NCBI GenBank assembly: GCA_022560735.1 | Contig: JADFSO010000008.1 | Location: 10,691 to 74,690 of the forward strand | From: Pseudomonadota bacterium | GTDB taxonomy: Bacteria > Pseudomonadota > Gammaproteobacteria > Steroidobacterales > MnTg04 | Length of the DNA stretch: 64,000 bases | Reading direction: 5' to 3' | In this document: one piece after another, positions 1-64,000 of the stretch | Layout of the letters: each line of letters starts with the position of its first letter | Numbering within the stretch: position 1 is the first letter of the stretch | Notes under the pieces: model-generated | Told to the model about the DNA's origin: nothing | Database searches by the model: none | Seen by the model: the letters and a program-made list of their open reading frames with translations, nothing else | Program-made: the position numbers and the translations under genes

Positions 1-1115
1 CAACGCGCTGCGGCATGCCGTTTGTCAATCATCGCTGGCTGGGCGGCATGCTGACCAATTTCAAGACCATCACCGCGTCGATCGGCCGGCTCGAAGAGCT
101 GGAGGCGATGGAAGAAAGCGGCGCGTTCGAAGCGCTGGTCAAGAAGGAGGTCATCGGCCTGCGGCGCGAGATGGACAAGCTGTTCCGCAGCCTGGGTGGC
201 ATCAAAAACATGAAGGGCCTGCCCGACGCATTGTTCATCGTCGATGTCGGCCACGAGAATATTGCAATCCGCGAAGCGGTCAAACTGGGTATACCGGTAA
301 TCGCCGTCGTGGATACCAACTGCTCGCCGGATGGCGTCGATTACATTATTCCCGGCAACGACGATGCGATGCGCGCGATCCAGCTGTACGCGCACGGCGT
401 ATCGGAAGCGGTTCTCGATGGCAAGGCCTCGCTGCCTGAAATCAACCTCGGCGATGACGAATTCGTCGAGCTCGATGACGAAGGCAAGCCCCGCAAGGAG
501 AGTACGGCCAAGAAACCGGCGCGCAAGAAAGCAGACAGGAAGGTCGTTGTGACGACGCTTCGAAAGGCCAGGGCAGACGAGCCGGCCGAGGCAAAGCCTG
601 TTGCGGATGACTCGGCAGTGGAGGCGCAGGCCAAGCCAGAACCGGCGCAGGCCGGCGCCGATGTCGAACAGGCAGCGGCAGGCGAAGAGCCCGCTGAAAA
701 ACTGGCCGTCGAAAAGCTGGAGCAAAAGCCGGCCGAGGCAAAGCCCGAAGAAACGGTGGCCGGTCAACAGCCAGTCGAGGCAAAGCCTGAAGAAACATTG
801 ACCGACAAAAAGCCGGCCGAGGCAAAGCCCGAAGAAAAGGCGACCGACCAACAGCCAGTCGAGGCAAAGCCCGAAGAAACGGTGACCGACAAAAAGCCGG
901 CCGAGGCAAAGCCTGAAGAAAAGCCGGTCGTCGCAAAGGCAGGGGACAAACAGCCCGCGGCGAAAAAAGCGGCGACCCGGAAAGTCGCAACGAAAAAGGT
1001 CGTGAGCAAGAAAGCCGCGGCCGGGAAAGCGCCAGCCAAAAAAGCGGCAGGGGAAAAAACCACAGCCAGGAAAGCCACGACGGAAAAAGCCGCTGCCGAC
1101 AAGAAGGACGCCTGA
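1..1115 (+). CDS. rpsB: 30S ribosomal protein S2, 5'-truncated by the window edge, with a long C-terminal extension
   Basis: S2 motifs [48 protein letters not shown]. The frame is open from position 3 and tsf follows. Confidence 0.97.
726..923 (+). repeat. In-frame 42-bp (14-aa) tandem repeat, about 4.7 copies, in the S2 extension
   Basis: GAGGCAAAGCC recurs at 735, 777, 819, 861 and 903. Units alternate KPAEAKPEE / [10 protein letters not shown] partial extra copy lies at about 588. Confidence 0.95.
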
Positions 1116-1167
1116 GAATCCTGCAACAGGCCGCTGTATATCGGCGCGGCAAGAAACGATCGCAAAG

Positions 1168-1202
1168 GCGGGCTGGCAGGTTGTGCAGCCCGTGCTTTTT
1201 TT
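1168..1202 (+). terminator. Intrinsic terminator-like hairpin between rpsB and tsf
   Basis: CGGGCTG (1169-1175) pairs with CAGCCCG (1186-1192), followed by a T7 run at 1196-1202. Confidence 0.7.
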
Positions 1203-1220
1203 ATCTGGAGGAACGGATCA

Positions 1221-2096
1221 ATGGGTATTACGGCTGCACAGGTCAAGGAATTACGCGAGCGCACGGGCGCTGGCATGATGGAGTGCAAGAAAGCGCTGGT
1301 CGAAAGCGGCGGTGATATGGAAGCCGCGATCGAAGCCATGCGCAAGAGCGGTTTGGCAAAGGCCGACAAGAAGGCGGGCCGGGTGGCCGCCGAGGGCGCC
1401 GTTGTCGTGCGCCAGTCCGCCGACAATCAGTTCGCGGCGATCATCGAAATCAATTGCGAGACCGATTTTGTGTCGGGTGGCGATGACTTTCGCGGCTTTA
1501 TCGATGCGGTCGCCGATGCCGTGCTGGCCGGCAAGCCGGACAGCATGGATGCGCTCAACGCGCTGTCCCTCGGCAGCCAAAGCATCGAGGAGGCGCGCCG
1601 CAGCCTGATCGCCAGGATCGGTGAGAATGTCCAGGTCAGGCGGTTCGAGCTGATCGAAAGCGCTGGCGTGCTGGCATCGTATCTGCATGGCATCCGGATC
1701 GGCGTGGTCGTCAGCGCCGAGGGCGGGGATGCGGGTCTCGCCCGGGATATCGCGATGCATGTTGCGGCGATCAGCCCGCAATGCGTGTCGGAAGCCGAAG
1801 TACCGGCAGAGACCCTGGCCAGGGAAAGAGAAATCCTGGTCGCACAGGCTCGCACCGAGGGCAAGCCCGAGGAGATCGTGGAAAAAATGGTCGCTGGGCG
1901 GATGCGCAAATTCCTGGCGGAGATTACCTTGACCGGGCAGCCCTTCGTCAAGGATCCTGAGCTGACCGTCGGCAAGCTTCTCGAGCAGAACCAGGCCGCG
2001 GTTAAACGTTTCGTGCGTTTCGAGGTGGGCGAGGGTATCGACAAGGTCGAGGAGAATTTTGCCGACGAGGTCATGGCCCAGGTGAAGGGCGGGTAG
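1221..2096 (+). CDS. tsf: Translation elongation factor Ts
   Basis: [42 protein letters not shown]; GGAGG RBS upstream. Confidence 0.98.
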
Positions 2097-2127
2097 TCCG
2101 CAAGCCGCAAAATCAGTTAATATCGGC

Positions 2128-2155
2128 AACCCCGTGAGAGCGGGGTTCTTTATAT
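2128..2155 (+). terminator. Intrinsic terminator-like hairpin after tsf
   Basis: Perfect 7-bp stem AACCCCG/CGGGGTT followed by CTTTATAT. Confidence 0.6.
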
Positions 2156-2184
2156 CCGCGGAACCTGGAAGAACAAGAGGCTTT

Positions 2185-2940
2185 ATGGGCGATTCAGAAC
2201 CTGTGCAAAGGCGAATTCTGCTAAAACTCAGCGGCGAGGCGCTGATGGGGGAACTGGATTACGGCGTGGATCCGGAGGTGATTCGCCGCATTGCAGCAGA
2301 GATCGCCGAAGTCAGGAATATGAATGTACAGATCGGCGTGGTGCTCGGGGGCGGCAATATTTTTCGGGGGGCCGGTCTCGCCAGGTCCGGGATGGACCGG
2401 GTCACCGGCGACCAGATGGGCATGCTGGCGACCGTGATCAACAGCCTGGCCTTGCAGGACGCCCTGGAAGGAGAGGGTGTACACGCGCGGGTCATGTCGG
2501 CCCTGCAAATCAATGCGGTTTGCGAAGACTATATTCGGCGCAGGGCGATCCGGCACCTGGAAAAAGGCCGGGTTGCGATTTTCGCCGCCGGCACCGGGAA
2601 CCCGTTTTTTACGACCGATACCGCGGCCAGTTTGCGCGCGATCGAAATTGGCGCGGACATACTCCTCAAGGCGACCAAGGTGGACGGTGTTTATTCCGCC
2701 GACCCGCTCAAGGATGCTTCCGCGCGGCGCTATACGCAGATCAGTTACGACGAGGTGCTGCACGGCAAGCTGGAGGTCATGGATGCGACGGCGATCGTCA
2801 TGTGTCGCGACAACAATATCCCGCTGCGCGTGTTTAACCTGACGAAAGCGGGCAGCTTGCTGCGCATCATGCGGGGGGAGGCGCTGGGAACCTTGGTAGA
2901 TAATGGCCTGGAGCGAATACAGGAGGCAGCCTGTGATTAA
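2185..2940 (+). CDS. pyrH: Uridylate kinase
   Basis: [45 protein letters not shown]. Start set at ATG 2185 (AGAGG upstream). Confidence 0.97.
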
Positions 2941-3490
2941 CGATATCGAAAAAAGCGCAGGGACACGGATGGGCAAGAGCGTCGACGCGTTTGTCCAGGA
3001 ACTGAAAAAGCTCAGGACCGGACGCGCGCACACGAGCCTGCTGGAACACATTACCGTCGACTATTACGGAGCGCAGGTGCCGCTCAACCAGGTTGCCAGC
3101 ATCACGGTCGAGGATGCGCGCACGCTGGCCGTAAACCCATGGGAGAAACCCATGATCCAGGTCGTCGAAAAAGCCATCATGACCGCGGACCTGGGTTTGA
3201 ACCCGACCACCGCGGGCACCGTGATTCGAGTCCCGCTACCGCCGCTGACCGAAGAAAGACGCAAGGACATGACCCGGGTGGTGCGGCACGAGGCGGAGAA
3301 CGCGCGGGTCGCGGTACGCAATATTCGCCGCGACGCCCTGCATGACGTCAAGGAGCTGCTCAAGGAAAAAACGATCACCGAAGACGACGATCATCGCGCG
3401 CACGACGAGGTGCAGAAGCTGACCGACGATCATGTTGCCAGGATCGACAAGATCCTCGCGGAAAAAGAAGCAGAGTTGCTGGAGGTATAA
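2933..3490 (+). CDS. frr: Ribosome recycling factor
   Basis: [31 protein letters not shown] start after AGGAGG gives 185 aa. Confidence 0.97.
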
Positions 3491-3528
3491 GGACTTCGGC
3501 GCAAGGGTTCGGTATTTGTGCCGGAGCT

Positions 3529-4317
3529 GTGAACCGTATCCGACTAGTCACGATGGCGGACCAGGCAGACAAGACCAGCCAGCAGCAGGACACCATGGCT
3601 GCCCGGCATATTGCGATCGTCATGGATGGCAATGGCCGCTGGGCGAAGCAACGCATGTTGCCCCGGCACGCGGGTCACCGGGCCGGTGTCAAGGCAGTGC
3701 GGCGCACCGTCGAGGCCTGCGTTGAACTGGGAATCCGTACCCTGACACTGTTCGCGTTTAGCAGCGAAAACTGGGGCAGACCCACGGAAGAAGTACAAAA
3801 ACTGATGACCTTGTTTGTCGAGGCCCTGAACAAACAGGTACCGGAGTTGAATGAGCAGGGGGTCAGGCTCACGATCATCGGCGACCGCGAGCAGTTGCCC
3901 GCCGACCTGGTCCGGCAGATAGAGGCATCGGAAGCGATGACCGCAGGCAACGAGCGCTTGCACCTGGTCATCGCGGTCGCCTACGGGGGTCGCTGGGATA
4001 TCGTCAACGCATGCAAAGGCCTGGCACGACAGGTTGCCGATGGCGAGCTGGCGGTCGAGGAGATAGACGAAAATCGCCTGGCGGCCCGGATACAGCTTGC
4101 CGGCCCTGGCGATCCGGATCTGTTTATTCGAACCGGCGGCGATTCCCGAATCAGCAATTTCCTGCTGTGGAACCTGGCTTATACGGAGCTGCATTTCAGC
4201 GACACGCTGTGGCCTGATTTTGAGCAGCAGGAACTGGCGGCCGTGGTTGGCGGTTTTCAAGGGCGGGAACGGCGGTTTGGCAAAACATCGGCGCAGGTGA
4301 CCGGCGATCATGCTTAG
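3529..4317 (+). CDS. uppS: Undecaprenyl diphosphate synthase
   Basis: HIAIVMDGNGRWA, FAFSSENWGRP, DLFIRTGGDSRISNFLLW. Start may instead be ATG 3553. Confidence 0.96.
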   Translation: MNRIRLVTMADQADKTSQQQDTMAARHIAIVMDGNGRWAKQRMLPRHAGHRAGVKAVRRTVEACVELGIRTLTLFAFSSENWGRPTEEVQKLMTLFVEALNKQVPELNEQGVRLTIIGDREQLPADLVRQIEASEAMTAGNERLHLVIAVAYGGRWDIVNACKGLARQVADGELAVEEIDENRLAARIQLAGPGDPDLFIRTGGDSRISNFLLWNLAYTELHFSDTLWPDFEQQELAAVVGGFQGRERRFGKTSAQVTGDHA

Positions 4318-5107
4318 GCAAAGAATCATTACAGCCGTGGCCTTGCTGGCGGTACTCGCCGGCGTGGTGTTGTTCCTGCCGCCGCCGGGCGCATTGATTA
4401 CGCTGACCCTGGCGATCAGCCTGGGCATCTGGGAGTGGAGCCAGTTTCTTGGCCTGAAATCCTTGCTCTGGCGGTTGCTGTACGTCGTCGTCGTGCTGGC
4501 GTCGATGCTTGCCGTGTGGCTATACAGCTTTCAACCCGGGGCATTGCAACTGGTGTTGCAGATTACGCTGGCCTGGTGGCTGGTGGTTTTTGTCTGGGTC
4601 ACGCGCTTTCCCACCGCGATCCCGATGGCGGTTGGCTTTTTATCGGGATTCCTGGTGCTGGTGCCAGCCTGGCTCGCGCTGAGCCGTCTGCTGGGCGCGG
4701 AAAATGGCGTGGCCTGGGTGGTTTTTGTGCTGCTCGTGGTCTGGGCAACCGACATCGGCGCGTTTGCCGTGGGTAAACTGTTTGGCAGGATCAAGCTGAT
4801 TCCCAGGGTCAGCCCGGGGAAAACCTGGGAAGGCGCGATCGGCGGCATTGCGCTTGCCACAATCGTTGCCTTTGCCGGCGCCCTGTATTTTAAGCAAGAC
4901 CCGCTGAGCTTTGTTTCGCTGTGTGTCGCCGTGTCGGTGATTTCTGTCATCGGGGATCTGATTGTCAGTATTTTCAAAAGGCATAATGGATTGAAAGACA
5001 GTGGGCAAATTTTCCCGGGTCATGGCGGCATGCTCGATCGTATCGACAGTATTTGCTCGGCGGCCCCGGTGTTTGTGCTCGGGCTGAGCTGGCAGGGACT
5101 GGTCTGA
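4310..5107 (+). CDS. cdsA: Phosphatidate cytidylyltransferase
   Basis: Hydrophobic protein with SPGKTWEG and [19 protein letters not shown] signatures. Confidence 0.96.
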
Positions 5108-6291
5108 TGAAAGGCGTCAGTATCCTGGGGTCGACCGGGAGCGTCGGTTGCAGCACGCTGGACGTGATCGCACGCAACCCCGATGCATTTCGCGTGGTTG
5201 CGCTGACCGCCAGGAGCAATCACCGGCGCTTGTTGCAACAGTGCATGGTTTTCGAGCCGGACCTCGCGGTTTTGACCGATAACGGGGCCGCCGATGTGTT
5301 GCGCGAAGGGCTGCAACAGGCTGGCCTCAAAACCAGACTGCTCGCCGGCGCCGGCGCACTGGTCGAGGCGGCCGGGCTTGCGCAGGCCGATTTTGTCATG
5401 GCAGCGATCGTCGGCGCCGCTGGCTTGCTGCCGACGCTGGCCGCGGCACAGGCGGGCAAAAGAGTCTTGCTGGCCAACAAGGAATCGCTGGTGCTTGCCG
5501 GGCATTTGTTGATCGAGGCCGTAGCAAACAACGGCGCAACCTTGATCCCGATCGACAGCGAGCACAACGCAATTTTCCAGTGTCTGCCCGATCCCGGCGG
5601 CCGGCGGTCGAAACTCGGCGTGCGCAAATTATGGTTGACAGCATCGGGTGGTCCGTTTTTGAATACCCCGGTTGGCGAACTCGAAACGGTGACGCCGGAA
5701 CAGGCTTGCGCACATCCGAACTGGGACATGGGGGATAAAATTTCGGTCGATTCGGCCACGATGATGAACAAGGGTCTTGAGCTGATCGAAGCCGGCCATT
5801 TGTTCGCCATGTCGCCGGATGATATTGAAATCCTGATCCACCCACAGAGCATCGTGCATTCGCTGGTCGAATATCGCGATGGTTCGGTGTTGGCGCAACT
5901 GGGCAACCCGGATATGCGTACCCCCATTGCCCACGCTCTTGCGTGGCCGGAGCGTATGGAATCCGGGGTGAAATCGCTGGACCTGGTGGCCATCGCAAAG
6001 CTTGAGTTTCAGGCGCCCGACACGGATCGTTTTCCGTGCCTGGCGCTGGCGAGGGCGGCTGCGGAACGCGGTGGTACGGCGCCGGCGGCGCTCAATGCCG
6101 CGAATGAGATCGCGGTAGAGGCATTCCTCGACCGGCGCCTGCCATTCATGGAAATTGCTGCAGTTATTGCCAATACGATGGAATGCCACGGTGTCGAGGC
6201 GGTCGAATCCCTGGAGACGGTCATAAACGCGGATCGATGGGCGCGCGAAAAAGCGGGCCAGACAGTTAAAGAGATGGGTATAACGGTATGA
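5107..6291 (+). CDS. dxr: 1-deoxy-D-xylulose-5-phosphate reductoisomerase
   Basis: [51 protein letters not shown]. Confidence 0.97.
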
Positions 6292-7655
6292 CCCAGTTTG
6301 TATTCACTATTGCGTCTTTTGTCGTGGCGATCTCGGTGCTGGTCGCGGTGCACGAGTTTGGCCATTTCTGGGTGGCCAGAAAACTGGGTTTCAAGGTACT
6401 CAAATTCTCGATCGGCTTTGGCCGGCCCCTGTGGGTATACAAAGGTCGCGATGACATGGAGTTCATGATCTCGATCATTCCGCTGGGCGGCTATGTAAAG
6501 ATGCTCGACGAGAGGGAAGGCCCGGTCGCACCGGAAGAACTGCATCGCGCGTATAACCGGAAGCCGGTCGCCAGCAGGCTGGCGGTGTTGTCCGCGGGGC
6601 CCGCGTTCAATTTTCTTTTTGCCGTGGTCGCATACTGGCTGCTTTTCGTGATCGGCATCGACGGTCTCAAACCGGTGATCGGGGATGTCGCTGCGGACTC
6701 GCCTGCGGCGGCAGCGGGCATGGAAAGAGGCGATCTGATTACGGCGATCGGCGACCAGCAGATCAAATCATGGGGACAGGTTCCGCTCAGCCTGATCGAG
6801 GTGTTGCTGGATTCAGGTGACATAGCGATGAGCGTGATCGGTGCGGATGGCTACCCGCGTAGCCTGAGCATCGATGTGCGCGGGCGCGAGAACGAACTGA
6901 GCGATCCAGCCTTGCTGTTCAGTGGTCTTGGATTCAATCGCTGGTTCCCGCTGATCGCGCCGCTGCTCGACGAAATCACGCCCGGGGGGGCGGCGGAGCA
7001 GGCGGGGCTGAAACCCGGTGACCTGGTCGTCTCCGCCGATGACGTGCCAGTCGATGACTGGCGTAGCTGGGTGGAGTTTGTCCGCGCGCGTCCGGGCGAG
7101 GAAATCAGCATGCAAATCGAGCGCGATGGCCAGCGCCTGGCGCTGCCGATGACCATCGCCCGCGTGGAAACCGAGGACGGCGTTATCGGGCGCATCGGCG
7201 CTTCGGTACGGGTACCCCCGGGAGACCTGTACGCGGATATGCGCATGGTCGAGCGTTACCCGTTTTTCAGCGCGCTGGGCCACGGCCTGGCGAGAACCTG
7301 GGACACTTCGGTGCTTACGATTCGTTTGCTCGGGCGCATGATCAGCGGCCAGATTTCCGCGAAAAATATTTCCGGTCCGATCAGCATCGCCGCCTACGCC
7401 GGCGCCGCGGCCAGTCTTGGCCTGGAAGAATTTCTCGGTTTGCTGGCGATCCTCAGTATCAGTCTCGGCATTGTCAACCTGTTGCCGATCCCGCTGCTCG
7501 ATGGCGGGCAGATGGTTTATGTTGTGGCGGAAGGCATCCGGGGCAGACCCCTGTCGGAAAAAGTCCAGTTGCTGGGACAGCAACTGGGTATTGCAATGCT
7601 GATCATGATCATGGGGCTTGCTTTTTATAACGATTTCAACCGGCTGTTTGGCTGA
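6288..7655 (+). CDS. rseP: RIP metalloprotease RseP (two PDZ domains)
   Basis: HEFGH zinc motif, [20 protein letters not shown]. Confidence 0.96.
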
Positions 7656-7669
7656 GGGCTGCCGTTCGC

Positions 7670-10051
7670 ATGACTGGAAGAATCGGGATATTTCTGGCGC
7701 TGGCCATTCTTGTGCTCGGACAGGCTGCCGCCCAGGAGGAAGGTTTCCTGGTGCGTGACATGCGGATCGATGGCAACCAGCGGATAACCGATGGCACCAT
7801 ATTTAATTACCTGCCGGTCAAAATCGGTGACGTCATCGATCGGCAACGGGTACAGGAAGCCATCCGTGCCTTGTACGAAACCAAGTTTTTTGATGATGTA
7901 GAGCTCAGGACCGTTGACGGCATGTTGCTGATCGTGGTCGTCGAAAGGCCATCCATCGAAAGTTTCACTATCTCCGGCAACAAGAGCATCAAGACCGAGG
8001 ACATGGAGGCCGAATTAAGCCGTATAGGACTGGCCGAGGGCAAGACCTTCGACCGGTCGGTCCTCGAAGGCGTGACCAATGCGATTACCGAGCAGTATTT
8101 CAGCCAGGGCAAATACAGCGCGACGGTGACCACAACGGTCTCCACTGTCGGCAAGAACCGGGTGCAAATCGATATCGTCGTCGTCGAGGGCGAACGGGCG
8201 ACGATTCGCCAGATCAATATCGTCGGCAACCATATATATTCCGATAAGGAGCTGCGCAAGGAGATGTCTTTGCGGCAACCTCACCTGACCTGCTTCCTGA
8301 AGGGCGATTGCCGGTACTCGAAGGAATCCCTGCTTGGGGACCTGGAGGCGCTGAGTTCGTTTTACCTGGATCGCGGTCATCTCAATTTCCAGGTCCGCTC
8401 GACGCAGGTTGCGATTTCGCCTGACCGCAAGGATATCTTCCTGACCATCAACATCGATGAAGGAGACCTGTACAAGGTGTCCGGTGTGAAGCTGTCCGGC
8501 AAGACCATCCTGGCGCCCGAGGTTCTGCGGCAGCTGATCGTTTTGCAGGAAGGAGACACGTACTCACAAAGACGGATTAACCAAAGCACGGAAATGATGG
8601 CCTACGCCCTCGGCGAGCGCGGCTATTCGCTGGCCGACATCGAACCTATTCCCGATGTCAACATCGAAGAAAAAACGGTCAGCCTGACTTTCTATGTGAA
8701 GCCCGGCAACAGGGTTTATGTCAGGAGAATCAAGTTCGCCGGCACCCACGCAACCGACGACTACGTGTTTCGTCGTGAGATGAGACAAATGGAGCAGGCG
8801 TGGTTGTCAAACTCGGGCATAGAGCGGTCCAGGCAGCGAATCCAGAGGTTGCCTTTCGTCGCGAGCGTCGAAATGGAAACCATCCCCGTACCGGGGGTCG
8901 CCGACATGGTGGATATCGAATACACCATCAAGGAAGGCTTGCCCGGATCGTTCGGCGGCGGGGTCGGATTTTCGGATGCCCAGGGGCTGATCCTGAACGG
9001 AAATTTTGTGCATACGAATTTTATGGGGACCGGTAACCGGATTTCCATGGATTTGTCATCCGGCAGGTTCAGCAAGATTTACAGTCTTTCCCATACCAAT
9101 CCGTATGCGACCCCGGACGGAATTCGCAGAACCGTTTCCGTCGGACTGCGCGATTTCAATCAGTTTACCTCCGGCGCTTCCGCTTTCAATACCCAGACGA
9201 CCAGCGCCTCGATCGATTATGGAATTCCGATCAGCGAGTTTCAGGAATTCAGATTGGGCTTTTCGGCCAGCGATTCGGAATTGTCATCGAACAGCTTCCA
9301 GACCCGGCAGTCCCAGGAATGGGTGCAAAACAACGGCAATTCATTGGTCGAAACCATCAATGGCATTACTTTCTCCAAAACGGCTTTCAAGACATTTGAG
9401 CTGTTGCTTGGCTGGTCCTATGACTCGCGCAATCGCTTTTTGTTTGCCGACCGTGGGTCACGCATCCGGGTGTCTGGCAGTTATGCCACGCCGATAAGCG
9501 ATGTAGAGTATTGGTTCCTGAATGTCGATTACCAGAAATTTATTCCGATCTCAGGCGAGTGGGTGTTCAGTATCAAATCGGAAATCGGACTCGGCGAGGC
9601 GCTTGGCGATACGACGTCTATTCCTCCATTTCGGAATTTCTTCTCCGGCGGTCCAAACACGGTTCGTGGCTACAAGGAAAACAGGCTCGGACCAAAAGAC
9701 TCTTTTGGCAATCCCTATGGAGGTAACTTGAAAGTGGCTTCCCAGTTCGAATTGCTGGTACCGGTGCCGGAGGCCATGAAGGGATCTGCAAGGATGAGTG
9801 TTTTCTATGATGTCGGTAATGTATTCTCTACCGGTGACGTGAGTTTTTTCGACAAGCTTGGCGACCCGATCTCCTATCAATGGGACGCCACCCGTTTGAA
9901 GCATTCATATGGGGTGGCGGTCGAGTGGCTGGCTCCGATTGGTCTTTTCAAGTTTAGTTATGCGTTCCCGCTGAACCCGGAAAAGGAGACGCTGCGTTTC
10001 TTTGGCGATAAGACCGAACGACTGCAATTTTCTATTGGTTCCGCTTTTTAG
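7670..10051 (+). CDS. bamA: Outer membrane protein assembly factor BamA
   Basis: Signal peptide, POTRA-like repeats, VRGY motif, C-terminal Phe (FSIGSAF); position between rseP and skp. Confidence 0.96.
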   Translation: MTGRIGIFLALAILVLGQAAAQEEGFLVRDMRIDGNQRITDGTIFNYLPVKIGDVIDRQRVQEAIRALYETKFFDDVELRTVDGMLLIVVVERPSIESFTISGNKSIKTEDMEAELSRIGLAEGKTFDRSVLEGVTNAITEQYFSQGKYSATVTTTVSTVGKNRVQIDIVVVEGERATIRQINIVGNHIYSDKELRKEMSLRQPHLTCFLKGDCRYSKESLLGDLEALSSFYLDRGHLNFQVRSTQVAISPDRKDIFLTINIDEGDLYKVSGVKLSGKTILAPEVLRQLIVLQEGDTYSQRRINQSTEMMAYALGERGYSLADIEPIPDVNIEEKTVSLTFYVKPGNRVYVRRIKFAGTHATDDYVFRREMRQMEQAWLSNSGIERSRQRIQRLPFVASVEMETIPVPGVADMVDIEYTIKEGLPGSFGGGVGFSDAQGLILNGNFVHTNFMGTGNRISMDLSSGRFSKIYSLSHTNPYATPDGIRRTVSVGLRDFNQFTSGASAFNTQTTSASIDYGIPISEFQEFRLGFSASDSELSSNSFQTRQSQEWVQNNGNSLVETINGITFSKTAFKTFELLLGWSYDSRNRFLFADRGSRIRVSGSYATPISDVEYWFLNVDYQKFIPISGEWVFSIKSEIGLGEALGDTTSIPPFRNFFSGGPNTVRGYKENRLGPKDSFGNPYGGNLKVASQFELLVPVPEAMKGSARMSVFYDVGNVFSTGDVSFFDKLGDPISYQWDATRLKHSYGVAVEWLAPIGLFKFSYAFPLNPEKETLRFFGDKTERLQFSIGSAF

Positions 10052-10060
10052 GGTGTATTA

Positions 10061-10600
10061 ATGAGAAAACAAATAATTTATCGATGGGGTGCGTCGCTGC
10101 TGGTATTGTTGCTGTTGTCGTTTGCAGTCACGGCGCAGGAAATAAAAATCGGCTTTGTCAATCTGCCAAGGCTGTTGCAGCAATCCCCGCAGGCCAATCA
10201 GATTCGCCAGCAGCTGCAGGATGAGTTTGCGCCGCGCGAGCGCCAGATTCTTGCCGAACAGAAGACCCTGCAGGGGCTGGCTGAGCGGCTGGAGCGGGAT
10301 GGCGCGCTGATGGGCGAGCAGGAGCGCAGGACCCTCGAGCGCGATCTGAGCCAGGGTGACCGCGATCTGAAAAGAAGGCGCGACGAGTTTCTGGAGGATT
10401 TCAATCTTCGGCAGAACGAAGAGCTGACCAACCTGCAGCGGACCCTGATCGAACATGTACAGGCGTACGCCGGCACAGGCAACTACGACCTGATCGTGGG
10501 CGAGCCGGGCATTTTGTATGTCAGCGATACGGTAGACATCACCGATGTCGTCCTGGCTGCGCTGGAAGCTGCCTTCCAGGCATCCAATACGGGACAATAA
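10061..10600 (+). CDS. skp: OmpH/Skp periplasmic chaperone
   Basis: Signal peptide, KIGFVNLPRLL, coiled-coil body, YDLIV...YVSDTVDITD. Confidence 0.92.
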   Translation: MRKQIIYRWGASLLVLLLLSFAVTAQEIKIGFVNLPRLLQQSPQANQIRQQLQDEFAPRERQILAEQKTLQGLAERLERDGALMGEQERRTLERDLSQGDRDLKRRRDEFLEDFNLRQNEELTNLQRTLIEHVQAYAGTGNYDLIVGEPGILYVSDTVDITDVVLAALEAAFQASNTGQ

Positions 10601-10615
10601 AGGACACAAGCGGGT

Positions 10616-11671
10616 ATGACCACGACGCTGGGGGAGCTCGCGGTCAGATACGGATGCACCGTCCAGGGTGACCCGGATGTGCCCATCAGCCGGGTTGGCA
10701 CCTTGCTCAACGCCGCGGGCGAGGCGATCAGTTTTCTGGCCAATCCGGCGTACCGCAAACAATTGGCTGACACCAGCGCCGCGGCCGTCATCCTGTCGCC
10801 CGAAGACGCTGCGCAATGCCCGGTGAGTTGCCTGATTACCGACAATCCTTATGCCTTGTATGCCCGCGTCGCGGCCGACCTGAATCCATCGAGCGAAGCG
10901 CCGCCGGGCATCGATGACAGCGCCGTGGTTGGCGCAGACACAGAAATAGCCGCGGGCGTGTGTATTTCAGCCCAGGTCTGCATTGGCGCCGATGTCAGGC
11001 TCGGCCAGGGTGTTTTTATCGGTCCGGGGTGCGTCGTCGGCGACCGCTGCGAGCTGGGTGCGGGCACCCGTCTGAATGCCAATGTCACGCTTTGCGCGGA
11101 CACAAGAATCGGCGCCCGGGGTTTGCTTCATGCGGGCGCGGTTCTCGGCGCCGATGGCTTTGGCATTGCAAGGGATGGCGATCGCTGGATCAAGGTGCCC
11201 CAGCTTGGCGGTGTGCGGCTTGGCGACGACGTCGAGGTGGGCGCCAACACCGCGATCGATCGCGGCGCGATCGAAGACACGGTGATCGGCGATGGCGTCA
11301 AGCTCGATAACCAGGTACAGGTTGGCCACAATGTCAGGATCGGAGAGCATACGGTGATCGCCGGTTGTGTAGCGATTGCGGGCAGCGCAACGATTGGCAA
11401 ACGATGCATGATCGGCGGCGCCGCGGCAATCGTCGGCCATATCGAATTGGGCGACGACGTGGTCGTTAACGCGTTTACCTTTGTCAGTCACTCGCTCATG
11501 CACGCCGGGGTTTATTCCGGCGCGATGCCGGTGGAACAGGCGAGCCGGTGGCGCCGGAATGCGGCGCATTTGCGTCACCTGGATAAATTGGCCAAAAAAG
11601 TGCAGCTTCTGGAAAAAAAGCTTGCTGAAATCGAAACCGCGGGCAGCGCGGGCGAAAAGGACAAGAGCTGA
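10616..11671 (+). CDS. lpxD: UDP-3-O-acylglucosamine N-acyltransferase
   Basis: Hexapeptide repeats, [25 protein letters not shown]. Confidence 0.96.
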
Positions 11672-12123
11672 TGAGTAACGCAGGTCAAATGGATATCGAA
11701 AAAATCATGGGCTACCTGCCGCACCGGTACCCGTTTCTGATGGTCGATCGGGTGATCAGCTGCGAAGCCGGCAAAAACATCGTGGCCTGTAAGAATGTGA
11801 CCATAAACGAGCCGTTTTTTCAGGGGCATTTCCCGGTCAAGCCGGTGATGCCGGGCGTCATGGTTATCGAGGCGCTGGCCCAGGCGTGCGGATTGCTGGC
11901 ATTTGTCACCGCCAACGTCACCCCGTCGGATGACAACATTTTCTATTTCGTCGGTATCGACAAGGCGCGTTTTCGCGCACCGGTCGTGCCCGGCGATCAA
12001 CTCGTTTTGAATGTTGAACTGGTTCGAAAAATACGCACCATCTGGAAATTTTCAGGGCGCGCCGAGGTCGATGGAAAATTGGTGGCCAGCGCCGAGCTGA
12101 TGTGTGCGCCCGGAATTGCCTGA
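11671..12123 (+). CDS. fabZ: 3-hydroxyacyl-ACP dehydratase
   Basis: [30 protein letters not shown]. Confidence 0.97.
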
Positions 12124-12125
12124 CA

Positions 12126-12896
12126 GTGATCCACGAGACCGCCATCATTTCGTCATCGGCGCGCCTTGCGGACGATGTCGAGGTGGGTCCGTACGCGGTT
12201 ATCGACGGCGATGTCGAGATTGGCGCGGGCACGACGATTGGGCCGCATACGGTGATCAAGGGCGAAACGAAGATCGGCAGCAACAACCGGATCTACCAGT
12301 TCGCATCCATCGGTGAGATTCCACAGGACAAAAAGTATGGCGGCGAGGCAACGCGGCTGGAAATAGGCGATGGCAACACCATTCGCGAGTTCTGTACGAT
12401 CAACCGGGGCACGGCACAGCAACAGGGTCTGACCCGAATCGGCAATGACAACTGGCTGATGGCTTATGTGCACATTGCGCATGACTGCGTCATCGGCGAC
12501 CACACGATTTTCGCCAATTGCACGACCCTGGGCGGTCACGTGATGGTTGGCGATCACGCGATTTTTGGCGGCTTTTCCGGGGTGCACCAGTTCTGCCATA
12601 TCGGCGAGCACAGCTTCATGGCGATGTACTCGGTAGTCGCCCGGGATATCCCCGCATACCTCATCGTGTCCGGCAATCCGGTGCAACCGCGTGGCATCAA
12701 CAAGGAAGGGCTCAAGCGGCGTGGTTTCGACCGGGATCAGCTGCGCCAGCTACATGCGGCGTATCGGCTGATATATCGTGAGGGATTGAAACTCGCAGAC
12801 GCGATTGCCGAACTCGAGCAACGGCTCGAGGTACAGCCGGTCTTGTTGCCGCTGGTCGAGTCGCTGAAATCCAGCACCCGCGGCATCGCGCGCTGA
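12126..12896 (+). CDS. lpxA: UDP-N-acetylglucosamine acyltransferase
   Basis: IHETAII, IGEIPQDKKY, AYVHIAHDC, VHQFCHIG. GTG start chosen by family length. Confidence 0.96.
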   Translation: MIHETAIISSSARLADDVEVGPYAVIDGDVEIGAGTTIGPHTVIKGETKIGSNNRIYQFASIGEIPQDKKYGGEATRLEIGDGNTIREFCTINRGTAQQQGLTRIGNDNWLMAYVHIAHDCVIGDHTIFANCTTLGGHVMVGDHAIFGGFSGVHQFCHIGEHSFMAMYSVVARDIPAYLIVSGNPVQPRGINKEGLKRRGFDRDQLRQLHAAYRLIYREGLKLADAIAELEQRLEVQPVLLPLVESLKSSTRGIAR

Positions 12897-12901
12897 TAGC
12901 G

Positions 12902-14080
12902 GTGGCATCGATGGCGCAGGAGCCCGGCGTAAAAGTTGCCCTGGTCGCCGGCGAGGCCTCCGGCGACATGCTCGGCGGCAGCCTGTTGCAGGCCTTGCGC
13001 GCCCGCGCACCCGGCCTCTCGGCCATGGGCGTGGCCGGCGAGGAAATGCGGGCTGCCGGTTGCCGGCCGCTGGTTGATGCGAGCGAGTTGGCGGTGATGG
13101 GCCTGGTCGAAGTGATCGCGCATTTACCGCGCCTGCTCAAACTCAGGCGGCAGCTGGCGAGGCAGTTTGCGACCTGGCGGCCGGATGTGTTCGTCGGTAT
13201 CGATGCACCGGAATTCAATCTCGGTCTGGAATCCCGCTTGCGCCGCCAGGGGATCCCGACGGTCCAATATGTCAGCCCATCGGTCTGGGCATGGCGCGGC
13301 GGGCGGGTCAGGAAAATCGCGCGCAGCGCCGACCTGGTGCTTTGCCTGTTGCCATTCGAAAAGCAGTTCTACGACGATCACAACATTCGCGCGGTGTTCG
13401 TGGGTCATCCGCTGGCCGAGCGCATAACGCGGCAGCCGGATACCTCCACGGCCAGGCGGGAACTCGGGCTGGCCGATGACGGGGAGTGGCTCGCGCTGCT
13501 GCCGGGCAGCCGCATTGGCGAGGTGACCAGGCTCGCCAATGATTTTGCCGAAACCATAGCCTGGCTGCGGGAACGCCGGCCGTCCATGCGCTTCGTCGCG
13601 GCGCTGGCGTCCGCCGAATGCGAAACGATTTTTCGCGCAGCGCTCCGGCGCATTACGCCGCCGGTCGGGATACACATGATCCGCGGGCGATCGCATGAGG
13701 TCATGGCAGCGGCCGATGTACTCCTCGTGGCATCGGGAACCGCGACCCTCGAGGCCGCGTTGATCGGTCGCCCGATGGTCGTGACCTACCGGTTGGCGCA
13801 GGCGACGCAGTGGTTGCTGAAGTGGCCGGGCTTGCTGAAAATCGACCGCTTTGCTTTGCCAAACCTGGTTGCCGGCGAGGACCTGGTGCCCGAAATCATC
13901 AACGACGACGTCAGCGTGGAGGCGCTCGGCCAGGCCATACTGCGGGAACTGGATGATACCGGTCGACGGCAATACCTGGACGGTCGTTTTCGGGATATAC
14001 GGCAAATGCTAAAACACAATGCCGCCGAGCGCGCCGCCGCCGCCATACTCGATCTCGCAGCGGGTCGCAGCGGTGAGTAA
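12902..14080 (+). CDS. lpxB: Lipid A disaccharide synthase
   Basis: [39 protein letters not shown]. Alternative start ATG 12911. Confidence 0.96.
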
Positions 14081-14708
14081 CGGCACGCTACTGATCGCGG
14101 GCATCGACGAGGCCGGCCGCGGCCCGCTGGCAGGTCCGGTGGTTGCCGCGGCGGTGGTGCTGGATCCGGCGCGACCGATTGCAGGGTTGAGGGATTCAAA
14201 GAAATTGTCGGCCGACCGCCGAACCGTGCTGGCTGCGGAAATCAGGAAGTGCGCGCTGAGTTACGCGATCGCCTGGGCCGACGCCGCGGAAATCGATGAG
14301 CTGAATATTCTGCGGGCGACCATGCTGGCGATGCGCCGCGCGACGCTCGGTTTGCATATCCGGCCGGTACACCTGCAGATCGATGGCAATCGCTGCCCGG
14401 AATTCGCCGGCACCGGGCTGGATTGCAGCAGCGAGGCGCTGGTCGGCGGCGATGACCGGGTCCCGGCCATCAGTGCCGCATCCATCCTGGCCAAAGTCGC
14501 GCGCGATGGTTTCATGACGCGCCAGCACCGGATTTATCCGCAATACAATTTCGCCAGCCACAAGGGCTATCCGACCGCCGAGCATCGGCAAGCGCTGGAA
14601 CGCCATGGCGCCTGTCCTTTGCACAGGCTGTCGTTTGCCCCCGTGCGCAGCGTCGCACAGGCGAAAAAAACAGCAACCGACAATGACATTGCCGTGGCCA
14701 GCGGGTAA
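14073..14708 (+). CDS. rnhB: Ribonuclease HII
   Basis: [45 protein letters not shown]. Confidence 0.96.
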
Positions 14709-14720
14709 CAATAGAGCCAG

Positions 14721-17700
14721 ATGAACGCCAGTTTCGTACACCTGCATTTGCATACCGAGTATTCCCTGTCCGACAGCGTCGTGCGGGTGAAACCGCTGAT
14801 GGCGGCGATCGCGGATATGGCGATGCCGGCCGTCGCGCTGACCGACCAGTGCAACCTTTTTGCGATGGTGAAATTTTACCGGGCCGCGCTTGCCCGCGGG
14901 ATCAAACCCATCATCGGCGTCGATGTCCTGCTGCGCGATATCGACGAGCCGGCCCGTCCCAGCCGCCTGACGCTGCTGTGTCAGAACCAGGCCGGTTATC
15001 GAAACCTGTCACGCCTGGTGAGCCGCAGTTACCTGGAAGGCCAGTACCGGGGCGTGCCGATGCTGGACCCGCAGTGGCTGAGCAGTGAAAACTGTGCCGG
15101 CCTGATTGCGTTGTCGGGTGGCGTCGATGGGGATATCGGCAGGGCATTGCTGGCGGGTCATACCGATCTGGCGGACCGGCGGCTGGCGGAATGGCGGACA
15201 GTTTTCGGCGATCGTTTTTATCTGGAGATTACCCGGACGGGTCGGGCGGGCGAAGAAGACTATTTGCAACAGGCCGTGCAACTGTCAGCCGAACAGTGTG
15301 CGCCGTTGCTGGCGAGCAACGATGTCCGCTTTATCAGCGCCAGCGAGTTCGGCGCGCACGAAGCAAGGGTTTGCATACACGATGGCCAGGTGCTGACCGA
15401 TCCGGGCCGGCCGCGGCGGTACAGTGAGCAGCAATACCTGCGCAGCGCAGAAGACATGCGGGCGCTTTTTGCCGACTTGCCGGAAGCGCTGGAAAACGGC
15501 GTCGAAATCGCCAAACGCTGTAACCTCGAGTTGCATCTCGGTGGCTGCGATTTGCCTGACTTTCCGATCCCCGAGGGTCAGACCACGGCCGGGTATTTGC
15601 ATGGCGAGTCGGTGGCGGGTTTGCGCCGGCGGCTCGGCCTGGCCGAATCGGGTGCCTTGCCGGATGCGTACCGGCAGCGTCTCGAGCATGAAATAGACGT
15701 CATTTGTGAAATGGGTTTTCCCGGCTATTTCCTGATCGTCGCGGATTTCATTCGTTGGTCCAGGGACAACGATATCCCGGTCGGGCCGGGCCGGGGTTCG
15801 GGCGCCGGCAGCCTGGTCGCCTACGCATTGCGGATTACCGATCTCGATCCGATAGAGCACGAATTGCTGTTCGAAAGATTTCTGAATCCCGAGCGCGTTT
15901 CGATGCCGGATTTCGATATCGATTTTTGCATGGAAGGCCGCGACCGGGTGATCGACTATGTCGCCGGTCGCTATGGCCGGGACCGGGTCTCGCAGATCAT
16001 CACCTATGGAACCCTGGCAGCCAAGGCGGTGGTCCGGGATGTGGGCAGGGTATTGGGTCATCCATACGGTTTTGTCGATCGCATCGCGAAACTGATTCCC
16101 TTCGAAGTGGGCATGACGCTGGAAAGGGCGCTGGGGCAGGAAGACGAGCTGCGCAAGCTGTACGAAAACGATGACGAGGTGCGTAACCTGATCAACCTGG
16201 CGCGCCAGTTGGAAGGCCTGGTGCGCAATGCCGGCACCCACGCGGGGGGCGTGGTTATTGCACCCAGACCGCTGACCGACTACGCACCGCTGTATTGCGA
16301 GGAAGGCGGCGCCAATGTGGTCACCCAGTTCGACAAGGACGATGTCGAAGCCTGCGGGCTGGTCAAGTTCGATTTTCTCGGCCTGCGCACGCTGACCATC
16401 ATCGACCGGGCGGTCAAGATCATCAACGGCCAGCGCCGGGAGTCGGGCGAGCCGCCGCTGGATATAGACGCGATCGACCCGCAGGATGCCGCGACCTTCA
16501 GCTTGCTCAAGAAATGTCAGACCGTGGCTGTATTCCAGCTCGAGTCTCGCGGCATGAAAGACCTGATCAAACGCTTGCAGCCCGATAATTTTGGTGAAAT
16601 CGTGGCTCTGGTTGCCTTGTTCAGACCGGGTCCGCTCCAGTCGGGTATGGTCGATGACTTTATCGATCGCAAGCACGCCGCCGACAAGAGCAAAATCGAC
16701 TATTTCCACCCCGATCTGAAACCGATACTCGAGCCCACCTATGGGGTGATTCTTTACCAGGAACAAGTCATGCAGATCGCGCAGGTGCTGGCCGGTTACA
16801 GCCTGGGTGAAGCCGACCTTTTGCGGCGCGCGATGGGCAAGAAAAAGCCGGAAGAAATGGCCAAGCAACGGGGGATTTTCCTGCGTGGCGCCGACCGGGC
16901 AGGCGTCAATACGGAGCTCGCCACTTTCATATTCGATCTGATGGAGAAATTCGCCGGTTACGGGTTCAACAAGTCCCATTCGGCCGCCTATGCCGTGCTG
17001 GCTTATCGAACCGCCTGGCTGAAAGCGCATTATCCAGCCCCGTTCATGGCCGCGGTGCTGTCGACGGACATGGACAACACCGACAAGGTGGTGACGCTGA
17101 TCGATGAATGCGCAGTCATGGATATCGAAGTCCAGGTTCCCGACATCAACCATTCCGGTTATGCCTTCGTGGTCTCCGGTCCAGGCGCCATTCGCTATGG
17201 CCTGGGCGCGATCAAAGGCGTCGGGCGCAGCGCGCTCGAGGGCCTGATCGCGGAACGATCTTCAGGCGGCGCGTATCGCAGCATCGTCGATCTGTGCCAG
17301 CGGACCGATCTGCAAAAGCTCAACAGGCGCGTCATGGAGGCGCTGATCCGCTCGGGCGCGATGGATAGCCTGGGCGTCGGCCGCGCCGCGCTGCTGGCGC
17401 AATTACCGGCGGCGATGAAGCTCGCCGAACAGGATGCAAAAGCCAGCGCGGCAGGCCAGGACGACATGTTCGGGTTTGGCGGGCCGGGCGGCGCACAAAG
17501 CGACGATCTGCCGGTTCCGCCGAGCGATCGATCCGAGTGGGACCCGCCTGAGCGGGAGCCACCTGAATGGAGCGAGAAAGAGCGGCTGGATGGCGAATTC
17601 GACACCCTGGGCCTTTATCTCACCGGACACCCGATCACGCGCTATGAAAGAGACCTGCCGCAGCTGGCCGGCAACCGGATCGCCGACCTGGGCGATGGCC

Positions 17701-18242
17701 AGCCAGTGGGCAACGGTCGCAATCAATACACCAGCGTGCGCAAGGTCACGGTCGCGGGGGTGGTACTGAAAATCGGCAAGCGCGGCAACCGGGTTACCTT
17801 GCAGCTCGATGATCGCAGCGGGCGCGTGGAAGTCACCTTGTTCGACGAGGCATACCAGAAATTCGGCCATCTCCTGCAGGTCAAGGCCGTGCTGGTGATT
17901 CACGGTAGCCTGCGCTATGACGATTTCAGCAATGGCTGGCAGATTGCCGCCAGGAACATCCAGGACATTGACCAGGCCAGGGAGCAAATGGCGAAAAAGC
18001 TGATCATCGAGTGGCAGGGGCAGCACGACGGGCAACGCTTCGTGCGCGAACTGAAGGGAACGCTGCGACCGTATCTTGACGGGCATTGCGGTGTCTGGGT
18101 GAGATATACCGGTAGCGATGCCAAGGCCTTGCTGGCGCTGGGCGACGACTGGCAGGTCAGACCGACCCGGGAATTGCTCGACAAACTGGACAAACTGGTT
18201 GGCGGCGAACACCTGAAGCTGGTCTATCCGCCACCGCCGTAG
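14721..18242 (+). CDS. dnaE: DNA polymerase III alpha subunit
   Basis: HLHLHTEYSL PHP domain, GPGRGSGAGS, RVSMPDFDIDF, KFAGYGFNKSH, OB fold. 1173 aa, no room for an intein. Confidence 0.98.
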   Translation: MNASFVHLHLHTEYSLSDSVVRVKPLMAAIADMAMPAVALTDQCNLFAMVKFYRAALARGIKPIIGVDVLLRDIDEPARPSRLTLLCQNQAGYRNLSRLVSRSYLEGQYRGVPMLDPQWLSSENCAGLIALSGGVDGDIGRALLAGHTDLADRRLAEWRTVFGDRFYLEITRTGRAGEEDYLQQAVQLSAEQCAPLLASNDVRFISASEFGAHEARVCIHDGQVLTDPGRPRRYSEQQYLRSAEDMRALFADLPEALENGVEIAKRCNLELHLGGCDLPDFPIPEGQTTAGYLHGESVAGLRRRLGLAESGALPDAYRQRLEHEIDVICEMGFPGYFLIVADFIRWSRDNDIPVGPGRGSGAGSLVAYALRITDLDPIEHELLFERFLNPERVSMPDFDIDFCMEGRDRVIDYVAGRYGRDRVSQIITYGTLAAKAVVRDVGRVLGHPYGFVDRIAKLIPFEVGMTLERALGQEDELRKLYENDDEVRNLINLARQLEGLVRNAGTHAGGVVIAPRPLTDYAPLYCEEGGANVVTQFDKDDVEACGLVKFDFLGLRTLTIIDRAVKIINGQRRESGEPPLDIDAIDPQDAATFSLLKKCQTVAVFQLESRGMKDLIKRLQPDNFGEIVALVALFRPGPLQSGMVDDFIDRKHAADKSKIDYFHPDLKPILEPTYGVILYQEQVMQIAQVLAGYSLGEADLLRRAMGKKKPEEMAKQRGIFLRGADRAGVNTELATFIFDLMEKFAGYGFNKSHSAAYAVLAYRTAWLKAHYPAPFMAAVLSTDMDNTDKVVTLIDECAVMDIEVQVPDINHSGYAFVVSGPGAIRYGLGAIKGVGRSALEGLIAERSSGGAYRSIVDLCQRTDLQKLNRRVMEALIRSGAMDSLGVGRAALLAQLPAAMKLAEQDAKASAAGQDDMFGFGGPGGAQSDDLPVPPSDRSEWDPPEREPPEWSEKERLDGEFDTLGLYLTGHPITRYERDLPQLAGNRIADLGDGQPVGNGRNQYTSVRKVTVAGVVLKIGKRGNRVTLQLDDRSGRVEVTLFDEAYQKFGHLLQVKAVLVIHGSLRYDDFSNGWQIAARNIQDIDQAREQMAKKLIIEWQGQHDGQRFVRELKGTLRPYLDGHCGVWVRYTGSDAKALLALGDDWQVRPTRELLDKLDKLVGGEHLKLVYPPPP

Positions 18243-18335
18243 AACTATCCTGGCCAGCATGCGGACCGGCCTGCCGGGCTTGTACGCGATTGGCTGTATC
18301 GGTAATGTGGGCATCTGGTTTTCGCGGTATACGGC

Positions 18336-19301
18336 ATGGATCTGAAATTTCTCGATTTTGAGCAACCCATCGCAGAACTCGAGGCGAAAATCGAAGAGCT
18401 CCGCCATGTCGGCAGCGACGCCGATATCAATATCAGCGAGGAAATAAACCGGCTCGAGGAGAAGAGCCGCTCGCTGACCAAGTCGATTTTTTCTGATTTG
18501 ACCGCCTGGCAGGTAACCCAGCTCGCGCGCCATCCGCAACGGCCGTACACCAACGACTACCTGGCAAAAATATTTACCGATTTCCAGGAATTATCCGGCG
18601 ACCGCATGTATGGGGACGACCCGGCGATCGTCGGCGGTCTGGCGCGGCTGGATGGCCGGTCGGTCATGGTTATTGGCCATCAAAAAGGCCGCGACACCAA
18701 ACAGCGGGTGTATCGCAACTATGGCATGCCCAAACCCGAGGGATATCGCAAGGCCTTGCGCCTGATGCGTATGGCCGAACGATTTTCGCTGCCGATCATT
18801 ACGCTGATCGATACGCCGGGCGCCTACCCGGGCGTCGGCGCGGAAGAGCGCGGGCAAAGCGAGGCGATCGCGCGCAACCTCTATGAAATGGCTGGCCTGC
18901 GCACGCCCATCCTGGCGGTCGTCATCGGCGAAGGGGGCTCCGGCGGCGCGTTGGCCATCGGCGTTTGCGATCGCCTGCTGATGCTCGAATTCAGCATTTA
19001 CTCGGTGATTTCTCCCGAAGGTTGTGCATCGATACTCTGGAAGAGCGCGGACAAGGCGGAAGTCGCCGCGGAAGCCATGGGCATCACCGCGGCCAGGTTG
19101 GCCAAGCTGGACCTGGTCGATGAAATTATCGGCGAACCGCTCGGTGGCGCGCACCGTGATCCCGATGCCATGGTCGAAGCCTTGAAAAATTCGCTGTTGC
19201 ACAACCTCGAAGCGCTCAGCAGTCACAACACGGATGAGTTGCTGGAACAGCGCTATCGGCGGCTGATGAACTTCGGCCTGTACAAAGAAACCGTGGATTA
19301 G
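18336..19301 (+). CDS. accA: Acetyl-CoA carboxylase carboxyltransferase alpha
   Basis: [38 protein letters not shown]. Confidence 0.97.
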
Positions 19302-19307
19302 CCAACC

Positions 19308-23306
<3,999 letters not shown>

Positions 23307-23334
23307 TCCAGCCAGGTAACGTGAGAGATCCTGA

Positions 23335-24624
<1,290 letters not shown>

Positions 24625-24641
24625 CCCGCAGGCTCAGACTT

Positions 24642-24971
24642 ATGCGCTATCTTTTGTTGCTCCTGCTTGGCTTGTTTTTGTTGCTGCAGTATCGCCTGTG
24701 GATCAGCGACGAGGGCATGCAGGAGATGTGGCGCTTGCGCGAACTGCTAGAGGAACAGTCCGCGCGCAACATCGAGCTGGAACAGCGCAATGCCGTGCTG
24801 GAAGCGGAAGTGCGCGATCTTCGGCAAGGCAAGGACGCGGTCGAGGAACGGGCGCGCAGCGATCTTGGCATGATTCGCGATCAGGAAACTTTTTTTCAGA
24901 TCGTCGGCGATGAATACCCGGGCGCAGAGCCTGCGCCGGACGATGCGGATGCGGCGGAGCAAACACCATGA
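24642..24971 (+). CDS. ftsB: Cell division protein FtsB
   Basis: TM segment then LQYRLW, coiled coil, EERARSDLGMI..ETFFQ; eno-ftsB-ispD synteny. Confidence 0.93.
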   Translation: MRYLLLLLLGLFLLLQYRLWISDEGMQEMWRLRELLEEQSARNIELEQRNAVLEAEVRDLRQGKDAVEERARSDLGMIRDQETFFQIVGDEYPGAEPAPDDADAAEQTP

Positions 24972-25681
24972 GCGAGCCACGTTTCTGGCTGGTGGTGGCG
25001 GCGGCCGGGACCAGCCGGCGATTCGGTGCAGAGCTGCCCAAGCAATACCAGGAGATCGGCGGCCGCTGCATGCTTGCGCATGCGCTGCAGGCCTTTGCCG
25101 ATTGGGGCAAAATTGCCGGCACCGTGCTGGCGATCGATGCTGGCGATCGCTGGTTTGCCGGCATCGGCGAACAACTGCCGTTGCCGGTCAGCACCGTGGC
25201 CGGCGGCGCCGACAGAATGCATTCCGTGATCAATGCCGTCCGGTCGTTGCAAGGTGAGGCTGGCGAGCATGACTGGGTGCTGGTCCACGATGCGGCGAGA
25301 CCGTGCCTTCGCGTGGACGATCTGCACAGGCTGATCGAATCGACCGGGGCCGATAGCGTGGGGGGGCTGTTGGCGACGCGGGTCACCGACGCGTTGAAAA
25401 AGGCGCATGACGACAACGGTCAGGCGCGGATAGTCTCGACGATGGACCGCGATGGTTTGTGGCAGGCGATGACCCCGCAGGTTTTCCCGTATGGCCTGCT
25501 CAGGCCGGCGCTGGAAAACGCGCAGAAAGTGGGTAAGGCGCTGGCTGACGAAGCCGCCGCGATGGAGTTGGCCGGTCATCGGCCATTGCTGGTCGAAGGG
25601 CGCCGCGACAATATCAAGGTGACCCGGCCCGCGGACCTGGCATTGGCAGAGGCCATACTGGCCGGACACAGGAGGGATTGA
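24968..25681 (+). CDS. ispD: 2-C-methyl-D-erythritol 4-phosphate cytidylyltransferase
   Basis: AAAGTSRRFG..PKQY, LVHDAARP, MTPQVF, NIKVTRPADL. Confidence 0.95.
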   Translation: MSEPRFWLVVAAAGTSRRFGAELPKQYQEIGGRCMLAHALQAFADWGKIAGTVLAIDAGDRWFAGIGEQLPLPVSTVAGGADRMHSVINAVRSLQGEAGEHDWVLVHDAARPCLRVDDLHRLIESTGADSVGGLLATRVTDALKKAHDDNGQARIVSTMDRDGLWQAMTPQVFPYGLLRPALENAQKVGKALADEAAAMELAGHRPLLVEGRRDNIKVTRPADLALAEAILAGHRRD

Positions 25682-26178
25682 TGCGTATCGGTCATGGTTA
25701 TGATTTACACCGCTTCGGCGCTGCCGGGACGGCGGTTAGCATTCGATTAGCGGGTGTAGAAATACCGCATAATCAACAAGTTATAGCGCATTCCGATGGT
25801 GATGTCTTAATACATGCATTGTGCGATGCTTTGCTCGGTGCGATGTCCCAGGGGGATATCGGTCAGCATTTTTCGGACCAGTCCGAACACTGGCGGGATG
25901 CCGTGAGCCGGGAGTTTCTGCGCCTGATCGCGGAACTCATGGGCCACCAGGGTTATCAATTGGAAAATGCCGATCTGACATTGATCTGCGAGGCGCCGCG
26001 CATAGGTCCCTACCGCAAGAGAATGTGCGAGCGCATCGCCGAGGACCTGGGGGTCACGGTCGACCTGATCAATGTCAAGGCGACGACCGCGGAAGGGGTC
26101 GGCGCGGTCGGGCGGGGCGAGGCCATGGCGGCGCACGCGGTCGTGCTGTTGCGCAGAAAAACCGATGCCGCGAGCTGA
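25681..26178 (+). CDS. ispF: 2-C-methyl-D-erythritol 2,4-cyclodiphosphate synthase
   Basis: MRIGHGYDLH, HSDGDVLIHALCDALLG, INVKATTAE. Confidence 0.96.
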   Translation: MRIGHGYDLHRFGAAGTAVSIRLAGVEIPHNQQVIAHSDGDVLIHALCDALLGAMSQGDIGQHFSDQSEHWRDAVSREFLRLIAELMGHQGYQLENADLTLICEAPRIGPYRKRMCERIAEDLGVTVDLINVKATTAEGVGAVGRGEAMAAHAVVLLRRKTDAAS

Positions 26179-26297
26179 TCATTCGGCGATAATTATTGCT
26201 GCGGCGGGGCGCGTTGGCGATCGCCTCGTTGCGCGAGTGCGCGGTTTTCCGCGATGCGCAGGTATCGCCCGGCGGCGAGTGATGACAGGAGCTAAAG

Positions 26298-27056
26298 ATG
26301 CTGGAACAGATTGAGCACGACGATATTCGGGAAATCCGCCTGGCGCGGCCGCCGGTCAATGCGATCGATGCGCCGATGATGCTGGCGATTCACGCCGCGC
26401 TGCAGAAAGCAGCCGATGACGAGGTGTCGGGAGTCGTACTGTCCGGGCGTCCGGGCTTGTTTTCGGCGGGGCTCGACATTCCATCCCTGTTGCAGCTGGA
26501 GCGGGACGAGATCGCGGAATTCTGGCGGAGTTTTTTTCGCGTTCTGCAAACGCTGGCGGCTTTTCCGGCACCGGTTTTTGCGGCGATCGGCGGCCACAAC
26601 CCGGCGGGTGGTACGGTATTAGCGATTTTCTGCGACCGGCGCATCGCCGCCAGGGGCGATTTTCGCATGGGGCTCAATGAGGTGGCGGTCGGGCTGGCCC
26701 TGCCGCGGTTGATTTTTTATGCCTATCGTTTGCTGCTCGGTCAGCGGGAGGCGGAAAGGCTGGCGGTGGTCGGCGAAATGATCAGCTCCGCCGATGCGCT
26801 CGCCTGCGGGCTGGTCGATGAGCTCGTCGAACCCGACGACGTGGTGACGACCGCGCTCGACAGGTTGCGCGGGGTGCTCGGTGTACCCAGGCGCGCGATG
26901 CTGGTCACTCGCCGGATCGCCCGGCAGCCGTTGATGGATATTTTCGATCAGCTGGACGAGGGCATGGTCGAGGCGATCACCGATGGCTGGTTCAGCGAGG
27001 AAACCCAGGCGGTCCTTGGTCAGCTGGTCGAGTCGCTGGCCAGTAAAAAAGCGTAG
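26298..27056 (+). CDS. Crotonase-family enoyl-CoA isomerase/hydratase (ECI1-like delta3-delta2 isomerase type)
   Basis: RPPVNAID, FSAGLD, GHNPAGGTVLAIFCDRRI, MGLNEVAVGL; AGGAG RBS. Subfamily assignment from recalled motif similarity. Confidence 0.85.
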   Translation: MLEQIEHDDIREIRLARPPVNAIDAPMMLAIHAALQKAADDEVSGVVLSGRPGLFSAGLDIPSLLQLERDEIAEFWRSFFRVLQTLAAFPAPVFAAIGGHNPAGGTVLAIFCDRRIAARGDFRMGLNEVAVGLALPRLIFYAYRLLLGQREAERLAVVGEMISSADALACGLVDELVEPDDVVTTALDRLRGVLGVPRRAMLVTRRIARQPLMDIFDQLDEGMVEAITDGWFSEETQAVLGQLVESLASKKA

Positions 27057-27069
27057 GCTGCGGTCGCGT

Positions 27070-27347
27070 TGAGATTGGGGCGTCGCGGGCCACTGTTTTA
27101 CTCACTGCTAGATGAACTTCGTTCCGAATCGAGCTGTGAGTAAAACAGCGTCCCGCGACAATGCTGGGAGATCGCGGCGCAGCCAATCGTGACGCTTCGA
27201 GTGGCGATGGTGGTATTGGGGACTGTGGTTGGCATGAAATTGGCGTTTTGCGGGCCACTGGTTTAGCCACTGCCAGATGAACTGCGTTCCGAATCGAGCT
27301 GTGACTAAACCAGCGTCCCGCAAAACAATGCTGGGAGATCGTGGTCC
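27070..27347. repeat. Tandem array 1 of a ~165-bp structured non-coding repeat (copy A 27070-27234, partial copy B 27235-27347)
   Basis: Period 165 bp (TGAGATTGG at 27070, TGAAATTGG at 27235). Each copy contains an inverted repeat around TGCYAGATGAACTKCGTTCCGAATCGAGCT. Homologous to 36603-36915. Confidence 0.95.
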
Positions 27348-27371
27348 AGCTGACCTTGACAGGTCGGTTGG

Positions 27372-27899
27372 TTATTTCAGCAGTACATAAACTGCGCCGC
27401 TGCCGCCGTGGGCCGGCAGCGTCGTGACATAGGCAAGCACTTCGGTCCGGTGGCGCAGGTAACTGCCAACCAGCGGTTTGATCACCGGGCCGGCGGGGCC
27501 GGAGCCGAGTCCCTTGCCGTGGACGACGCGCACGCAGCGCGAACCCGTGGCGAGGCTTTCGTCGATAAATTCCACCAGCAGGTGTTTCGCCTGCTCGGCG
27601 TTGAGCCCGTGCAAATCGCATTCGTTTTCGATCGCGTACTGGCCACGGCGCAGTTTGCGCATGACTTTGGCCGGCAAGCCGGGGCGGGCATAGATCATTT
27701 CCTCGCCGCTCTGTATCTCGCCGGGCAGCGGTGAATCGCTGAGGCTCTGGCGCATGACTTCTGCGTTGTCGCGGCTCGTGAACCTGGCCGTCGCCCTGGG
27801 TTTTGCTGCATCGAGTTCGGCACGCGGCTGGCCCGTCAATTGACGTACATCCTGCATCGCTTTGCGAAACCGGGATTTTTCGTCGTCATGTGTGCTCAT
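27372..27899 (-). CDS. Stand-alone Smr domain protein (SmrA/YdaL-like)
   Basis: CDLHGLNA, VVHGKGLGS, GGSGAVYVLLK. Start set at ATG 27899. Confidence 0.9.
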   Translation of the reverse strand: MSTHDDEKSRFRKAMQDVRQLTGQPRAELDAAKPRATARFTSRDNAEVMRQSLSDSPLPGEIQSGEEMIYARPGLPAKVMRKLRRGQYAIENECDLHGLNAEQAKHLLVEFIDESLATGSRCVRVVHGKGLGSGPAGPVIKPLVGSYLRHRTEVLAYVTTLPAHGGSGAVYVLLK

Positions 27900-28059
27900 C
27901 GTGTCACCCGGGAGTGCTGTGCCCGCAATGGCGCCATCGGTTCGCGCCCGGCGGCGGTTTATAGTTGGCCATTGTGCTTTCCAGTATAGTAGGCAGCCGA
28001 TGAACATGACCATACGCAACCTGCGTTTGTCGTACTGAAACCGCAAAGGGACGCGCGGC

Positions 28060-28809
28060 TTGAATATTCTTCTGAGCAATGACGATGGTTACCTGGCGCC
28101 GGGATTGCGTTGCCTGGCGGAGGCTATCGCCGATCTGGCCGAGGTCACCATCGTCGCACCCGATCGCAATCGCAGCGGCGCCAGCAATTCGCTGACGCTC
28201 GATATGCCGCTGCGGGTCCACCGGGCGGGACCTCGTGTTTTCTTTGTCGAGGGGACGCCAACCGATTGTGTGCACCTGGCGATCACGGGTTTGCTCGATA
28301 CCGAGCCGGACATGGTCATTTCGGGGATCAACGATGGCGCCAACCTCGGTGACGATGTGCTGTATTCGGGCACCGTCGCCGCGGCCATGGAAGGGCGTTT
28401 CCTCGGCCTGCCGACCATGGCTTTGTCGCTGGTCGGCGGTAGCCGCCGCTTGTTCGAGACCGCTGCGCGGGTCGCCAGGGAGTTACTGATTCGCCTGACC
28501 GAGAATCCGTTGCCATCCGATACGATATTGAATGTCAACGTCCCCGACCTGGCCTACGAAGAAATATCCTCCTCGGTGGTGACCCGCCTGGGCTATCGGC
28601 ATCGCGCCGAACCGGTGATTCGCAGCAAGGATCCGAAAGGCAATGAGATCTTCTGGGTCGGGCCACCCGGCACCGGTCAGGACGCCGGTCCGGGTACGGA
28701 TTTTTTTGCGGTCGCCGAGGGCCGGGTTTCGATCACGCCGTTGCAGGTGGATCTGACCCGGCACGCGGATCTCGACAAGCTGAGTCAGTGGCTGGAACAA
28801 ACGCCGTGA
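28060..28809 (+). CDS. surE: 5'/3'-nucleotidase SurE
   Basis: [53 protein letters not shown]. Confidence 0.97.
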
Positions 28810-29474
28810 GCTGGCGTAATGTCAGCGGGATTGGCATGACCTCGGCGCGGACCAGGGACCGGTTGATCAAACGGTTGCAGAGCGGGGGTATTGTCAATCC
28901 CGAGGTCCTCGAAAGAATACGCAATGTACCGCGGCATTTGTTTGTCGACGAGGCGCTTGCCAGCCGCGCTTACGAAGACACTGCATTACCCATCGGCCAC
29001 GGCCAGACGATTTCGCAACCTTATGTGGTCGCGCGCATGACCGAGGCGCTGATCGGCGGGGGCCCGTTGCGGAAAATTCTTGAGGTGGGCACGGGCTGCG
29101 GCTACCAGACCACGGTCCTGGCGCCCCTGGTCGGGCAGATTTACAGCATCGAAAGGCTCGCGCCGTTGTTGCAAAGGGCGCGGCAAACCTTGTTTGAGCT
29201 GGGCATAAAGAACGTGCGCTTCAAGCACGGCGATGGTTTGCAAGGATGGCCGGAGGAGGCGCCGTTCGATGGAATCCTGGTTGCAGCGGCGCCCGCAACC
29301 ATTCCGCAGGACCTGGTAGACCAGCTGGCGGTCGATGGCCGCATGATTATCCCGGTCGGTGGCCGGGGCGGGCAGGAGTTGCTGCAGTTGACCCGGCGCA
29401 AGGACGGCACGATCCACAGAGAGTCCCTTTGCCTGGTGAGCTTCGTGCCCTTGCTGGAAGGTAAGATTCGGTGA
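28806..29474 (+). CDS. pcm: Protein-L-isoaspartate O-methyltransferase
   Basis: [43 protein letters not shown]. Start could be ATG 28836. Confidence 0.96.
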
Positions 29475-30046
29475 GCCTGTTCGGGCCGATTTATGATCGC
29501 CTGCTGCGCTGGTCGCGTCATGCTGCCGCGCCGTGGTACCTGGCCGGTCTGAGTTTCGCCGAGGCGTCCTTTTTTCCCATACCACCCGATGTGATGCTCG
29601 CGCCGATGAGCCTGGCCCGGCCGGATCGTGCGCTGCGTTTCGCCCTGATCACCTCGCTGGCGTCGGTGGCCGGCGGCCTGGCCGGTTATGCGATCGGTTA
29701 TTACGCGCTGGACCTGGCGGTACCGCTGCTCAGGGACCTGGGGTACTGGGATGGTTACCAGAGCGTGCGTGACTGGTTTGAACAATGGGGGTTCTGGGCG
29801 GTCTTCATCGCCGGGTTTTCACCGATTCCCTACAAGCTTTTTACCATTGCCGCCGGGGCCACGGGAATGCCGCTGGCCGGCTTTGTCCTGGCATCGGTAA
29901 CCGGCCGCAGCAGCCGGTTTTTTCTGCTCGCCGGTCTGATCCGCTGGGGCGGGCCGGCGATGGAACGTCGGCTGCGACGACACATCGATAGCATAGGATG
30001 GACATGCGTGGCATTGCTGGCGGCGGCGTTTTTTTATTTTCGATGA
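29471..30046 (+). CDS. yqaA: YqaA/DedA-family (VTT domain) membrane protein
   Basis: SFAEASFFPIPPDVML, AGFSPIPYKLFTI, GRSSRFFL. Confidence 0.88.
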   Translation: MSLFGPIYDRLLRWSRHAAAPWYLAGLSFAEASFFPIPPDVMLAPMSLARPDRALRFALITSLASVAGGLAGYAIGYYALDLAVPLLRDLGYWDGYQSVRDWFEQWGFWAVFIAGFSPIPYKLFTIAAGATGMPLAGFVLASVTGRSSRFFLLAGLIRWGGPAMERRLRRHIDSIGWTCVALLAAAFFYFR

Positions 30047-30744
30047 AACGACGACGGATCATTTTTTTGCTGATCGCCGGGCTGGTTTTTGCCGAGTTGT
30101 CAGGCTGTGCCGGCCAGCAACGGCGGGAGCGGGACAGCTACACGGTCCGGGCCGGCGACACGGTTTACGGGATCGCCTGGCGGTACGGACTGGATTACCG
30201 GGAGCTGGCGCACTGGAACCGCCTTGGCGGCGGCTACAGCATATTTCCGGGGCAGGTCCTGGTCCTCAGGCGGCCACCGGGCAGTGCGCTGGCCGGCACG
30301 GCAAAAAGGCCCTCGCCGGTGCGCGCAAAGGAACCAGCCCCGCCACCCAAAAAGCCACCGCCGGCAGCTTCCAGGCTTGACTGGCTGTGGCCCGTCAAAG
30401 GCAGGGTCCTGTCCAGTTTTGGCGCTGCCGGTGCAATCGGCAAGGGGCTCGATATCGCCGGCACGGATCGGGCGCTGGTCAGAGCGGCCGCCGAAGGTCG
30501 CGTGGTCTACTCGGGCAGTGGACTTATAGGATACGGCCAGCTTATCATCATCAAGCATAACAACACCTTTCTCAGCGCATACGGATATAACTCGGAGTTG
30601 CTCGTTGCACAGGGTGACAAAGTCAGCAAGGGACAGCAGATTGCCCGCATGGGGAAAGGCCCAGGCAAGCGCCCGATGCTGCATTTCGAGATTCGGATCG
30701 ATGGAAAACCGGTCGATCCGATAAGATACTTGCCAACTCGTTAG
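30043..30744 (+). CDS. nlpD: LysM/M23 lipoprotein, NlpD/YgeR-like
   Basis: Lipobox LSGC, Lys[15 protein letters not shown], Pro/Lys linker, degenerate M23 domain (KGLDIAG, LHFEIR); pcm-nlpD-rpoS synteny. Confidence 0.88.
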
Positions 30745-30800
30745 TGGCCGGCCGCAAGGCGCCATGGCGCGCCGCCTGGGGTAAAACCTGGGTGGGGATA

Positions 30801-31793
30801 GTGGCGAGAAAAAGCATCGGGGCGGCGGCGAACTCGCGTCGCGGCGAAACTGCACTGACCACGCCGGCCGGAGGCGTGCCGCTGCGCACGGCCGGTGCGA
30901 TTGGCCGGGAAAGAGCGCGGGCGGCCGGGCGGCTGCCCGCAACAGTCATGACCCGGTCCCAGCAGGACGCGACTCGCTTGTATCTCAGCGAGATCGGCTA
31001 TTCCCCGCTGCTGACTGCCAGGGAAGAAGTCTTTTTTGGCCGCCGCGTCCTGCGCGGTGACGAAGGCGCCCGCAAGCGCATGATCGAAAGCAATCTGCGC
31101 CTGGTGGTCAGGATTTCCCGACGATATCTCAATCGGGGTTTGCCGCTGCTGGACCTGATCGAAGAAGGCAATCTCGGGCTCATGCACGCGGTCGGCAAGT
31201 TCGATCCGGAGAAAGGCTTTCGTTTTTCCACTTATGCGACCTGGTGGATCCGGCAAACCATCGAACGAGCGCTGATGAACCAGACCCGGACCATTCGTCT
31301 GCCCATACATATCGTCAAGCAGATCAACAGTTGTCTGCGGGCTTCTTACCGGCTTGCCCAGGATCTCGACCGGTCGCCGACCATTGCGGAGATCGCCGAC
31401 TCGGTGGACAAAGAGCAGGCGGATGTCGAACGGGTGCTGGAGCTCAATGAAAATATCTGTGCATCCAGCCTGCCATCGACAAACGGCGGCGAGAGATGTT
31501 TGCTCGAGCGTATACCCGACAACACGGAGAAAATCGACCCGTCCGCCAGCGTGCAGCAACAGAATGTTCACGATGTGCTGGAACACTGGCTGGAATGCCT
31601 GAGCGACAAGCAACTGGCAGTCGTGGAAAGACGCTTTGGCCTGCATGGTTACGAGCGCACGACGCTGGAGAAAGTCGGTGCGGAGATCGGCGTGACCCGG
31701 GAGCGGGCGCGGCAGATCCAGGTGGATGCGCTGGCGACGCTGCGCAAAGCCATGGAGTCAGATGGTATCGGCAGCGAAGCCGTGTTCGACTAG
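30801..31793 (+). CDS. rpoS: RNA polymerase sigma factor RpoS-like
   Basis: [66 protein letters not shown]. Start uncertain (GTG 30801 or ATG 30948). Confidence 0.9.
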
Positions 31794-32155
31794 GCCAGCA
31801 ACGCGGCGACTACGCTGCGATTTTCACAGGCCAGGATATTGTACGTGCGGCAGGCCGCGCCGCTGTCCATGATTTCAAGCCCGATGCCGCGGGCGCCAAG
31901 ATCGGCAATCAGCCGTTGCGGGGGTTGAATGCGCACCGGGCCGCACCCGAGCAGGAGAACCTCGGGCCGATCCGCCAGCGCCGGTTCGAGTTGCGCCAGG
32001 TCCAGGGTTTCAATGTTATCGGCGAGCCACGCCTGCACGCGGTGCCGGCTGATCAACAGCGGGCAGTCATGGTATTTGTCGCGAACCCGGATACGGCCGG
32101 GCTCGTATGAGCGAATCAGCAATCCTTCGCCGGCATTGTCGGGCACGATCTTCAA
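31790..32155 (-). CDS. Mth938-like (DUF498/NDUFAF3 family) protein
   Basis: [44 protein letters not shown]. Confidence 0.9.
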
Positions 32156-32252
32156 TCGATGCTACCTCTGCTATGCTCCGTTCGCCGTTTGCAGCAGGGT
32201 TATTTTATCCAATGCAGGTTTTTTCTGCCGGATTTTATTAAGGGCTCGTGTC

Positions 32253-33944
32253 ATGGAGATTCGTAACAGGCCGCTTGCCGTCGAGGATTTTCTGCCGGCG
32301 GACATGCATCCGGTCCTGAAACGTATTTACCTGGGGCGTGGTATCGGCGAGCCACGACAACTGGACCTGTCGCTGGGCGGCTTGTTGCCGGTCGGAGATC
32401 TCGGTAGTACCGGGCAAGCGGTCGACTTGCTGCTTGCGCACCGGCAAAAAAACTCGCTGATCCTGATCGTCGGCGATTTCGACGCCGATGGCGCGACCTC
32501 GACCGCCCTGTTGATGAGAGGGCTGAAGCAACTGGGTTTCGCCAGGCTGGGCTACCTGTTGCCCGACCGGTTTTTGCTGGGTTATGGTTTGACCCCGGCA
32601 ATAGTCGAGTTGGCCGGGCAGCAGGATCCGGGTCTGATCATCACCGTGGACAACGGTATCTCGAGCATCGATGGCGTTGCGCTGGCAAGAAAAATGGCTA
32701 TCGAGGTGCTGGTCACGGATCATCACCTGCCGGGGCCGGAGTTGCCGGATGCCAATGTCATTCTCAATCCCAACCTGCGTGGAGAAAAATTCAGCGGCAA
32801 GTCACTGGCGGGGGTCGGCGTCGCGTTCTATTTGCTGGCCGCCTGCGAACGGCGGCTGGACTCGGGCAGCGCCGTCGCGGCCGGTCTGCTCGACCTGGTG
32901 GCGCTGGGTACGGTCGCCGATGTGGTCGCGCTGGAGCGGAACAACCGCATCCTGATCGAGCAGGGCTTGCGGCGGATCAGGGCCGGTCGCTGTTGCGCGG
33001 GGATTACCGCGCTGCTGGAAGTGGCAGGCAAGCACCCGGCCCGCGCCCGGGCCAGCGATCTCGGTTTTGCGGTGGGACCGCGGCTCAATGCCGCCGGCCG
33101 GCTGGATGACATGACGATCGGTGTGGAATGTTTGCTGGCGGAGCAGTTGCCGGCCGCCCGCATACTTGCGGCCCGCCTGGATGGATTGAATCGGGAGCGG
33201 CGCGAGCTGGAAAAAAAGATGGCGGCCGAGGCGCTGGCCATCGTCGATGCGCTGGTCCTGGAGCAAAGCAGTGAGCTCCCCTGGGGAATATGCCTGTACG
33301 ATCCCGGCTGGCACCAGGGCGTGGTCGGCCTGGTCGCGTCGCGCGTCCGCGAGAAATTCAGCCGGCCGGTGGTCGCCTTCGCCCCGGGCCAGGGCGATGA
33401 ACTGAAAGGCTCGGCGCGCTCGGTGCCGGGCCTGCACATACGCGACGCACTCGATGAAATAGCGACCCGCCATCCGGGATTGCTCGGCAAGTTCGGTGGC
33501 CATGCGATGGCCGCCGGTCTCAGCCTGGAGAGTGACCGCTTTGCGTTGTTCGCGGAGGCATTCGACTCGGTGGTCAGGCAAAAACTCAGGATCGAGGACC
33601 TGCAGGCTTTCCACTTCAGCGATGGGCAACTGGCTGCGGGGGATCTCGATCTGAGCCTGGCGGAACTGATGGCGGATGCCGGACCGTGGGGCCAGGGTTT
33701 CCCGGAGCCACAGTTTGACGGTGAATTCGAGCTCATCGAGCAGCGCGTCGTTGGCGGCTCGCACCTGAAACTCAGGCTGCGCGCAGCCGATGGCGGGCAA
33801 ACGCTGGGCGGCATCGCGTTCCGCCAGTCCTGGCCCGACAATGCCGGCGATCGCGTGCGCCTGGTTTACCGGCTCGAGGTCAATGAGTTTCGCGGTCGCC
33901 GCGAAGCCCAGCTCAACGTGATCCAGATCGAAGCTCTCGAGTGA
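32253..33944 (+). CDS. recJ: ssDNA exonuclease RecJ
   Basis: IVGDFDADGATS, ITVDNG, VTDHHL, GSARS, GGHAMAAG. Confidence 0.97.
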   Translation: MEIRNRPLAVEDFLPADMHPVLKRIYLGRGIGEPRQLDLSLGGLLPVGDLGSTGQAVDLLLAHRQKNSLILIVGDFDADGATSTALLMRGLKQLGFARLGYLLPDRFLLGYGLTPAIVELAGQQDPGLIITVDNGISSIDGVALARKMAIEVLVTDHHLPGPELPDANVILNPNLRGEKFSGKSLAGVGVAFYLLAACERRLDSGSAVAAGLLDLVALGTVADVVALERNNRILIEQGLRRIRAGRCCAGITALLEVAGKHPARARASDLGFAVGPRLNAAGRLDDMTIGVECLLAEQLPAARILAARLDGLNRERRELEKKMAAEALAIVDALVLEQSSELPWGICLYDPGWHQGVVGLVASRVREKFSRPVVAFAPGQGDELKGSARSVPGLHIRDALDEIATRHPGLLGKFGGHAMAAGLSLESDRFALFAEAFDSVVRQKLRIEDLQAFHFSDGQLAAGDLDLSLAELMADAGPWGQGFPEPQFDGEFELIEQRVVGGSHLKLRLRAADGGQTLGGIAFRQSWPDNAGDRVRLVYRLEVNEFRGRREAQLNVIQIEALE

Positions 33945-34004
33945 GCGCAGCGCCCGCGCGTGCTAACATTTGCGCCTTTGAAAACCGAAGAGTTCGCAGC
34001 CGCC

Positions 34005-35100
34005 ATGGAAATCAATCCGATCAGGGAACAGATAGCAGACCTCGAGAGCCGCAGCCAGGCTCTGAGGGGGTATCTTTGACTACGACGGCAAAGTGGAAAG
34101 ACTGGAAGAGGTCAGCCGGGAACTGGAAAATTCCGCAATCTGGGACGACCCGGAAAAGGCCCAGAGCCTGGGCAAAGAGCGCGCCAGGCTGGACGAGATT
34201 GTCGGTACGCTGGATGCCCTGAGCAGCGGGTTGCGGGATAACCTCGAACTGCTGGAAATGGCGGTTGCCGAAGACGACGAAGAAACGGTTTCGTCGATCA
34301 TTGAGGAACTCGGCGAACTGACCCGGCGGCTGGCGGCGATGGAGTTCCGGCGGATGTTTTCCGGGGAGCATGATGCCAGTAACGCCTTCGTGGAAATTCA
34401 ATCCGGCTCGGGCGGTACGGAGGCGCAGGACTGGGCCAATATGCTGCTGCGGATGTATCTGCGCTGGGGGGAGGCGCACGATTTCAAGACAGAAATAATC
34501 GAGTTGTCCGCGGGTGAGGTGGCCGGCATCAAGAGCGCGACTATTCAGATATCGGGTAACTATGCCTATGGCTGGTTGCGCACGGAAACCGGTGTCCATC
34601 GGCTGGTCAGAAAGTCGCCGTTCGATTCGGGCAATCGCCGGCACACCTCGTTCGCCGCTGTTTTCGTTTCGCCGGAAATAGACGACGAAATCGAGATCGA
34701 GATCAACCCGGCGGATCTGCGCATCGATGTGTACCGGGCGAGCGGGGCCGGTGGTCAGCATGTCAATCGGACCGAGTCGGCGGTCCGTATCACTCATCGG
34801 CCGACCAACGTCGTTGTGCAGTGCCAGAGCGACCGGTCGCAGCACAAAAACAAGGCGACGGCGATGAAACAGTTGAAAGCGAAGCTTTATGAACTGGAGA
34901 TGCAGAAAAAGAACGCGGCTGCGCAGGAACTCGAAGCCGGCAAAGCGGATATAGGCTGGGGCAGCCAGATTCGTTCCTACGTCCTCGATCAGTCGCGGAT
35001 AAAAGATTTGCGAACTTTGGTGGAAACAGGAAACACCCAGGCCGTACTCGATGGCGATCTCGACCTGTTCATCGAAGCGAGTTTGAAACAGGGACTCTGA
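34005..35100 (+). CDS. prfB: Peptide chain release factor 2, translated by a programmed +1 frameshift (join 34005-34076, 34078-35100; about 364 aa)
   Basis: 24-codon [27 protein letters not shown] ends at CTT TGA C. The +1 frame continues [11 protein letters not shown] and contains SPF and GGQHVN. Confidence 0.97.
34065..34080 (+). promoter_or_regulatory. RF2 frameshift cassette (internal SD + slippery CTT TGA C)
   Basis: AGGGGGTATCTTTGAC, matching the canonical prfB autoregulatory site. Confidence 0.97.
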
Positions 35101-35106
35101 CAAGGC

Positions 35107-36600
35107 GTGAAACAGATGACGGAAGAAAACGAACACGAGCTGATCGCCGAGAGACGGCGAAAGTTACAACGACTGCGGGAGCACGGCCCCGCCTATCCGA
35201 ATGATTTTCGCCGCGATGCACTGGCCGGCGAGTTGCACGCAAAGTATGGCGAACACGACGATAAGAAACTGAAGCAGGCAAATATTGAAGTCGCCGTTGC
35301 CGGTCGCATGATGGCAAAACGCGTCATGGGCAAGGTCTCTTTTGCCAAGCTGCAGGACCGCAGCGGCCAGATCCAGATATTTCTCACCGGCGATGAATTG
35401 CCGGATGGCGTCTACCAGGATTTCAAGAGCTGGGATCTCGGCGATATAGTCGCGGCCCGCGGATCTTTGTTCAGGACCAGGACCGGCGAACTCAGCGTGC
35501 GGGCGGTCGAGTGCCGCATACTCGGAAAATGTTTGCGCCCCTTGCCGGAGAAATTTCATGGCCTGCAGGATCAGGAGACGCGCTATCGTCAGCGTTATCT
35601 CGACCTGGTCATGAACCCCGGCTCCCGGCAGGTCTTCCAGGCGCGCACCCGGGTGGTCTCCCATATTCGCAATTTTCTCGATAGCCGGGATTTCATGGAG
35701 GTCGAGACGCCGATGATGCAATCGATCCCCGGTGGGGCGGTCGCGCGTCCGTTTATCACCCACCACAACGCACTCGATATGGAGCTGTATCTGCGGATCG
35801 CACCCGAGCTTTATCTGAAAAGGCTGGTCGTCGGCGGCTTCGAGCGGGTATACGAGGTCAATCGCAATTTCCGCAACGAGGGGCTTTCGACGCAGCACAA
35901 CCCGGAATTTACGATGCTCGAGCTGTACCAGGCCTATGCCGATTGGGAAGACATCATGGCGCTGACCGAGTCGCTGATACACAGTCTCGTCGATGCCCTG
36001 CATGGCCAGGAGGAGATCAGTTACCAGGGCGAGTCCATCGGGATGGGCAAGCCGTTCCGGCGCATCAGCGTGGAGCAGGCGGTGATCGGCGAGAATCCGT
36101 TGCTCGAATCGAAGACCCGCGACCGCGATGCCCTGGCGGCGCGTTGCGTGGAGCTTGGTCTGGTCGTCGACGATGCGGCGGGCGCCGGCAAGCTGCTGTT
36201 TGATATTTTCGACAAAACCGTTGAAGACAAACTGCGACAACCTACATTTGTGACTTCATATCCGGCGGAAGTCTCTCCTTTGTCACGCTGCGACGATAAC
36301 GATCCGTTTCTCACGGATCGTTTCGAGTTGTTTATTGCCGGGCGCGAGATCGCCAACGGTTTTTCCGAACTCAACGATCCGGAGGAGCAGGCGGCGAGAT
36401 TCAAGGCGCAGGTTGCACTCAAGGACGCCGGTGACCACGAGGCGATGTTCTATGACCATGACTATATCCGTGCGCTTGAGGTTGGCATGCCGCCGACCGG
36501 GGGTCTTGGCATCGGCATCGACCGGCTGGTCATGCTGTTGACCGATTCCGCATCGATTCGCGATGTCGTGTTGTTTCCGCACATGCGGCCGGAGTTTTAG
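35107..36600 (+). CDS. lysS: Lysyl-tRNA synthetase (class II)
   Basis: [52 protein letters not shown]. Alternative start ATG 35116. Confidence 0.98.
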
Positions 36601-36602
36601 CC

Positions 36603-36915
36603 GGCCGCCGGTTTAGCCACTGCTAGATGAACTTCGTTCCGAATCGAGCTGTGACTAAACCGGCGTCCCACAAAACAATGCTGTGAGATCGCGGCCCCGG
36701 CAAATGTGACGCTTCGATGGGTGATGGTGGTATTTGGACTGTGGTTGGCATGAGATTGGGGTTTTGCGGGCCGCCGGTTTAGCCACTGCTAGATGAACTT
36801 CGTTCCGAATCGAGCTGTGACTAAACCGGCGTCCCACAAAACAATGCTGTGAGATCGCGGCCCTGGCAAATGTGACGCTTCGATGGGTGATGGTGGTATT
36901 TGGACTGTGGTTGGC
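36603..36915. repeat. Tandem array 2 of the ~166-bp structured non-coding repeat
   Basis: 36603-36749 and 36769-36915 are identical over 147 bp except one C/T; period 166 bp; same hairpin and apex as 27070-27347. Confidence 0.97.
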
Positions 36916-36935
36916 CAGCCGCTGTTTTACTGACT

Positions 36936-37841
36936 CTAGCCTGGGACTGGATAAGGCAGATCGAGGGGGCTTAGCGGTGTGCCGTCGATGTTTAGATCCG
37001 CCTGTCGTTGATCGTGTCGGATGACTGCGAGGTATTCCCAGGCGGGCTGGTCGCCGCCGGGGCATTTCTGGCGGTTCAGTATTTCGCCGACTTTCTTGCC
37101 GTTCGCAACATTGACTTCGTCGCCGGTGATTTCGGTTTCGCTGCCGAGGCGGCACAGGCGGCGTTTTATTTTTCCGAGGTTCTGGGTGCGGGCGATAATT
37201 TCCTGGCCGGCATAACAGCCCTTGCTGAAACTGATTGCGCCGATCAGGTCGAGGTTCAGCATTTGCGCGGTATAACGTGCCTGGTTGGCGGTGGTCACTC
37301 GCGGTATGCCGGCGCGGATATCCGCCAGGCGCCACTGGGTTTCCGGCTGCTCGGTCAGGGCGTCGTTCAGCAGTTGCCAGTCGGCGCTGTCCGGTGGCCC
37401 GCAGGCAAGAATCCGTTGCCCGTTGTAAGCGGCGAGCAGCAGTCCGCCGGCGGTGCGGGTCACGCAACCGGGTTGCGGTATCGGCAGGGCCGGCAGCGCG
37501 GCGGCGAGATTCGCTCCGCCCAGACCGCACAAGCCGTTAGCGATGCTGAACTCCACCTTGGCGCGCAACACGTATCGCGACAAGCGGTCGCGGATATCCT
37601 GGACTATCTCGCTCGGCAGGATCAGGCTGGCCTCGTTTCCTTGCAGCAGGACCAGGGCCAGCGCGAGTACCCGGCCGTCTGGCTGGTGATAAGCGGACCA
37701 CTGGCAGCGGGTGTCATCCAGCGCATGCATATCGTTGCTGAGCTGGCCTTGCAGAAAGCTGACGGTATCGGCGCCGGCGATCGTCAGGACGCTGGTTCCG
37801 GGCAGATTGGCGCGCCAGTTTTTATTGATTTTCCCATTCAT
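36936..37841 (-). CDS. ygfZ: Folate-binding Fe-S maturation protein YgfZ
   Basis: GADTVSFLQGQLSND, AQMLNLD, ISFSKGCYAGQEIIARTQNLGKIKRRL. Confidence 0.94.
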   Translation of the reverse strand: MNGKINKNWRANLPGTSVLTIAGADTVSFLQGQLSNDMHALDDTRCQWSAYHQPDGRVLALALVLLQGNEASLILPSEIVQDIRDRLSRYVLRAKVEFSIANGLCGLGGANLAAALPALPIPQPGCVTRTAGGLLLAAYNGQRILACGPPDSADWQLLNDALTEQPETQWRLADIRAGIPRVTTANQARYTAQMLNLDLIGAISFSKGCYAGQEIIARTQNLGKIKRRLCRLGSETEITGDEVNVANGKKVGEILNRQKCPGGDQPAWEYLAVIRHDQRQADLNIDGTPLSPLDLPYPVPG

Positions 37842-37940
37842 CGATTGTCGATCCCTGATCCTGAACGAGCCAACCATATCATGCTACTGACGAGCCATTT
37901 GCAGGGTGCAAACAATTTGGCTTTCTGGCAAAATCCGGGT

Positions 37941-38153
37941 ATGTCCAGCCATCACCGGAACAAGCCTTCGAGCGCCGATAATTCTGACCTGGAGCGGGGA
38001 TTACCGGATTCCGGTACCGGGGTGGAAACGCCGGGCGCGGATCTGCTCGATGAGCCGCAGGCAACGAGGCCAAAAGAAATTGGCGGACGCGATGGCCTCG
38101 AACCCACGCGCTACGGCGACTGGGAAAAGGCGGGGCGCTGCATTGATTTTTAG
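37941..38153 (+). CDS. DUF1674 / SDHAF4 (Sdh8)-family protein
   Basis: C-terminal PKEIGGRDGLEPTRYGDWEKAGRCIDF. Not listed separately in the ORF track (3' end of ORF 37008-38153); directly upstream of sdhC. Confidence 0.88.
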   Translation: MSSHHRNKPSSADNSDLERGLPDSGTGVETPGADLLDEPQATRPKEIGGRDGLEPTRYGDWEKAGRCIDF

Positions 38154-38212
38154 TAACCGACAGGTGGCGACGTCGTCGGCCCACCGAAGTTTTGCAGCAA
38201 GGGAAACAGCCA

Positions 38213-38605
38213 ATGGCGAATGACAACCGGCCTCTGTCGCCATTTCATCACTACAAACCCCAATTGACTTCGCTGCTGTCGTTTGCCCATCGGCTCAGCG
38301 GTATCGCGTTGTCTGTTTCGGCTGCAGGCCTGGTTTACTGGCTGGTGTTGCTGGCGGATGGTCCGCAGGCGCTCGAGAGCCTCGAAATCCTGGCCACGGT
38401 TCCCGGGCAAATCGTGCTGGCGGGCGTCACCCTGGCATTTTTCTATCACCTGAACAATGGCATTCGTCACTTGTTCTGGGACATGGGTATGGGGTTTGAG
38501 ATCGGGCGAACCTATCTCACCGGTTGGCTGGTCCTCGCCGCTACTTTGCTGATGTGGATTGCTTTCTGGGCGGCGGTCACGGATCTGCCGGGTGGCCTGC
38601 CGTGA
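38213..38605 (+). CDS. sdhC: Succinate dehydrogenase cytochrome b556 subunit
   Basis: [37 protein letters not shown]. Confidence 0.93.
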
Positions 38606-38988
38606 GTCTGCGCACGCCGCTTGGCAAGGTCATGGGTCTGGGCTCGGCGAAGGGGGGGACCGGGCATTGGTGGATGCAACGGGTTACCGCGATTGCGCTG
38701 ATCGTGCTGGGGCTTTGGTTCATGATTTCCCTCGTCGCTATCGGCGATCTCGGTTATCACAGCACTATCGCCTGGCTCGCTCGTCCGCTCAACGCCGTGT
38801 TGTTGTCATCCTTTGTGCTGACCATGCTCTATCATTCGAAGCTCGGTGTGCAGATCGTCATCGAGGACTATGTCGGTTCGCCTGCGTGGAAAGTGGCTGG
38901 TCTGTTGCTATCCGTTTTTGTACATCTGCTGCTGGCCATGGCCGGTGTGATTGCCATTTTGCGTATCGGCGCCGGAGGGGGTTCGTGA
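38602..38988 (+). CDS. sdhD: Succinate dehydrogenase hydrophobic anchor subunit
   Basis: [34 protein letters not shown]. Confidence 0.93.
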
Positions 38989-40772
38989 GTGCAGATTATG
39001 AATTCGTTGACCATCACTACGATGTCGTCGTAGTCGGGGCCGGGGGAGCAGGTCTCAGGGCCACCTTCGGCCTGGTCGAACAAGGCCTGTCTGCCGCCTG
39101 CATCACCAAGGTGTTTCCGACCCGCAGCCACACGGTCGCGGCGCAGGGCGGGATCAGCGCGGCGCTCGGCAATATGGGTGAGGACGATTGGCGCTGGCAC
39201 ATGTATGACACGGTCAAAGGCTCGGACTGGCTGGGTGACCAGGATGCGATCGAATACTTGTGCAAGGAGGCGGCGGACGCCGTGATCGAGCTCGAACATT
39301 ACGGCGTGCCATTTTCGAGAACCGAAGACGGGCGTATTTACCAGCGGCCATTTGGCGGCATGACCACGCATTTTGGCAAGGGCACGGCACAACGCACCTG
39401 TGCGGCCGCCGATCGCACCGGCCATGCGATGCTGCACGCGCTCTATCAGCAATCGCTAAAACACGATGCCGATTTTTTTATCGAGTATTTTGCGATCGAC
39501 CTGATCATGGAAAACGGCGAGTGCCGGGGCGTCATCGCCCTGTGCCTGGATGATGGAAGCTTGCACCGCTTTATTTCCCAGCAGACGATCCTGGCGACCG
39601 GCGGCTACGGGCGCGCCTACTTTTCCTGCACATCCGCACATACTTGCACCGGCGATGGCGGTGGCATGGTTTTGCGCGCCGGTCTGCCGTTGCAGGATCT
39701 CGAATTTATCCAGTTCCACCCGACCGGGGTATACGGCGCCGGCATGCTGATCACCGAAGGGGTGCGCGGCGAGGGCGGTTACCTGAGCAACTCGGATGGC
39801 GAGCGTTTCATGGAGCGGTACGCGCCCAACGCCAAGGATCTTGCCAGCCGGGATGTGGTCAGCCGCGCGATGACCATGGAGATTCGCGAAGGCCGGGGCG
39901 TCGGCCCGGAGAAGGATCACATTTTCCTGCACCTGGAGCACCTGGGTACGGAGGTGATCGAGGAGCAGCTTCCCGGCATCGCCGAGACCGCCAGGGTGTT
40001 CGCCGGGGTCGACGTGACGCGTGCGCCGATCCCGGTTTTGCCGACCGTGCATTACAATATGGGCGGCATACCCACCAATTTGCATGGCGAGGCGCTGACA
40101 AAATCGGGAGACGGCGCGATTACGCTGGTGCCCGGGCTGATGGCGGTCGGTGAGGCCGCGTGCGTCTCGGTGCACGGGGCCAACAGGCTGGGCTCGAATT
40201 CCTTGCTCGACCTGGTCGTGTTCGGGCGGGCCGCCGCCCGGCGTTGCGCTGAAACCGTGCAGCCAAAGGCGCGCCACAGACCGCTGCCGGATAAATCCTG
40301 CGGCCATATCATCGAGCGCCTCGACCGCCTGCGCAACGCCAATGGCAGTTTGCCGACGGCGGTTATTCGCCTGAACATGCAAAAAACCATGCAGGACCAT
40401 GCCGCGGTTTTTCGCACCGGCGAGGTGTTGCGGGAAGGGATCGAAAAAATGGAGCAGGTGTACCGGAGTTTTGCCGATGTTCGGGTGCATGATCGCTCGT
40501 TGATCTGGAACACCGACCTGGTTGAAACCATGGAACTGGAAAACCTGCTGTTGCAAGCCAAGGCGGCGATCGAGTCGGCGGCCAACCGGCAGGAGAGCCG
40601 GGGCGCCCACGCGCGCGAAGATTTTCCCGAGCGCGACGATGAGAACTGGCTAAAACACACGCTTTGCTGGGTGGCCGGCGATGGCACGGTCCGGCTGGAC
40701 TACCGGCCCGTTCGGCTCGAGACGCTGAGCGATGAAGTCGAATCGATCCCGCCGATGGCGCGTGTATATTAA
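38985..40772 (+). CDS. sdhA: Succinate dehydrogenase flavoprotein
   Basis: [48 protein letters not shown]. Confidence 0.97.
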
Positions 40773-40792
40773 GAACTGACGAGGAGCATTCT

Positions 40793-41575
40793 ATGGTTCA
40801 GCTGACACTGCCGGCAAATTCAAAAGTGCGCAAGGGCGAGACCCATACGGCGGCCGATGCGGTCGGCGATGTGCGCCGCCTGCTCGTTTATCGTTACGAT
40901 CCGGATAAGCAGGACAACCCGCGCATGGACAGCTACGAAGTGGATATGGACAGTTGCGGACCGATGGTCCTGGATGCGCTGATCAAGATCAAGAACGAGA
41001 TCGACCCGAGCCTGTCGTTTCGCCGCTCGTGCCGCGAGGGCATCTGCGGGTCCTGCGCGATGAATATCGACGGCACCAACGACCTTGCCTGTATGCGAGC
41101 GATCGACGATGTCAAGGGGGACATCAAGGTTTATCCGTTGCCGCATTTGCCGGTGATCAAGGACCTGGTCCCGGACATGAGTAATTTCTATGCCCAATAT
41201 GCGTTGATCAAGCCCTGGCTGCAAAGTAGTACGCCGCCACCGCCGGATCGGGAACGGCTGCAGTCGAAGGAAGACCAGGAGAAGATCGACGAGCCGGCGG
41301 CCTGTATCCTGTGCGCCTGTTGTTCGACCGCCTGCCCGAGTTACTGGTGGAACGACGAGCGTTTCCTCGGCCCGGCGACCTTGCTGCAAGCGTACCGCTG
41401 GCTGGTCGACAGTCGTGACGAGGCAACGGGTGAGCGGCTGGATCAACTCGAGGATCCGTTCAGGCTGTATCGTTGTCATACGATCATGAACTGCACGAAT
41501 ACCTGCCCGAAGGGTCTCAACCCGGCGCGGGCGATTGCCGAAATCAAGAAAATGATGCTTGAACGACAGCACTGA
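40793..41575 (+). CDS. sdhB: Succinate dehydrogenase iron-sulfur subunit
   Basis: [43 protein letters not shown]. Confidence 0.97.
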
Positions 41576-41591
41576 ACAGGCACCGGTCGGC

Positions 41592-41840
41592 ATGACAGAA
41601 CACGATGATGCCCGGTCGCGCTGGCGCTGCCGCCGTGGCATGAAAGAGCTGGATATACTGCTCGAAAGATTTCTGAAATCCAGGTTCGAGGCCATGGATG
41701 GGCGGCAAAAAGCCGTGTTCTCGGATTTTCTGAATCTGCCGGACCCGCAACTGGCGGACTTTTTACTCAATGGCGTGGTACCGGTCGATGCTGACTGCAA
41801 AACACTTGTCGAACAAATACTCACCTGTCCTCACGATTGA
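41592..41840 (+). CDS. sdhE: FAD assembly factor SdhE (SDHAF2/YgfY)
   Basis: RWRCRRGMKELDILL. Start could be TTG 41559. Confidence 0.92.
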   Translation: MTEHDDARSRWRCRRGMKELDILLERFLKSRFEAMDGRQKAVFSDFLNLPDPQLADFLLNGVVPVDADCKTLVEQILTCPHD

Positions 41841-42243
41841 ACCGGGACCGGTGCAACCCATAGCGACCTGGCTTGCCGCGGGTTTTGTGCTGGCCGGCGC
41901 CGGTTTGTTATGCAGTTCCATGCCGGCGATGGCGAAACTGGTGGCGGTTGGATTCCTGCTGGCCGGGGCTTGCTGCGATTGGCGCCGGTGCGTACACGGC
42001 GCAGGCCTGCACTCGGTCAGGCAAGTGCGCTGGGAAACCCGCGGGTGGCGTTTGCAGGGTCGATCCGGCGCCTGGCAAAGCGCTGTTTTGCTGGCCGGCC
42101 GCTGTCGTTTTCTGTGGGGCGTCAAGCTGTGCTGGCTGGACGAAAATGGCGCCGGAAAGAGCGCGTTTTTTTTTCATTCCCGTCGCTCCGGGAGCCGCTT
42201 TCGCCGGTTCCGGGTACGCTTGAAACTGGCAGATATTGCATAG
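41806..42243 (+). CDS. YgfX/CptA-like membrane protein
   Basis: Two hydrophobic segments, C-terminal FRRFRVRLK, overlaps the sdhE 3' end as in sdhE-ygfX operons. Start uncertain. Confidence 0.65.
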   Translation: MSNKYSPVLTIEPGPVQPIATWLAAGFVLAGAGLLCSSMPAMAKLVAVGFLLAGACCDWRRCVHGAGLHSVRQVRWETRGWRLQGRSGAWQSAVLLAGRCRFLWGVKLCWLDENGAGKSAFFFHSRRSGSRFRRFRVRLKLADIA

Positions 42244-42321
42244 CAGCAAAGAAATCGACAAACTCTCTCATTCATTCTGTGACCCAATACTCATATGCCT
42301 GAAATCATGTCTTTTTTGCCA

Positions 42322-42348
42322 GAACTTTCTATCCGGGACCGAGTCTAT
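42322..42348 (+). promoter_or_regulatory. Sigma-E (RpoE/AlgU-type) autoregulatory promoter
   Basis: GAACTT (42322-42327), 16-nt spacer, TCTAT (42344-42348), 45 nt upstream of the rpoE ATG. Confidence 0.85.
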
Positions 42349-42392
42349 TTGACTGGTTGTGCTGGCGCTTGCCCGGTTTCAGGGCGCGCGTC

Positions 42393-42968
42393 ATGAGTGA
42401 GCGCCAGGTGGACCAGAAACTGGTCGTCAAGGTTCAACAAGGCGACAAGACGGCATTCGATGTGCTGGTGCTCAAGTACCAGCACAAGGTGATCAAGGTG
42501 ATCATGCGTTATATCCGCGATCCTTCCGAGGCGCTGGATGTGGCGCAGGAAGCTTTTTTGAAGGCGTACCGTGCCATACCGAGGTTTCGAGGCGACAGCG
42601 CTTTCTACACCTGGTTGTACCGGATCGCGATCAACACCGCCAAGAACCACCTGGTGGCCGCGAGAAGGAGACCGCTGGATTACGATCTGGACCCGCAGGA
42701 TCCGGACCAATATGACATGCAGGGCCGTTTGAGTGACGGCGATACGCCCGAACACCTGGTGCTTAGCGAGGAAATCAGGGACACCGTCAACCGGGCGATA
42801 CAACATTTGCCGGAGGATCTTCGCACGGCGATTATCCTCCGCGAAATGGAAGGAATGAGTTACGAGGAGATCGCACAAACCATGGAGTGCCCGGTGGGCA
42901 CGGTGCGATCGAGGATATTCAGGGCCCGGGAGGCGATCGACAAGAAGCTCAGGCCTTTGCTGGATTGA
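42393..42968 (+). CDS. rpoE: ECF sigma factor RpoE
   Basis: MSERQVDQKLV, AFDVLVLKYQHKV, FRGDSAFYTWLYRIAINTAKN, GTVRSRIFRAREAI; 191 aa. Confidence 0.97.
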   Translation: MSERQVDQKLVVKVQQGDKTAFDVLVLKYQHKVIKVIMRYIRDPSEALDVAQEAFLKAYRAIPRFRGDSAFYTWLYRIAINTAKNHLVAARRRPLDYDLDPQDPDQYDMQGRLSDGDTPEHLVLSEEIRDTVNRAIQHLPEDLRTAIILREMEGMSYEEIAQTMECPVGTVRSRIFRAREAIDKKLRPLLD

Positions 42969-42971
42969 ACG

Positions 42972-43625
42972 ATGAACGAAAAACGGATTGAGAAAGATAT
43001 GGCAACGAAGGAAATGGCCGGCGATCGCTTGTCGGCGCTGATCGATGATGAGCTGGCGTCCAGGGAGCAGTCTATGCTGCTTGCCCGGCTATGCCGGGAC
43101 CCGGCCAGCCGCGGGAAATTCGGCCGCTATGCGCTGATCGGTAACGCGATGCGTGCGGGTAAAGACGATTTTCTGGCTACAGGTCTGGCCGGCAACGTCA
43201 GCGCTGAGCTGGATGGCGTGGCCGCGCACCAGGGCGGGGCGGGCATTGGCAATCACAGATTGTTCAGGCCGCTGCTGGGTTTGGCGGTTGCGGCCGGGGT
43301 CGCGGCACTGGCGATCATCAACCTGCCGGGTGCGGGTATGTTGCTCAACGGTGGGCTTAACGGTGGTCGGGACAGTGGTTCAGCGGATATCGCGGGAACG
43401 GCCGGGCCCAGTTACACGGTGCCGCCCGATTCCGCTTCGATGACCCGCGCACCGCGTGTCAGGGCAAGACTGGCGAGTTACCTGATGGATCACAGCGAGT
43501 TTTCCCCATCCCCGGTTCGGCGAAATGTCCTCTATGAGATCATCGGCCGCGAGGACGCCACTGCCGTTCTGAACGGGCACGCAGACTCGACGGCAGAGCC
43601 AACAGACGAGAGTTCCGGCCCATGA
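42972..43625 (+). CDS. rseA: Anti-sigma factor RseA/MucA
   Basis: RLSALIDDEL, YALIGNAMR, TM GLAVAAGVAALAII, YLMDHSEF. Confidence 0.88.
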   Translation: MNEKRIEKDMATKEMAGDRLSALIDDELASREQSMLLARLCRDPASRGKFGRYALIGNAMRAGKDDFLATGLAGNVSAELDGVAAHQGGAGIGNHRLFRPLLGLAVAAGVAALAIINLPGAGMLLNGGLNGGRDSGSADIAGTAGPSYTVPPDSASMTRAPRVRARLASYLMDHSEFSPSPVRRNVLYEIIGREDATAVLNGHADSTAEPTDESSGP

Positions 43626-44596
43626 TCAGGACGCGCAGGATTCATTGGCTGATATTGCTTTGCCTGGTGCCGCTCGCGGCGCCGGCCGAAGAAGCCGTTG
43701 ACTGGCTGCGCAAAATGGACCACGCGTTAAAAACCCTGAATTACCAGGGTGTTTTCGTTCGCCTGCGCGATGGCGATGTCGACCCGATGAAAGTCATCCA
43801 CCGCGTACACGATGGCCAGGCCGTAGAGAGGCTGGTGGCGCTGGATGGCATTGGCCGTGAAATCATATCCAAAGGTGACGAGGTCGTCTGTTTTTTCCCC
43901 GATTCGGAGTCCGTGGTCGTGGAGAAAAGAAACGAGCACCAGCCATTGCTGGGCGCGATCCCGGCGCTCAGCGACGAGGTGTTGCATAATTATTTGCTCA
44001 GCGTAAAAACCGGCAAAAGCGTGCTGGGCCGTGCCGTCGTCATTGTCGATGTCAACCCCAGGGACCATTTTCGCTATGGGTACCGGTTGTGGCTGGACGA
44101 GGAGACTGGTCTGCCGCTGATCTCCCAGGTGCGTGGCGGCCAGGGGCAGATCATCGAGCAAATGAGGTTTGCCAGTATCGAGTTTCCGGATGAAATCCCG
44201 GAAGCTGCCGTTCAGCCCGGCCTGGATGCCAGCGGTTATCGCTGGAGCTATCCAGAGGACAAGGCGAGCCAAACGCCAGGCAAGGTGGAACAGGCCTGGC
44301 GAGCCGACAATCTGCCTGCGGGCTTCGTCCTGGCAATGTACCGGCTGGACACTCAGCCGCAGGCAATACAACCCGTTGTCCACATGGTCTATAGCGATGG
44401 CCTGGCATCGGTTTCGGTGTTCGTGGAAAAACCGGGGCCGAACGAGGCGCCGAGTAGCGGACCATCCAGGCTGGGGGCAGCCAATGCATACACGTTGCTG
44501 GTCAAAGAGCACCTGGTAACCGCCATCGGTGAAGTCCCGCCGGTTACGGTCCGCAATATCGCCAGTTCTGTGGTAGCGGATTCGAAGATAAACTGA
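43622..44596 (+). CDS. rseB: RseB/MucB periplasmic regulator
   Basis: Signal peptide, [43 protein letters not shown]. Confidence 0.92.
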
Positions 44597-45018
44597 TGAT
44601 CAGGGAAAGCGGCTGCGTGGTTCGTATCGCCGGCCCGTTTGCCTGGGTAAGCTGCGAATCTCGAGCGGGGTGCGCGCGCTGCGCCGAGGGCAAGGGTTGC
44701 GGAGGCGGTCTGCTCAGCAGGCTGCTTGGCGACCGGTTGTTTCAGTTGCGCGTACCGGTGCGCACTGGCATCAGCGTGGGCGACCAGGTCCAGCTGGGTA
44801 TTTCCGAGGGGGCGTTGCTTGGCGCCGCCTGCCTGATGTACTTGCTGCCCTTGCTTGCGCTGTTGGCCGGCGCGCTGATCGGCGATTTTCTGGGCGGCGA
44901 TGGCCCCGCGTTGTTGCTCGGCGGTCTCGCCCTGCTGGCCAGTTTCCTCTCATTGCATGTCTTCAGGGAGCGGATCGCGCGCAGCAGGCGGTTTCAACCG
45001 GTCATCCTGGAATCCTGA
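44596..45018 (+). CDS. rseC: RseC/MucC family protein
   Basis: [26 protein letters not shown]...YLLPLL. Confidence 0.9.
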
Positions 45019-45021
45019 GGC

Positions 45022-45261
45022 GTGGAACTGGTTTTGTACACCCGCAAGGCCTGCGGTCTTTGCGACGAAATGCTGGCCCAGCTGGAACCGCTGTTACACA
45101 CCCACCGAGCCAGCATCACGGTCGTCGATATCGCCGGCGATGCCGGGTTGATGGACCGTTTCGGCGTGCGCATACCGGTGCTGCTTTGCCAGGGAGAAAT
45201 CCTCTGCGAAGGGCATCTCGACCCCGACCTGGTCGTGCAAAGCCTGCGTCGCCACCGCTAA
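45022..45261 (+). CDS. Glutaredoxin-like protein (DUF836 type)
   Basis: [28 protein letters not shown]. Confidence 0.85.
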
Positions 45262-45298
45262 ATAACCCGTATTTCGAGCAGGCATGGCCGACAGCGTT

Positions 45299-45304
45299 TA
45301 TAAT
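45299..45304 (+). promoter_or_regulatory. Candidate sigma70 -10 element for lepA
   Basis: Exact TATAAT 38 nt upstream of the lepA ATG in a GC-rich background; no convincing -35. Confidence 0.4.
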
Positions 45305-45341
45305 CCCCGCCTGTCACCCATCTCTTGGAGCGTGCTTTAGC

Positions 45342-47141
45342 ATGGATCGCGAGCGCATCCGTAATTTTTCCATTATCGCGCATATAGACCACGGCAAGTC
45401 CACACTCGCGGATCGGTTTATCCAGATCTGTGGCGGTCTCGATGAACGTGAAATGGCGGACCAGGTCCTGGATACCATGGATCTGGAGCGCGAGCGTGGC
45501 ATAACCATCAAGGCGCAGGCCGTTTCCCTGAACTACCTGGCCGACGATGGTCAGCAATACCTGCTCAATTTTATCGATACGCCGGGTCATGTTGATTTTT
45601 CCTATGAGGTTTCGCGATCGCTGTCGGCCTGCGAAGGTGCTTTGCTGGTGGTCGATGCCGCGCAGGGTGTCGAGGCCCAGAGCGTCGCCAATTGTAATAC
45701 CGCGATCGAGCAGGGCCTGGAGGTCGTGCCGGTGCTCAACAAGCTGGATCTGTCATCGGCCGAACCGGAACGGGTTATCCAGGAAATCGAGGAGATCATC
45801 GGCATCGAGGCCGGTGACGCCCTGCAAATCAGTGCAAAGACGGGTGCTGGCGTGCGCGAGGTGCTCGAGCAATTGCTGGTGAGGGTGCCGCCACCGGGTG
45901 GCGATCCGGATGCGCCGTTGCAGGCGCTGATTATCGATTCCTGGTTCGATAATTATGTCGGCGTCGTCTCGCTGGTGCGCATCGTCAATGGCGTATTAAG
46001 AAAAAAAGACAAGTTCAAGGTCATGTCGACCGGCAGAAGCCATCAGCTGGATCGTATCGGCCGGTTTACACCGAAGATGTCGGACACCGACGAACTGGGA
46101 CCGGGTGAAGTCGGCTATGTCATTGCCGGGATCAAGGAAGTGCACGGGGCTCCGGTCGGCGACACACTGACCCTGGAGAAAAACCCCTGCGCGGAGCCAC
46201 TGGTTGGTTTCAAGAAGGTTCAGCCGCGGGTTTTTGCGGGTTTGTTCCCGGTTTCATCGGACGATTACGAGAATTTCCGCGATGCGCTCGAAAAACTCGG
46301 TCTGAACGACTCGGCGCTGACTTATGAGCCGGAAAACTCGACCGCTCTAGGCTTCGGTTTCCGTTGCGGGTTTCTCGGCATGCTGCATATGGAGATCATC
46401 CAGGAGCGGCTGGAGCGCGAATACGATCTGAACCTGATAACGACTGCACCCACGGTAATCTACCAGGTGCTCACCAGCGCAGGGGAAATCTTGCATATCG
46501 ACAATCCGGCCCGGTTGCCCGAAAGCAACCTGGTCAGAGAGATTCGCGAACCGATTATCGAGGCAACCATACTGGTGCCGCCGGAGCATGTCGGTGCGGT
46601 GATTAAACTTTGTGTCGAAAAGCGGGGCGCACAGACCCGCATGCAATACCTCGGCAACCAGATTTCGCTGGGCTATGATTTGCCGCTGGCCGAGGTGGTA
46701 CTGGATTTTTTCGATCGGCTGAAATCCGTCAGCCGCGGATACGCATCGTTCGATTATCAGTTTGCGCGGTTCCAGGCTGCGCCACTGGTCAAGCTGGATA
46801 TCCAGATCAACAAGGAACGTGTCGATGCGCTGTCGGTTATCGTGCACCGGGACGCCGCTTATCGGCGAGGCCGGGAAGTGGTGGACAAGATGCGCGAACT
46901 TCTGCCACGGCAGATGTTCGAATTCGCCGTGCAGGCATCGATCGGGAACAAGATAATCGCCAGTGCGTCGATCCGCGCGCTGAGAAAAAACGTGACCGCA
47001 AAATGCTATGGCGGAGACATTACGCGCAAGCGGAAATTGCTGGAAAAACAGAAGGCCGGCAAGCGGAGAATGAAGCAGATCGGTTCGGTGGAAGTTCCGC
47101 AGGAAGCTTTTCTCGCAGTATTGCAGGTGAAGAGGAAATAG
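45342..47141 (+). CDS. lepA: Translation elongation factor 4 (LepA)
   Basis: [59 protein letters not shown]; 599 aa. Confidence 0.98.
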
Positions 47142-47177
47142 CCAATACTGCCCCGAATTCACGCAGAGGTTGCTTAC

Positions 47178-47948
47178 ATGGTTTTTGATTTTGCCCTGAT
47201 TTTGTCGATTGCCACGCTGTTTACCGGCCTCGTCTGGCTGATTGACGTGCTGGTTTTGCGGCCCAGGCGGGTAGCCGTCGATGGGTCGGCGAACGAGCCG
47301 GTACTGGTCGAGTATTGCCGTACTTTTTTCCCGGTCATCCTGGTTGTCCTGCTGGTCCGATCCTTTCTTTTCGAACCGTTTCGGATTCCTTCCGATTCGA
47401 TGATGCCAACCTTGCTCAATGGCGATTTCATTTTTGTGAACAAGTACGCATACGGCATACGCCTGCCGGTGATAAACAAGAAGATAGTTGAAATCGATGA
47501 ACCCGAGCGTGGAGATGTGGTGGTATTCCGGTTGCCGGCGGATCCGGGCACGAATTACATCAAGCGCGTCGTTGGTCTGCCGGGGGATCGTATTGCCTAT
47601 AGCGCAAACCGGCTGTATATCAACGGCGAACGGATGCCGACAAACATGCGTGGCGCCTACCGGGAATTTGATTATGAAGCCAACCTCGTGGAGGAGTCGC
47701 TCGGTGACAAAGTGCACGAGCTGCTCCTGATGCCGCAGCGGCACAGCCGGGAAGGCGAATGGCGGGTTCCGGAGGGTCATTATTTTGTCATGGGTGACAA
47801 TCGCGACAACAGCAGGGACAGCCGCTTCCCGGGGGTAGGCGCGATACCCGAATCGCTGCTGGTTGGACGCGCGGTCAGAATCTGGATGAACTGGAATTTT
47901 CCGGAGGATGGACCGCTCTGGGATCGCGTGGGCGAGAGAATAGAGTAG
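47178..47948 (+). CDS. lepB: Signal peptidase I
   Basis: EPFRIPSDSMMPTL, NYIKRVVGLPGD, MGDNRDNSRDSR. Confidence 0.96.
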   Translation: MVFDFALILSIATLFTGLVWLIDVLVLRPRRVAVDGSANEPVLVEYCRTFFPVILVVLLVRSFLFEPFRIPSDSMMPTLLNGDFIFVNKYAYGIRLPVINKKIVEIDEPERGDVVVFRLPADPGTNYIKRVVGLPGDRIAYSANRLYINGERMPTNMRGAYREFDYEANLVEESLGDKVHELLLMPQRHSREGEWRVPEGHYFVMGDNRDNSRDSRFPGVGAIPESLLVGRAVRIWMNWNFPEDGPLWDRVGERIE

Positions 47949-47970
47949 TCGTTGCGAACAGGAGAGAGTC

Positions 47971-48339
47971 ATGCGGAACAAACAACAGGGAATGACCTTT
48001 CTCGGGTTTCTGGTAATTGCGGTGCTTGCGGGCATGCTGGTTTTCGCAGGTCTCCGCTTGACGCCTGTGTACCTGGAATACATGAAAATCGTATCGGTCC
48101 TCGATGGCGCCAAGAAAGAATTCGATGGTACGTCGGTGGAACTGGCGACGCTGAGACGTTCCATACAGAGACGTTTTGATGTCGAAGCCGTAACGATAAT
48201 TCGCGTCCAGGATATTCATCTGAGCAAGAGCGGCACCGGTGGCTATATATTGCGGGTAAAATATGCACACAAAGCGCCGTATATTGCGAACATCAATTTT
48301 GTCGTGGATTTCGCCAAGACTGTCGAGATCGTGCGGTGA
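47971..48339 (+). CDS. DUF4845 family protein (pilin-like N-terminus)
   Basis: QQGMTFLGFLVI, LRLTPVYLEY; conserved position between lepB and rnc. Confidence 0.82.
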   Translation: MRNKQQGMTFLGFLVIAVLAGMLVFAGLRLTPVYLEYMKIVSVLDGAKKEFDGTSVELATLRRSIQRRFDVEAVTIIRVQDIHLSKSGTGGYILRVKYAHKAPYIANINFVVDFAKTVEIVR

Positions 48340-49022
48340 TACAGACGGCGGATCTGCCGGCCGAATGGTTAGACAAGAAATTCAATTACCGCTTTTCTGA
48401 CGGCAATCTGTTCCTGGCCGCGGTGACCCACCGCAGCGCCGCCGGTCACAACAACGAGCGGCTCGAGTATCTTGGCGATGCGATACTCGGTTTTCTGGTG
48501 GCGAAAAATCTCTATCATTTTTTTCCCGGAGCCAGTGAAGGAGAACTGACGCGCCGGCGCGCGGCGCTCGTGCGCAGGGAAACGCTGGCTGAAATCGCCA
48601 TCGAGCTGGATCTTGGCGCGCAGCTCAGACTGGGTTCGGGTGAACTGAAATCAGGGGGCTATCGGCGGGATTCCATACTCGCGGATAGCCTTGAGGCTTT
48701 GCTTGGCGCGATATATCTCGATGGCGGGCTGGGCGCGGTCGAAGAAATCATCGATTCACTTTTTTATCAGCGCATGGCGGATGAGTCGGGCAGCGAGCTC
48801 AAGGATCCCAAGACGCGCCTGCAGGAATACCTGCAATCCAGGGGGCTGTCGCTGCCGGTATACGAGGTAACGGAGACCCTGGGCCAGGCACACCAGCGGA
48901 CTTTCCGGGTCAGTTGCGATGCGGCGGATCTCGATCTGTCGGGATCCGGCACCGGTAGCAGCAGACGGCGTGCCGAGCAGTGCGCGGCAGTGGTTATCCT
49001 GGAAAAAATCGACCATGGCTGA
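48336..49022 (+). CDS. rnc: Ribonuclease III
   Basis: HNNERLEYLGDAILG, LADSLEALLGAIYLDGG, dsRBD DPKTRLQEYLQ. Confidence 0.97.
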   Translation: MIQTADLPAEWLDKKFNYRFSDGNLFLAAVTHRSAAGHNNERLEYLGDAILGFLVAKNLYHFFPGASEGELTRRRAALVRRETLAEIAIELDLGAQLRLGSGELKSGGYRRDSILADSLEALLGAIYLDGGLGAVEEIIDSLFYQRMADESGSELKDPKTRLQEYLQSRGLSLPVYEVTETLGQAHQRTFRVSCDAADLDLSGSGTGSSRRRAEQCAAVVILEKIDHG

Positions 49023-49908
49023 AGCGTTTCGCTGTGGCTTCGTTGCGTTGGTAGGGCGGCCCAATGTCGGCAAATCCACGCTGCTAAACCGGCTGGTCGG
49101 ACAAAAAATCAGCATCGTAACGCCAAAAGCGCAAACCACAAGACACCGTATCCTGGGGATCGTCACGCGGCCGGATGCGCAGGTGATCCTGGTCGACACG
49201 CCCGGTCTGCACCGCAGCGACTCGAGCTATCTGAACCGGCTGATGAACCAGGCGGCGATCGCGGGGCTCGATGACGCTGACCTGGTCCTGTTCATGACCG
49301 AAGCGTTACGCTGGAATGAAAAGGATCAGCGGGTGCTGGAAATTCTGCAACACCGTGATCGGGAGATCATCCTGGTCATCAGCAAGATCGACCAGGTTCG
49401 CGACAAGCAGCAGTTGCTGCCGTTCATTGCGACGCTCAGCAAAAAGGCGGATTTCATCGCCATCGTGCCGGTGTCCGCGAGGAAATCGATCGGTCTGGAC
49501 AGTCTCAATGCCGAGATCCTGCCAAGGCTGCCGGTATCGCCGGCCTTGTTCGACAGCTCGCAGCTCACCGATCGCAGCCGTGAATTCCGGGCCGCGGAAA
49601 TCATTCGCGAAAAGCTGATGCTGATGTTGCAGGAGGAAGTACCCTATGGAACGACCGTGCAGATCGAACGCTTCGAAAAGGGCGGCAAGGGCTATGTGAT
49701 TTCCGCCCTGATCTGGGTCGCGCGGGCGGGACAGAAGAAAATAGTTATCGGGGCCAAAGGCAGTATGATGAAAAAAATCGGCTCGGCGGCGCGCAAGGAT
49801 CTGAAGCGCTTTGTCGGGGAACCGGTACACCTGGAACTGTGGGTCAAGGTCAAGGAAAAATGGGCGGACAATGAAATGGCGCTCAAAAGCATGGGGTATG
49901 AGTTGTAG
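49015..49908 (+). CDS. era: GTPase Era
   Basis: GRPNVGKSTL, QTTR, DTPG, KH domain with LELWVKV. Confidence 0.97.
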   Translation: MAEAFRCGFVALVGRPNVGKSTLLNRLVGQKISIVTPKAQTTRHRILGIVTRPDAQVILVDTPGLHRSDSSYLNRLMNQAAIAGLDDADLVLFMTEALRWNEKDQRVLEILQHRDREIILVISKIDQVRDKQQLLPFIATLSKKADFIAIVPVSARKSIGLDSLNAEILPRLPVSPALFDSSQLTDRSREFRAAEIIREKLMLMLQEEVPYGTTVQIERFEKGGKGYVISALIWVARAGQKKIVIGAKGSMMKKIGSAARKDLKRFVGEPVHLELWVKVKEKWADNEMALKSMGYEL

Positions 49909-50624
49909 TGAGTGATGCACGGCGCGGGCAACTGTATGCTGCGTTTGTACTACACCAAAGGCCATACCGGGACAGCAGTCGAATCGTCGATTTGCTGACC
50001 GCCGAATTCGGCCGGGTCAGCCTGGTCGCACGGGGTATCCGCTCGCGGCGCGGTAATCAGGGGGCGTTGCTGCAGCCGTTTCGGCCATTGCTGGTGGCCT
50101 GGTCCGGGCGCAGTGAAATGAAAACCCTGAATTCGGTGGAGCCCTCCGGCGAGTCCTTTGCCTTGTCAGGGACGGTGCTGTTGTCCGGCTATTATTTGAA
50201 CGAACTGCTGCTGCGCCTGACCCGGAAACACGATCCTCACCCGGAACTCTTTGCGGTATACCACGCCACGCTGGAGCTTCTGCACAGGGGTGAAAATCAA
50301 TCCCGTGCCCTGAGAATTTTCGAAAAAAGACTGTTGGAGTACCTGGGTTACGGTTTGAACCTCGAGCTGACCGCCGACGACAGTCAGCGGGTGGATGCCG
50401 GTCGCCGCTACACTTACCAGGTCGAGCGCGGGCCGCAACTTTCGGTGGCGGAAAATGCGGCCAGCTACGCCGGCCGTTCGTTGCTGTCACTGGCCTGCGA
50501 GGACCTCACGGATGAGCGCAGCCTGCAAGATGCAAGACGTCTCCTGCGCCATACGCTGGATTTTTACCTCGGCGATAAACCGCTGAAATCAAGGCAGATA
50601 CTGTATTCTATGCGCTCATGGTAA
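49908..50624 (+). CDS. recO: DNA repair protein RecO
   Basis: [46 protein letters not shown]. Confidence 0.94.
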
Positions 50625-51373
50625 GCACCAGTGACAACAACCCGCATGGCATTTTGCTTGGCGTCAATATCGATCATGTCGCGACTTTGCGCCAGGCGCG
50701 CGGCACCCGCTATCCAGACCCGGTTTATGCGGCGCTGATGGCGGAGCAGGCCGGCGCGGACAGCATCACATTGCACTTGCGCGAAGACCGGCGGCATATC
50801 CAGGATCAGGATCTGGATAACCTCAAAGGCGTGCTGCAAACCCGGATGAACCTGGAAATGGCGGCGACCGAGGAAATGCTGGATATCGCCGAACGGACCA
50901 GACCGGCCGACTGTTGCCTGGTGCCTGAGCGGCGCGAGGAATTGACCACGGAAGGGGGTCTCGACGTGTGCGCGCAGGCGGCATTGATCAAGGATGCGTG
51001 CGCGCGCCTGCGTGGTTTTGGCATCAGGACCTCGTTGTTTATCGATCCCGATCGACGGCAGATAGAAGCGGCGCGGGAGGCCGGCGCTGAAGTCGTCGAG
51101 CTGCACACCGGGACTTACGCGGATAGCGGAGAAGAAGCGCGGCCCGGGGAGTTGCAACGATTGGTTTCCGCCGCGGCGCAGGCGGCGGATATGGGTCTGA
51201 CGGTGCATGCCGGTCACGGCCTGCATTATCACAATGTAACGCCGGTGGCGGCGATCGAGGAACTTGCCGAATTGAATATCGGCCACTCGATTATTGCCCG
51301 GGCCGTATTCGATGGTCTTGGCACCGCGGTTTCGGAAATGAAACACCTGATGATCGAAGCCCGTCACAGATGA
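50618..51373 (+). CDS. pdxJ: Pyridoxine 5'-phosphate synthase
   Basis: [45 protein letters not shown]. Confidence 0.97.
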
Positions 51374-51783
51374 TTTTCGGTATCGGAACCGATCTGCTGA
51401 ATGCGCGGCGGGTGGAGAAGGTTTATCGCCGTTTCGGCGAGCGCTTTGTCGATCGCCTGCTGTTGCCGGAGGAAAAAAAACAGTTCCGCAAAGTCAAACG
51501 CAAGGCCCGCTTTCTGGCCATGCATTTTGCCGGTAAGGAAGCGGTGGTCAAAGCGATGGGCACCGGGTTTGCCCATGGCGTATGGATACGTGATGTCGGC
51601 ATCGTCCAGGATTCGCGCGGCAAGCCGGAGATTATTTTCTCCGGGCGGGGTCTCGTGGTTTGCCGGCGGCTGGGTATAGGCGGCGGCTTTGTTTCGCTGA
51701 GCGATGAAGACGGCATGGTGCTGGCGATGGCGGTCCTGATCAAAGACCCGGCTTACCAGGCACCTGGAAGCTCAAATGCCTGA
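51370..51783 (+). CDS. acpS: Holo-ACP synthase
   Basis: [28 protein letters not shown]. Confidence 0.93.
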
Positions 51784-52564
51784 TTGCCTGGTGTTCGATA
51801 TCGAGACCGTACCGGATGTCGATCTGGGCCGCCGGCTGTTCGGACTCGATGGCCTGGCAGACGAAGAGATTGCGCAGGCGATGTTTCACCGGCAGGTGGA
51901 GAAATCCGGCAGTGAATTCCTGCCCCTGCATCAGCACCGGGTCGTGGCCATCGCGGTCGCTTTGCGCGACCGTTCGGGTTTCAAAGTGTGGAGCCTGGGT
52001 GAAGAGGACTCAGACGAAAAAGAGATCATTACGCGGTTTTTCGACGGAATTGAACGATTTACGCCGACGATCGTGTCATGGAATGGTGGTGGTTTCGATT
52101 TGCCGGTGCTCCATTATCGCAGCCTGCTGCACCAGGTCAGCGCACCCAGGTACTGGGAAACCGGCGACGAGGACCAGGGGTTCCGCTGGAATAATTACCA
52201 GAGTCGTTTCCACTGGCGGCATACCGACCTGATGGATGTCATTTCCGGCTTCCAGCACAGGGGCCGCGCGCCGTTGCAGGATATCGCGGTGATGCTCGGT
52301 TTTCCCGGCAAACTGGGGATGAGCGGTGACCAGGTCTGGCCCTGTTTTGTCGATGGCGGGATCGCCAGAATCCGCCATTACTGTGAAACCGATGTACTCA
52401 ATACTTACCTGGTTTATCTGCAGTTTGAGATGATCAGGGGGCGTATCGACGGCACGCAGCTCGCCAGCGAACACGAGCTGCTCGAGAAGGAGCTGGCGGA
52501 ATCCGGCCATCCGCATCTGCACGAATTTCTGAGCGCCTGGCAGGCGGCCGGTAAGCGCCCATGA
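51776..52564 (+). CDS. PolB-like 3'-5' exonuclease (DEDD family)
   Basis: Exo I VFDIETVPD, Exo II SWNGGGFDLPVL, Exo III YCETDVLNT. Confidence 0.88.
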   Translation: MPDCLVFDIETVPDVDLGRRLFGLDGLADEEIAQAMFHRQVEKSGSEFLPLHQHRVVAIAVALRDRSGFKVWSLGEEDSDEKEIITRFFDGIERFTPTIVSWNGGGFDLPVLHYRSLLHQVSAPRYWETGDEDQGFRWNNYQSRFHWRHTDLMDVISGFQHRGRAPLQDIAVMLGFPGKLGMSGDQVWPCFVDGGIARIRHYCETDVLNTYLVYLQFEMIRGRIDGTQLASEHELLEKELAESGHPHLHEFLSAWQAAGKRP

Positions 52565-53874
52565 GCCGTGGCCTGGCGTCTCGCCCCGTGCAAACTGCCA
52601 ATATCATGCGCCTCGATCACAAGGGACGGGGCGAAGCCGATGTCCCCGGCCGCGCGGCCAGGGTGCACCATACGCTGCCGGGCGAACAGGTCACGTTCAA
52701 GCGCCGGCGGCGACGGCGAGGATTCGACGAAGCGGAAATTGTCGAGCTGCTCAGGCCTTCGGCGCACCGGGTCGAACCGCGCTGCCCGCATTTCGGCAAC
52801 TGCGGCGGTTGCTCGATGCAGCATATCGATCCCGGGCAGCAGATCGCGCTCAAACAGGGCTGGTATCGCGAAATGCTGGCCGGATACGAGCTGGAGCCGG
52901 AACGCTGGCTCGAGCCCTTGTCCGGTCCGCAGTGGGCTTACCGCCGCCGCGCCAGGCTGGGGGTCAAGAAGGTCGCCGGCAAGGGCAGGGTGCTGGTCGG
53001 TTTTCGCGAGGTTTTCAAATCCTTTGTCGCCGATATGGATGGCTGTGAAATCCTCTCGGGCAATGTCGGCCAGCTCATAGCCCCGCTGTGCCAGCTGATC
53101 GACGGGCTCAGTATCTGCGAGCGGATTCCGCAAATTGAAGTCGCCGTTGCGGACAATGCGACGGCGCTGGTACTGCGTGTTCTCGATACCCCGACGGCGG
53201 ACGATCTCGAAGCGCTCAGACAATTTGCCGGGTGCCACCAGGTGCGGTTCTATCTGCAGGAGGGCGGTCTGGACAGCGTGCAGCCGCTGATCGAGGGGCA
53301 AGACGCGCTGTGTTACAGACTGCCGGCTTTCGACCTGGAACTGGAATTTTCGCCGGTCGATTTTATCCAGGTGAACGGGGCGCTCAACGAGAAAATGATC
53401 GAGCTGGCAATCGAGTTGTTGGCGCCACGGGATGATGAGCAGGTACTCGATCTTTTTTGCGGTCTGGGCAATTTCAGCCTGGCGCTGGCCCGGCGCTGCG
53501 CCGGCGTGACCGGTATCGAAGGAGACATGGGCCTGGTCGAACGCGCCCATGGCAACGCGATCCGGAACAACATCGACAATGCAGAATTTCTGCCGGCCGA
53601 TTTGTTCTTTCCGTCCGCCGAAGAGCCATGGATGACCGGCCGGTACCCCTGTGTCGTGCTGGATCCGCCGCGCAGCGGCGCCAGCCAGGTTATTCCGTTC
53701 CTGCCGTCCGTGGGCGCCCAGCGTATCGTCTATGTCTCGTGCAACCCCGCCAGCCTTGCGCGCGACGCGGCCAGCCTGGTGGAATTGGGCTATGATTTCA
53801 AGGCGACCGGGGTCATGGACATGTTTCCGCACACCAGTCATGCGGAGGCGATCGCGTTGTTTGCCAGGCCATAG
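52561..53874 (+). CDS. rlmD: 23S rRNA (uracil-5)-methyltransferase RlmD
   Basis: TRAM-like N-terminus, CPHFGNCGGCSMQH Fe-S motif, LDLFCGLGNF, LDPPRSG, YVSCNP, DMFPHT. Confidence 0.92.
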   Translation: MSRGLASRPVQTANIMRLDHKGRGEADVPGRAARVHHTLPGEQVTFKRRRRRRGFDEAEIVELLRPSAHRVEPRCPHFGNCGGCSMQHIDPGQQIALKQGWYREMLAGYELEPERWLEPLSGPQWAYRRRARLGVKKVAGKGRVLVGFREVFKSFVADMDGCEILSGNVGQLIAPLCQLIDGLSICERIPQIEVAVADNATALVLRVLDTPTADDLEALRQFAGCHQVRFYLQEGGLDSVQPLIEGQDALCYRLPAFDLELEFSPVDFIQVNGALNEKMIELAIELLAPRDDEQVLDLFCGLGNFSLALARRCAGVTGIEGDMGLVERAHGNAIRNNIDNAEFLPADLFFPSAEEPWMTGRYPCVVLDPPRSGASQVIPFLPSVGAQRIVYVSCNPASLARDAASLVELGYDFKATGVMDMFPHTSHAEAIALFARP

Positions 53875-53899
53875 AAACCGTTCCCAGGGAGGAATAGCC

Positions 53900-54943
53900 G
53901 TGACGCTGGGCCCGCTGATGCTGGATATCGAAGGTCCCGAATTGACCGCCGAGGATCGCGAGCTGCTGGTCCATCCGCTGATCGGCGGCGTAATTTTGTT
54001 CGGCCGGAATTACCTGGACCCCGGGCAGCTGCAAAAGCTGAGCGATGATATACACGGTTTGCGAACCCCGGCCTTGCTGGTCGCGGTCGACCAGGAAGGC
54101 GGCCGGGTACAAAGATTCCGCAAGGATTTTACCGGCTTGCCGGCCGCGCACCTGGTTGGCAGGCAATCCGACCTGGACCGGAAACAGGGGCTGTTGCTGG
54201 CGGAAAGCTGTGGCTGGGTGATGGCGGCCGAGCTCAGGGCCTGTGGCGTCGATCTGTCGTTTGCGCCGGTCCTCGATCTCGACTCCGGCCTGTCGGAAGT
54301 GATCGGCGACCGTTCGTTTCACTCCGACCCGAACCGCGTGGCCGAATTGGCCGGCGCCTATATGCGGGCAATGAAATCGGCGGGTATGGCGGCCGTGGGC
54401 AAGCACTGGCCGGGTCACGGGGCGGTCAGCGGCGATTCGCACCTGGCGCTGCCGAGGGACCGGCGCGAATATGCCGATATACTCGAGGATATCATTCCCT
54501 TTCAAAAGCTGGCAGATCGCGGCCTGGCCGGGGTGATGACGGCGCATGTCGTTTATCCGCAGCTGGACCTGGTACCCGCGTCGTTTTCGAGCTATTGGAT
54601 CAACGACGAGCTCAGGGGGAAACTGCGATTCAACGGCGTCGTGTTTGCCGACGATCTGAGCATGCAAGGCGCGGCCGGGGCCGGCGATCTGGCGGATCGC
54701 GCGCGCGCCGCATTGGCTGCCGGCGCGGACATGATCATGGTTTGTAACGATCGCAGCGGTGCGATTCGAGTTGTGGAAGAACTGTCGGTATATGACAATC
54801 CCGTCAGCGCGTTGCGCCTGACCCGGCTGCATGGGCAAAACTGCGCGCCCCGCGATGAGCTTTTTGCCAGCGAACGCTGGCAGGAAGCGATAGCGATAAT
54901 AAACAGTGCCGAGCATCAACCCGGGCTGAGTCTGGACGCCTGA
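53900..54943 (+). CDS. nagZ: Beta-N-acetylglucosaminidase (GH3)
   Basis: VDQEGGRVQR, FAPVLD, GKHWPGHG, DSH, MTAHV, DDLSM; GGAGG upstream of the GTG. Confidence 0.95.
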   Translation: MTLGPLMLDIEGPELTAEDRELLVHPLIGGVILFGRNYLDPGQLQKLSDDIHGLRTPALLVAVDQEGGRVQRFRKDFTGLPAAHLVGRQSDLDRKQGLLLAESCGWVMAAELRACGVDLSFAPVLDLDSGLSEVIGDRSFHSDPNRVAELAGAYMRAMKSAGMAAVGKHWPGHGAVSGDSHLALPRDRREYADILEDIIPFQKLADRGLAGVMTAHVVYPQLDLVPASFSSYWINDELRGKLRFNGVVFADDLSMQGAAGAGDLADRARAALAAGADMIMVCNDRSGAIRVVEELSVYDNPVSALRLTRLHGQNCAPRDELFASERWQEAIAIINSAEHQPGLSLDA

Positions 54944-54991
54944 GAAAAATACGACGAGCAGCAAAAAACATCGGCACATCCGGAGGATTTC

Positions 54992-55726
54992 GTGAGCGCC
55001 CTGGGCATTATCGGCAGTTCATCGATGGACGATCTGCCGGGATTCAAGCAATCCCGTGCGAGCAACGAATCGACGCCTTATGGCGACCCGTCGAGCCGCC
55101 TGGCGCATGGGCAGCTTTATGGCAAGCCGGTGATTTTCCTGGCGCGCCACGGTGATGGCCAAAGTATTGCGCCTCACCTGATCAATTATCGCGCCAATCT
55201 CTGGGCATTGCAGTATGCCGGGGTGGAGCGGGTACTCGCGGTCAATGCGGTCGGTGGAATCGGCGAGCGCTGCGTCAGCGGTAGCCTGGTCATCCCCGAC
55301 GATCTGATCGACTACACGCACGGGCGGGAGCAAACCTTTTTCGATGGCGCCGGGCAGGATCTGCGGCATGTAGAGTTTTCGCCGCCTTATGATGAGGAAC
55401 TGAGGCAGCGCTTATGCGCCGCATCATCGGCCGCCCGAATCGGGATAATTCCAGACGGCATCCATGGCGTGGTGCAAGGTCCCCGGCTGGAAACGGCTGC
55501 CGAGATCAAGCGGCTCAAGCGGGATGGTTGCGCGATCGTCGGGATGACCGGCATGCCCGAGGCTGTGCTGGCCAGGGAAATCGGGGTCGCTTATGCTTGC
55601 TGCGGGATCGTTGTGAACCAGGCGGCGGGCATCGGCAGCGGGAGTATTCACATGGAAATCGAGGCGACAAAAGCCGAGGGAATCGCAGTATTCATGCAAC
55701 TTTTACGGCAATTCCTGGCGGGCTGA
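54992..55726 (+). CDS. S-methyl-5'-thioinosine / MTA phosphorylase
   Basis: GIIGSS, TPYGDPS, LARHG, INYRAN, GPRLETAAEI, VGMTGMPE. MTA versus MTI specificity cannot be determined from the sequence. Confidence 0.88.
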   Translation: MSALGIIGSSSMDDLPGFKQSRASNESTPYGDPSSRLAHGQLYGKPVIFLARHGDGQSIAPHLINYRANLWALQYAGVERVLAVNAVGGIGERCVSGSLVIPDDLIDYTHGREQTFFDGAGQDLRHVEFSPPYDEELRQRLCAASSAARIGIIPDGIHGVVQGPRLETAAEIKRLKRDGCAIVGMTGMPEAVLAREIGVAYACCGIVVNQAAGIGSGSIHMEIEATKAEGIAVFMQLLRQFLAG

Positions 55727-55754
55727 TTTTGCACCGGAAGCCTGGAGCAGCCGA

Positions 55755-56684
55755 GTGAAGCAACTTACCGTTACCGCGCTGGAGGCAATCATCGACGCCA
55801 GTGGCCAGGGCGTAATGGTTATCGATGTGAGCGAAGAAGACCGGCCGGTCGTGTTTGTCAATGACGAACTCGCCCGCCTGACCGGCGTTCCAAAATCCGG
55901 TTTTCTGAGCAACGGCGTGGATGAATTCGCCGGTATTTTTGCGGATACGGATATCGTTGCCGATTGTGAGCGTTGCCTGGGCAGCAATTCAACGACCGAT
56001 ACGCTGATCAGCGGCGTCAGACCGGATGGCCGCGCGATTCATGGCGCGATGCATATCGGTTGCATAGAGACCCGCAGCAGAAAAATTTCCCATGTCGTGG
56101 TCTATTTCCGCGAGCTCCACGACCCGGAAATTACCGGCAAACATCTGGCGTCGGTCGATTTCGAATCGGCGATCCGCAGCGATCGCCTGACCGGACTGTG
56201 TCAGCGTCGATATTTCGAGCGCATCCTGACCCGTGAGTGGGGCGGCGCCATCCGGGACAAAGGGACAATCGCGCTGTTTCTGATCCAGATTGACGAGTTT
56301 GGCGAGTACAGCAAGACCTTTGGCCGCCAGGCGGCCGATGCCTGCCTGCGGCGCATTGGCAGTACCGTGAAAGCGGTTGCCAGGCGTTCAAGCGACCTGG
56401 CCGGCCGCTTCGAGAATGAAATCCTGATAACCATGGCCAGGAACATGGACGAGAGTCAGTGCGAGCAGCTTGGCCAGCGTTTTGTCGACCAGATCAGCCG
56501 CTTGTGCATACACCACCCGCATTCGTCAGTTCACCATTATGTCAGCGTCAGTGTCGGCGTGGTCAACGCCGCGCCGGTACCGGGGAGTTTTCCGTTGCAG
56601 GCGATCGAAGAGACCAGGGACGCGCTCGACGAGGCGATCGCGCGCGGCGGCAGACGCGCACTCAGCCGCCAATTCAAAAAGTAG
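55755..56684 (+). CDS. PAS + degenerate GGDEF domain protein
   Basis: N-terminal PAS-like region; C-terminal DRLTGL, IQIDEF, RRSSDLAGRFENEIL where RYGGEEF is expected. Confidence 0.85.
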   Translation: MKQLTVTALEAIIDASGQGVMVIDVSEEDRPVVFVNDELARLTGVPKSGFLSNGVDEFAGIFADTDIVADCERCLGSNSTTDTLISGVRPDGRAIHGAMHIGCIETRSRKISHVVVYFRELHDPEITGKHLASVDFESAIRSDRLTGLCQRRYFERILTREWGGAIRDKGTIALFLIQIDEFGEYSKTFGRQAADACLRRIGSTVKAVARRSSDLAGRFENEILITMARNMDESQCEQLGQRFVDQISRLCIHHPHSSVHHYVSVSVGVVNAAPVPGSFPLQAIEETRDALDEAIARGGRRALSRQFKK

Positions 56685-57579
56685 CGGCCGCCGCGGCATC
56701 GACCGGGTTGCCGTCTGCATCCAGCTCCGGTTGTTCGACCCGGGTGATCAGCGCGACGGCGCCAAACAGCGGGTGATCGAAATAATGAATATCGCCGCGC
56801 TGCATCAGCCGGCTTTCGCTGATCGTATACGGGGTCGGTTTCGCAACCAGGCCGGCGAATCCCGGGTACAAGGGAAATTCCTCATTCTTTTCCCGCGGCA
56901 ACCAGTCGATTTCCAGCAACAGGTGCAAGAACCGGCTCAGGCTCAAAGTCGCAGTGCCCTCGAGCAATCCCTGGTCGTTGTTCCGGGTTGGCAATACGAA
57001 AGCTTCCGTTTCATCGAACGGGACGCCATCCTGTTGCCAGACCTGGTAAGTCAATAACTGGAAATCCCGCGAATCGTTAATCCGCTCGATCAAGTCGGCG
57101 AGTTGCCATTGTTCTTCATCCTCGATGATCTGTGGTGCTCTTCGAGGCTTCGGCTCTTCGGCATCTTCGAGTTCCGGCGCAGGCTCACCGAGGGTCTCTG
57201 ATGCCAAATCCCCGTCGTCAAACCGGGCTTCGTCTTCATCGTCATCGGGCAGACCCGCCAGCGGGTCCGCGATGGCCGCGGGATCGATCAAGGCGAAGTC
57301 ATCGGGATCGCCGATCCCGGATAACAAGGCGTCGAGTTCAGCCAGCGAAGCGGTCGCAAACGGGTCGTATGGGGGAGCGAATTGTTCGTTTCCCGGCGCC
57401 GGATCGAGCTGTCTGAAAACGATAAGCTCGACCTGGTAACGCGGCGGGTATGCGATGGGCTCTGCTTCCTGCCCGGCGCTTTCCCGGGCCTGGCCGAAGG
57501 CCATTGCGGGGATCGCCAGGCACCAAGCCAGCGTGATCACTGTGGCTGCAGGAAACCGATATGACCTTGCATACTGCAT
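56674..57579 (-). CDS. CsiV-like peptidoglycan-binding protein
   Basis: Signal peptide, YQVELIVFRQ, WQQ, GTATLSLSRFLH, ESRLMQRGDIHYFDHPLFG; long acidic insert; lies downstream of mfd. Confidence 0.8.
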   Translation of the reverse strand: MQYARSYRFPAATVITLAWCLAIPAMAFGQARESAGQEAEPIAYPPRYQVELIVFRQLDPAPGNEQFAPPYDPFATASLAELDALLSGIGDPDDFALIDPAAIADPLAGLPDDDEDEARFDDGDLASETLGEPAPELEDAEEPKPRRAPQIIEDEEQWQLADLIERINDSRDFQLLTYQVWQQDGVPFDETEAFVLPTRNNDQGLLEGTATLSLSRFLHLLLEIDWLPREKNEEFPLYPGFAGLVAKPTPYTISESRLMQRGDIHYFDHPLFGAVALITRVEQPELDADGNPVDAAAAATF

Positions 57580-57646
57580 GCCGCGTATTATGGACAAATC
57601 GGCCTCGAATCGATAGCCGAGGCAGCCGCGATCGCGGGCATGGCGA

Positions 57647-60600
57647 TCACGCTCCTGGCGCCAGCAAAGACAGCAGGGATTCAAGCTCCGTAAAGCGGCT
57701 TTCCTCATCGGGCATATCGACGGTAAAGCGCAGACGGTCCTGGCCATCGAGGCGATAGCGGGATGGTTGTTGCCGAATCAACTGGATCAAAGTCAGCGGC
57801 TCAACCGGCGTCTGGCTGGAAAACCAGACGCTGCCGGTTTTCGTGGTCGCTTCGAGTCTGCGAATTCCCAATGCCAGCGCGCGCAATTTGATTCTGGCCA
57901 GCCGGAACAGCGCTTTGCATTGTGCCGGCAGCAGGCCGAAGCGATCGATCATTTCGACCTGGAGTTCGCGTAGTGCATCCTCACTATCCGCGTTGGCGAT
58001 GCGCTTGTACAGGATCAGCCGCAGATGGACATCGGGCAGGTAATCTTCGGGGATCAGCGCGGCCACGCGCAGTTCCGCCTCGACGCCCGGTTTGGCATCC
58101 CCGTCAGTGGAAAGCGCCTGTCCGGAGCGCATCGCATGGACCGCTTTTTGCAACATGTCCATGTACAGCGAAAAGCCCAGTTCGTGGATTTGCCCGCTTT
58201 GTTCCTCGCCAAGCAATTCACCTGCGCCACGAATTTCCAGGTCGTGGGTGGCCAGCGTAAAACCGGCGCCCAGTTCTTCCAGCGCCTCGATGGCTTCCAG
58301 CCTCCTGGCGGCATCGCCGCTAAGCGTCGAACGCGGCGGGGAGATCAGGTAAGCATAGGCACGATGATGGGAACGGCCCACGCGGCCGCGCAACTGGTGT
58401 AACTGGGCCAGGCCAAGTTTATCCGCGCGATTGATGACGATCGTGTTGGCGGCCGGCAGATCGAGGCCGCTTTCGATGATGGTGGTGCACAGCAACAGGT
58501 TGAAACGCTGGTGATAGAAATCGAGCATGACCTGTTCCAGTTCTGTTTCACGCATCTGGCCGTGACCGATTCGAATGTCGAGATCGGGCAGCAGGCGGGC
58601 CAGCCTTGCCGCCATATTTTCAATCGTCCTGACTTCGTTATGCACAAAAAAGATCTGCCCGCCACGGCGCACCTCGCGCATACACGCTTCCTTGATCAGC
58701 GCATCATCCCATTGACTGACAAAAGTCTTGATCGCGTGCCGCTCGGCGGGCGGGGTCGCGATCAGCGACATTTCCCGCAGCCCGCCTAAGGCCATGTTCA
58801 GCGTGCGCGGGATCGGCGTGGCGGTCAGCGTCAGCACATCGACTTCGGCGCGCAGGGACTTGAGCCGTTCCTTGTGGCGCACGCCAAAACGTTGTTCTTC
58901 ATCGATAATGACCAGGCCCAGGTTGGCAAAAGCGATCTCAGGCTGGAGCAGGCGATGCGTGCCAATGACGATATCGACTATGCCGCTTTTGAGTTGCGCG
59001 ATGATTTCCCTGGCCTGCTTGCCTTTCCTGAACCGTGACAGCATTTCGACCTTGACCGGCCAGTCGGCGAAGCGATCGCAGAAAGTCTGGTGGTGCTGTT
59101 GTGCAAGCAAGGTCGTCGGGACCAGCAAGGCGACCTGGCGGCCGGCGCTGACCGCGGCAAAAGAAGCGCGCAACGCGACCTCGGTCTTGCCAAAACCGAC
59201 ATCGCCGCAGACCACCCTGTCCATCGGTTTGCCATCGCGCAGGTCGCGTAGCACATCGACGATCGCCTGCTCCTGATCGGCGGTTTCCTCAAACGGGAAG
59301 TCCGCGGAGAATGCGCGATAGTCACGCTCATCGTATGCGCATCGATGACCGGTTCGGGATTCCCGGGTGGCGTAAAGTTCGAGCAGTTCGGCGGCGACAT
59401 CGCGGATGCGCTCACGCGCCTTCTGGCGGATTTTTTGCCATTGGTTGCCGCCGAGGCGGTGTAGCGGGGCGGAATCCGGTGAACCGCCGGTATACCGGCT
59501 GATCAGCTGCAAGGCATGTACCGGGACGTAGAGTTTGTCGCCGCCGGCATATTCGAGAACCAGCATTTCCAGCGGCGTCTGGTCGATGGTTTTTGTCACC
59601 AGCCCGAGATAGCGCCCGACCCCGTAATCTTCATGCACCACCGGGGATCCTGCACGCAGATCGGTCAGTTCGCGAATGATCTGTTCCGGTTCGCGCGCGG
59701 CCCGCCGCCGGCGGCGGCTTTGTCTGACCCGTTCGCCGAACAGCTGGTCCTCGGCAATCAAGGCCAGTGCCGGGTGTGCGAGTTGCAGGCCCTGCTGGAC
59801 CGGCGCCACCGTGACCGCCAGTTTCTGGCTGGAATCGATGAATGCCTGCCAGCTCTCGCAGGCCGGCAGGCTGATGCCGTGACCGGCGAGGATTTCGATC
59901 AAGGTTTCTCGCCTGCCCGCCGATTCGGCCGCGAACAGGATGCGTCCGGCGAAAGATTCGACGTAACGCCGCAATGCCGCGGCCGGCTCCGCGGCCTTGG
60001 GGTCGAGGTTCAAAGACGGGGGTTTGTCGCTCGCAAAATGGCAACAGCCCGGGTCTGTCCCCGGCCATTCGAATGGCTGCCAGGCGATCCGCGGCAGCGC
60101 CTGAAAAAGTTCCTGGAGTTCGCCTGGCGGGTAGCAGATTTCATCGGGGCTGAGGACCGGGCGCGCGGTATCGTGACGCCGTTGTTCGTATCTTTCGCTG
60201 ATTTCGCTCCACGCCGTATCCAGCGCGGCATCGAGATCCGCAGGAATGATCGCCAGGGACCCGGCCGGCAGGTAATGCAGCAGCGAACTCATTCGTTCGT
60301 GGAACAGCGGCAGGTAGTACTCGGTGCCGCCTGGCGCATTGCCCTTCGAAACCTCCTGGTATACCTGGCTGGCGCTGGGGTCGCCTTCGAACCGCTGGCG
60401 AAAACGCCGGCGAAAAAACCGTATGCCGTCTTCGTCCAGCGGGTATTCGTGCGCCGGCAGCAGCCGCACCCGGTCCACGCTTGCCGCCGATCGCTGCGTC
60501 TCTGCATCGAAGCGGCGCAAGGTATCGATCTCGTCATCGAGCAGGTCTATTCGTATTGGAGAATGACCGCCCATCGGAAACAGGTCGACCAGCGAGCCGC

Positions 60601-61117
60601 GAATCGCGAACTCGCCGTGCTCGAATACCTGCGTCACGCGCCGGTAGCCGGCGGCAACCAGGTCTGCCTGCAAGCCGGCGAGTTCCAGTCGCTGTCCCTT
60701 TTCCAGCAGCAAGGATCTGCCGCGCACCCACTCGGGTGTCGGCAGGCGCTGCATCAGCGTGGCGATGGGCACGACGATCACCCCGCGCTCCAGGCGAGGA
60801 ATTTGCAGCAGGGTCGCGAGGCGTTCCGAAACGATATCCTGGTGCGGCGAAAACACATCGTATGGCAGGGTTTCCCAATCGGGAAACTGGCTTACCGGCA
60901 GGTCCGCCGGGGCAAAAAACCGGAGCTCGTCACACAGCCTTGCCGCTTCGGCCGCGCCATTGCAAACCACGATGACCGGTTTGGGGTGGCGGTTGGCAGC
61001 GGCGCTGATTGCCAGCGCCGGCGCCGCTCCATACAGGCGGCCCCAGCGAACCAGCGCAGCAGGCAATTCCGGCAATGGCGGGGAGAAAATATCGCTGTAT
61101 GTCTTTCCATCGCTCAC
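57647..61117 (-). CDS. mfd: Transcription-repair coupling factor
   Basis: FPDWETLPYD, VHEDYGVGRY, MDRVVCGDVGFGKTEV, IIDEEQRFGV, LTATPIPRTL, QLRGRVGRS. GTG start gives 1156 aa. Confidence 0.97.
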   Translation of the reverse strand: MSDGKTYSDIFSPPLPELPAALVRWGRLYGAAPALAISAAANRHPKPVIVVCNGAAEAARLCDELRFFAPADLPVSQFPDWETLPYDVFSPHQDIVSERLATLLQIPRLERGVIVVPIATLMQRLPTPEWVRGRSLLLEKGQRLELAGLQADLVAAGYRRVTQVFEHGEFAIRGSLVDLFPMGGHSPIRIDLLDDEIDTLRRFDAETQRSAASVDRVRLLPAHEYPLDEDGIRFFRRRFRQRFEGDPSASQVYQEVSKGNAPGGTEYYLPLFHERMSSLLHYLPAGSLAIIPADLDAALDTAWSEISERYEQRRHDTARPVLSPDEICYPPGELQELFQALPRIAWQPFEWPGTDPGCCHFASDKPPSLNLDPKAAEPAAALRRYVESFAGRILFAAESAGRRETLIEILAGHGISLPACESWQAFIDSSQKLAVTVAPVQQGLQLAHPALALIAEDQLFGERVRQSRRRRRAAREPEQIIRELTDLRAGSPVVHEDYGVGRYLGLVTKTIDQTPLEMLVLEYAGGDKLYVPVHALQLISRYTGGSPDSAPLHRLGGNQWQKIRQKARERIRDVAAELLELYATRESRTGHRCAYDERDYRAFSADFPFEETADQEQAIVDVLRDLRDGKPMDRVVCGDVGFGKTEVALRASFAAVSAGRQVALLVPTTLLAQQHHQTFCDRFADWPVKVEMLSRFRKGKQAREIIAQLKSGIVDIVIGTHRLLQPEIAFANLGLVIIDEEQRFGVRHKERLKSLRAEVDVLTLTATPIPRTLNMALGGLREMSLIATPPAERHAIKTFVSQWDDALIKEACMREVRRGGQIFFVHNEVRTIENMAARLARLLPDLDIRIGHGQMRETELEQVMLDFYHQRFNLLLCTTIIESGLDLPAANTIVINRADKLGLAQLHQLRGRVGRSHHRAYAYLISPPRSTLSGDAARRLEAIEALEELGAGFTLATHDLEIRGAGELLGEEQSGQIHELGFSLYMDMLQKAVHAMRSGQALSTDGDAKPGVEAELRVAALIPEDYLPDVHLRLILYKRIANADSEDALRELQVEMIDRFGLLPAQCKALFRLARIKLRALALGIRRLEATTKTGSVWFSSQTPVEPLTLIQLIRQQPSRYRLDGQDRLRFTVDMPDEESRFTELESLLSLLAPGA

Positions 61118-61212
61118 GGCAATGCGATCCAATCCGATGCTGGGGGTGGCGATTATTGCACAGGCCGGGCAGGCCCGGGTGCGAGGGGTTGGCGGGTGTC
61201 TGCTTGCTTTCT

Positions 61213-62109
61213 CTACTTGTTTTCCCGGCGACGCTTCACAAGACCTCCGTACAGATCGCGTCGCCGGTCGCGGAAAAAGGGCCAGACGCGGTCGAGTTCT
61301 TGGTTGCGGCCGAGATCCACATCGGCGAGCAGCACCTGGTCGGCGCTGGCTGCGCGGGCGAGCATCTCGCCCTGCGGGCCGCAGGCAAAACTGGAGCCCC
61401 AGAATTCGATGTTTGCACCGGAATCGTCGGCTGCCCATTCCGTACCAGTCCGGTTGCAGCAAAGGAGCGGCAACTGGTTGGCTATCGCGTGACCACGCTG
61501 AACCGTGACCCATGCCTCCAGCTGACGTTCTTTTTCAGCCGTTTTGTCGCTGGCATCCCAGCCTATCGCGGATGGATAGAGCAACAGCTGCGCCCCGTCC
61601 AGCGCCATGAGCCTGGCCGCTTCCGGGTACCACTGGTCCCAGCATACGAGGACGCCAAGACGACCCACTGGCGTGTCGATCGCGTGGATACCGAGATCGC
61701 CCGGCGTGAAATAGAATTTCTCGGAATAACCAGGATCGTCCGGGATGTGGGTTTTGCGGTAACTTCCAGCCAATCTCCCGGCGGGGTTCAGAACCACGGC
61801 GGTGTTGTGAAAAAGACCGGCCGTGCCCTTTTCGAAGACCGAGCCGACGATGACGATGCCCAGTTCCCTGGCCAGTTCCCCCAACAGGTCGCTGGTCGGG
61901 CCCGGCACGGTTTCAGCCAGGTCAAAGGCCCGGGTATCCTCGGTCTGGCAAAAATAGACCGAGCTGTGCAGTTCCTGCAACAACACCAGTGCGGCGCCAT
62001 CTGCCGCCGCCTGCCGGATACCTTCCTGGCTGCGCTCGAGGTTCTCTTTGCGGCTGGCGGTGCAGGCATGCTGGACCAGGCCGACCGTCAAATGTTTGCC
62101 GTTGTTCAT
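61213..62109 (-). CDS. aguB: Carbon-nitrogen hydrolase, N-carbamoylputrescine amidase-like
   Basis: E-K-C triad: LLQELH, YRKTHIPDDPGYSEKFYF, VCWDQWYPEAAR; overlaps the aguA stop by 4 bp. Confidence 0.85.
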   Translation of the reverse strand: MNNGKHLTVGLVQHACTASRKENLERSQEGIRQAAADGAALVLLQELHSSVYFCQTEDTRAFDLAETVPGPTSDLLGELARELGIVIVGSVFEKGTAGLFHNTAVVLNPAGRLAGSYRKTHIPDDPGYSEKFYFTPGDLGIHAIDTPVGRLGVLVCWDQWYPEAARLMALDGAQLLLYPSAIGWDASDKTAEKERQLEAWVTVQRGHAIANQLPLLCCNRTGTEWAADDSGANIEFWGSSFACGPQGEMLARAASADQVLLADVDLGRNQELDRVWPFFRDRRRDLYGGLVKRRRENK

Positions 62110-63179
62110 TGCGGGTTCTCCGGCCGGTCCAGTAATCCGGCGGGCAATTGCATGGCCGCACAGTGCAATCCGCCACCCTGGTTAATCAGCGGCAGACTAT
62201 CGATGCTGACCGCCTGCCGGTCCGGAAAACAGCGAGCGATCAGCTCGCGCGCTTCGTCGTCGGCCGAAGACCCGAACGCGGGGACCAGGACCTGCCGATC
62301 GGTCAGCAGAAAATTTGCATAACTGGCGGGCAGGCGCTCGCCTTGCGCCCCGGTTATCTTGCCTGGAAAGGGCAGCGGGTGAACAGCAAAGGCTTGTCCG
62401 TTTTTACGGCGCAGTGTTCGCAACTCGGTCGCCAGGGCTTGCAGGCTTCGATAATGCGGATCATCCGGTTGCTCGCAGGATTGGTACAGCAAGGTCTGCG
62501 GATTGGCGAACCGGACCAGCATATCCACGTGGCCAGCAGTATCGTCGCCCCGTATTTCTCCATTTTCCAAAATAATAAAATGTTTAATATCAAAAAGTTG
62601 AGAGATAAAGTCAATGTATTTAGTTAATATCAGGGGAGCCGGGCAACAACGCTTCAGCCAGCGCCGCGTGGTGATCAGCGTGCCGGCGCCATCCGACTCG
62701 ATGGCGCCGCCTTCGAGTACCTGGTCGAAGCTCAGCATTTCCGCCTGGCCAAAGCCACCGGCACCATGCACCGTCTGGTTAATCGCGTTGTCCCGGTTTG
62801 CCGGGAATTTTCCCCCCCAGCCATCGAAACGAAAATTCAACAACAGCGGCCGGCCTTCGTCGATCAGGGTCAGCGGGCCGTGATCCCTGGCCCAGATGTC
62901 ATCCGCGGGCGCCTCGATGAAGTCGAGATTGCCCGGAGAACCGCCGGCTTCCTCGATCAAGGTGTGCAGCCGGGTTGCCATGGGGCGGTCTTCGATGATC
63001 AGCAACACGCGTTGTTGCCGGCTGGCGAGCGCCGCAATGCTCAGTAAAGAGATTTCGGCCGCCAGCAACGGGTCGTCGCCGGCACGGGCAAAATCCCCGT
63101 CCTGACGTGGCCAGGTCAGCATGATGGCGGATTGCGGCTCCCATTCCGCCGGCAGACGGCCGGAGCGGGTCACCTGCAA
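62106..63179 (-). CDS. aguA: Agmatine deiminase / peptidylarginine deiminase family
   Basis: RLPAEWEPQ, WARDHGP, EGGAIESDGAGT, GHVD, ASYANF, QGGGLHC. Start TTG 63179 or GTG 63173. Confidence 0.85.
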   Translation of the reverse strand: MQVTRSGRLPAEWEPQSAIMLTWPRQDGDFARAGDDPLLAAEISLLSIAALASRQQRVLLIIEDRPMATRLHTLIEEAGGSPGNLDFIEAPADDIWARDHGPLTLIDEGRPLLLNFRFDGWGGKFPANRDNAINQTVHGAGGFGQAEMLSFDQVLEGGAIESDGAGTLITTRRWLKRCCPAPLILTKYIDFISQLFDIKHFIILENGEIRGDDTAGHVDMLVRFANPQTLLYQSCEQPDDPHYRSLQALATELRTLRRKNGQAFAVHPLPFPGKITGAQGERLPASYANFLLTDRQVLVPAFGSSADDEARELIARCFPDRQAVSIDSLPLINQGGGLHCAAMQLPAGLLDRPENPQ

Positions 63180-63233
63180 CCCGCCGCGCGCGGTGGGGCC
63201 GTCTTCAGACCACAGTGGCGGTTATTCCGCGGC

Positions 63234-63515
63234 TCAGCCGGATTTCTTCTTCGAGACCGTATGGATGACGTAGCGGTACTCAAAATAAACCACAAAGTCC
63301 GGGTACTCCCAGCGGGTGATTGGCGGGTCGCCGACCGAGGCGTAGCGCTGGCTCGGTTCGCCATAGCGGTTTTCCACCTGGTCCATGCTCATGCCGCGGC
63401 CGGGACCGGTTGCAGACTGGGCGATAGTTTGTGCGGAAACCGCGCTGGTCATAATGAACGGACCGGCCATGCCAAGTCCAAGTATAGCGGTGAGCACAAT
63501 CGTCCATTTGTTCAT
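63234..63515 (-). CDS. Small secreted protein with SmpA/OmlA (BamE)-like motif
   Basis: Signal peptide, then PGRGMSMDQVENRYGEP...PPITRWEYPDFVVYFE; GGAG RBS upstream of ATG 63515. Confidence 0.7.
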   Translation of the reverse strand: MNKWTIVLTAILGLGMAGPFIMTSAVSAQTIAQSATGPGRGMSMDQVENRYGEPSQRYASVGDPPITRWEYPDFVVYFEYRYVIHTVSKKKSG

Positions 63516-63743
63516 GGCGTCTCTCCTTGAGTCCCTGTTGGCGAATATAACACTGTGGCCAGAGAAAAAAAATGCGTTGAATATCATCACTTTCCACCAG
63601 TTTTGCGGGGTTTGCCCGGTACCGGGCGGCAATCGCCGGGTGGCGGTTCGGAAATTTTGCCGATGTGGAGATGGAGGGTCCGCGCCGGGATATCGATGGG
63701 CCGCGTTATTCAGAACTGCGCCATTGTGATTTAATCGCGGCCC

Positions 63744-64000
63744 ATGTTCCAGGCTTTGGAAATTTTCATCGGTCTGCGTTATTTGCGACCCAGGCAACAA
63801 AACCGCTTCGTTTCGTTTATCACGCTGGCATCGATGATCGGCGTAGCGCTCGGTGTCGCCGCGCTGATCGTCGTGCTGTCGGTCATGAACGGATTCGAAA
63901 ACGAGCTGCGCGGCCGCCTGTTATCGATGACTTCTCATGCGACGGTGGCGGCTGCGCGCGGCGGGATCAGCGAGTGGCGGGAACTGATCGCCAGCGCGCA
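63744..64000 (+). CDS. lolC: Lipoprotein-releasing ABC transporter permease LolC/E, 3'-truncated
   Basis: MFQALEIFIGLRYLR...RFVSFITLASMIGVALGVAALIVVLSVMNGFE, read by hand; not in the ORF track. Confidence 0.92.
   Translation, partial: MFQALEIFIGLRYLRPRQQNRFVSFITLASMIGVALGVAALIVVLSVMNGFENELRGRLLSMTSHATVAAARGGISEWRELIASA

Follow-up and report, generated by a model that had tools for sequence, protein, structure and literature searches.

A family of mosaic palindromic repeats, mostly at convergent gene ends, in a genus-level group of Woeseiaceae-related Gammaproteobacteria

Tandem arrays of a palindromic repeat occupy two convergent gene junctions in a run of bacterial housekeeping genes. The DNA analysed here, which we call the window, is a 64,000-nt stretch of contig JADFSO010000008.1. 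In a heuristic gene map, the plus strand holds nearly all genes of its first 56 kb, and the first ~53 kb contain only two clearly separated convergent junctions, both of them occupied by an array. The gene run includes rpsB, tsf, pyrH and frr, further on dnaE, then ispF, the enoyl-CoA hydratase/isomerase gene (ECH), smr and surE, and beyond these prfB, lysS, sdhCDAB, rpoE-rseAB, lepA, lepB, era, recO, pdxJ and finally mfd. Window genes scanned against Pfam have housekeeping functions only, and the scanned ORFs at 53813-54979 and 63234-63800 are without a match; the gene content of 18336-25681 and 28788-33944 was taken from synteny with a related contig, L015. The arrays lie at the ECH/smr and lysS/ygfZ junctions, which are formed by these genes:

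26298-27056, plus strand: ECH (enoyl-CoA hydratase/isomerase) gene, assigned by Pfam
27372 onwards, minus strand: smr gene, assigned by Pfam
35107-36600, plus strand: lysS, assigned by Pfam
36936-37877, minus strand: ygfZ, 313 aa, its name (folate-binding protein YgfZ) taken from homologues

The arrays are mosaics of two modules. Each unit joins a 78-nt imperfect palindrome, H, to a G-rich linker, L, and the window contains four such hairpin units in two arrays (27057-27371 and 36597-36935), all on the plus strand. The order (L)-H-L-H-L recurs at every locus with varying truncation points, and hairpins within each array run head to tail throughout. Array 1 makes up the whole 315-nt gap from the ECH stop codon (27054-27056) to the smr stop codon (27372-27374). 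Array 2, in the lysS/ygfZ gap, has a period of 166 nt. The modules are laid out as follows:

27057-27081, plus strand: array 1, partial linker (3' part of L) directly after the ECH stop; matches the internal linkers over their 3' part
27082-27159, plus strand: array 1, hairpin H1, subtype 'A1'; inverted repeat, 78-nt imperfect palindrome
27160-27246, plus strand: array 1, linker, long type, G-rich; core motif GCTTCGAGTGGCGATGGTGGTATTGGGGACTGTGG; 35 G and 15 C in 87 nt
27247-27324, plus strand: array 1, hairpin H2; subtype near the array 2 hairpins, 6 differences in 78 nt
27325-27371, plus strand: array 1, truncated linker tail; runs up to the smr stop with the end ...GTCGGTTGG; alignable to the long-type linker
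27346-27371, plus strand: terminator-like stem inside the array 1 tail, from a terminator scan
36597-36674, plus strand: array 2, hairpin 1; the lysS stop TAG (36598-36600) lies within the foot of its left arm
36675-36762, plus strand: array 2, linker 1, long type
36763-36840, plus strand: array 2, hairpin 2; inverted repeat, 112.6 bits with covariance model R1
36841-36909, plus strand: array 2, linker 2
36910-36935, plus strand: array 2, truncated third hairpin, left arm only; adjoins the ygfZ stop (36936-36938)

Searches of the window return these four units alone. A 29-nt apex probe, allowing up to 3 mismatches, matched at the four units and nowhere else (chance expectation 0), and a covariance model of H found no extra copies there. 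A repeat finder joins all four copies at spacings of 165, 9350 and 166 nt, and Tandem Repeats Finder reports for array 2 a 166-nt unit, present 1.9 times at 98% identity. An earlier note, made from the sequence alone, had placed two arrays at these coordinates, in the same orientation and between convergent genes, and had described the units of array 1 as diverged and those of array 2 as nearly identical. All of this was confirmed, with 83% likeness between the units of array 1 and 98% between those of array 2. The array edges also have counterparts elsewhere. The left edge of array 1, CCCGCGGTCGA..., has a homologue in the related contigs L021 and L007, where homologues of the array 1 linker tail adjoin smr, and the truncated third arm of array 2 also terminates the orthologous arrays of L003, L006, L021, L022 and L026.

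The linker is a conserved sequence found only beside hairpins. It is 87-88 nt long in the window and 66 nt in a 'short' variant elsewhere, and its plus strand is G-rich (34-35 G versus 14-15 C in the long type of the window). Its core motif, GCTTCGATGGGYGATGGTGGTATTTGGA, is confined to hairpin neighbourhoods in all loci compared and never occurs away from H; several linkers carry changes in the octamer inside this core. No conserved secondary structure was found in L on either strand. Many linkers have a GTAG ~14 nt 5' of the hairpin foot, and some do not. Since the inter-hairpin sequences are copies of one linker, the absence of variable spacers remarked on at first reading holds. A sigma-54-like TGGCAT-N5-TGG, picked out by eye in long-type linkers, was discarded on finding short-type units without it.

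H folds as one long hairpin with 33 pairs, in which C.T, T.T and A.G mismatches, a 3-nt CGA bulge and a 3-nt loop are conserved irregularities. Compared with shuffled sequence, it folds with z of -6 to -10, as RNA or DNA and on both strands; as DNA, H1 reaches -28.6/-30.7 kcal/mol (z about -9) and the second hairpin of array 2 reaches z of -7.1/-8.5. As RNA the stem-loop is predicted at -40 to -50 kcal/mol. In an alignment of 20 copies, 19 of them distinct, drawn from the window and from related contigs, 95% of the stem cells are paired. Two-sided changes affect 10 of the 33 stem pairs, a covariation reached by none of 500 shuffles, and sliding the partner column as a control lowers pairing to 25-42%.

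Conservation within H is concentrated at its apex and foot. In 23 copies compared, the central ~36 nt, CACTGC[T/C]AGATGAACT[T/G]CGTTCCGAATCGAGCTGT[G/A], is essentially invariant, and so is the foot (GCGGGCC/GCGTCCCRC). The variable part is the mid-stem, which covaries. In the flanking genes of the same contigs, 4-fold degenerate sites are 69-83% identical to the window. The orthologous first hairpins of the lysS array in L006 and L021 differ by fully compensated pair changes. By its covariation and invariant apex, H is a structure under selection.

The units have the marks of neither genes nor intrinsic terminators. Each plus frame across the arrays contains 4-6 stops, and spacings of 165, 166, 167 and 143-145 nt are incompatible with any reading frame, in agreement with the original observation that no frame is conserved. 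We rejected a small linker ORF (MGDGGIW...), of which neither the ATG nor the frame is conserved, as well as stop-free minus frames over the arrays, which overlap real genes out of frame and arise because of low T content. A promoter scan found no sigma-70-type promoter in the window arrays. On neither strand does a U-tract follow H, which is succeeded by AAAAC/AACGG on the plus strand and by AAAACCCC on the minus strand, and terminator-like sites occur only outside H, at array edges (27346-27371 and 36907-36922). H was therefore rejected as an intrinsic terminator, being without a U-tract and having a foot of the opposite polarity. No Rfam 15 family matched the window at its gathering threshold, and at E<=10 the search gave generic miRNA-hairpin noise alone, scoring no more than 23 bits where the thresholds are 54-93. 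The earlier note, likewise, could match the unit to no named family.

The family is narrow and low-copy, with few loci per Mb. Its apex pattern was found in a single genome out of 185,579 species representatives, that of 'Bacterium MnTg04', a 1.73-Mb metagenome-assembled genome (MAG) of the JTB255/Woeseiaceae clade from abyssal ferromanganese crust (PMC6839870). MnTg04 has 8 hairpins, arranged as 4 tandem pairs with a 144-nt period on 4 contigs and at 4 loci; this count of exact apex occurrences is a lower bound because the MAG is fragmented. A metagenome scan placed the apex on 8 further contigs. The repeat is thus present beyond the window, where a total of four copies would have told against a family, and it falls short of the many copies per genome that had been extrapolated: MnTg04, the sole species representative with the apex, carries it at 4 loci in 1.73 Mb, and array density in the window is atypical. 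Judged by flanking genes there are at least 6 distinct loci, and tabulating the flanks, as had been suggested, showed 5 of 6 to be convergent:

Convergent loci: ECH/smr, lysS/ygfZ, secF/suhB, folE2/Ser-Thr kinase, gspF-like/dnaE
Divergent locus: ABC-F/histone-deacetylase-like (HDAC), between gene starts

Together with the anatomy described above, these loci confirm a non-coding, tandem, hairpin-based family. Unit length (144 versus 165-169 nt) mostly goes with the genome and not with the locus. The window is 85-89% identical to its syntenic contigs, and the host range is therefore a genus-level group. JTB255/Woeseiaceae are among the most abundant marine-sediment bacteria and are mostly uncultured. 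In the literature library searched, no paper links Woeseiaceae with REP-type repeats. No matches were found among IMG/VR viral contigs, PLSDB plasmids or GenBank phages. The covariance model detected no diverged H copies in the loci beyond those already known, save one decayed copy in L017, and an 11.6-bit match inside recJ of L015 was judged spurious. Assembly breaks coincide with arrays.

Element orientation tends to follow GC skew. Skew in the window is positive and genes run with it; across loci, the element plus strand lies on the G-rich (leading-type) flank strand in 6 of 7 independent insertions, the exception being an inverted copy in L007. This association is suggestive only, because short loci were compared and gene direction and skew go together.

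The ECH/smr junction records gain, loss and inversion among relatives. In L013, whose ECH and smr genes are 98% identical to those of the window (4-fold sites 98-99%), array 1 is absent and a 22-nt spacer unrelated to that of the window separates the genes; the positions at which L013 departs from the window show no clustering towards the junction and give no clear sign of an imported segment. In L007 and L014 (about 88% identical) the junction holds one L-H-L of the short type, inverted relative to the window, and beside it a remnant of the long-type tail still adjoins smr. L021, and L019 outside an N-gap, retain a window-like left edge and tail without the hairpin, as a spacer of 63 nt. L017 keeps one decayed hairpin that scores 28 bits, against more than 100 for intact copies. 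The site is empty in L016, L018 and the distant L015, as it is in L013. An apparent one-unit presence/absence difference between L019 and L020 in gene tables proved to be scaffold N-gaps. From the array states across L007, L013-L019 and L021, the site was colonised before these lineages split; later the hairpin was lost in some, decayed in another or was deleted with nearly the whole array, and a further unit was inserted in inverted orientation. No target-site duplication emerged from any junction set compared, and array ends are ragged.

Module exchange is visible at the lysS/ygfZ junction. An array with the truncated third arm is common to the window, L003 (MnTg04), L006, L021/L022 and L026, and is missing in the distant L015 and L027, where the two genes abut or overlap. 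It holds 2 units in the window, L003 and L006, and 1 in L021, L022 and L026. L026 is probably conspecific with the source of the window, because its YgfZ is 98% identical. Its lysS-locus hairpin is not of the window's array 2 type; it is identical at 78 of 78 positions to H1 of array 1, and the adjoining 75-nt flanks on either side are 61-69% identical. This identity ends exactly at the hairpin foot, GTCGCGGG...CCCGCGAC. More broadly, between loci and genomes H is 97-100% identical and its 75-nt flanks 56-93%. Because identity stops at the foot while the flanks differ, H behaves as a discrete module that is copied or converted between scaffolds. The divergence within array 1 had been put down to units ageing in place. 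Because H1 matches the L026 lysS-locus hairpin in full, the unlike hairpins of array 1, H1 and H2, are different subtypes brought together.

Gain, loss and inversion between close relatives bear out the proposal of a mobile REP/BIME/REPIN-like element, as does an architecture like that of the Pseudomonas fluorescens SBW25 clusters (PMC3116915). SBW25 REPINs are extragenic hairpin elements with frequent compensatory stem changes, and their ordered clusters usually comprise 2 tandem units, each flank-REPIN-flank; whole-REPIN excision is visible in sequencing reads, the orientation of tandem REP arrays depends on replichore, and the proposed mobiliser is a RAYT transposase encoded elsewhere (PMC3116915). 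The arrays described here resemble those clusters in their ~70-110-nt extragenic hairpins, compensated stems and tandem units, in the loss of whole hairpins, in an array orientation that seems to go with the direction of replication and in a mobilising gene that would lie elsewhere in the genome. This likeness is drawn from architecture, by description, and no RAYT was seen among the scanned window genes or beside the arrays examined. Pfam found no transposase, RAYT, integrase or reverse transcriptase in 53 of the 57 heuristic gene calls of the window, matching the initial reading that it lacks a transposase, and no RAYT/HUH or other transposase was seen beside the arrays of L001-L012. The numbers differ as well: SBW25 has hundreds of REPINs and this family a few loci per Mb. 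REP/REPIN-RAYT families share with it a hairpin-forming extragenic palindrome with a compensated stem, yet run to tens to hundreds of copies per genome, against the 8 of MnTg04.

The internal organisation of H is also distinct. REPINs are recognised by two conserved inverted terminal REPs, a variable spacer and a 5' tetranucleotide such as GTAG, and the gene for the RAYT, a Y1/HUH transposase, is typically single-copy and flanked by repeats. In place of two terminal 20-25-nt REPs, H is one long hairpin with an invariant apex and foot. BIMEs of Escherichia coli are tandem mosaics of palindromes and linker motifs that lie after stop codons or between convergent genes and are included in neighbouring mRNAs; their palindromes are 35-40 nt long and alternate in orientation (Y/Z), and their linkers are known for binding IHF, gyrase or Pol I. 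The present arrays share the tandem, extragenic mosaic of palindrome and conserved linker, and lack the Y/Z alternation, having one 78-nt palindrome repeated head to tail.

Other repeat classes fit less well. ERIC, Correia/NIME and pneumococcal BOX elements are long imperfect palindromes or modular units that are transcribed, intergenic, strain-variable and non-coding; they have defined terminal inverted repeats, and Correia elements a TA target duplication. By description, the Woeseiaceae-related family differs in having neither a duplication nor fixed ends and in being distributed over one group. MITEs would bring fixed termini, a duplication and a clean insertion, none of which was found here: the hairpin module has sharp limits, yet no flanking duplication, and the L013 spacer is unlike the filled site. 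Integron attC sites, which are active as single-stranded hairpins, are likewise imperfect palindromes in arrays with conserved unpaired bases and homogeneity within a species; the foot polarity of H is opposite to theirs and no cassettes separate its hairpins. The arrays would work like a REPIN/BIME-type repeat, and we do not file them under the REP-RAYT system because they have a single palindrome, head-to-tail order, low copy number, no duplication and no RAYT in sight.

We consider it probable that the arrays belong to a lineage-specific, non-coding family of mosaic palindromic repeats in which H has been spread or homogenised at the DNA level, recombination between linkers has remodelled the arrays, and copies have been tolerated mainly at convergent gene ends. 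Observation covers the anatomy, the covarying stem, a narrow distribution, polymorphism in presence and in orientation, and the exchange of modules; the enzyme, a single-stranded intermediate and any effect at the RNA level are inferred. H, seated in G-rich linker scaffolds, would pass from one intergenic site to another as a unit of its own, by copying or by conversion. This transfer probably proceeds through a single-stranded DNA hairpin and an enzyme encoded elsewhere, for which a RAYT or IS200-type HUH protein is the obvious candidate, or alternatively through short-patch gene conversion. Arrays could then expand, contract and drop hairpins by recombination or slippage between repeats, with insertions persisting mainly where they are harmless, at convergent gene ends. 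There H would be transcribed through read-through from the neighbouring gene, and as a very stable stem-loop it may block 3' exonucleases or insulate converging transcripts.

Several observations sit awkwardly with a spreading repeat of this kind. No transposase was seen in the scanned window genes or beside the arrays examined, and array ends are without a clean insertion junction. Copy number is low for a REP/REPIN family, which classically has tens to hundreds. An invariant apex and foot around a covarying mid-stem are unlike the REPIN pattern of conservation. Arrays also persist at 2 loci across lineages with flanking genes just ~70-80% identical at 4-fold sites.

A less likely explanation, which nonetheless keeps some weight, is a domesticated cis-acting RNA element, kept by selection at convergent gene ends, which would stabilise mRNA 3' ends, attenuate transcription through Rho or insulate against a converging transcript, with mobility only the way in which it arrived. 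Precedents exist in REP/BIME elements, which stabilise the mRNA upstream of them and attenuate transcription. Such a role would suit the 5 of 6 loci between convergent genes, the stop codons abutted or overlapped by arrays, and the persistence of the lysS/ygfZ and ECH/smr arrays across several lineages with stems compensated between orthologues. The minus strand seems to be favoured. Single-sided stem changes give G.U pairs on that strand at 5-6 positions and on the plus strand at 1, and RNA folding finds the minus strand stabler in 13 of 17 distinct hairpins, by a mean of 3.6 kcal/mol; DNA folding favours it by 2-4.5 kcal/mol. The minus-strand loop is GAA or GCA, closed by C-G and varying in its middle base alone, and GNA triloops are unusually stable. 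On the minus strand, C makes up about 40% of the long-type window linkers and G 16-17%, a C-rich, G-poor composition that we take to resemble a Rho loading site. By eye, the minus-strand C skew of short-type linkers is stronger.

These features were weighed against the behaviour of the element among relatives. The G.U bias (6:1, one-sided p about 0.06) is not statistically firm, a lean and not proof, because the copies are mutually related and the counts small. Close relatives (L013, L016 and L018) manage without the element at the same junction, and in more distant ones the genes abut or overlap. Orientation is reversed at one locus, another locus lies between divergent gene starts, and H has no U-tract after its stem and a foot polarity opposite to that of an intrinsic terminator. 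Array persistence, compensated orthologous changes and minus-strand RNA stability would also fit a host function. The repeated structured RNA that the earlier note offered as its second option is made less likely by the lack of a promoter or terminator; the minus-strand G.U bias is weak.

Less likely again, and in our view doubtful, is that H is a host-maintained strand-specific element, or the module of a hairpin-specific recombinase, rather than a RAYT-type REPIN. In one form it could be a new structured RNA or DNA signal where converging transcription meets. This idea draws on the apex, the unpaired bases, the GNA triloop, the minus-strand G.U pairs, the replication orientation and the Chi-like motif considered below.

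It is improbable that each unit is an independently transcribed small RNA gene of one family, its functional seed lying in the apex or in the linker. Tandem copies of sRNA genes are known in other bacteria, and the invariant 36-nt apex, the covarying stem and a linker motif that is conserved and unstructured would be in keeping with one. The window units, however, have neither a sigma-70-like promoter nor an internal intrinsic terminator and no match in Rfam; array ends are cut at varying points, hairpins have been lost with linkers left behind, and presence and absence vary within a species.

More improbable still is a replication-oriented DNA signal, in which a G(A/T/G)TGGTGG core would act as a Chi-like, polar sequence beside the hairpin, oriented with the leading strand. 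The Chi consensus reported for Haemophilus is GNTGGTGG, which may not be that of this clade, and the core variants GATGGTGG, GTTGGTGG and GGTGGTGG fit it. Element orientation goes with flank GC skew in the 6 of 7 insertions already mentioned, and GCTGGTGG is skewed 5:1 towards the plus strand in the window. Real Chi sites are frequent in genes, however, and 56 kb of the window contain no further GATGGTGG; the octamer is altered in several linkers. Other 8-mers owe their skew to codon usage, and octamer skew is uninformative about GATGGTGG because codon usage dominates where nearly all genes lie on one strand.

Readings as a CALIN of integron attC sites, as a CRISPR array and as a coding mini-gene repeat can be set aside as scarcely credible: the palindromes are attC-sized, imperfect, tandem and regularly spaced, and units of 165 and 144 nt are divisible by three, but the foot reads GTTTTGC...GCAAAAC or GTTGC...ACAAC on both strands, the reverse polarity of RYYYAAC...GTTRRRY, the inter-hairpin sequence is the same conserved linker (98% alike in array 2) in place of cassettes or of the unique spacers between short identical repeats that mark a CRISPR array, and spacings that break frame, 4-6 stops per plus frame and an unconserved linker ATG tell against a mini-gene.

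The palindromic repeats are a new family of a known kind, carried by a genus-level group of Woeseiaceae-related (deep-sea) Gammaproteobacteria, and to call them an undescribed system, as was first proposed, overstates the case. The family disrupts assemblies at housekeeping loci. It is also a strain-level marker, because presence and absence differ between genomes that are 98% identical around the site. Identity that ends exactly at the foot makes it a compact example of a hairpin module evolving in concert. Should a cognate HUH enzyme be found, the low copy number and the invariant apex would render recognition tractable in this REPIN-like system; if there is none, interest shifts to how modules are exchanged.

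Some relatives carry remnants of the element that lack the hairpin. In one relative's contig (L021, 16233-16295), the linker sequences are kept and the whole 78-nt palindrome is deleted. A second contig (L008, 3100-3170, minus strand) likewise keeps its linkers, and of the palindrome only the last 9 nt survive; a single array in L008 combines short-type and long-type linkers. Comparing the folE2/kinase locus, where relatives carry another array of the family, between contigs L002 (about 4090-4110) and L010 (9140-9200) revealed a terminal linker in one relative only. The piece missing from the other is flanked by 9-nt direct repeats, TCGAAGGGC and TCGAAAGGC. Because these repeats bound the piece, the sequence suggests that the terminal-linker difference arose by deletion through short-repeat recombination.

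Assemblies of relatives break at the arrays. Runs of N in L019 and L020 fall exactly at the arrays at both the ECH/smr and lysS/ygfZ junctions, and four further contigs (L014, L023, L024 and L025) end exactly at arrays. To assemblers, then, the element is a repeat present in multiple copies; apparent scaffold-to-scaffold size differences at arrays are artefacts.

Gene order also differs upstream of ECH. Relatives L015 (11456-11881) and L016 (3635-4696) have truD between ispF and ECH; truD is not at this position in the window (26179-26297) or in L007.

The window opens with ribosomal protein S2 (3-1115, plus strand), which carries a C-terminal extension of about 230 aa, rich in Lys, Ala, Glu and Pro and including 14-aa repeats of the KPAEAKPEE.. 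type:

723-938, plus strand, 42/84-nt tandem repeat encoding the 14-aa repeats of the S2 extension

Across positions 1-56684, a heuristic gene map places nearly all genes on the plus strand, the exceptions being smr, ygfZ and one unassigned ORF (53813-54979), and GC skew is positive throughout. The window resembles an extended block of housekeeping genes on the leading strand.

Follow-up and report, generated by a model that had tools for sequence, protein, structure and literature searches.

A previously undescribed family of intergenic hairpin repeats, tentatively of the REPIN kind, in an uncultured marine gammaproteobacterial clade

What is the long imperfect hairpin that occupies the gap between an enoyl-CoA hydratase-family (ECH) gene and a convergent Smr-domain gene, is its fold under selection, and on which strand is it read? 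The window analyzed here, that is, the whole stretch of 64,000 nucleotides, shows that the sequence in question belongs to an intergenic repeat family that had not been described before: the region 27082–27326 comprises two (A and B) of the four copies of a repeat of about 166 nt found in these 64 kb, and all known copies are extragenic. Much is known about interspersed hairpin repeats in enterics and pseudomonads, but very little about those of the abundant, uncultured JTB255/Woeseiaceae group of marine sediments, and the present family adds a new member to a known class of bacterial repeats, from a marine lineage that has received little study. Clean covariation, fixed irregularities, measurable strand asymmetry and the occurrence of 0, 1 or 2 copies in near-identical strains make it a convenient natural case for asking whether such hairpins act as single-stranded DNA (ssDNA) or as RNA, and which protein reads them.

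Repeat units, linkers and arrays

The repeats of the window and the genes that flank them are the following.

26298–27056, plus strand: ECH gene (Pfam ECH_1)
27058–27222, plus strand: repeat unit A, consisting of a truncated left linker, hairpin and full linker (direct-repeat families D3/D4, alignment A1)
27082–27159, minus strand: hairpin A, arms 27082–27113 and 27128–27159 (inverted repeat I3, 32-nt arms, 88% complementary), with the invariant apex block at 27103–27138, the triloop at 27118–27120 (TTC on plus, GAA on minus) and a 3-nt bulge at 27125–27127
27223–27390, plus strand: repeat unit B, with a diverged right-hand linker that reaches into the stop codon of the Smr-domain gene (Pfam Smr)
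27245–27326, minus strand: hairpin B, triloop 27283–27285 (TGC on plus, GCA on minus)
27346–27371, plus strand: small secondary hairpin in the diverged right linker of unit B, followed by TTATTTC and abutting the Smr stop codon
27372–28079, minus strand: Smr-domain gene (Pfam Smr)
35107–36600, plus strand: lysS
36573–36738, plus strand: repeat unit C, without left linker, its outer stem overlapping the last codons and the stop codon of lysS
36595–36676, minus strand: hairpin C (inverted repeat I7; 92.5 bits with covariance model R1 on the minus strand)
36739–36905, plus strand: repeat unit D, consisting of a full linker, hairpin and linker, 98% identical to unit C (family D2, alignment A1)
36761–36842, minus strand: hairpin D (inverted repeat I1, 34-nt arms, 85% complementary)
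36906–36935, plus strand: terminal remnant, a partial A-type left arm (GCCGCTGTTTTACTGAC), the array ending directly at the stop codon of the 313-aa gene
36936–37877, minus strand: gene for a 313-aa protein downstream of lysS

Units A and B form a head-to-tail doublet, and C and D form a second one. Unit A begins immediately past the stop codon of the ECH gene; unit B is found, with the same right junction, in contigs L024–L026, and the terminal remnant next to unit D has an orthologous counterpart in L005, L009, L016 and L023. The product of the 313-aa gene has no Pfam match and contains KGCYAGQE, which we take to be the YgfZ motif. The 26-mer core of the repeat occurs four times in the window compared with none in 100 shuffles, and the folding z-scores of the window hairpins range from −5.8 to −9.4. 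With DNA parameters, hairpin A folds at −31.7 kcal/mol (z −9.4) on the minus strand versus −29.4 (z −7.7) on the plus strand, hairpin B at −29.7 versus −24.9, and hairpin D at −32.2 versus −27.9. Covariance model R1, which was built from the minus-strand alignment A3, scores hairpin B at 104.8 bits on the minus strand and at 51.3 bits on the plus strand.

The preliminary description of the locus recognized the hairpin, which indeed is one part of the unit, but missed the conserved linker, the tandem arrays and the polymorphism among strains. The complete unit consists of an imperfect hairpin of about 80 nt and a G/T-rich linker of 65–85 nt; alignment of units together with their flanks places the linker on both sides of every hairpin, so that the arrays have the form linker-(hairpin-linker)n, where n is 1 or 2 and the period is 144–166 nt. 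There is a long subfamily of 166–169 nt (the window, L009, L015, L016 and L023–26) and a short one of about 144 nt (MnTg04, L008 and L010–L014). The linker, with the consensus ...TTGATGCTTCGATGGGCGATGGTGGTATTTGGATTGGGG...GATTGG, contains GNTGGTGG, and its plus strand is 39–44% G and 9–18% C over 66–93 nt; hence the minus-strand linker, which is predicted to be unpaired, is C-rich (39–44%) and G-poor (9–18%). The apex, as read from the sequence, holds two overlapping palindromes, GAAC-N3-GTTC and TTCG-N3-CGAA.

Several more familiar identities were considered for the unit and rejected. The hairpins are flanked by 5' GTTTTG and 3' CAAAAC on both strands, and the stem lacks a trailing T run; with scans blank at all four hairpins, an intrinsic terminator was discarded. 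The scans, which on the promoter side covered the sigma-70 type, detected neither a sigma-70-like promoter nor an intrinsic terminator in the units, which rules against an array of independent small RNA genes and implies that any transcript must come from read-through. A small ORF in the unit (an ATG...TAG frame in copy D) was dropped because the frame is not conserved among relatives. Rfam produced zero matches at gathering score over the 64 kb and, in E-value mode, only miRNA-model noise of at most 23 bits against cut-offs of 60–93; given that no covariance model came near its gathering score, membership in an Rfam family, including tandem-hairpin motifs such as STAXI, was rejected. The secondary hairpin at 27346–27371 is terminator-like on the plus strand and is the sole terminator-like site there, the count of such sites not exceeding the shuffle expectation.

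At the second doublet, the array extends into a coding sequence. The lysS frame ends within the outer stem of hairpin C, which contributes its final sense codon together with the stop (window 36589–36600), and the LysS protein ends in PEF* in the window versus PES* in relatives; the repeat has thus rewritten the C-terminal residue of an essential gene.

Other repetitive sequence in the window is unrelated to the family or of another type. The only other sizeable short-loop inverted repeat, at 42804–42848 (21-nt arms, 81% complementary, 3-nt loop), is unrelated to it. The first ORF (3–1115), which reads like ribosomal protein S2 (presumably its identity, recognized from the sequence), is extended at its C terminus by about 200 aa that abound in K, E, A and P and are made up of 14-aa tandem repeats, and a tandem 42-nt repeat lies within this ORF at 678–957.

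Covariation, fixed irregularities and strand polarity of the stem

The arms that the preliminary description reported for three copies are correct: 27082–27105 pairs with 27136–27159 at 22 of 24 positions in copy A, 27245–27270 with 27301–27326 at 23 of 26 in copy B, and 36761–36786 with 36817–36842 at 23 of 26 in copy D. Likewise, the sequence confirms three double substitutions that preserve inner-stem pairing, as well as the outer-stem switch from GTC/GAC to TTTT/AAAA. Its claim that the stem is under compensatory selection gains further support from a wider set of 22–24 copies from the window and related contigs, with pair statistics taken from a 24-copy minus-strand alignment and irregularities from 22 copies. 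Across the 24 copies, 94.7% of the stem cells are paired and 13 of the 35 stem pairs show double-sided changes, compared with 5.7±1.5 in shuffles, none of 500 of which reaches 13; these shuffles ignore the relatedness among the copies. When the registers are slid by 1–3 columns, a control that preserves relatedness, five or fewer double-change pairs are obtained. The variable pairs are located in the A/T-rich middle of the stem (TTT/AAA, TAT/ATA, TAA/TTA, ATT/AAT and TTTT/AAAA) and at its base.

The departures from regular pairing are as conspicuous as the pairing itself. The C-T mismatch that had been described as kept in every copy is present in 20 of the 22, and three further irregularities, namely, a TxT mismatch, an AxG mismatch and a 3-nt CGA bulge, are present in all 22; several of these rules are violated in L028, which is a diverged copy. 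The apex, described as nearly invariant, is a 36-nt block in which just two positions vary, one being the central triloop base, and it stays near-invariant between genomes whose LysS differs by 8%. The earlier reading of the loop as GNA on the minus strand also stands: the plus strand reads TTC in 15 copies and TGC in 7, that is, GAA or GCA on the minus strand, with only N varying. Templated correction of a palindrome would erase mismatches; that they are retained is a sign that one particular irregular fold is being selected, a pattern known for protein-recognized hairpins.

For the proposed minus-strand polarity, two kinds of evidence agree, the asymmetry of wobbles and the greater stability of the minus strand, although the wobble positions are few and the cells share ancestry. 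Among the 22 copies, the non-Watson-Crick cells of the stem are mostly C-A or A-C on the plus strand, which on the minus strand become G·T(U) pairs (27 cells at 7 positions), compared with 3 cells at 2 positions for plus-strand G-T wobbles; other inner-stem mismatches account for about 5 cells. Counted by position alone, 7 versus 2 gives a one-sided binomial value of about 0.09, and common descent links many of the cells. By DNA parameters, the minus strand is the more stable one in all 24 copies, by 2.6 kcal/mol on average, and by RNA parameters, in 20 of 24, by an average of 3.7 kcal/mol. The functional form may be ssDNA or RNA, the sequence being compatible with both.

The orientation of the element relative to replication can be gauged from the composition of the window. 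All 4-kb bins of the window have a positive GC skew (+0.01 to +0.11), and of the 54 ORFs selected with a crude filter on codon composition, about 43 are encoded on the plus strand; the window is therefore part of a single replichore, and plus is its leading strand. Because G outnumbers C on the plus strand throughout the window, a replication-linked C-to-T bias would yield plus-strand wobbles and, by this reasoning, can be set aside as a simple cause of the asymmetry. At six of six loci, the G/T-rich (plus) strand of the element coincides with the G-rich (leading) strand of the contig, the single exception being the inverted copy in L010. Enzymes of the IS200/IS605 type (IS608) use the strand on the lagging-strand template; judging from GC skew, it is the plus strand of the element, not the better-folding minus strand, that would reside on that template, which weighs weakly against a link to HUH/RAYT enzymes.

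Distribution, genomic context and turnover among strains

Searches with LysS and ECH assign the window to an uncultured gammaproteobacterial clade in which LysS is about 70% identical to that of Woeseiaceae MAGs, and these searches also yielded orthologous loci. In a scan for the exact core, with one genome per species, 'Bacterium MnTg04' was the only source of genuine copies; this JTB255/Woeseiaceae MAG, recovered from a ferromanganese crust of the abyss, comprises 1.73 Mb in 244 contigs (PMC6839870). The MnTg04 copies occupy four loci, each with a tandem doublet of a period of about 144 nt, so the MAG contains 8 exact-core copies in 1.73 Mb and 244 contigs, a figure to be read with the fact that short-read assemblies break or collapse at repeats; in the MAGs of this clade, the repeat is a source of assembly breaks and, at the same time, a practical strain marker. 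The exact-core matches in L001, L004 and L006 were rejected as chance matches in other sequence, those in L001 and L004 reading like the histidine-kinase GTTFRIEL motif. A metagenome scan contributed eight further contigs. There was no DNA similarity to viral contigs or to plasmid or phage records. Covariance model R1 detected no further diverged copies in 203 kb and, over an additional 36 kb, detected only the L028 copy.

The family is carried by six or more intergenic loci, and five of the six distinct loci lie between convergent genes, the array often touching both stop codons. The gene arrangements around the element, given in the direction of the element itself and with genes other than lysS and its 313-aa neighbor named from Pfam matches, are as follows.

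ECH gene → element ← Smr-domain gene
lysS → element ← 313-aa gene
secF → element ← inositol-monophosphatase family gene
Ser/Thr kinase-cNMP gene → element ← folE2
dnaE → element ← T2SS-F gene
ettA-like ABC-F gene ← element → histone-deacetylase-family gene (L007/L015; divergent, the end of the element lying about 50 nt before the start codon)

In L017 (8398–8460), a relative without the repeat, the gap downstream of lysS accommodates a hairpin that is unrelated to the family, nearly perfect and about 20 bp long (GCCTGCACATTTCACCCAGGATC / GATCCTTGGTGAAATATGCAGGC); it may be that convergent gaps in this clade are usually filled by long hairpins.

The gap next to lysS contains the element in all compared genomes with LysS at least 91.5% identical (91.5–100%; the window, L016, L023, L005 and L009) and lacks it where LysS identity is 74–89% (L017–L021), the genes there abutting or overlapping; this distribution fits one ancient gain. 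The number of units at this site nevertheless differs between close relatives, two C/D-type units being present in the window and one in L016 and L023, where LysS is 99.6% identical. Furthermore, the lysS-gap hairpin of L016/L023 is identical to hairpin A, which in the window occupies the ECH-Smr gap, and such identity of hairpins at different loci shows that conversion or copying occurs.

Turnover is also evident at the ECH-Smr gap. Contigs with identical ECH proteins contain either no unit (L023 and L027) or one B-type unit (L024–L026), and the window, whose ECH is 98% identical to theirs, contains two. In the filled site of L024–L026, a 198-nt segment replaces the 6-nt GCAAAC of the empty site in L023 and L027, and comparison of the two revealed no flanking direct repeats, that is, no target-site duplication. 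More distant relatives include L029 and L030 (ECH identity 78%), with an empty gap; L010 (87%), with a canonical unit in the opposite orientation; and L028 (85%), with a decayed copy that scores 34 bits versus about 100 for canonical copies, has the minus-strand loop TAA and pairs one of the conserved mismatches.

The ends of the arrays are ragged and differ among loci, with no defined termini. In L011 (about 3050–3100, minus strand of the locus), a complete unit is followed by a long-type unit without the hairpin interior (GATTGGCG|GCCCGCGAC TATGCTGAGAGA), which looks like the footprint of hairpin excision or slippage. Between the orthologous array ends in L013 (about 9150–9200) and L003 (about 4040–4090), the difference is a linker segment of 45 nt with the direct repeats TCGAAGGGC and TCGAAAGGC at its borders, suggesting, as far as the sequences go, deletion by microhomology. 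Taken together, the gain, loss, duplication, conversion and decay of copies are the behavior of a REP/REPIN-like repeat rather than that of a fixed RNA gene.

Candidate explanations and known systems

Which process maintains such a family? The copies combine covariation, conserved irregularities, strand asymmetry and a modular tandem architecture with spread over multiple loci in one clade, and are polymorphic in presence, number, orientation and state of decay. The explanation that we tentatively prefer, and rate just short of probable, is a lineage-specific interspersed repeat of the REP/REPIN kind, in which the hairpin, folded in a single strand, is recognized by a trans-acting protein. Under this scenario, the imperfect hairpin of about 80 nt would be the form read by a structure-specific protein, with the invariant apex, the three fixed 1x1 mismatches, the 3-nt bulge and the minus-strand GNA triloop as the likely recognition features; copies that retain these features would be copied, converted between loci and tandemly duplicated, those no longer refreshed would decay or be deleted, and selection would operate at the level of the element. 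The dedicated protein, ssDNA as the nucleic acid that it reads, and enzymatic spread beyond that achieved by recombination alone are what we infer from these patterns.

There are close precedents in REP biology. The REPs of Escherichia coli have a conserved bulge required by TnpA-REP, such that a regular stem abolishes activity, and the enzyme recognizes the folded single strand in a strand-specific manner and needs a GTAG guide (PMC8266576). REPINs are inverted doublets that form a long hairpin, show frequent compensatory changes and occur in tandem clusters of about two units that include the flanks (PMC3116915). The present family shares with REPIN/REP-BIME and RAYT systems the extragenic location, the long hairpin formed by inverted arms, the frequent compensatory changes and the copy turnover within a clade, as well as the tandem clusters of about two units including flanks (PMC3116915) and the importance of conserved stem irregularities (PMC8266576). 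Conserved mismatches argue against blind palindrome correction and fit recognition by a protein, and the dispersal of the family over at least six unrelated loci in related genomes is also in line with this scheme.

The family also differs from REPINs. REPs are 20–40 nt long, imperfectly palindromic and preceded by GTAG, whereas the arms of the present hairpin, judging from their sequence, are not self-complementary and are not REP-like palindromes; the most conserved part here is the apex, whereas in REPINs it is the base of the hairpin; copy number appears low, with 8 exact-core copies in a fragmented 1.73-Mb MAG, whereas REP families count tens to hundreds of extragenic copies per genome; and a G/T-rich linker of 65–85 nt is part of the unit. 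GTAG is absent from all four window copies, the corresponding position reading TGAG or TGAA, and occurs only in part of the short-type relative copies, 12–13 nt upstream of the stem; being confined to some short-type copies and displaced from the stem, it was rejected as a REP signature. REP/REPIN systems include a cognate RAYT (Y1 HUH) gene in the genome, as a rule with repeats on its flanks; a tblastn search with E. coli RayT over 227 kb of sequence gave nothing below E=3, and the precomputed Pfam annotations of L016–L030 include no Y1 transposase. The lack of an enzyme among these hits, the missing GTAG, the non-REP arms and the conserved apex thus count against the REP/REPIN reading, as do the apparent low copy number, the ragged ends, the single-gain pattern at lysS and the minus-strand orientation; several of these points also count against the candidate link to HUH/RAYT enzymes.

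Other mobile or recombining hairpins resemble the family in part. ERIC/IRU, Correia/NEMIS and MITE-like repeats are, similarly, imperfect palindromes of 80–130 nt that are transcribed, intergenic, mostly located at the 3' ends of genes and polymorphic among strains, but the present units form head-to-tail arrays with shared linkers and have neither defined termini nor target-site duplications; the filled and empty sites, lacking target duplication and fixed ends, led us to reject a DDE-type MITE, an element that has fixed ends with terminal inverted repeats inside a target-site duplication. The subterminal hairpins of IS200/IS605 elements and of the ORF-less PATEs are imperfect hairpins read by a transposase on one strand, with no target duplication. 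Here, in contrast, there is one type of hairpin rather than distinct left and right ends, the neighboring genes at the examined loci include no tnpA or tnpB, and it is the less stable plus strand that, by GC skew, occupies the presumed lagging-strand template. Integron attC sites, too, are imperfect hairpins read as a folded single strand, with extrahelical or mismatched bases setting the choice of strand. The attC consensus R''/R' at the stem base is RYYYAAC...GTTRRRY, and attC sites occur in cassette arrays beside intI. The stem base of the present element, 5'-GTTTTG...CAAAAC-3', reverses this arrangement, and attC was rejected for this wrong polarity; the spacing of 144–166 nt, conserved linkers in place of cassettes and dispersal among housekeeping genes are further differences.

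The patterns on which the REP/REPIN reading relies could, in principle, arise with no selection on the fold, through templated correction of quasi-palindromes combined with gene conversion among a few young copies. The close relatedness of the copies (88–91% mean column identity), the identical hairpins at different loci and the neglect of relatedness in the shuffle controls are all compatible with this possibility. We consider it quite unlikely, however, because the three mismatches and the bulge are kept in 20–22 of the 22 copies though correction should erase mismatches, the uncorrected transitions are mostly on the wobble side of one strand, the slid registers, in which relatedness is kept, yield at most 5 double-change pairs versus 13, and the 36-nt apex, with its two variable positions, is near-invariant across 8% LysS divergence. 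A more serious competitor, possible but less likely than the REP/REPIN reading, is a module that acts at the 3' ends of RNAs: in read-through transcripts, a minus-strand linker resembling a Rho-loading (rut) site would precede a very stable hairpin, at which transcription would halt or pause and which would shield the 3' end. The minus-strand RNA would derive from the lagging-strand gene of each convergent pair, with the plus-strand hairpin located at or just past the upstream stop codon. The location of five of the six distinct loci between convergent genes, with arrays that often abut both stop codons, is what such a module would call for. So are the composition of the minus-strand linker (C 39–44%, G 9–18% over 66–93 nt, predicted unpaired), which resembles that of rut sites, C-rich, G-poor and unstructured tracts of about 70 nt or more, the tolerance of the minus strand to G·U-compatible changes with an RNA fold better by 3.7 kcal/mol on average, and the persistence of the element at the lysS gap across 91.5–100% LysS identity. 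REP-type mRNA 3'-end stabilizers and Rho-dependent terminators provide the parallel, with a stable hairpin past stop codons preceded on one strand by a C-rich unstructured tract, but the candidate element differs from them in being dispensable between strains and inverted at one orthologous site. Indeed, strains with an identical ECH gene have 0 or 1 unit, L010 has the element reversed between the same two genes, the genes that flank the L007/L015 locus diverge, with a start codon about 50 nt downstream of the element, and the L028 copy has decayed in place, all of which speaks against the RNA module.

A role of the double-stranded element for the host, as a protein-binding or topological site in duplex or cruciform form or as a linker-borne recombination signal co-oriented with replication, would likewise account for some of the observations, and we assign it a low probability. 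BIMEs bind gyrase and IHF, and a comparable function might be read into the position of the G/T-rich strand on the leading strand at six of six distinct loci (with one inverted exception), into the overlapping apex palindromes, a candidate dimer-binding site, and into the presence of GNTGGTGG in the linker. For a purely duplex site, pairing-preserving covariation and strand-asymmetric wobbles are unexpected, and the polymorphism among strains speaks against an essential role. Still further possibilities, which we regard as improbable, are that the repeat is not a RAYT substrate and that either the folded minus strand is the substrate of a new structure-specific protein, for which the apex, GNA triloop and mismatches would be the code, or the element is a mobile, polar module of Rho-dependent termination and 3'-end formation. 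In the latter variant, the element, co-oriented with replication, would cap the transcripts of head-on (lagging-strand) genes before they enter convergent essential genes (lysS, secF and dnaE).

A Chi-like role of GNTGGTGG in the linker was rejected because, in 194 kb of clade sequence, the octamer is neither enriched nor skewed outside the element (GCTGGTGG, 14 versus 9; GATGGTGG, 3 versus 2). The most strand-skewed frequent octamer in the same 194 kb, oriented by GC skew, is GCTGGCGG, with 56 occurrences on the G-rich strand versus 16; its skew could be codon-driven, or else this octamer could be a candidate Chi-like signal of the lineage.

What the first reader, a model, noticed from the sequence alone, without database searches (positions are those of the whole stretch)
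36603..36915. Array 2: near-perfect 166-bp tandem duplication of the same element between lysS and ygfZ
Seen: it starts 3 nt after the lysS stop and ends 21 nt before the ygfZ stop. The two copies differ at 1 of 147 positions (GGCCCCGG versus GGCCCTGG). Inference: very recent duplication or ongoing homogenisation, indicating an active amplification mechanism (rolling-circle or ssDNA-type copying, or slippage) rather than an old relic.
Basis: partly seen in the sequence, partly recalled or inferred. Interest (0 to 1): 0.7.

Follow-up and report, generated by a model that had tools for sequence, protein, structure and literature searches.

The report
Tandem hairpin repeat between lysS and ygfZ
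The near-identical 166-base duplication is real, but it is the latest local copy-number change in an old, lineage-specific, non-coding hairpin repeat of the REP/ERIC kind that sits between two convergent housekeeping genes, which is a fairly ordinary sort of bacterial intergenic repeat.

Summary
Window 36603-36749 and 36769-36915 are tandem copies with a 166-nt period and 1 mismatch in 147 (C36698 vs T36864). Each unit is a 33-bp hairpin plus a G-rich spacer. The same element forms array 1 (27057-27371) and occurs at about six conserved intergenic sites in a small clade that includes the Woeseiaceae/JTB255 MAG MnTg04.

The hairpin shows 8 compensated pairs, a tip that never varies in 20 copies, and wobble pairs that favour the minus strand. 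It matches no Rfam family and has no promoter, terminator or conserved ORF.

At lysS-ygfZ, outgroup relatives (YgfZ 50-77% identical) have overlapping stop codons and no spacer. All relatives at 81% or above carry the array and form one clade, so it was gained once and is old. Its content turns over quickly: the closest relative (YgfZ 98%, flanks 94.6% nt) has one copy of another subtype.

The window's pair is therefore a recent duplication or homogenisation. Unequal recombination between the spacer direct repeats is enough to explain it, and nothing supports rolling-circle or ssDNA copying. It most likely acts as a 3'-UTR RNA hairpin that insulates the two convergent genes, but this is inferred. 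It is a new family of a known kind, of modest interest.

The parts
35107..36600 (+). lysS (class II lysyl-tRNA synthetase). Its last two sense codons and stop (..GAG TTT TAG) differ from all relatives (..GAA TCN TAG) and resemble the element's spacer end (GGGGTTTTGCGGGCC).
   Evidence: Pfam tRNA-synt_2 6e-94; junction alignment with L017 and with other relatives.
36600..36671 (-). Hairpin of copy 1: 72 nt, 33 pairs, triloop. Its base is altered (GCCGGCC instead of GCGGGCC) where it abuts and overlaps the lysS stop.
   Evidence: covariance-model hit of 98.3 bits on the minus strand.
36672..36765 (-). Spacer of copy 1: a 'long-form' insert (AAAACAATGCTGTGAGATCGCGGCCCCGGCAAATGTGAC) plus a G-rich segment (GCTTCGATGGGTGATGGTGGTATTTGG...GCATGAGATTGGGGTTTT). 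It is C-rich and G-poor when read on the minus strand.
   Evidence: 40% C, 15% G on the minus strand.
36766..36837 (-). Hairpin of copy 2 (intact base GCGGGCC...GCGTCCCAC).
   Evidence: Covariance-model hit of 110.3 bits on the minus strand; minimum free energy -43.8 kcal/mol on the minus strand vs -38.0 on the plus strand.
36838..36915 (-). Spacer of copy 2, truncated at ..GGTTGGC. It contains the single difference between the copies (T36864 vs C36698).
36916..36935 (-). Remnant of a third copy's 5' hairpin arm (CAGCCGCTGTTTTACTGACT, subtype X), ending at the CTAG that holds the ygfZ stop. The same truncated arm lies at this position in L007, L010, L017, L018 and L021.
36936..37841 (-). ygfZ (folate-binding, Fe-S cluster-related YgfZ/CAF17 family). 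Homologues are 301 aa; the longest ORF runs to 37877. It is co-oriented with the strand on which the hairpin pairs best, so the array lies directly downstream of its stop.
   Evidence: NCBIfam TIGR03317 1.1e-25; homologues of 301 aa.
27057..27371 (-). Array 1 of the same element, between an enoyl-CoA hydratase-family gene (26298-27056, +) and a Smr-domain gene (27372-28079, -). It holds a partial spacer, hairpin X (27085-27156), a spacer, hairpin Y (27250-27321) and a partial spacer.

Best explanation
Array 2 is a tandem array of two copies plus a fragment of a lineage-specific, non-coding intergenic repeat. The unit is a 72-nt hairpin of 33 base pairs with an invariant tip, plus a ~75-95-nt spacer. 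SHOWN: the element was gained once at the lysS/ygfZ junction, in the ancestor of a small clade related to the Woeseiaceae/JTB255 MAG MnTg04. It split two convergent genes whose stop codons previously overlapped in a single YTAR tetranucleotide. Since then the array has changed in copy number (1 or 2 complete copies plus a fixed truncated arm), in hairpin subtype and in spacer form. The window's two copies are the product of an event younger than the split from its closest known relative. INFERRED MECHANISM OF DUPLICATION: every complete hairpin is flanked by direct repeats of the spacer ([S][HP][S]), so unequal homologous recombination or replication slippage between spacers adds or removes [HP+S] units. 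Gene conversion from copies at other loci overwrites subtypes. No dedicated amplification machinery is needed. INFERRED FUNCTION: the element is read as a single strand from the window's minus strand, the sense strand of ygfZ. It is most likely the RNA of the ygfZ 3' UTR. There, very stable hairpins preceded by C-rich, G-poor tracts would stop or insulate convergent transcription between ygfZ and lysS and protect the mRNA 3' end, as REP, BIME and ERIC elements are reported to do. The element also has, or had, some capacity to insert at new places.
For: Duplication. Same element at a second site in the window and at about six sites in relatives, with 1 or 2 copies at orthologous sites. Structure: 8 pairs with compensatory double changes, with 0 of 500 shuffles reaching this, and 86.8-90.1% of cells paired vs 22-44% in slid controls. 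Strand: wobble pairs at 5 positions (23 cells) on the minus strand vs 1 position (2 cells) on the plus strand; -43.8 vs -38.0 kcal/mol. Constraint: third-codon identity of the flanking genes is 75-78%, yet hairpins differ by only 5-8 of 72 bases between the window's array 2 and most relatives' copies, and 53 of 98 aligned columns, including the whole tip, its T.T and A.G mismatches and its CGA bulge, are invariant in 20 copies. Single ancient gain: empty sites with 4-nt stop overlap or directly abutting genes in L023, L027, L028, L029, L024/L025 and L026, and filled sites in the window, L017, L018, L007, L010 and L021/L022; filled genomes are monophyletic in a YgfZ tree. Recent change in the window lineage. 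[S][HP][S] architecture and subtype mixtures. Position: 5 of 6 sites lie between convergent genes and abut stop codons. C-rich minus-strand spacer at 40% C and 15% G. Housekeeping neighbourhood with no mobile-element genes. REP-class elements are reported as mostly within 20 bp of the 3' ends of convergent or unidirectional ORFs, as often supplying a TAG stop, and as clustered in tandem with flanking DNA (PMC3733652).
Against: There is no expression data, so RNA-level function is inference. The hairpin is not followed by a U-tract, and the simple scan finds no terminator in the unit. One site (L008/L016) lies between divergent genes, upstream of ettA, where a 3'-UTR role cannot apply. Hairpin-less derivatives are tolerated at the smr/hydratase site in L019/L021 and in L012, so the hairpin is dispensable at least at some sites. 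Cross-species conservation of the tip could come from repeated overwriting by active copies rather than host-level selection, and such overwriting is seen between the window and L017. The first copy in the window lacks a left spacer, so the duplication must predate that truncation or have used another route.
Confidence: 0.55

Rival explanations
1. The element is an actively mobile, selfish miniature element. The hairpin tip is the recognition site of a transposase or recombinase encoded elsewhere (RAYT/IS200-like acting on ssDNA, or a circle-forming enzyme). Tandem copies arise because new units insert next to existing ones.
For: A second, oppositely oriented copy has entered the same smr/hydratase spacer in L011, next to the remnant of the older copy. 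TAG(Y)CTG occurs at both ends of the lysS-ygfZ array, like a target-site duplication of the ancestral YTAR overlap. Arrays mix subtypes that are shared between loci (a/b in MnTg04, X/Y in the window), which simple local duplication does not give. The invariant tip with fixed mismatches and a bulge is the kind of feature hairpin-binding transposases read. The strand asymmetry fits ssDNA as well as RNA.
Against: No transposase lies in the window's syntenic 20 kb. The family is low-copy, with only two sites in 64 kb, none extra in ~244 kb, and 4 loci hit in a 1.7-Mb MAG. Most sites are positionally conserved between species. No conserved GTAG or CGTC tag is present in the expected unpaired terminal position. 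The right ends of arrays are ragged. Subtype sharing is equally explained by gene conversion between dispersed arrays. The L011 arrangement could also come from inversion between hairpin arms.
Confidence: 0.2
2. Each unit is an independent small-RNA gene, and the arrays are a multi-copy, tandemly duplicated trans-acting sRNA family whose invariant hairpin tip or C-rich tail pairs with targets or binds a protein.
For: There is strong covariation, an invariant tip and wobble asymmetry pointing to one transcribed strand. Positions are conserved across species. The C-rich single-stranded region on the same strand resembles the C-rich seed regions of some known sRNAs (from general knowledge). Tandem sRNA paralogues are common in bacteria (general knowledge).
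Against: No sigma-70-like promoter and no intrinsic terminator occur in or beside the unit on either strand, and the candidate -10 region is not conserved among copies. No Rfam family matches. Arrays begin and end at arbitrary phases of the unit and overlap stop codons. Hairpin deletion is tolerated and orientation flips. The element was inserted into a place with no previous intergenic DNA.
Confidence: 0.15
3. The second copy is an assembly artefact: a collapsed or expanded repeat, or strain variants stitched in tandem.
For: The copies are almost identical and differ by one SNP. Two related scaffolds have N-gaps exactly at this array and at the smr/hydratase site, showing that assemblers struggle here.
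Against: Two complete copies plus the same truncated arm are assembled independently at the same junction in MnTg04 (L007) and in L010, with diverged copies that cannot be artefacts. The array is mid-contig. Array 1 in the same window has two clearly different copies.
Confidence: 0.05

Closest known systems
REP elements and their clusters (BIMEs; GTAG- and CGTC-tagged REP super-families, PMC3733652)
   Same: It is non-coding, palindromic and extragenic, and lies mostly between convergent genes within a few nucleotides of stop codons, even supplying or overlapping a TAG stop. It occurs as singletons or as clusters reiterated in tandem together with flanking DNA. Copy number varies between close relatives. 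It is plausibly transcribed and active as an RNA hairpin.
   Different: The hairpin is 72 nt with 33 pairs, against 20-40 nt with 5-13-bp stems. No conserved unpaired GTAG or CGTC tag is present. Units are head-to-tail, an arrangement that is rare for REPs. The family is low-copy (about six sites) rather than tens to thousands. The ~75-nt spacer is itself conserved. No RAYT link is known.
REPINs (two inverted REPs mobilised by a RAYT; PMC3116915, PMC3337134)
   Same: It forms a long hairpin with compensatory evolution, is vertically persistent in a lineage, and occurs in clusters.
   Different: The arms are not themselves REP palindromes: each arm alone folds at only -3.6 to -8.9 kcal/mol. The loop and tip are the most conserved part rather than the least. 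Abundance is low. RAYT presence could not be tested.
ERIC/IRU and other large palindromic intergenic units or MITE-like elements (ERIC, RU-2/YPAL, Correia; PMC2759123, PMC10969869; details from general knowledge)
   Same: The unit size (144-169 nt) is similar. It has one long imperfect palindrome, sits in transcribed intergenic regions in either orientation, is conserved in sequence across related species, and has presence/absence and internal insertion/deletion variants (long and short forms).
   Different: The inverted repeat is central and flanked by direct repeats, not terminal. Arrays are tandem. There is no sequence similarity to those families. It is restricted to one small uncultured clade.

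Membership tests
REP (GTAG/CGTC super-families) | Small unit of 20-40 bp with a stem of 5-13 bp | tested here: not met
   The hairpin is 72 nt with 33 pairs; criteria taken from PMC3733652.
REP (GTAG/CGTC super-families) | Conserved unpaired GTAG or CGTC tetranucleotide at one end of the palindrome | tested here: inconclusive
   CGTC occurs inside the basal 3' arm (GCGTCCC) with its T unpaired in 18 of 19 distinct copies, but it is not terminal. GTAG occurs 11 nt upstream of the hairpin in short-form copies and is replaced by TGAG in the window.
REP (GTAG/CGTC super-families) | Location close to the 3' ends of convergent or unidirectional ORFs | tested here: met
   5 of 6 sites lie between convergent genes, 0-45 nt from stops.
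REP (GTAG/CGTC super-families) | Moderate to high copy number, dispersed through the genome | tested here: inconclusive
   There are 2 sites in 64 kb, no further copy in ~244 kb searched with the covariance model, and 4 loci in the 1.7-Mb MnTg04 MAG by exact tip pattern. No complete genome was available.
REPIN/RAYT system | Two inverted REPs, each a palindrome of its own | tested here: not met
   The arms alone fold weakly (-3.6 to -8.9 kcal/mol) against -43.8 for the whole hairpin.
REPIN/RAYT system | A cognate RAYT (Y1 transposase) gene flanked by the repeats | not testable with these tools
   None lies in the syntenic 20-kb gene tables.
MITE | Terminal inverted repeats at the two ends of the unit | tested here: not met
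   The inverted repeat is central. Single-copy sites read [spacer][hairpin][spacer], with direct repeats at the ends.
MITE | Target-site duplication flanking the insertion | tested here: inconclusive
   TAG(Y)CTG lies at both ends of the lysS-ygfZ array, against a single CTAGTCTG in the empty site L023. Only one empty/filled pair was available, and the lysS C-terminus also differs.
Any described RNA family (Rfam 15) | Covariance-model match at the gathering score | tested here: not met
   No hit in the whole window. Only sub-threshold miRNA-like hairpin noise in 36500-37000.
Intrinsic (Rho-independent) terminator | GC-rich hairpin followed immediately by a U-tract | tested here: not met
   No terminator-like site falls inside the unit, and the hairpin is followed by CAAAAC or CCCAC on the two strands.
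Protein-coding tandem repeat or small ORF | Conserved reading frame across copies | tested here: not met
   Periods of 143, 145, 166 and 169 are not multiples of 3. Peptides read from the tip ATG differ in length and sequence (19, 26 and 37 aa). Stem changes are paired across the arms rather than synonymous.

The most novel reading that the evidence does not exclude
The invariant 35-nt hairpin tip, with its fixed T.T and A.G mismatches, CGA bulge and GAAC-NNN-GTTC cap, is the recognition site of a dedicated, still unidentified protein. In this reading the spacer-hairpin unit is either a small self-homing mobile element that inserts at YTAR stop-codon overlaps and next to existing copies, or a domesticated, portable transcription insulator that this clade places between convergent genes lacking any intergenic DNA.
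Probability: 0.12. Interest if true: 0.6.

Novelty: new member of a known kind. Interest (0 to 1): 0.33.

Why it matters
The finding adds a previously undescribed family of structured intergenic repeats, in an abundant but uncultured group of marine-sediment Gammaproteobacteria related to Woeseiaceae/JTB255. It comes with an unusually clean evolutionary record: a datable single insertion that pried apart two genes with overlapping stop codons, followed by copy-number change, subtype replacement, hairpin loss and a second insertion. That makes it a good natural case for studying how such repeats arise, persist and homogenise, and for asking whether they serve as terminators between convergent genes. 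In practice, these arrays break or distort short-read assemblies of these organisms. The finding does not point to a new amplification mechanism.

Tried and rejected
- **Rfam:** the gathering-threshold scan of the whole window and the permissive scan of the region gave nothing but weak miRNA-like hairpin noise.
- **Promoter and terminator scan of 36400-37100:** there is no site inside the unit. A hand-read candidate promoter on the plus strand (TTGATG/GTGACG, 19 nt, TATTTG) was rejected because the spacing is wrong and the -10 is not conserved (TAGTGG, TGGTGG, TATCAG in relatives).
- **Sigma-54 motif near TGGCAT:** rejected on spacing and on absence from the short-form copies.
- **Coding potential:** the tip ATG and the 42-aa minus-strand ORF (36623-36751) are not conserved. 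The 291-aa ORF 36655-37530 has no family hit and is an alternative frame of ygfZ.
- **Genome-collection pattern hits L001, L002, L003 and L006:** these are chance matches in unrelated sequence. L001 and L006 are read by eye as histidine-kinase coding sequence.
- **Phage or plasmid origin:** no viral contig carries the tip pattern and there is no plasmid similarity.
- **L019 vs L020 length differences:** an apparent presence/absence polymorphism turned out to be scaffold N-gaps.
- **Left leader of the lysS-ygfZ array as a duplicated ygfZ 3' end:** rejected, because most of it is spacer sequence. Its first ~16 nt resemble the terminal repeat of a second, CTAG-targeting element, but this stays unproven.
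- **That terminal repeat in the window:** absent.
- **Source of the window:** the exact YgfZ protein is not on record.

Full report
**Observation**

The reported duplication exists as described. Tandem Repeats Finder gives 36594-36915, period 166, 1.9 copies, 98% matches, score 623. An offset-166 comparison shows 146 of 147 identical bases between 36603-36749 and 36769-36915, the only difference being C36698 vs T36864.

- lysS (35107-36600, +; Pfam tRNA-synt_2 6e-94) ends with TAG at 36598-36600.
- ygfZ (minus strand, stop at 36938-36936; NCBIfam YgfZ/CAF17 domain 1.1e-25) begins 21 nt after the array.
- Element-like sequence starts at 36594, and the first hairpin's basal G is the G of the lysS stop.
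- The 20 nt before the ygfZ stop are a remnant of a third copy's 5' arm.
- The 'same element' elsewhere is real: array 1 (27057-27371) lies between an enoyl-CoA hydratase-family gene and a Smr-domain gene. It has two copies that are 83-85% identical to array 2 and to each other.

**Anatomy**

Each unit is a 72-nt hairpin plus a spacer.
- The hairpin has 29 stacked positions, a 3-nt bulge, a 4-bp cap and a TKC triloop.
- The spacer is G-rich on the plus strand (GCTTCGATGGGYGATGGTGGTATTTGG...GATTGG).
- The window carries a 'long form' (period 165-166). A 'short form' (period 143-145) lacks about 22 nt after the hairpin.
- There is no Rfam family at gathering score in the whole window and only noise at permissive thresholds.
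- No sigma-70-like promoter or intrinsic terminator lies inside the unit.
- Reading frames are not conserved.

**Relatives**

An exact-pattern scan for the hairpin tip in one genome per species found the element only in 'Bacterium MnTg04'. There it occurs as a tandem pair in each of four contigs. The other four hits were chance matches in unrelated sequence. MnTg04 is a JTB255/Woeseiaceae gammaproteobacterial MAG from an abyssal ferromanganese crust (PMC6839870).

A metagenome scan added eight loci, all true copies. These fall into about six orthologous sites:
- lysS-ygfZ;
- downstream of a secF-like gene (named by eye from its C-terminal sequence);
- smr/hydratase;
- upstream of an ettA-like gene (named by eye from its N-terminal sequence);
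- two further sites between convergent genes.

Orthologous sites carry one copy in some genomes and two in others. Five of the six sites lie between convergent genes and abut stop codons.

A covariance model of the hairpin finds only arrays 1 and 2 in the window, and no additional copy in about 244 kb of related DNA. The family is therefore low-copy. No viral contig and no plasmid carries it.

**Structure and strand**

- In 20 copies (19 distinct), 8 of 33 pairs show compensatory double changes in 18 cells. None of 500 column shuffles reaches this. 86.8% (plus) or 90.1% (minus) of cells are paired, against 22-44% when partners are slid by 1-3 columns.
- Variation is concentrated in the middle of the stem (GGTTTACC/GGTAAACC, GGTATACC/GGTATACC, GTTAAACC/GGTTTAAC, TGTATTACC/GGTAATACA, GTTTTACTC/GAGTAAAAC, GGTTTAGCC/GACTAAACC).
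- The tip never varies, including two fixed mismatches and the bulge.
- Wobble pairs occur at five positions (23 cells) on the window's minus strand but at one position (2 cells) on the plus strand. The minus-strand hairpin is more stable, at -43.8 vs -38.0 kcal/mol. The single-stranded form that matters is therefore the minus strand, which is the sense strand of ygfZ and of the smr gene.
- On that strand the spacer is 40% C and 15% G.
- Third-codon identity of lysS and ygfZ between the window and L007/L010 is 75-78%. The hairpins differ by only 5-8 of 72 bases between the window's array 2 and most relatives' copies, so the hairpin is constrained.

**History at lysS-ygfZ**

YgfZ homologues form a compact clade, from 98% down to 50% identity and then 43% or below. 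I fetched contigs across this range.

Empty sites: in L023, L027, L028 and L029 (YgfZ 75-77%) and L024/L025 (67%), the two genes overlap by 4 nt. One YTAR tetranucleotide (CTAG, TTAG or CTAA) serves as both stop codons. In L026 (50%) the two genes abut with no spacer.

Filled sites: the window, L017 (98%), L018 (85%), L007, L010 and L021/L022 (about 81%) all carry the array. These genomes are monophyletic in a YgfZ tree.

The array was therefore gained once and is old. In all filled genomes:
- it ends on the right with a truncated 5' arm, cut at the hairpin's own CTAG and fused to the ygfZ CTAG;
- TAG(Y)CTG occurs at both ends, like a target duplication of the ancestral overlap.

**Turnover**

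The content of the array is not fixed.
- L021/L022 and L017 have one complete copy. L007, L010 and the window have two.
- L018's hairpin is split by an unrelated ~190-bp element.
- Against L017, the window is 94.6% identical through ygfZ and identical over the aligned 3' end of lysS up to the last two codons. L017, however, has one copy of subtype X, identical in its hairpin to the window's array 1 copy 1. The window has two copies of subtype Y and a rewritten lysS end (GAG TTT TAG instead of GAA TCC TAG).
- Within-array identity is 99.3% only in the window. L007 has several differences between its copies and L010 about 15.
- At the smr/hydratase site, L019/L021 retain only a hairpin-less remnant. 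L011 has that kind of remnant plus an intact copy in the opposite orientation. This is most simply a second insertion into the same spacer, although inversion through the hairpin arms cannot be excluded.
- In MnTg04, three arrays share the subtype order a-b, while relatives have only a or only b at those sites. That fits gene conversion between dispersed arrays.

**Mechanism**

Every complete hairpin lies between direct repeats of the spacer. Unequal recombination or slippage between spacers adds or deletes [hairpin + spacer] units, and ectopic conversion swaps subtypes. This is enough to explain a near-perfect pair.

I found nothing that calls for rolling-circle or ssDNA copying. The syntenic 20 kb holds only housekeeping genes: smr, surE, pcm, nlpD-like, rpoS-like, recJ, prfB, lysS, ygfZ, sdhCDAB and the rpoE-rseABC genes.

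Function is inferred, not shown. The evidence for a role as a 3'-UTR RNA hairpin is:
- the strand bias;
- the position directly after stop codons of co-oriented genes;
- the very stable hairpin;
- the C-rich, G-poor tracts, a composition typical of Rho loading sites (general knowledge).

Such a hairpin would insulate convergent genes and protect 3' ends, a role proposed for REP-class elements (PMC3733652). Three things count against this: the lack of a U-tract, one site between divergent genes, and tolerated hairpin loss.

**Comparison with known kinds**

The element behaves like REP/BIME clusters, REPINs and ERIC-type palindromic units, but it is not a member of those families by the criteria I could test.
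- The hairpin is far longer than a REP.
- The arms are not palindromes of their own.
- No conserved terminal GTAG or CGTC tag is present.
- The inverted repeat is central rather than terminal.
- Copy number is low.
- RAYT linkage could not be tested.

I file it as a new family within the known class of structured intergenic repeats.

**Verdict**

Interest is modest. The clean empty/filled series and the invariant hairpin tip are the features worth a follow-up.

Noticed in passing
L018 within 1146-1600 (about 190 nt); also L015 about 5590-5610 and the right flank of the arrays in L004 (about 4935-4975), L009 and L013: A second, unrelated small element has ~28-bp terminal inverted repeats (TAGYCTGCATGYCGCCACGGATCGCGA). 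In L018 it is inserted at the CTAG in the hairpin tip. One of its ends replaces the 5' arm in L015, and a solo end provides the TAG stop of the gene to the right of the secF-site arrays. It appears to target CTAG/YTAR, the same motif as the ancestral lysS/ygfZ stop overlap. The first ~16 nt after the lysS stop in filled genomes resemble its terminus. It is absent from the window.
   Followed up: partly
L019 10896-11110 and L020 10896-11105; L020 20335-20610: Scaffold gaps (runs of N) sit exactly at the lysS-ygfZ array, and in L020 also at the smr/hydratase spacer. Short-read assemblers break at these repeats, and gene-table intergenic lengths there are unreliable.
   Followed up: yes
L019 20369-20431, L021 16233-16295, and L012 (oriented coordinates about 2020-2070): Hairpin-less derivatives of the element occur in which the spacer end is joined directly to the post-hairpin segment. 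This is consistent with precise deletion of the long palindrome.
   Followed up: partly
window 36592-36600: The lysS C-terminus is ..P-E-F-stop in the window but ..P-E-S-stop in all other filled genomes, and longer (for example ..P-E-K-P-G-stop) in genomes with the empty site. The repeat has remodelled the end of an essential gene at least twice.
   Followed up: partly
window 34074-34080 (+): CTTTGAC, the classical prfB +1 programmed-frameshift motif, lies between the two reading frames of release factor 2 (33941-34222 and 34093-35100).
   Followed up: partly
window 723-938 (+), inside ORF 15-1115: A 42/84-nt tandem repeat encodes KPAEAKPEE-type repeats in a long, charged C-terminal extension of ribosomal protein S2 (identified by eye from its N-terminal sequence, not by a family scan).
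   Followed up: no
L001 1225-1245 and L006 1418-1438: The hairpin-tip search pattern matches by chance what reads by eye as the coding sequence GTTFRIEL of histidine-kinase ATPase domains. This is a caution for pattern scans with this motif.
   Followed up: yes
window 52852-52947 (+): A weak covariance-model hit (16.1 bits, E about 0.16) to the hairpin model. It is probably noise.
   Followed up: no
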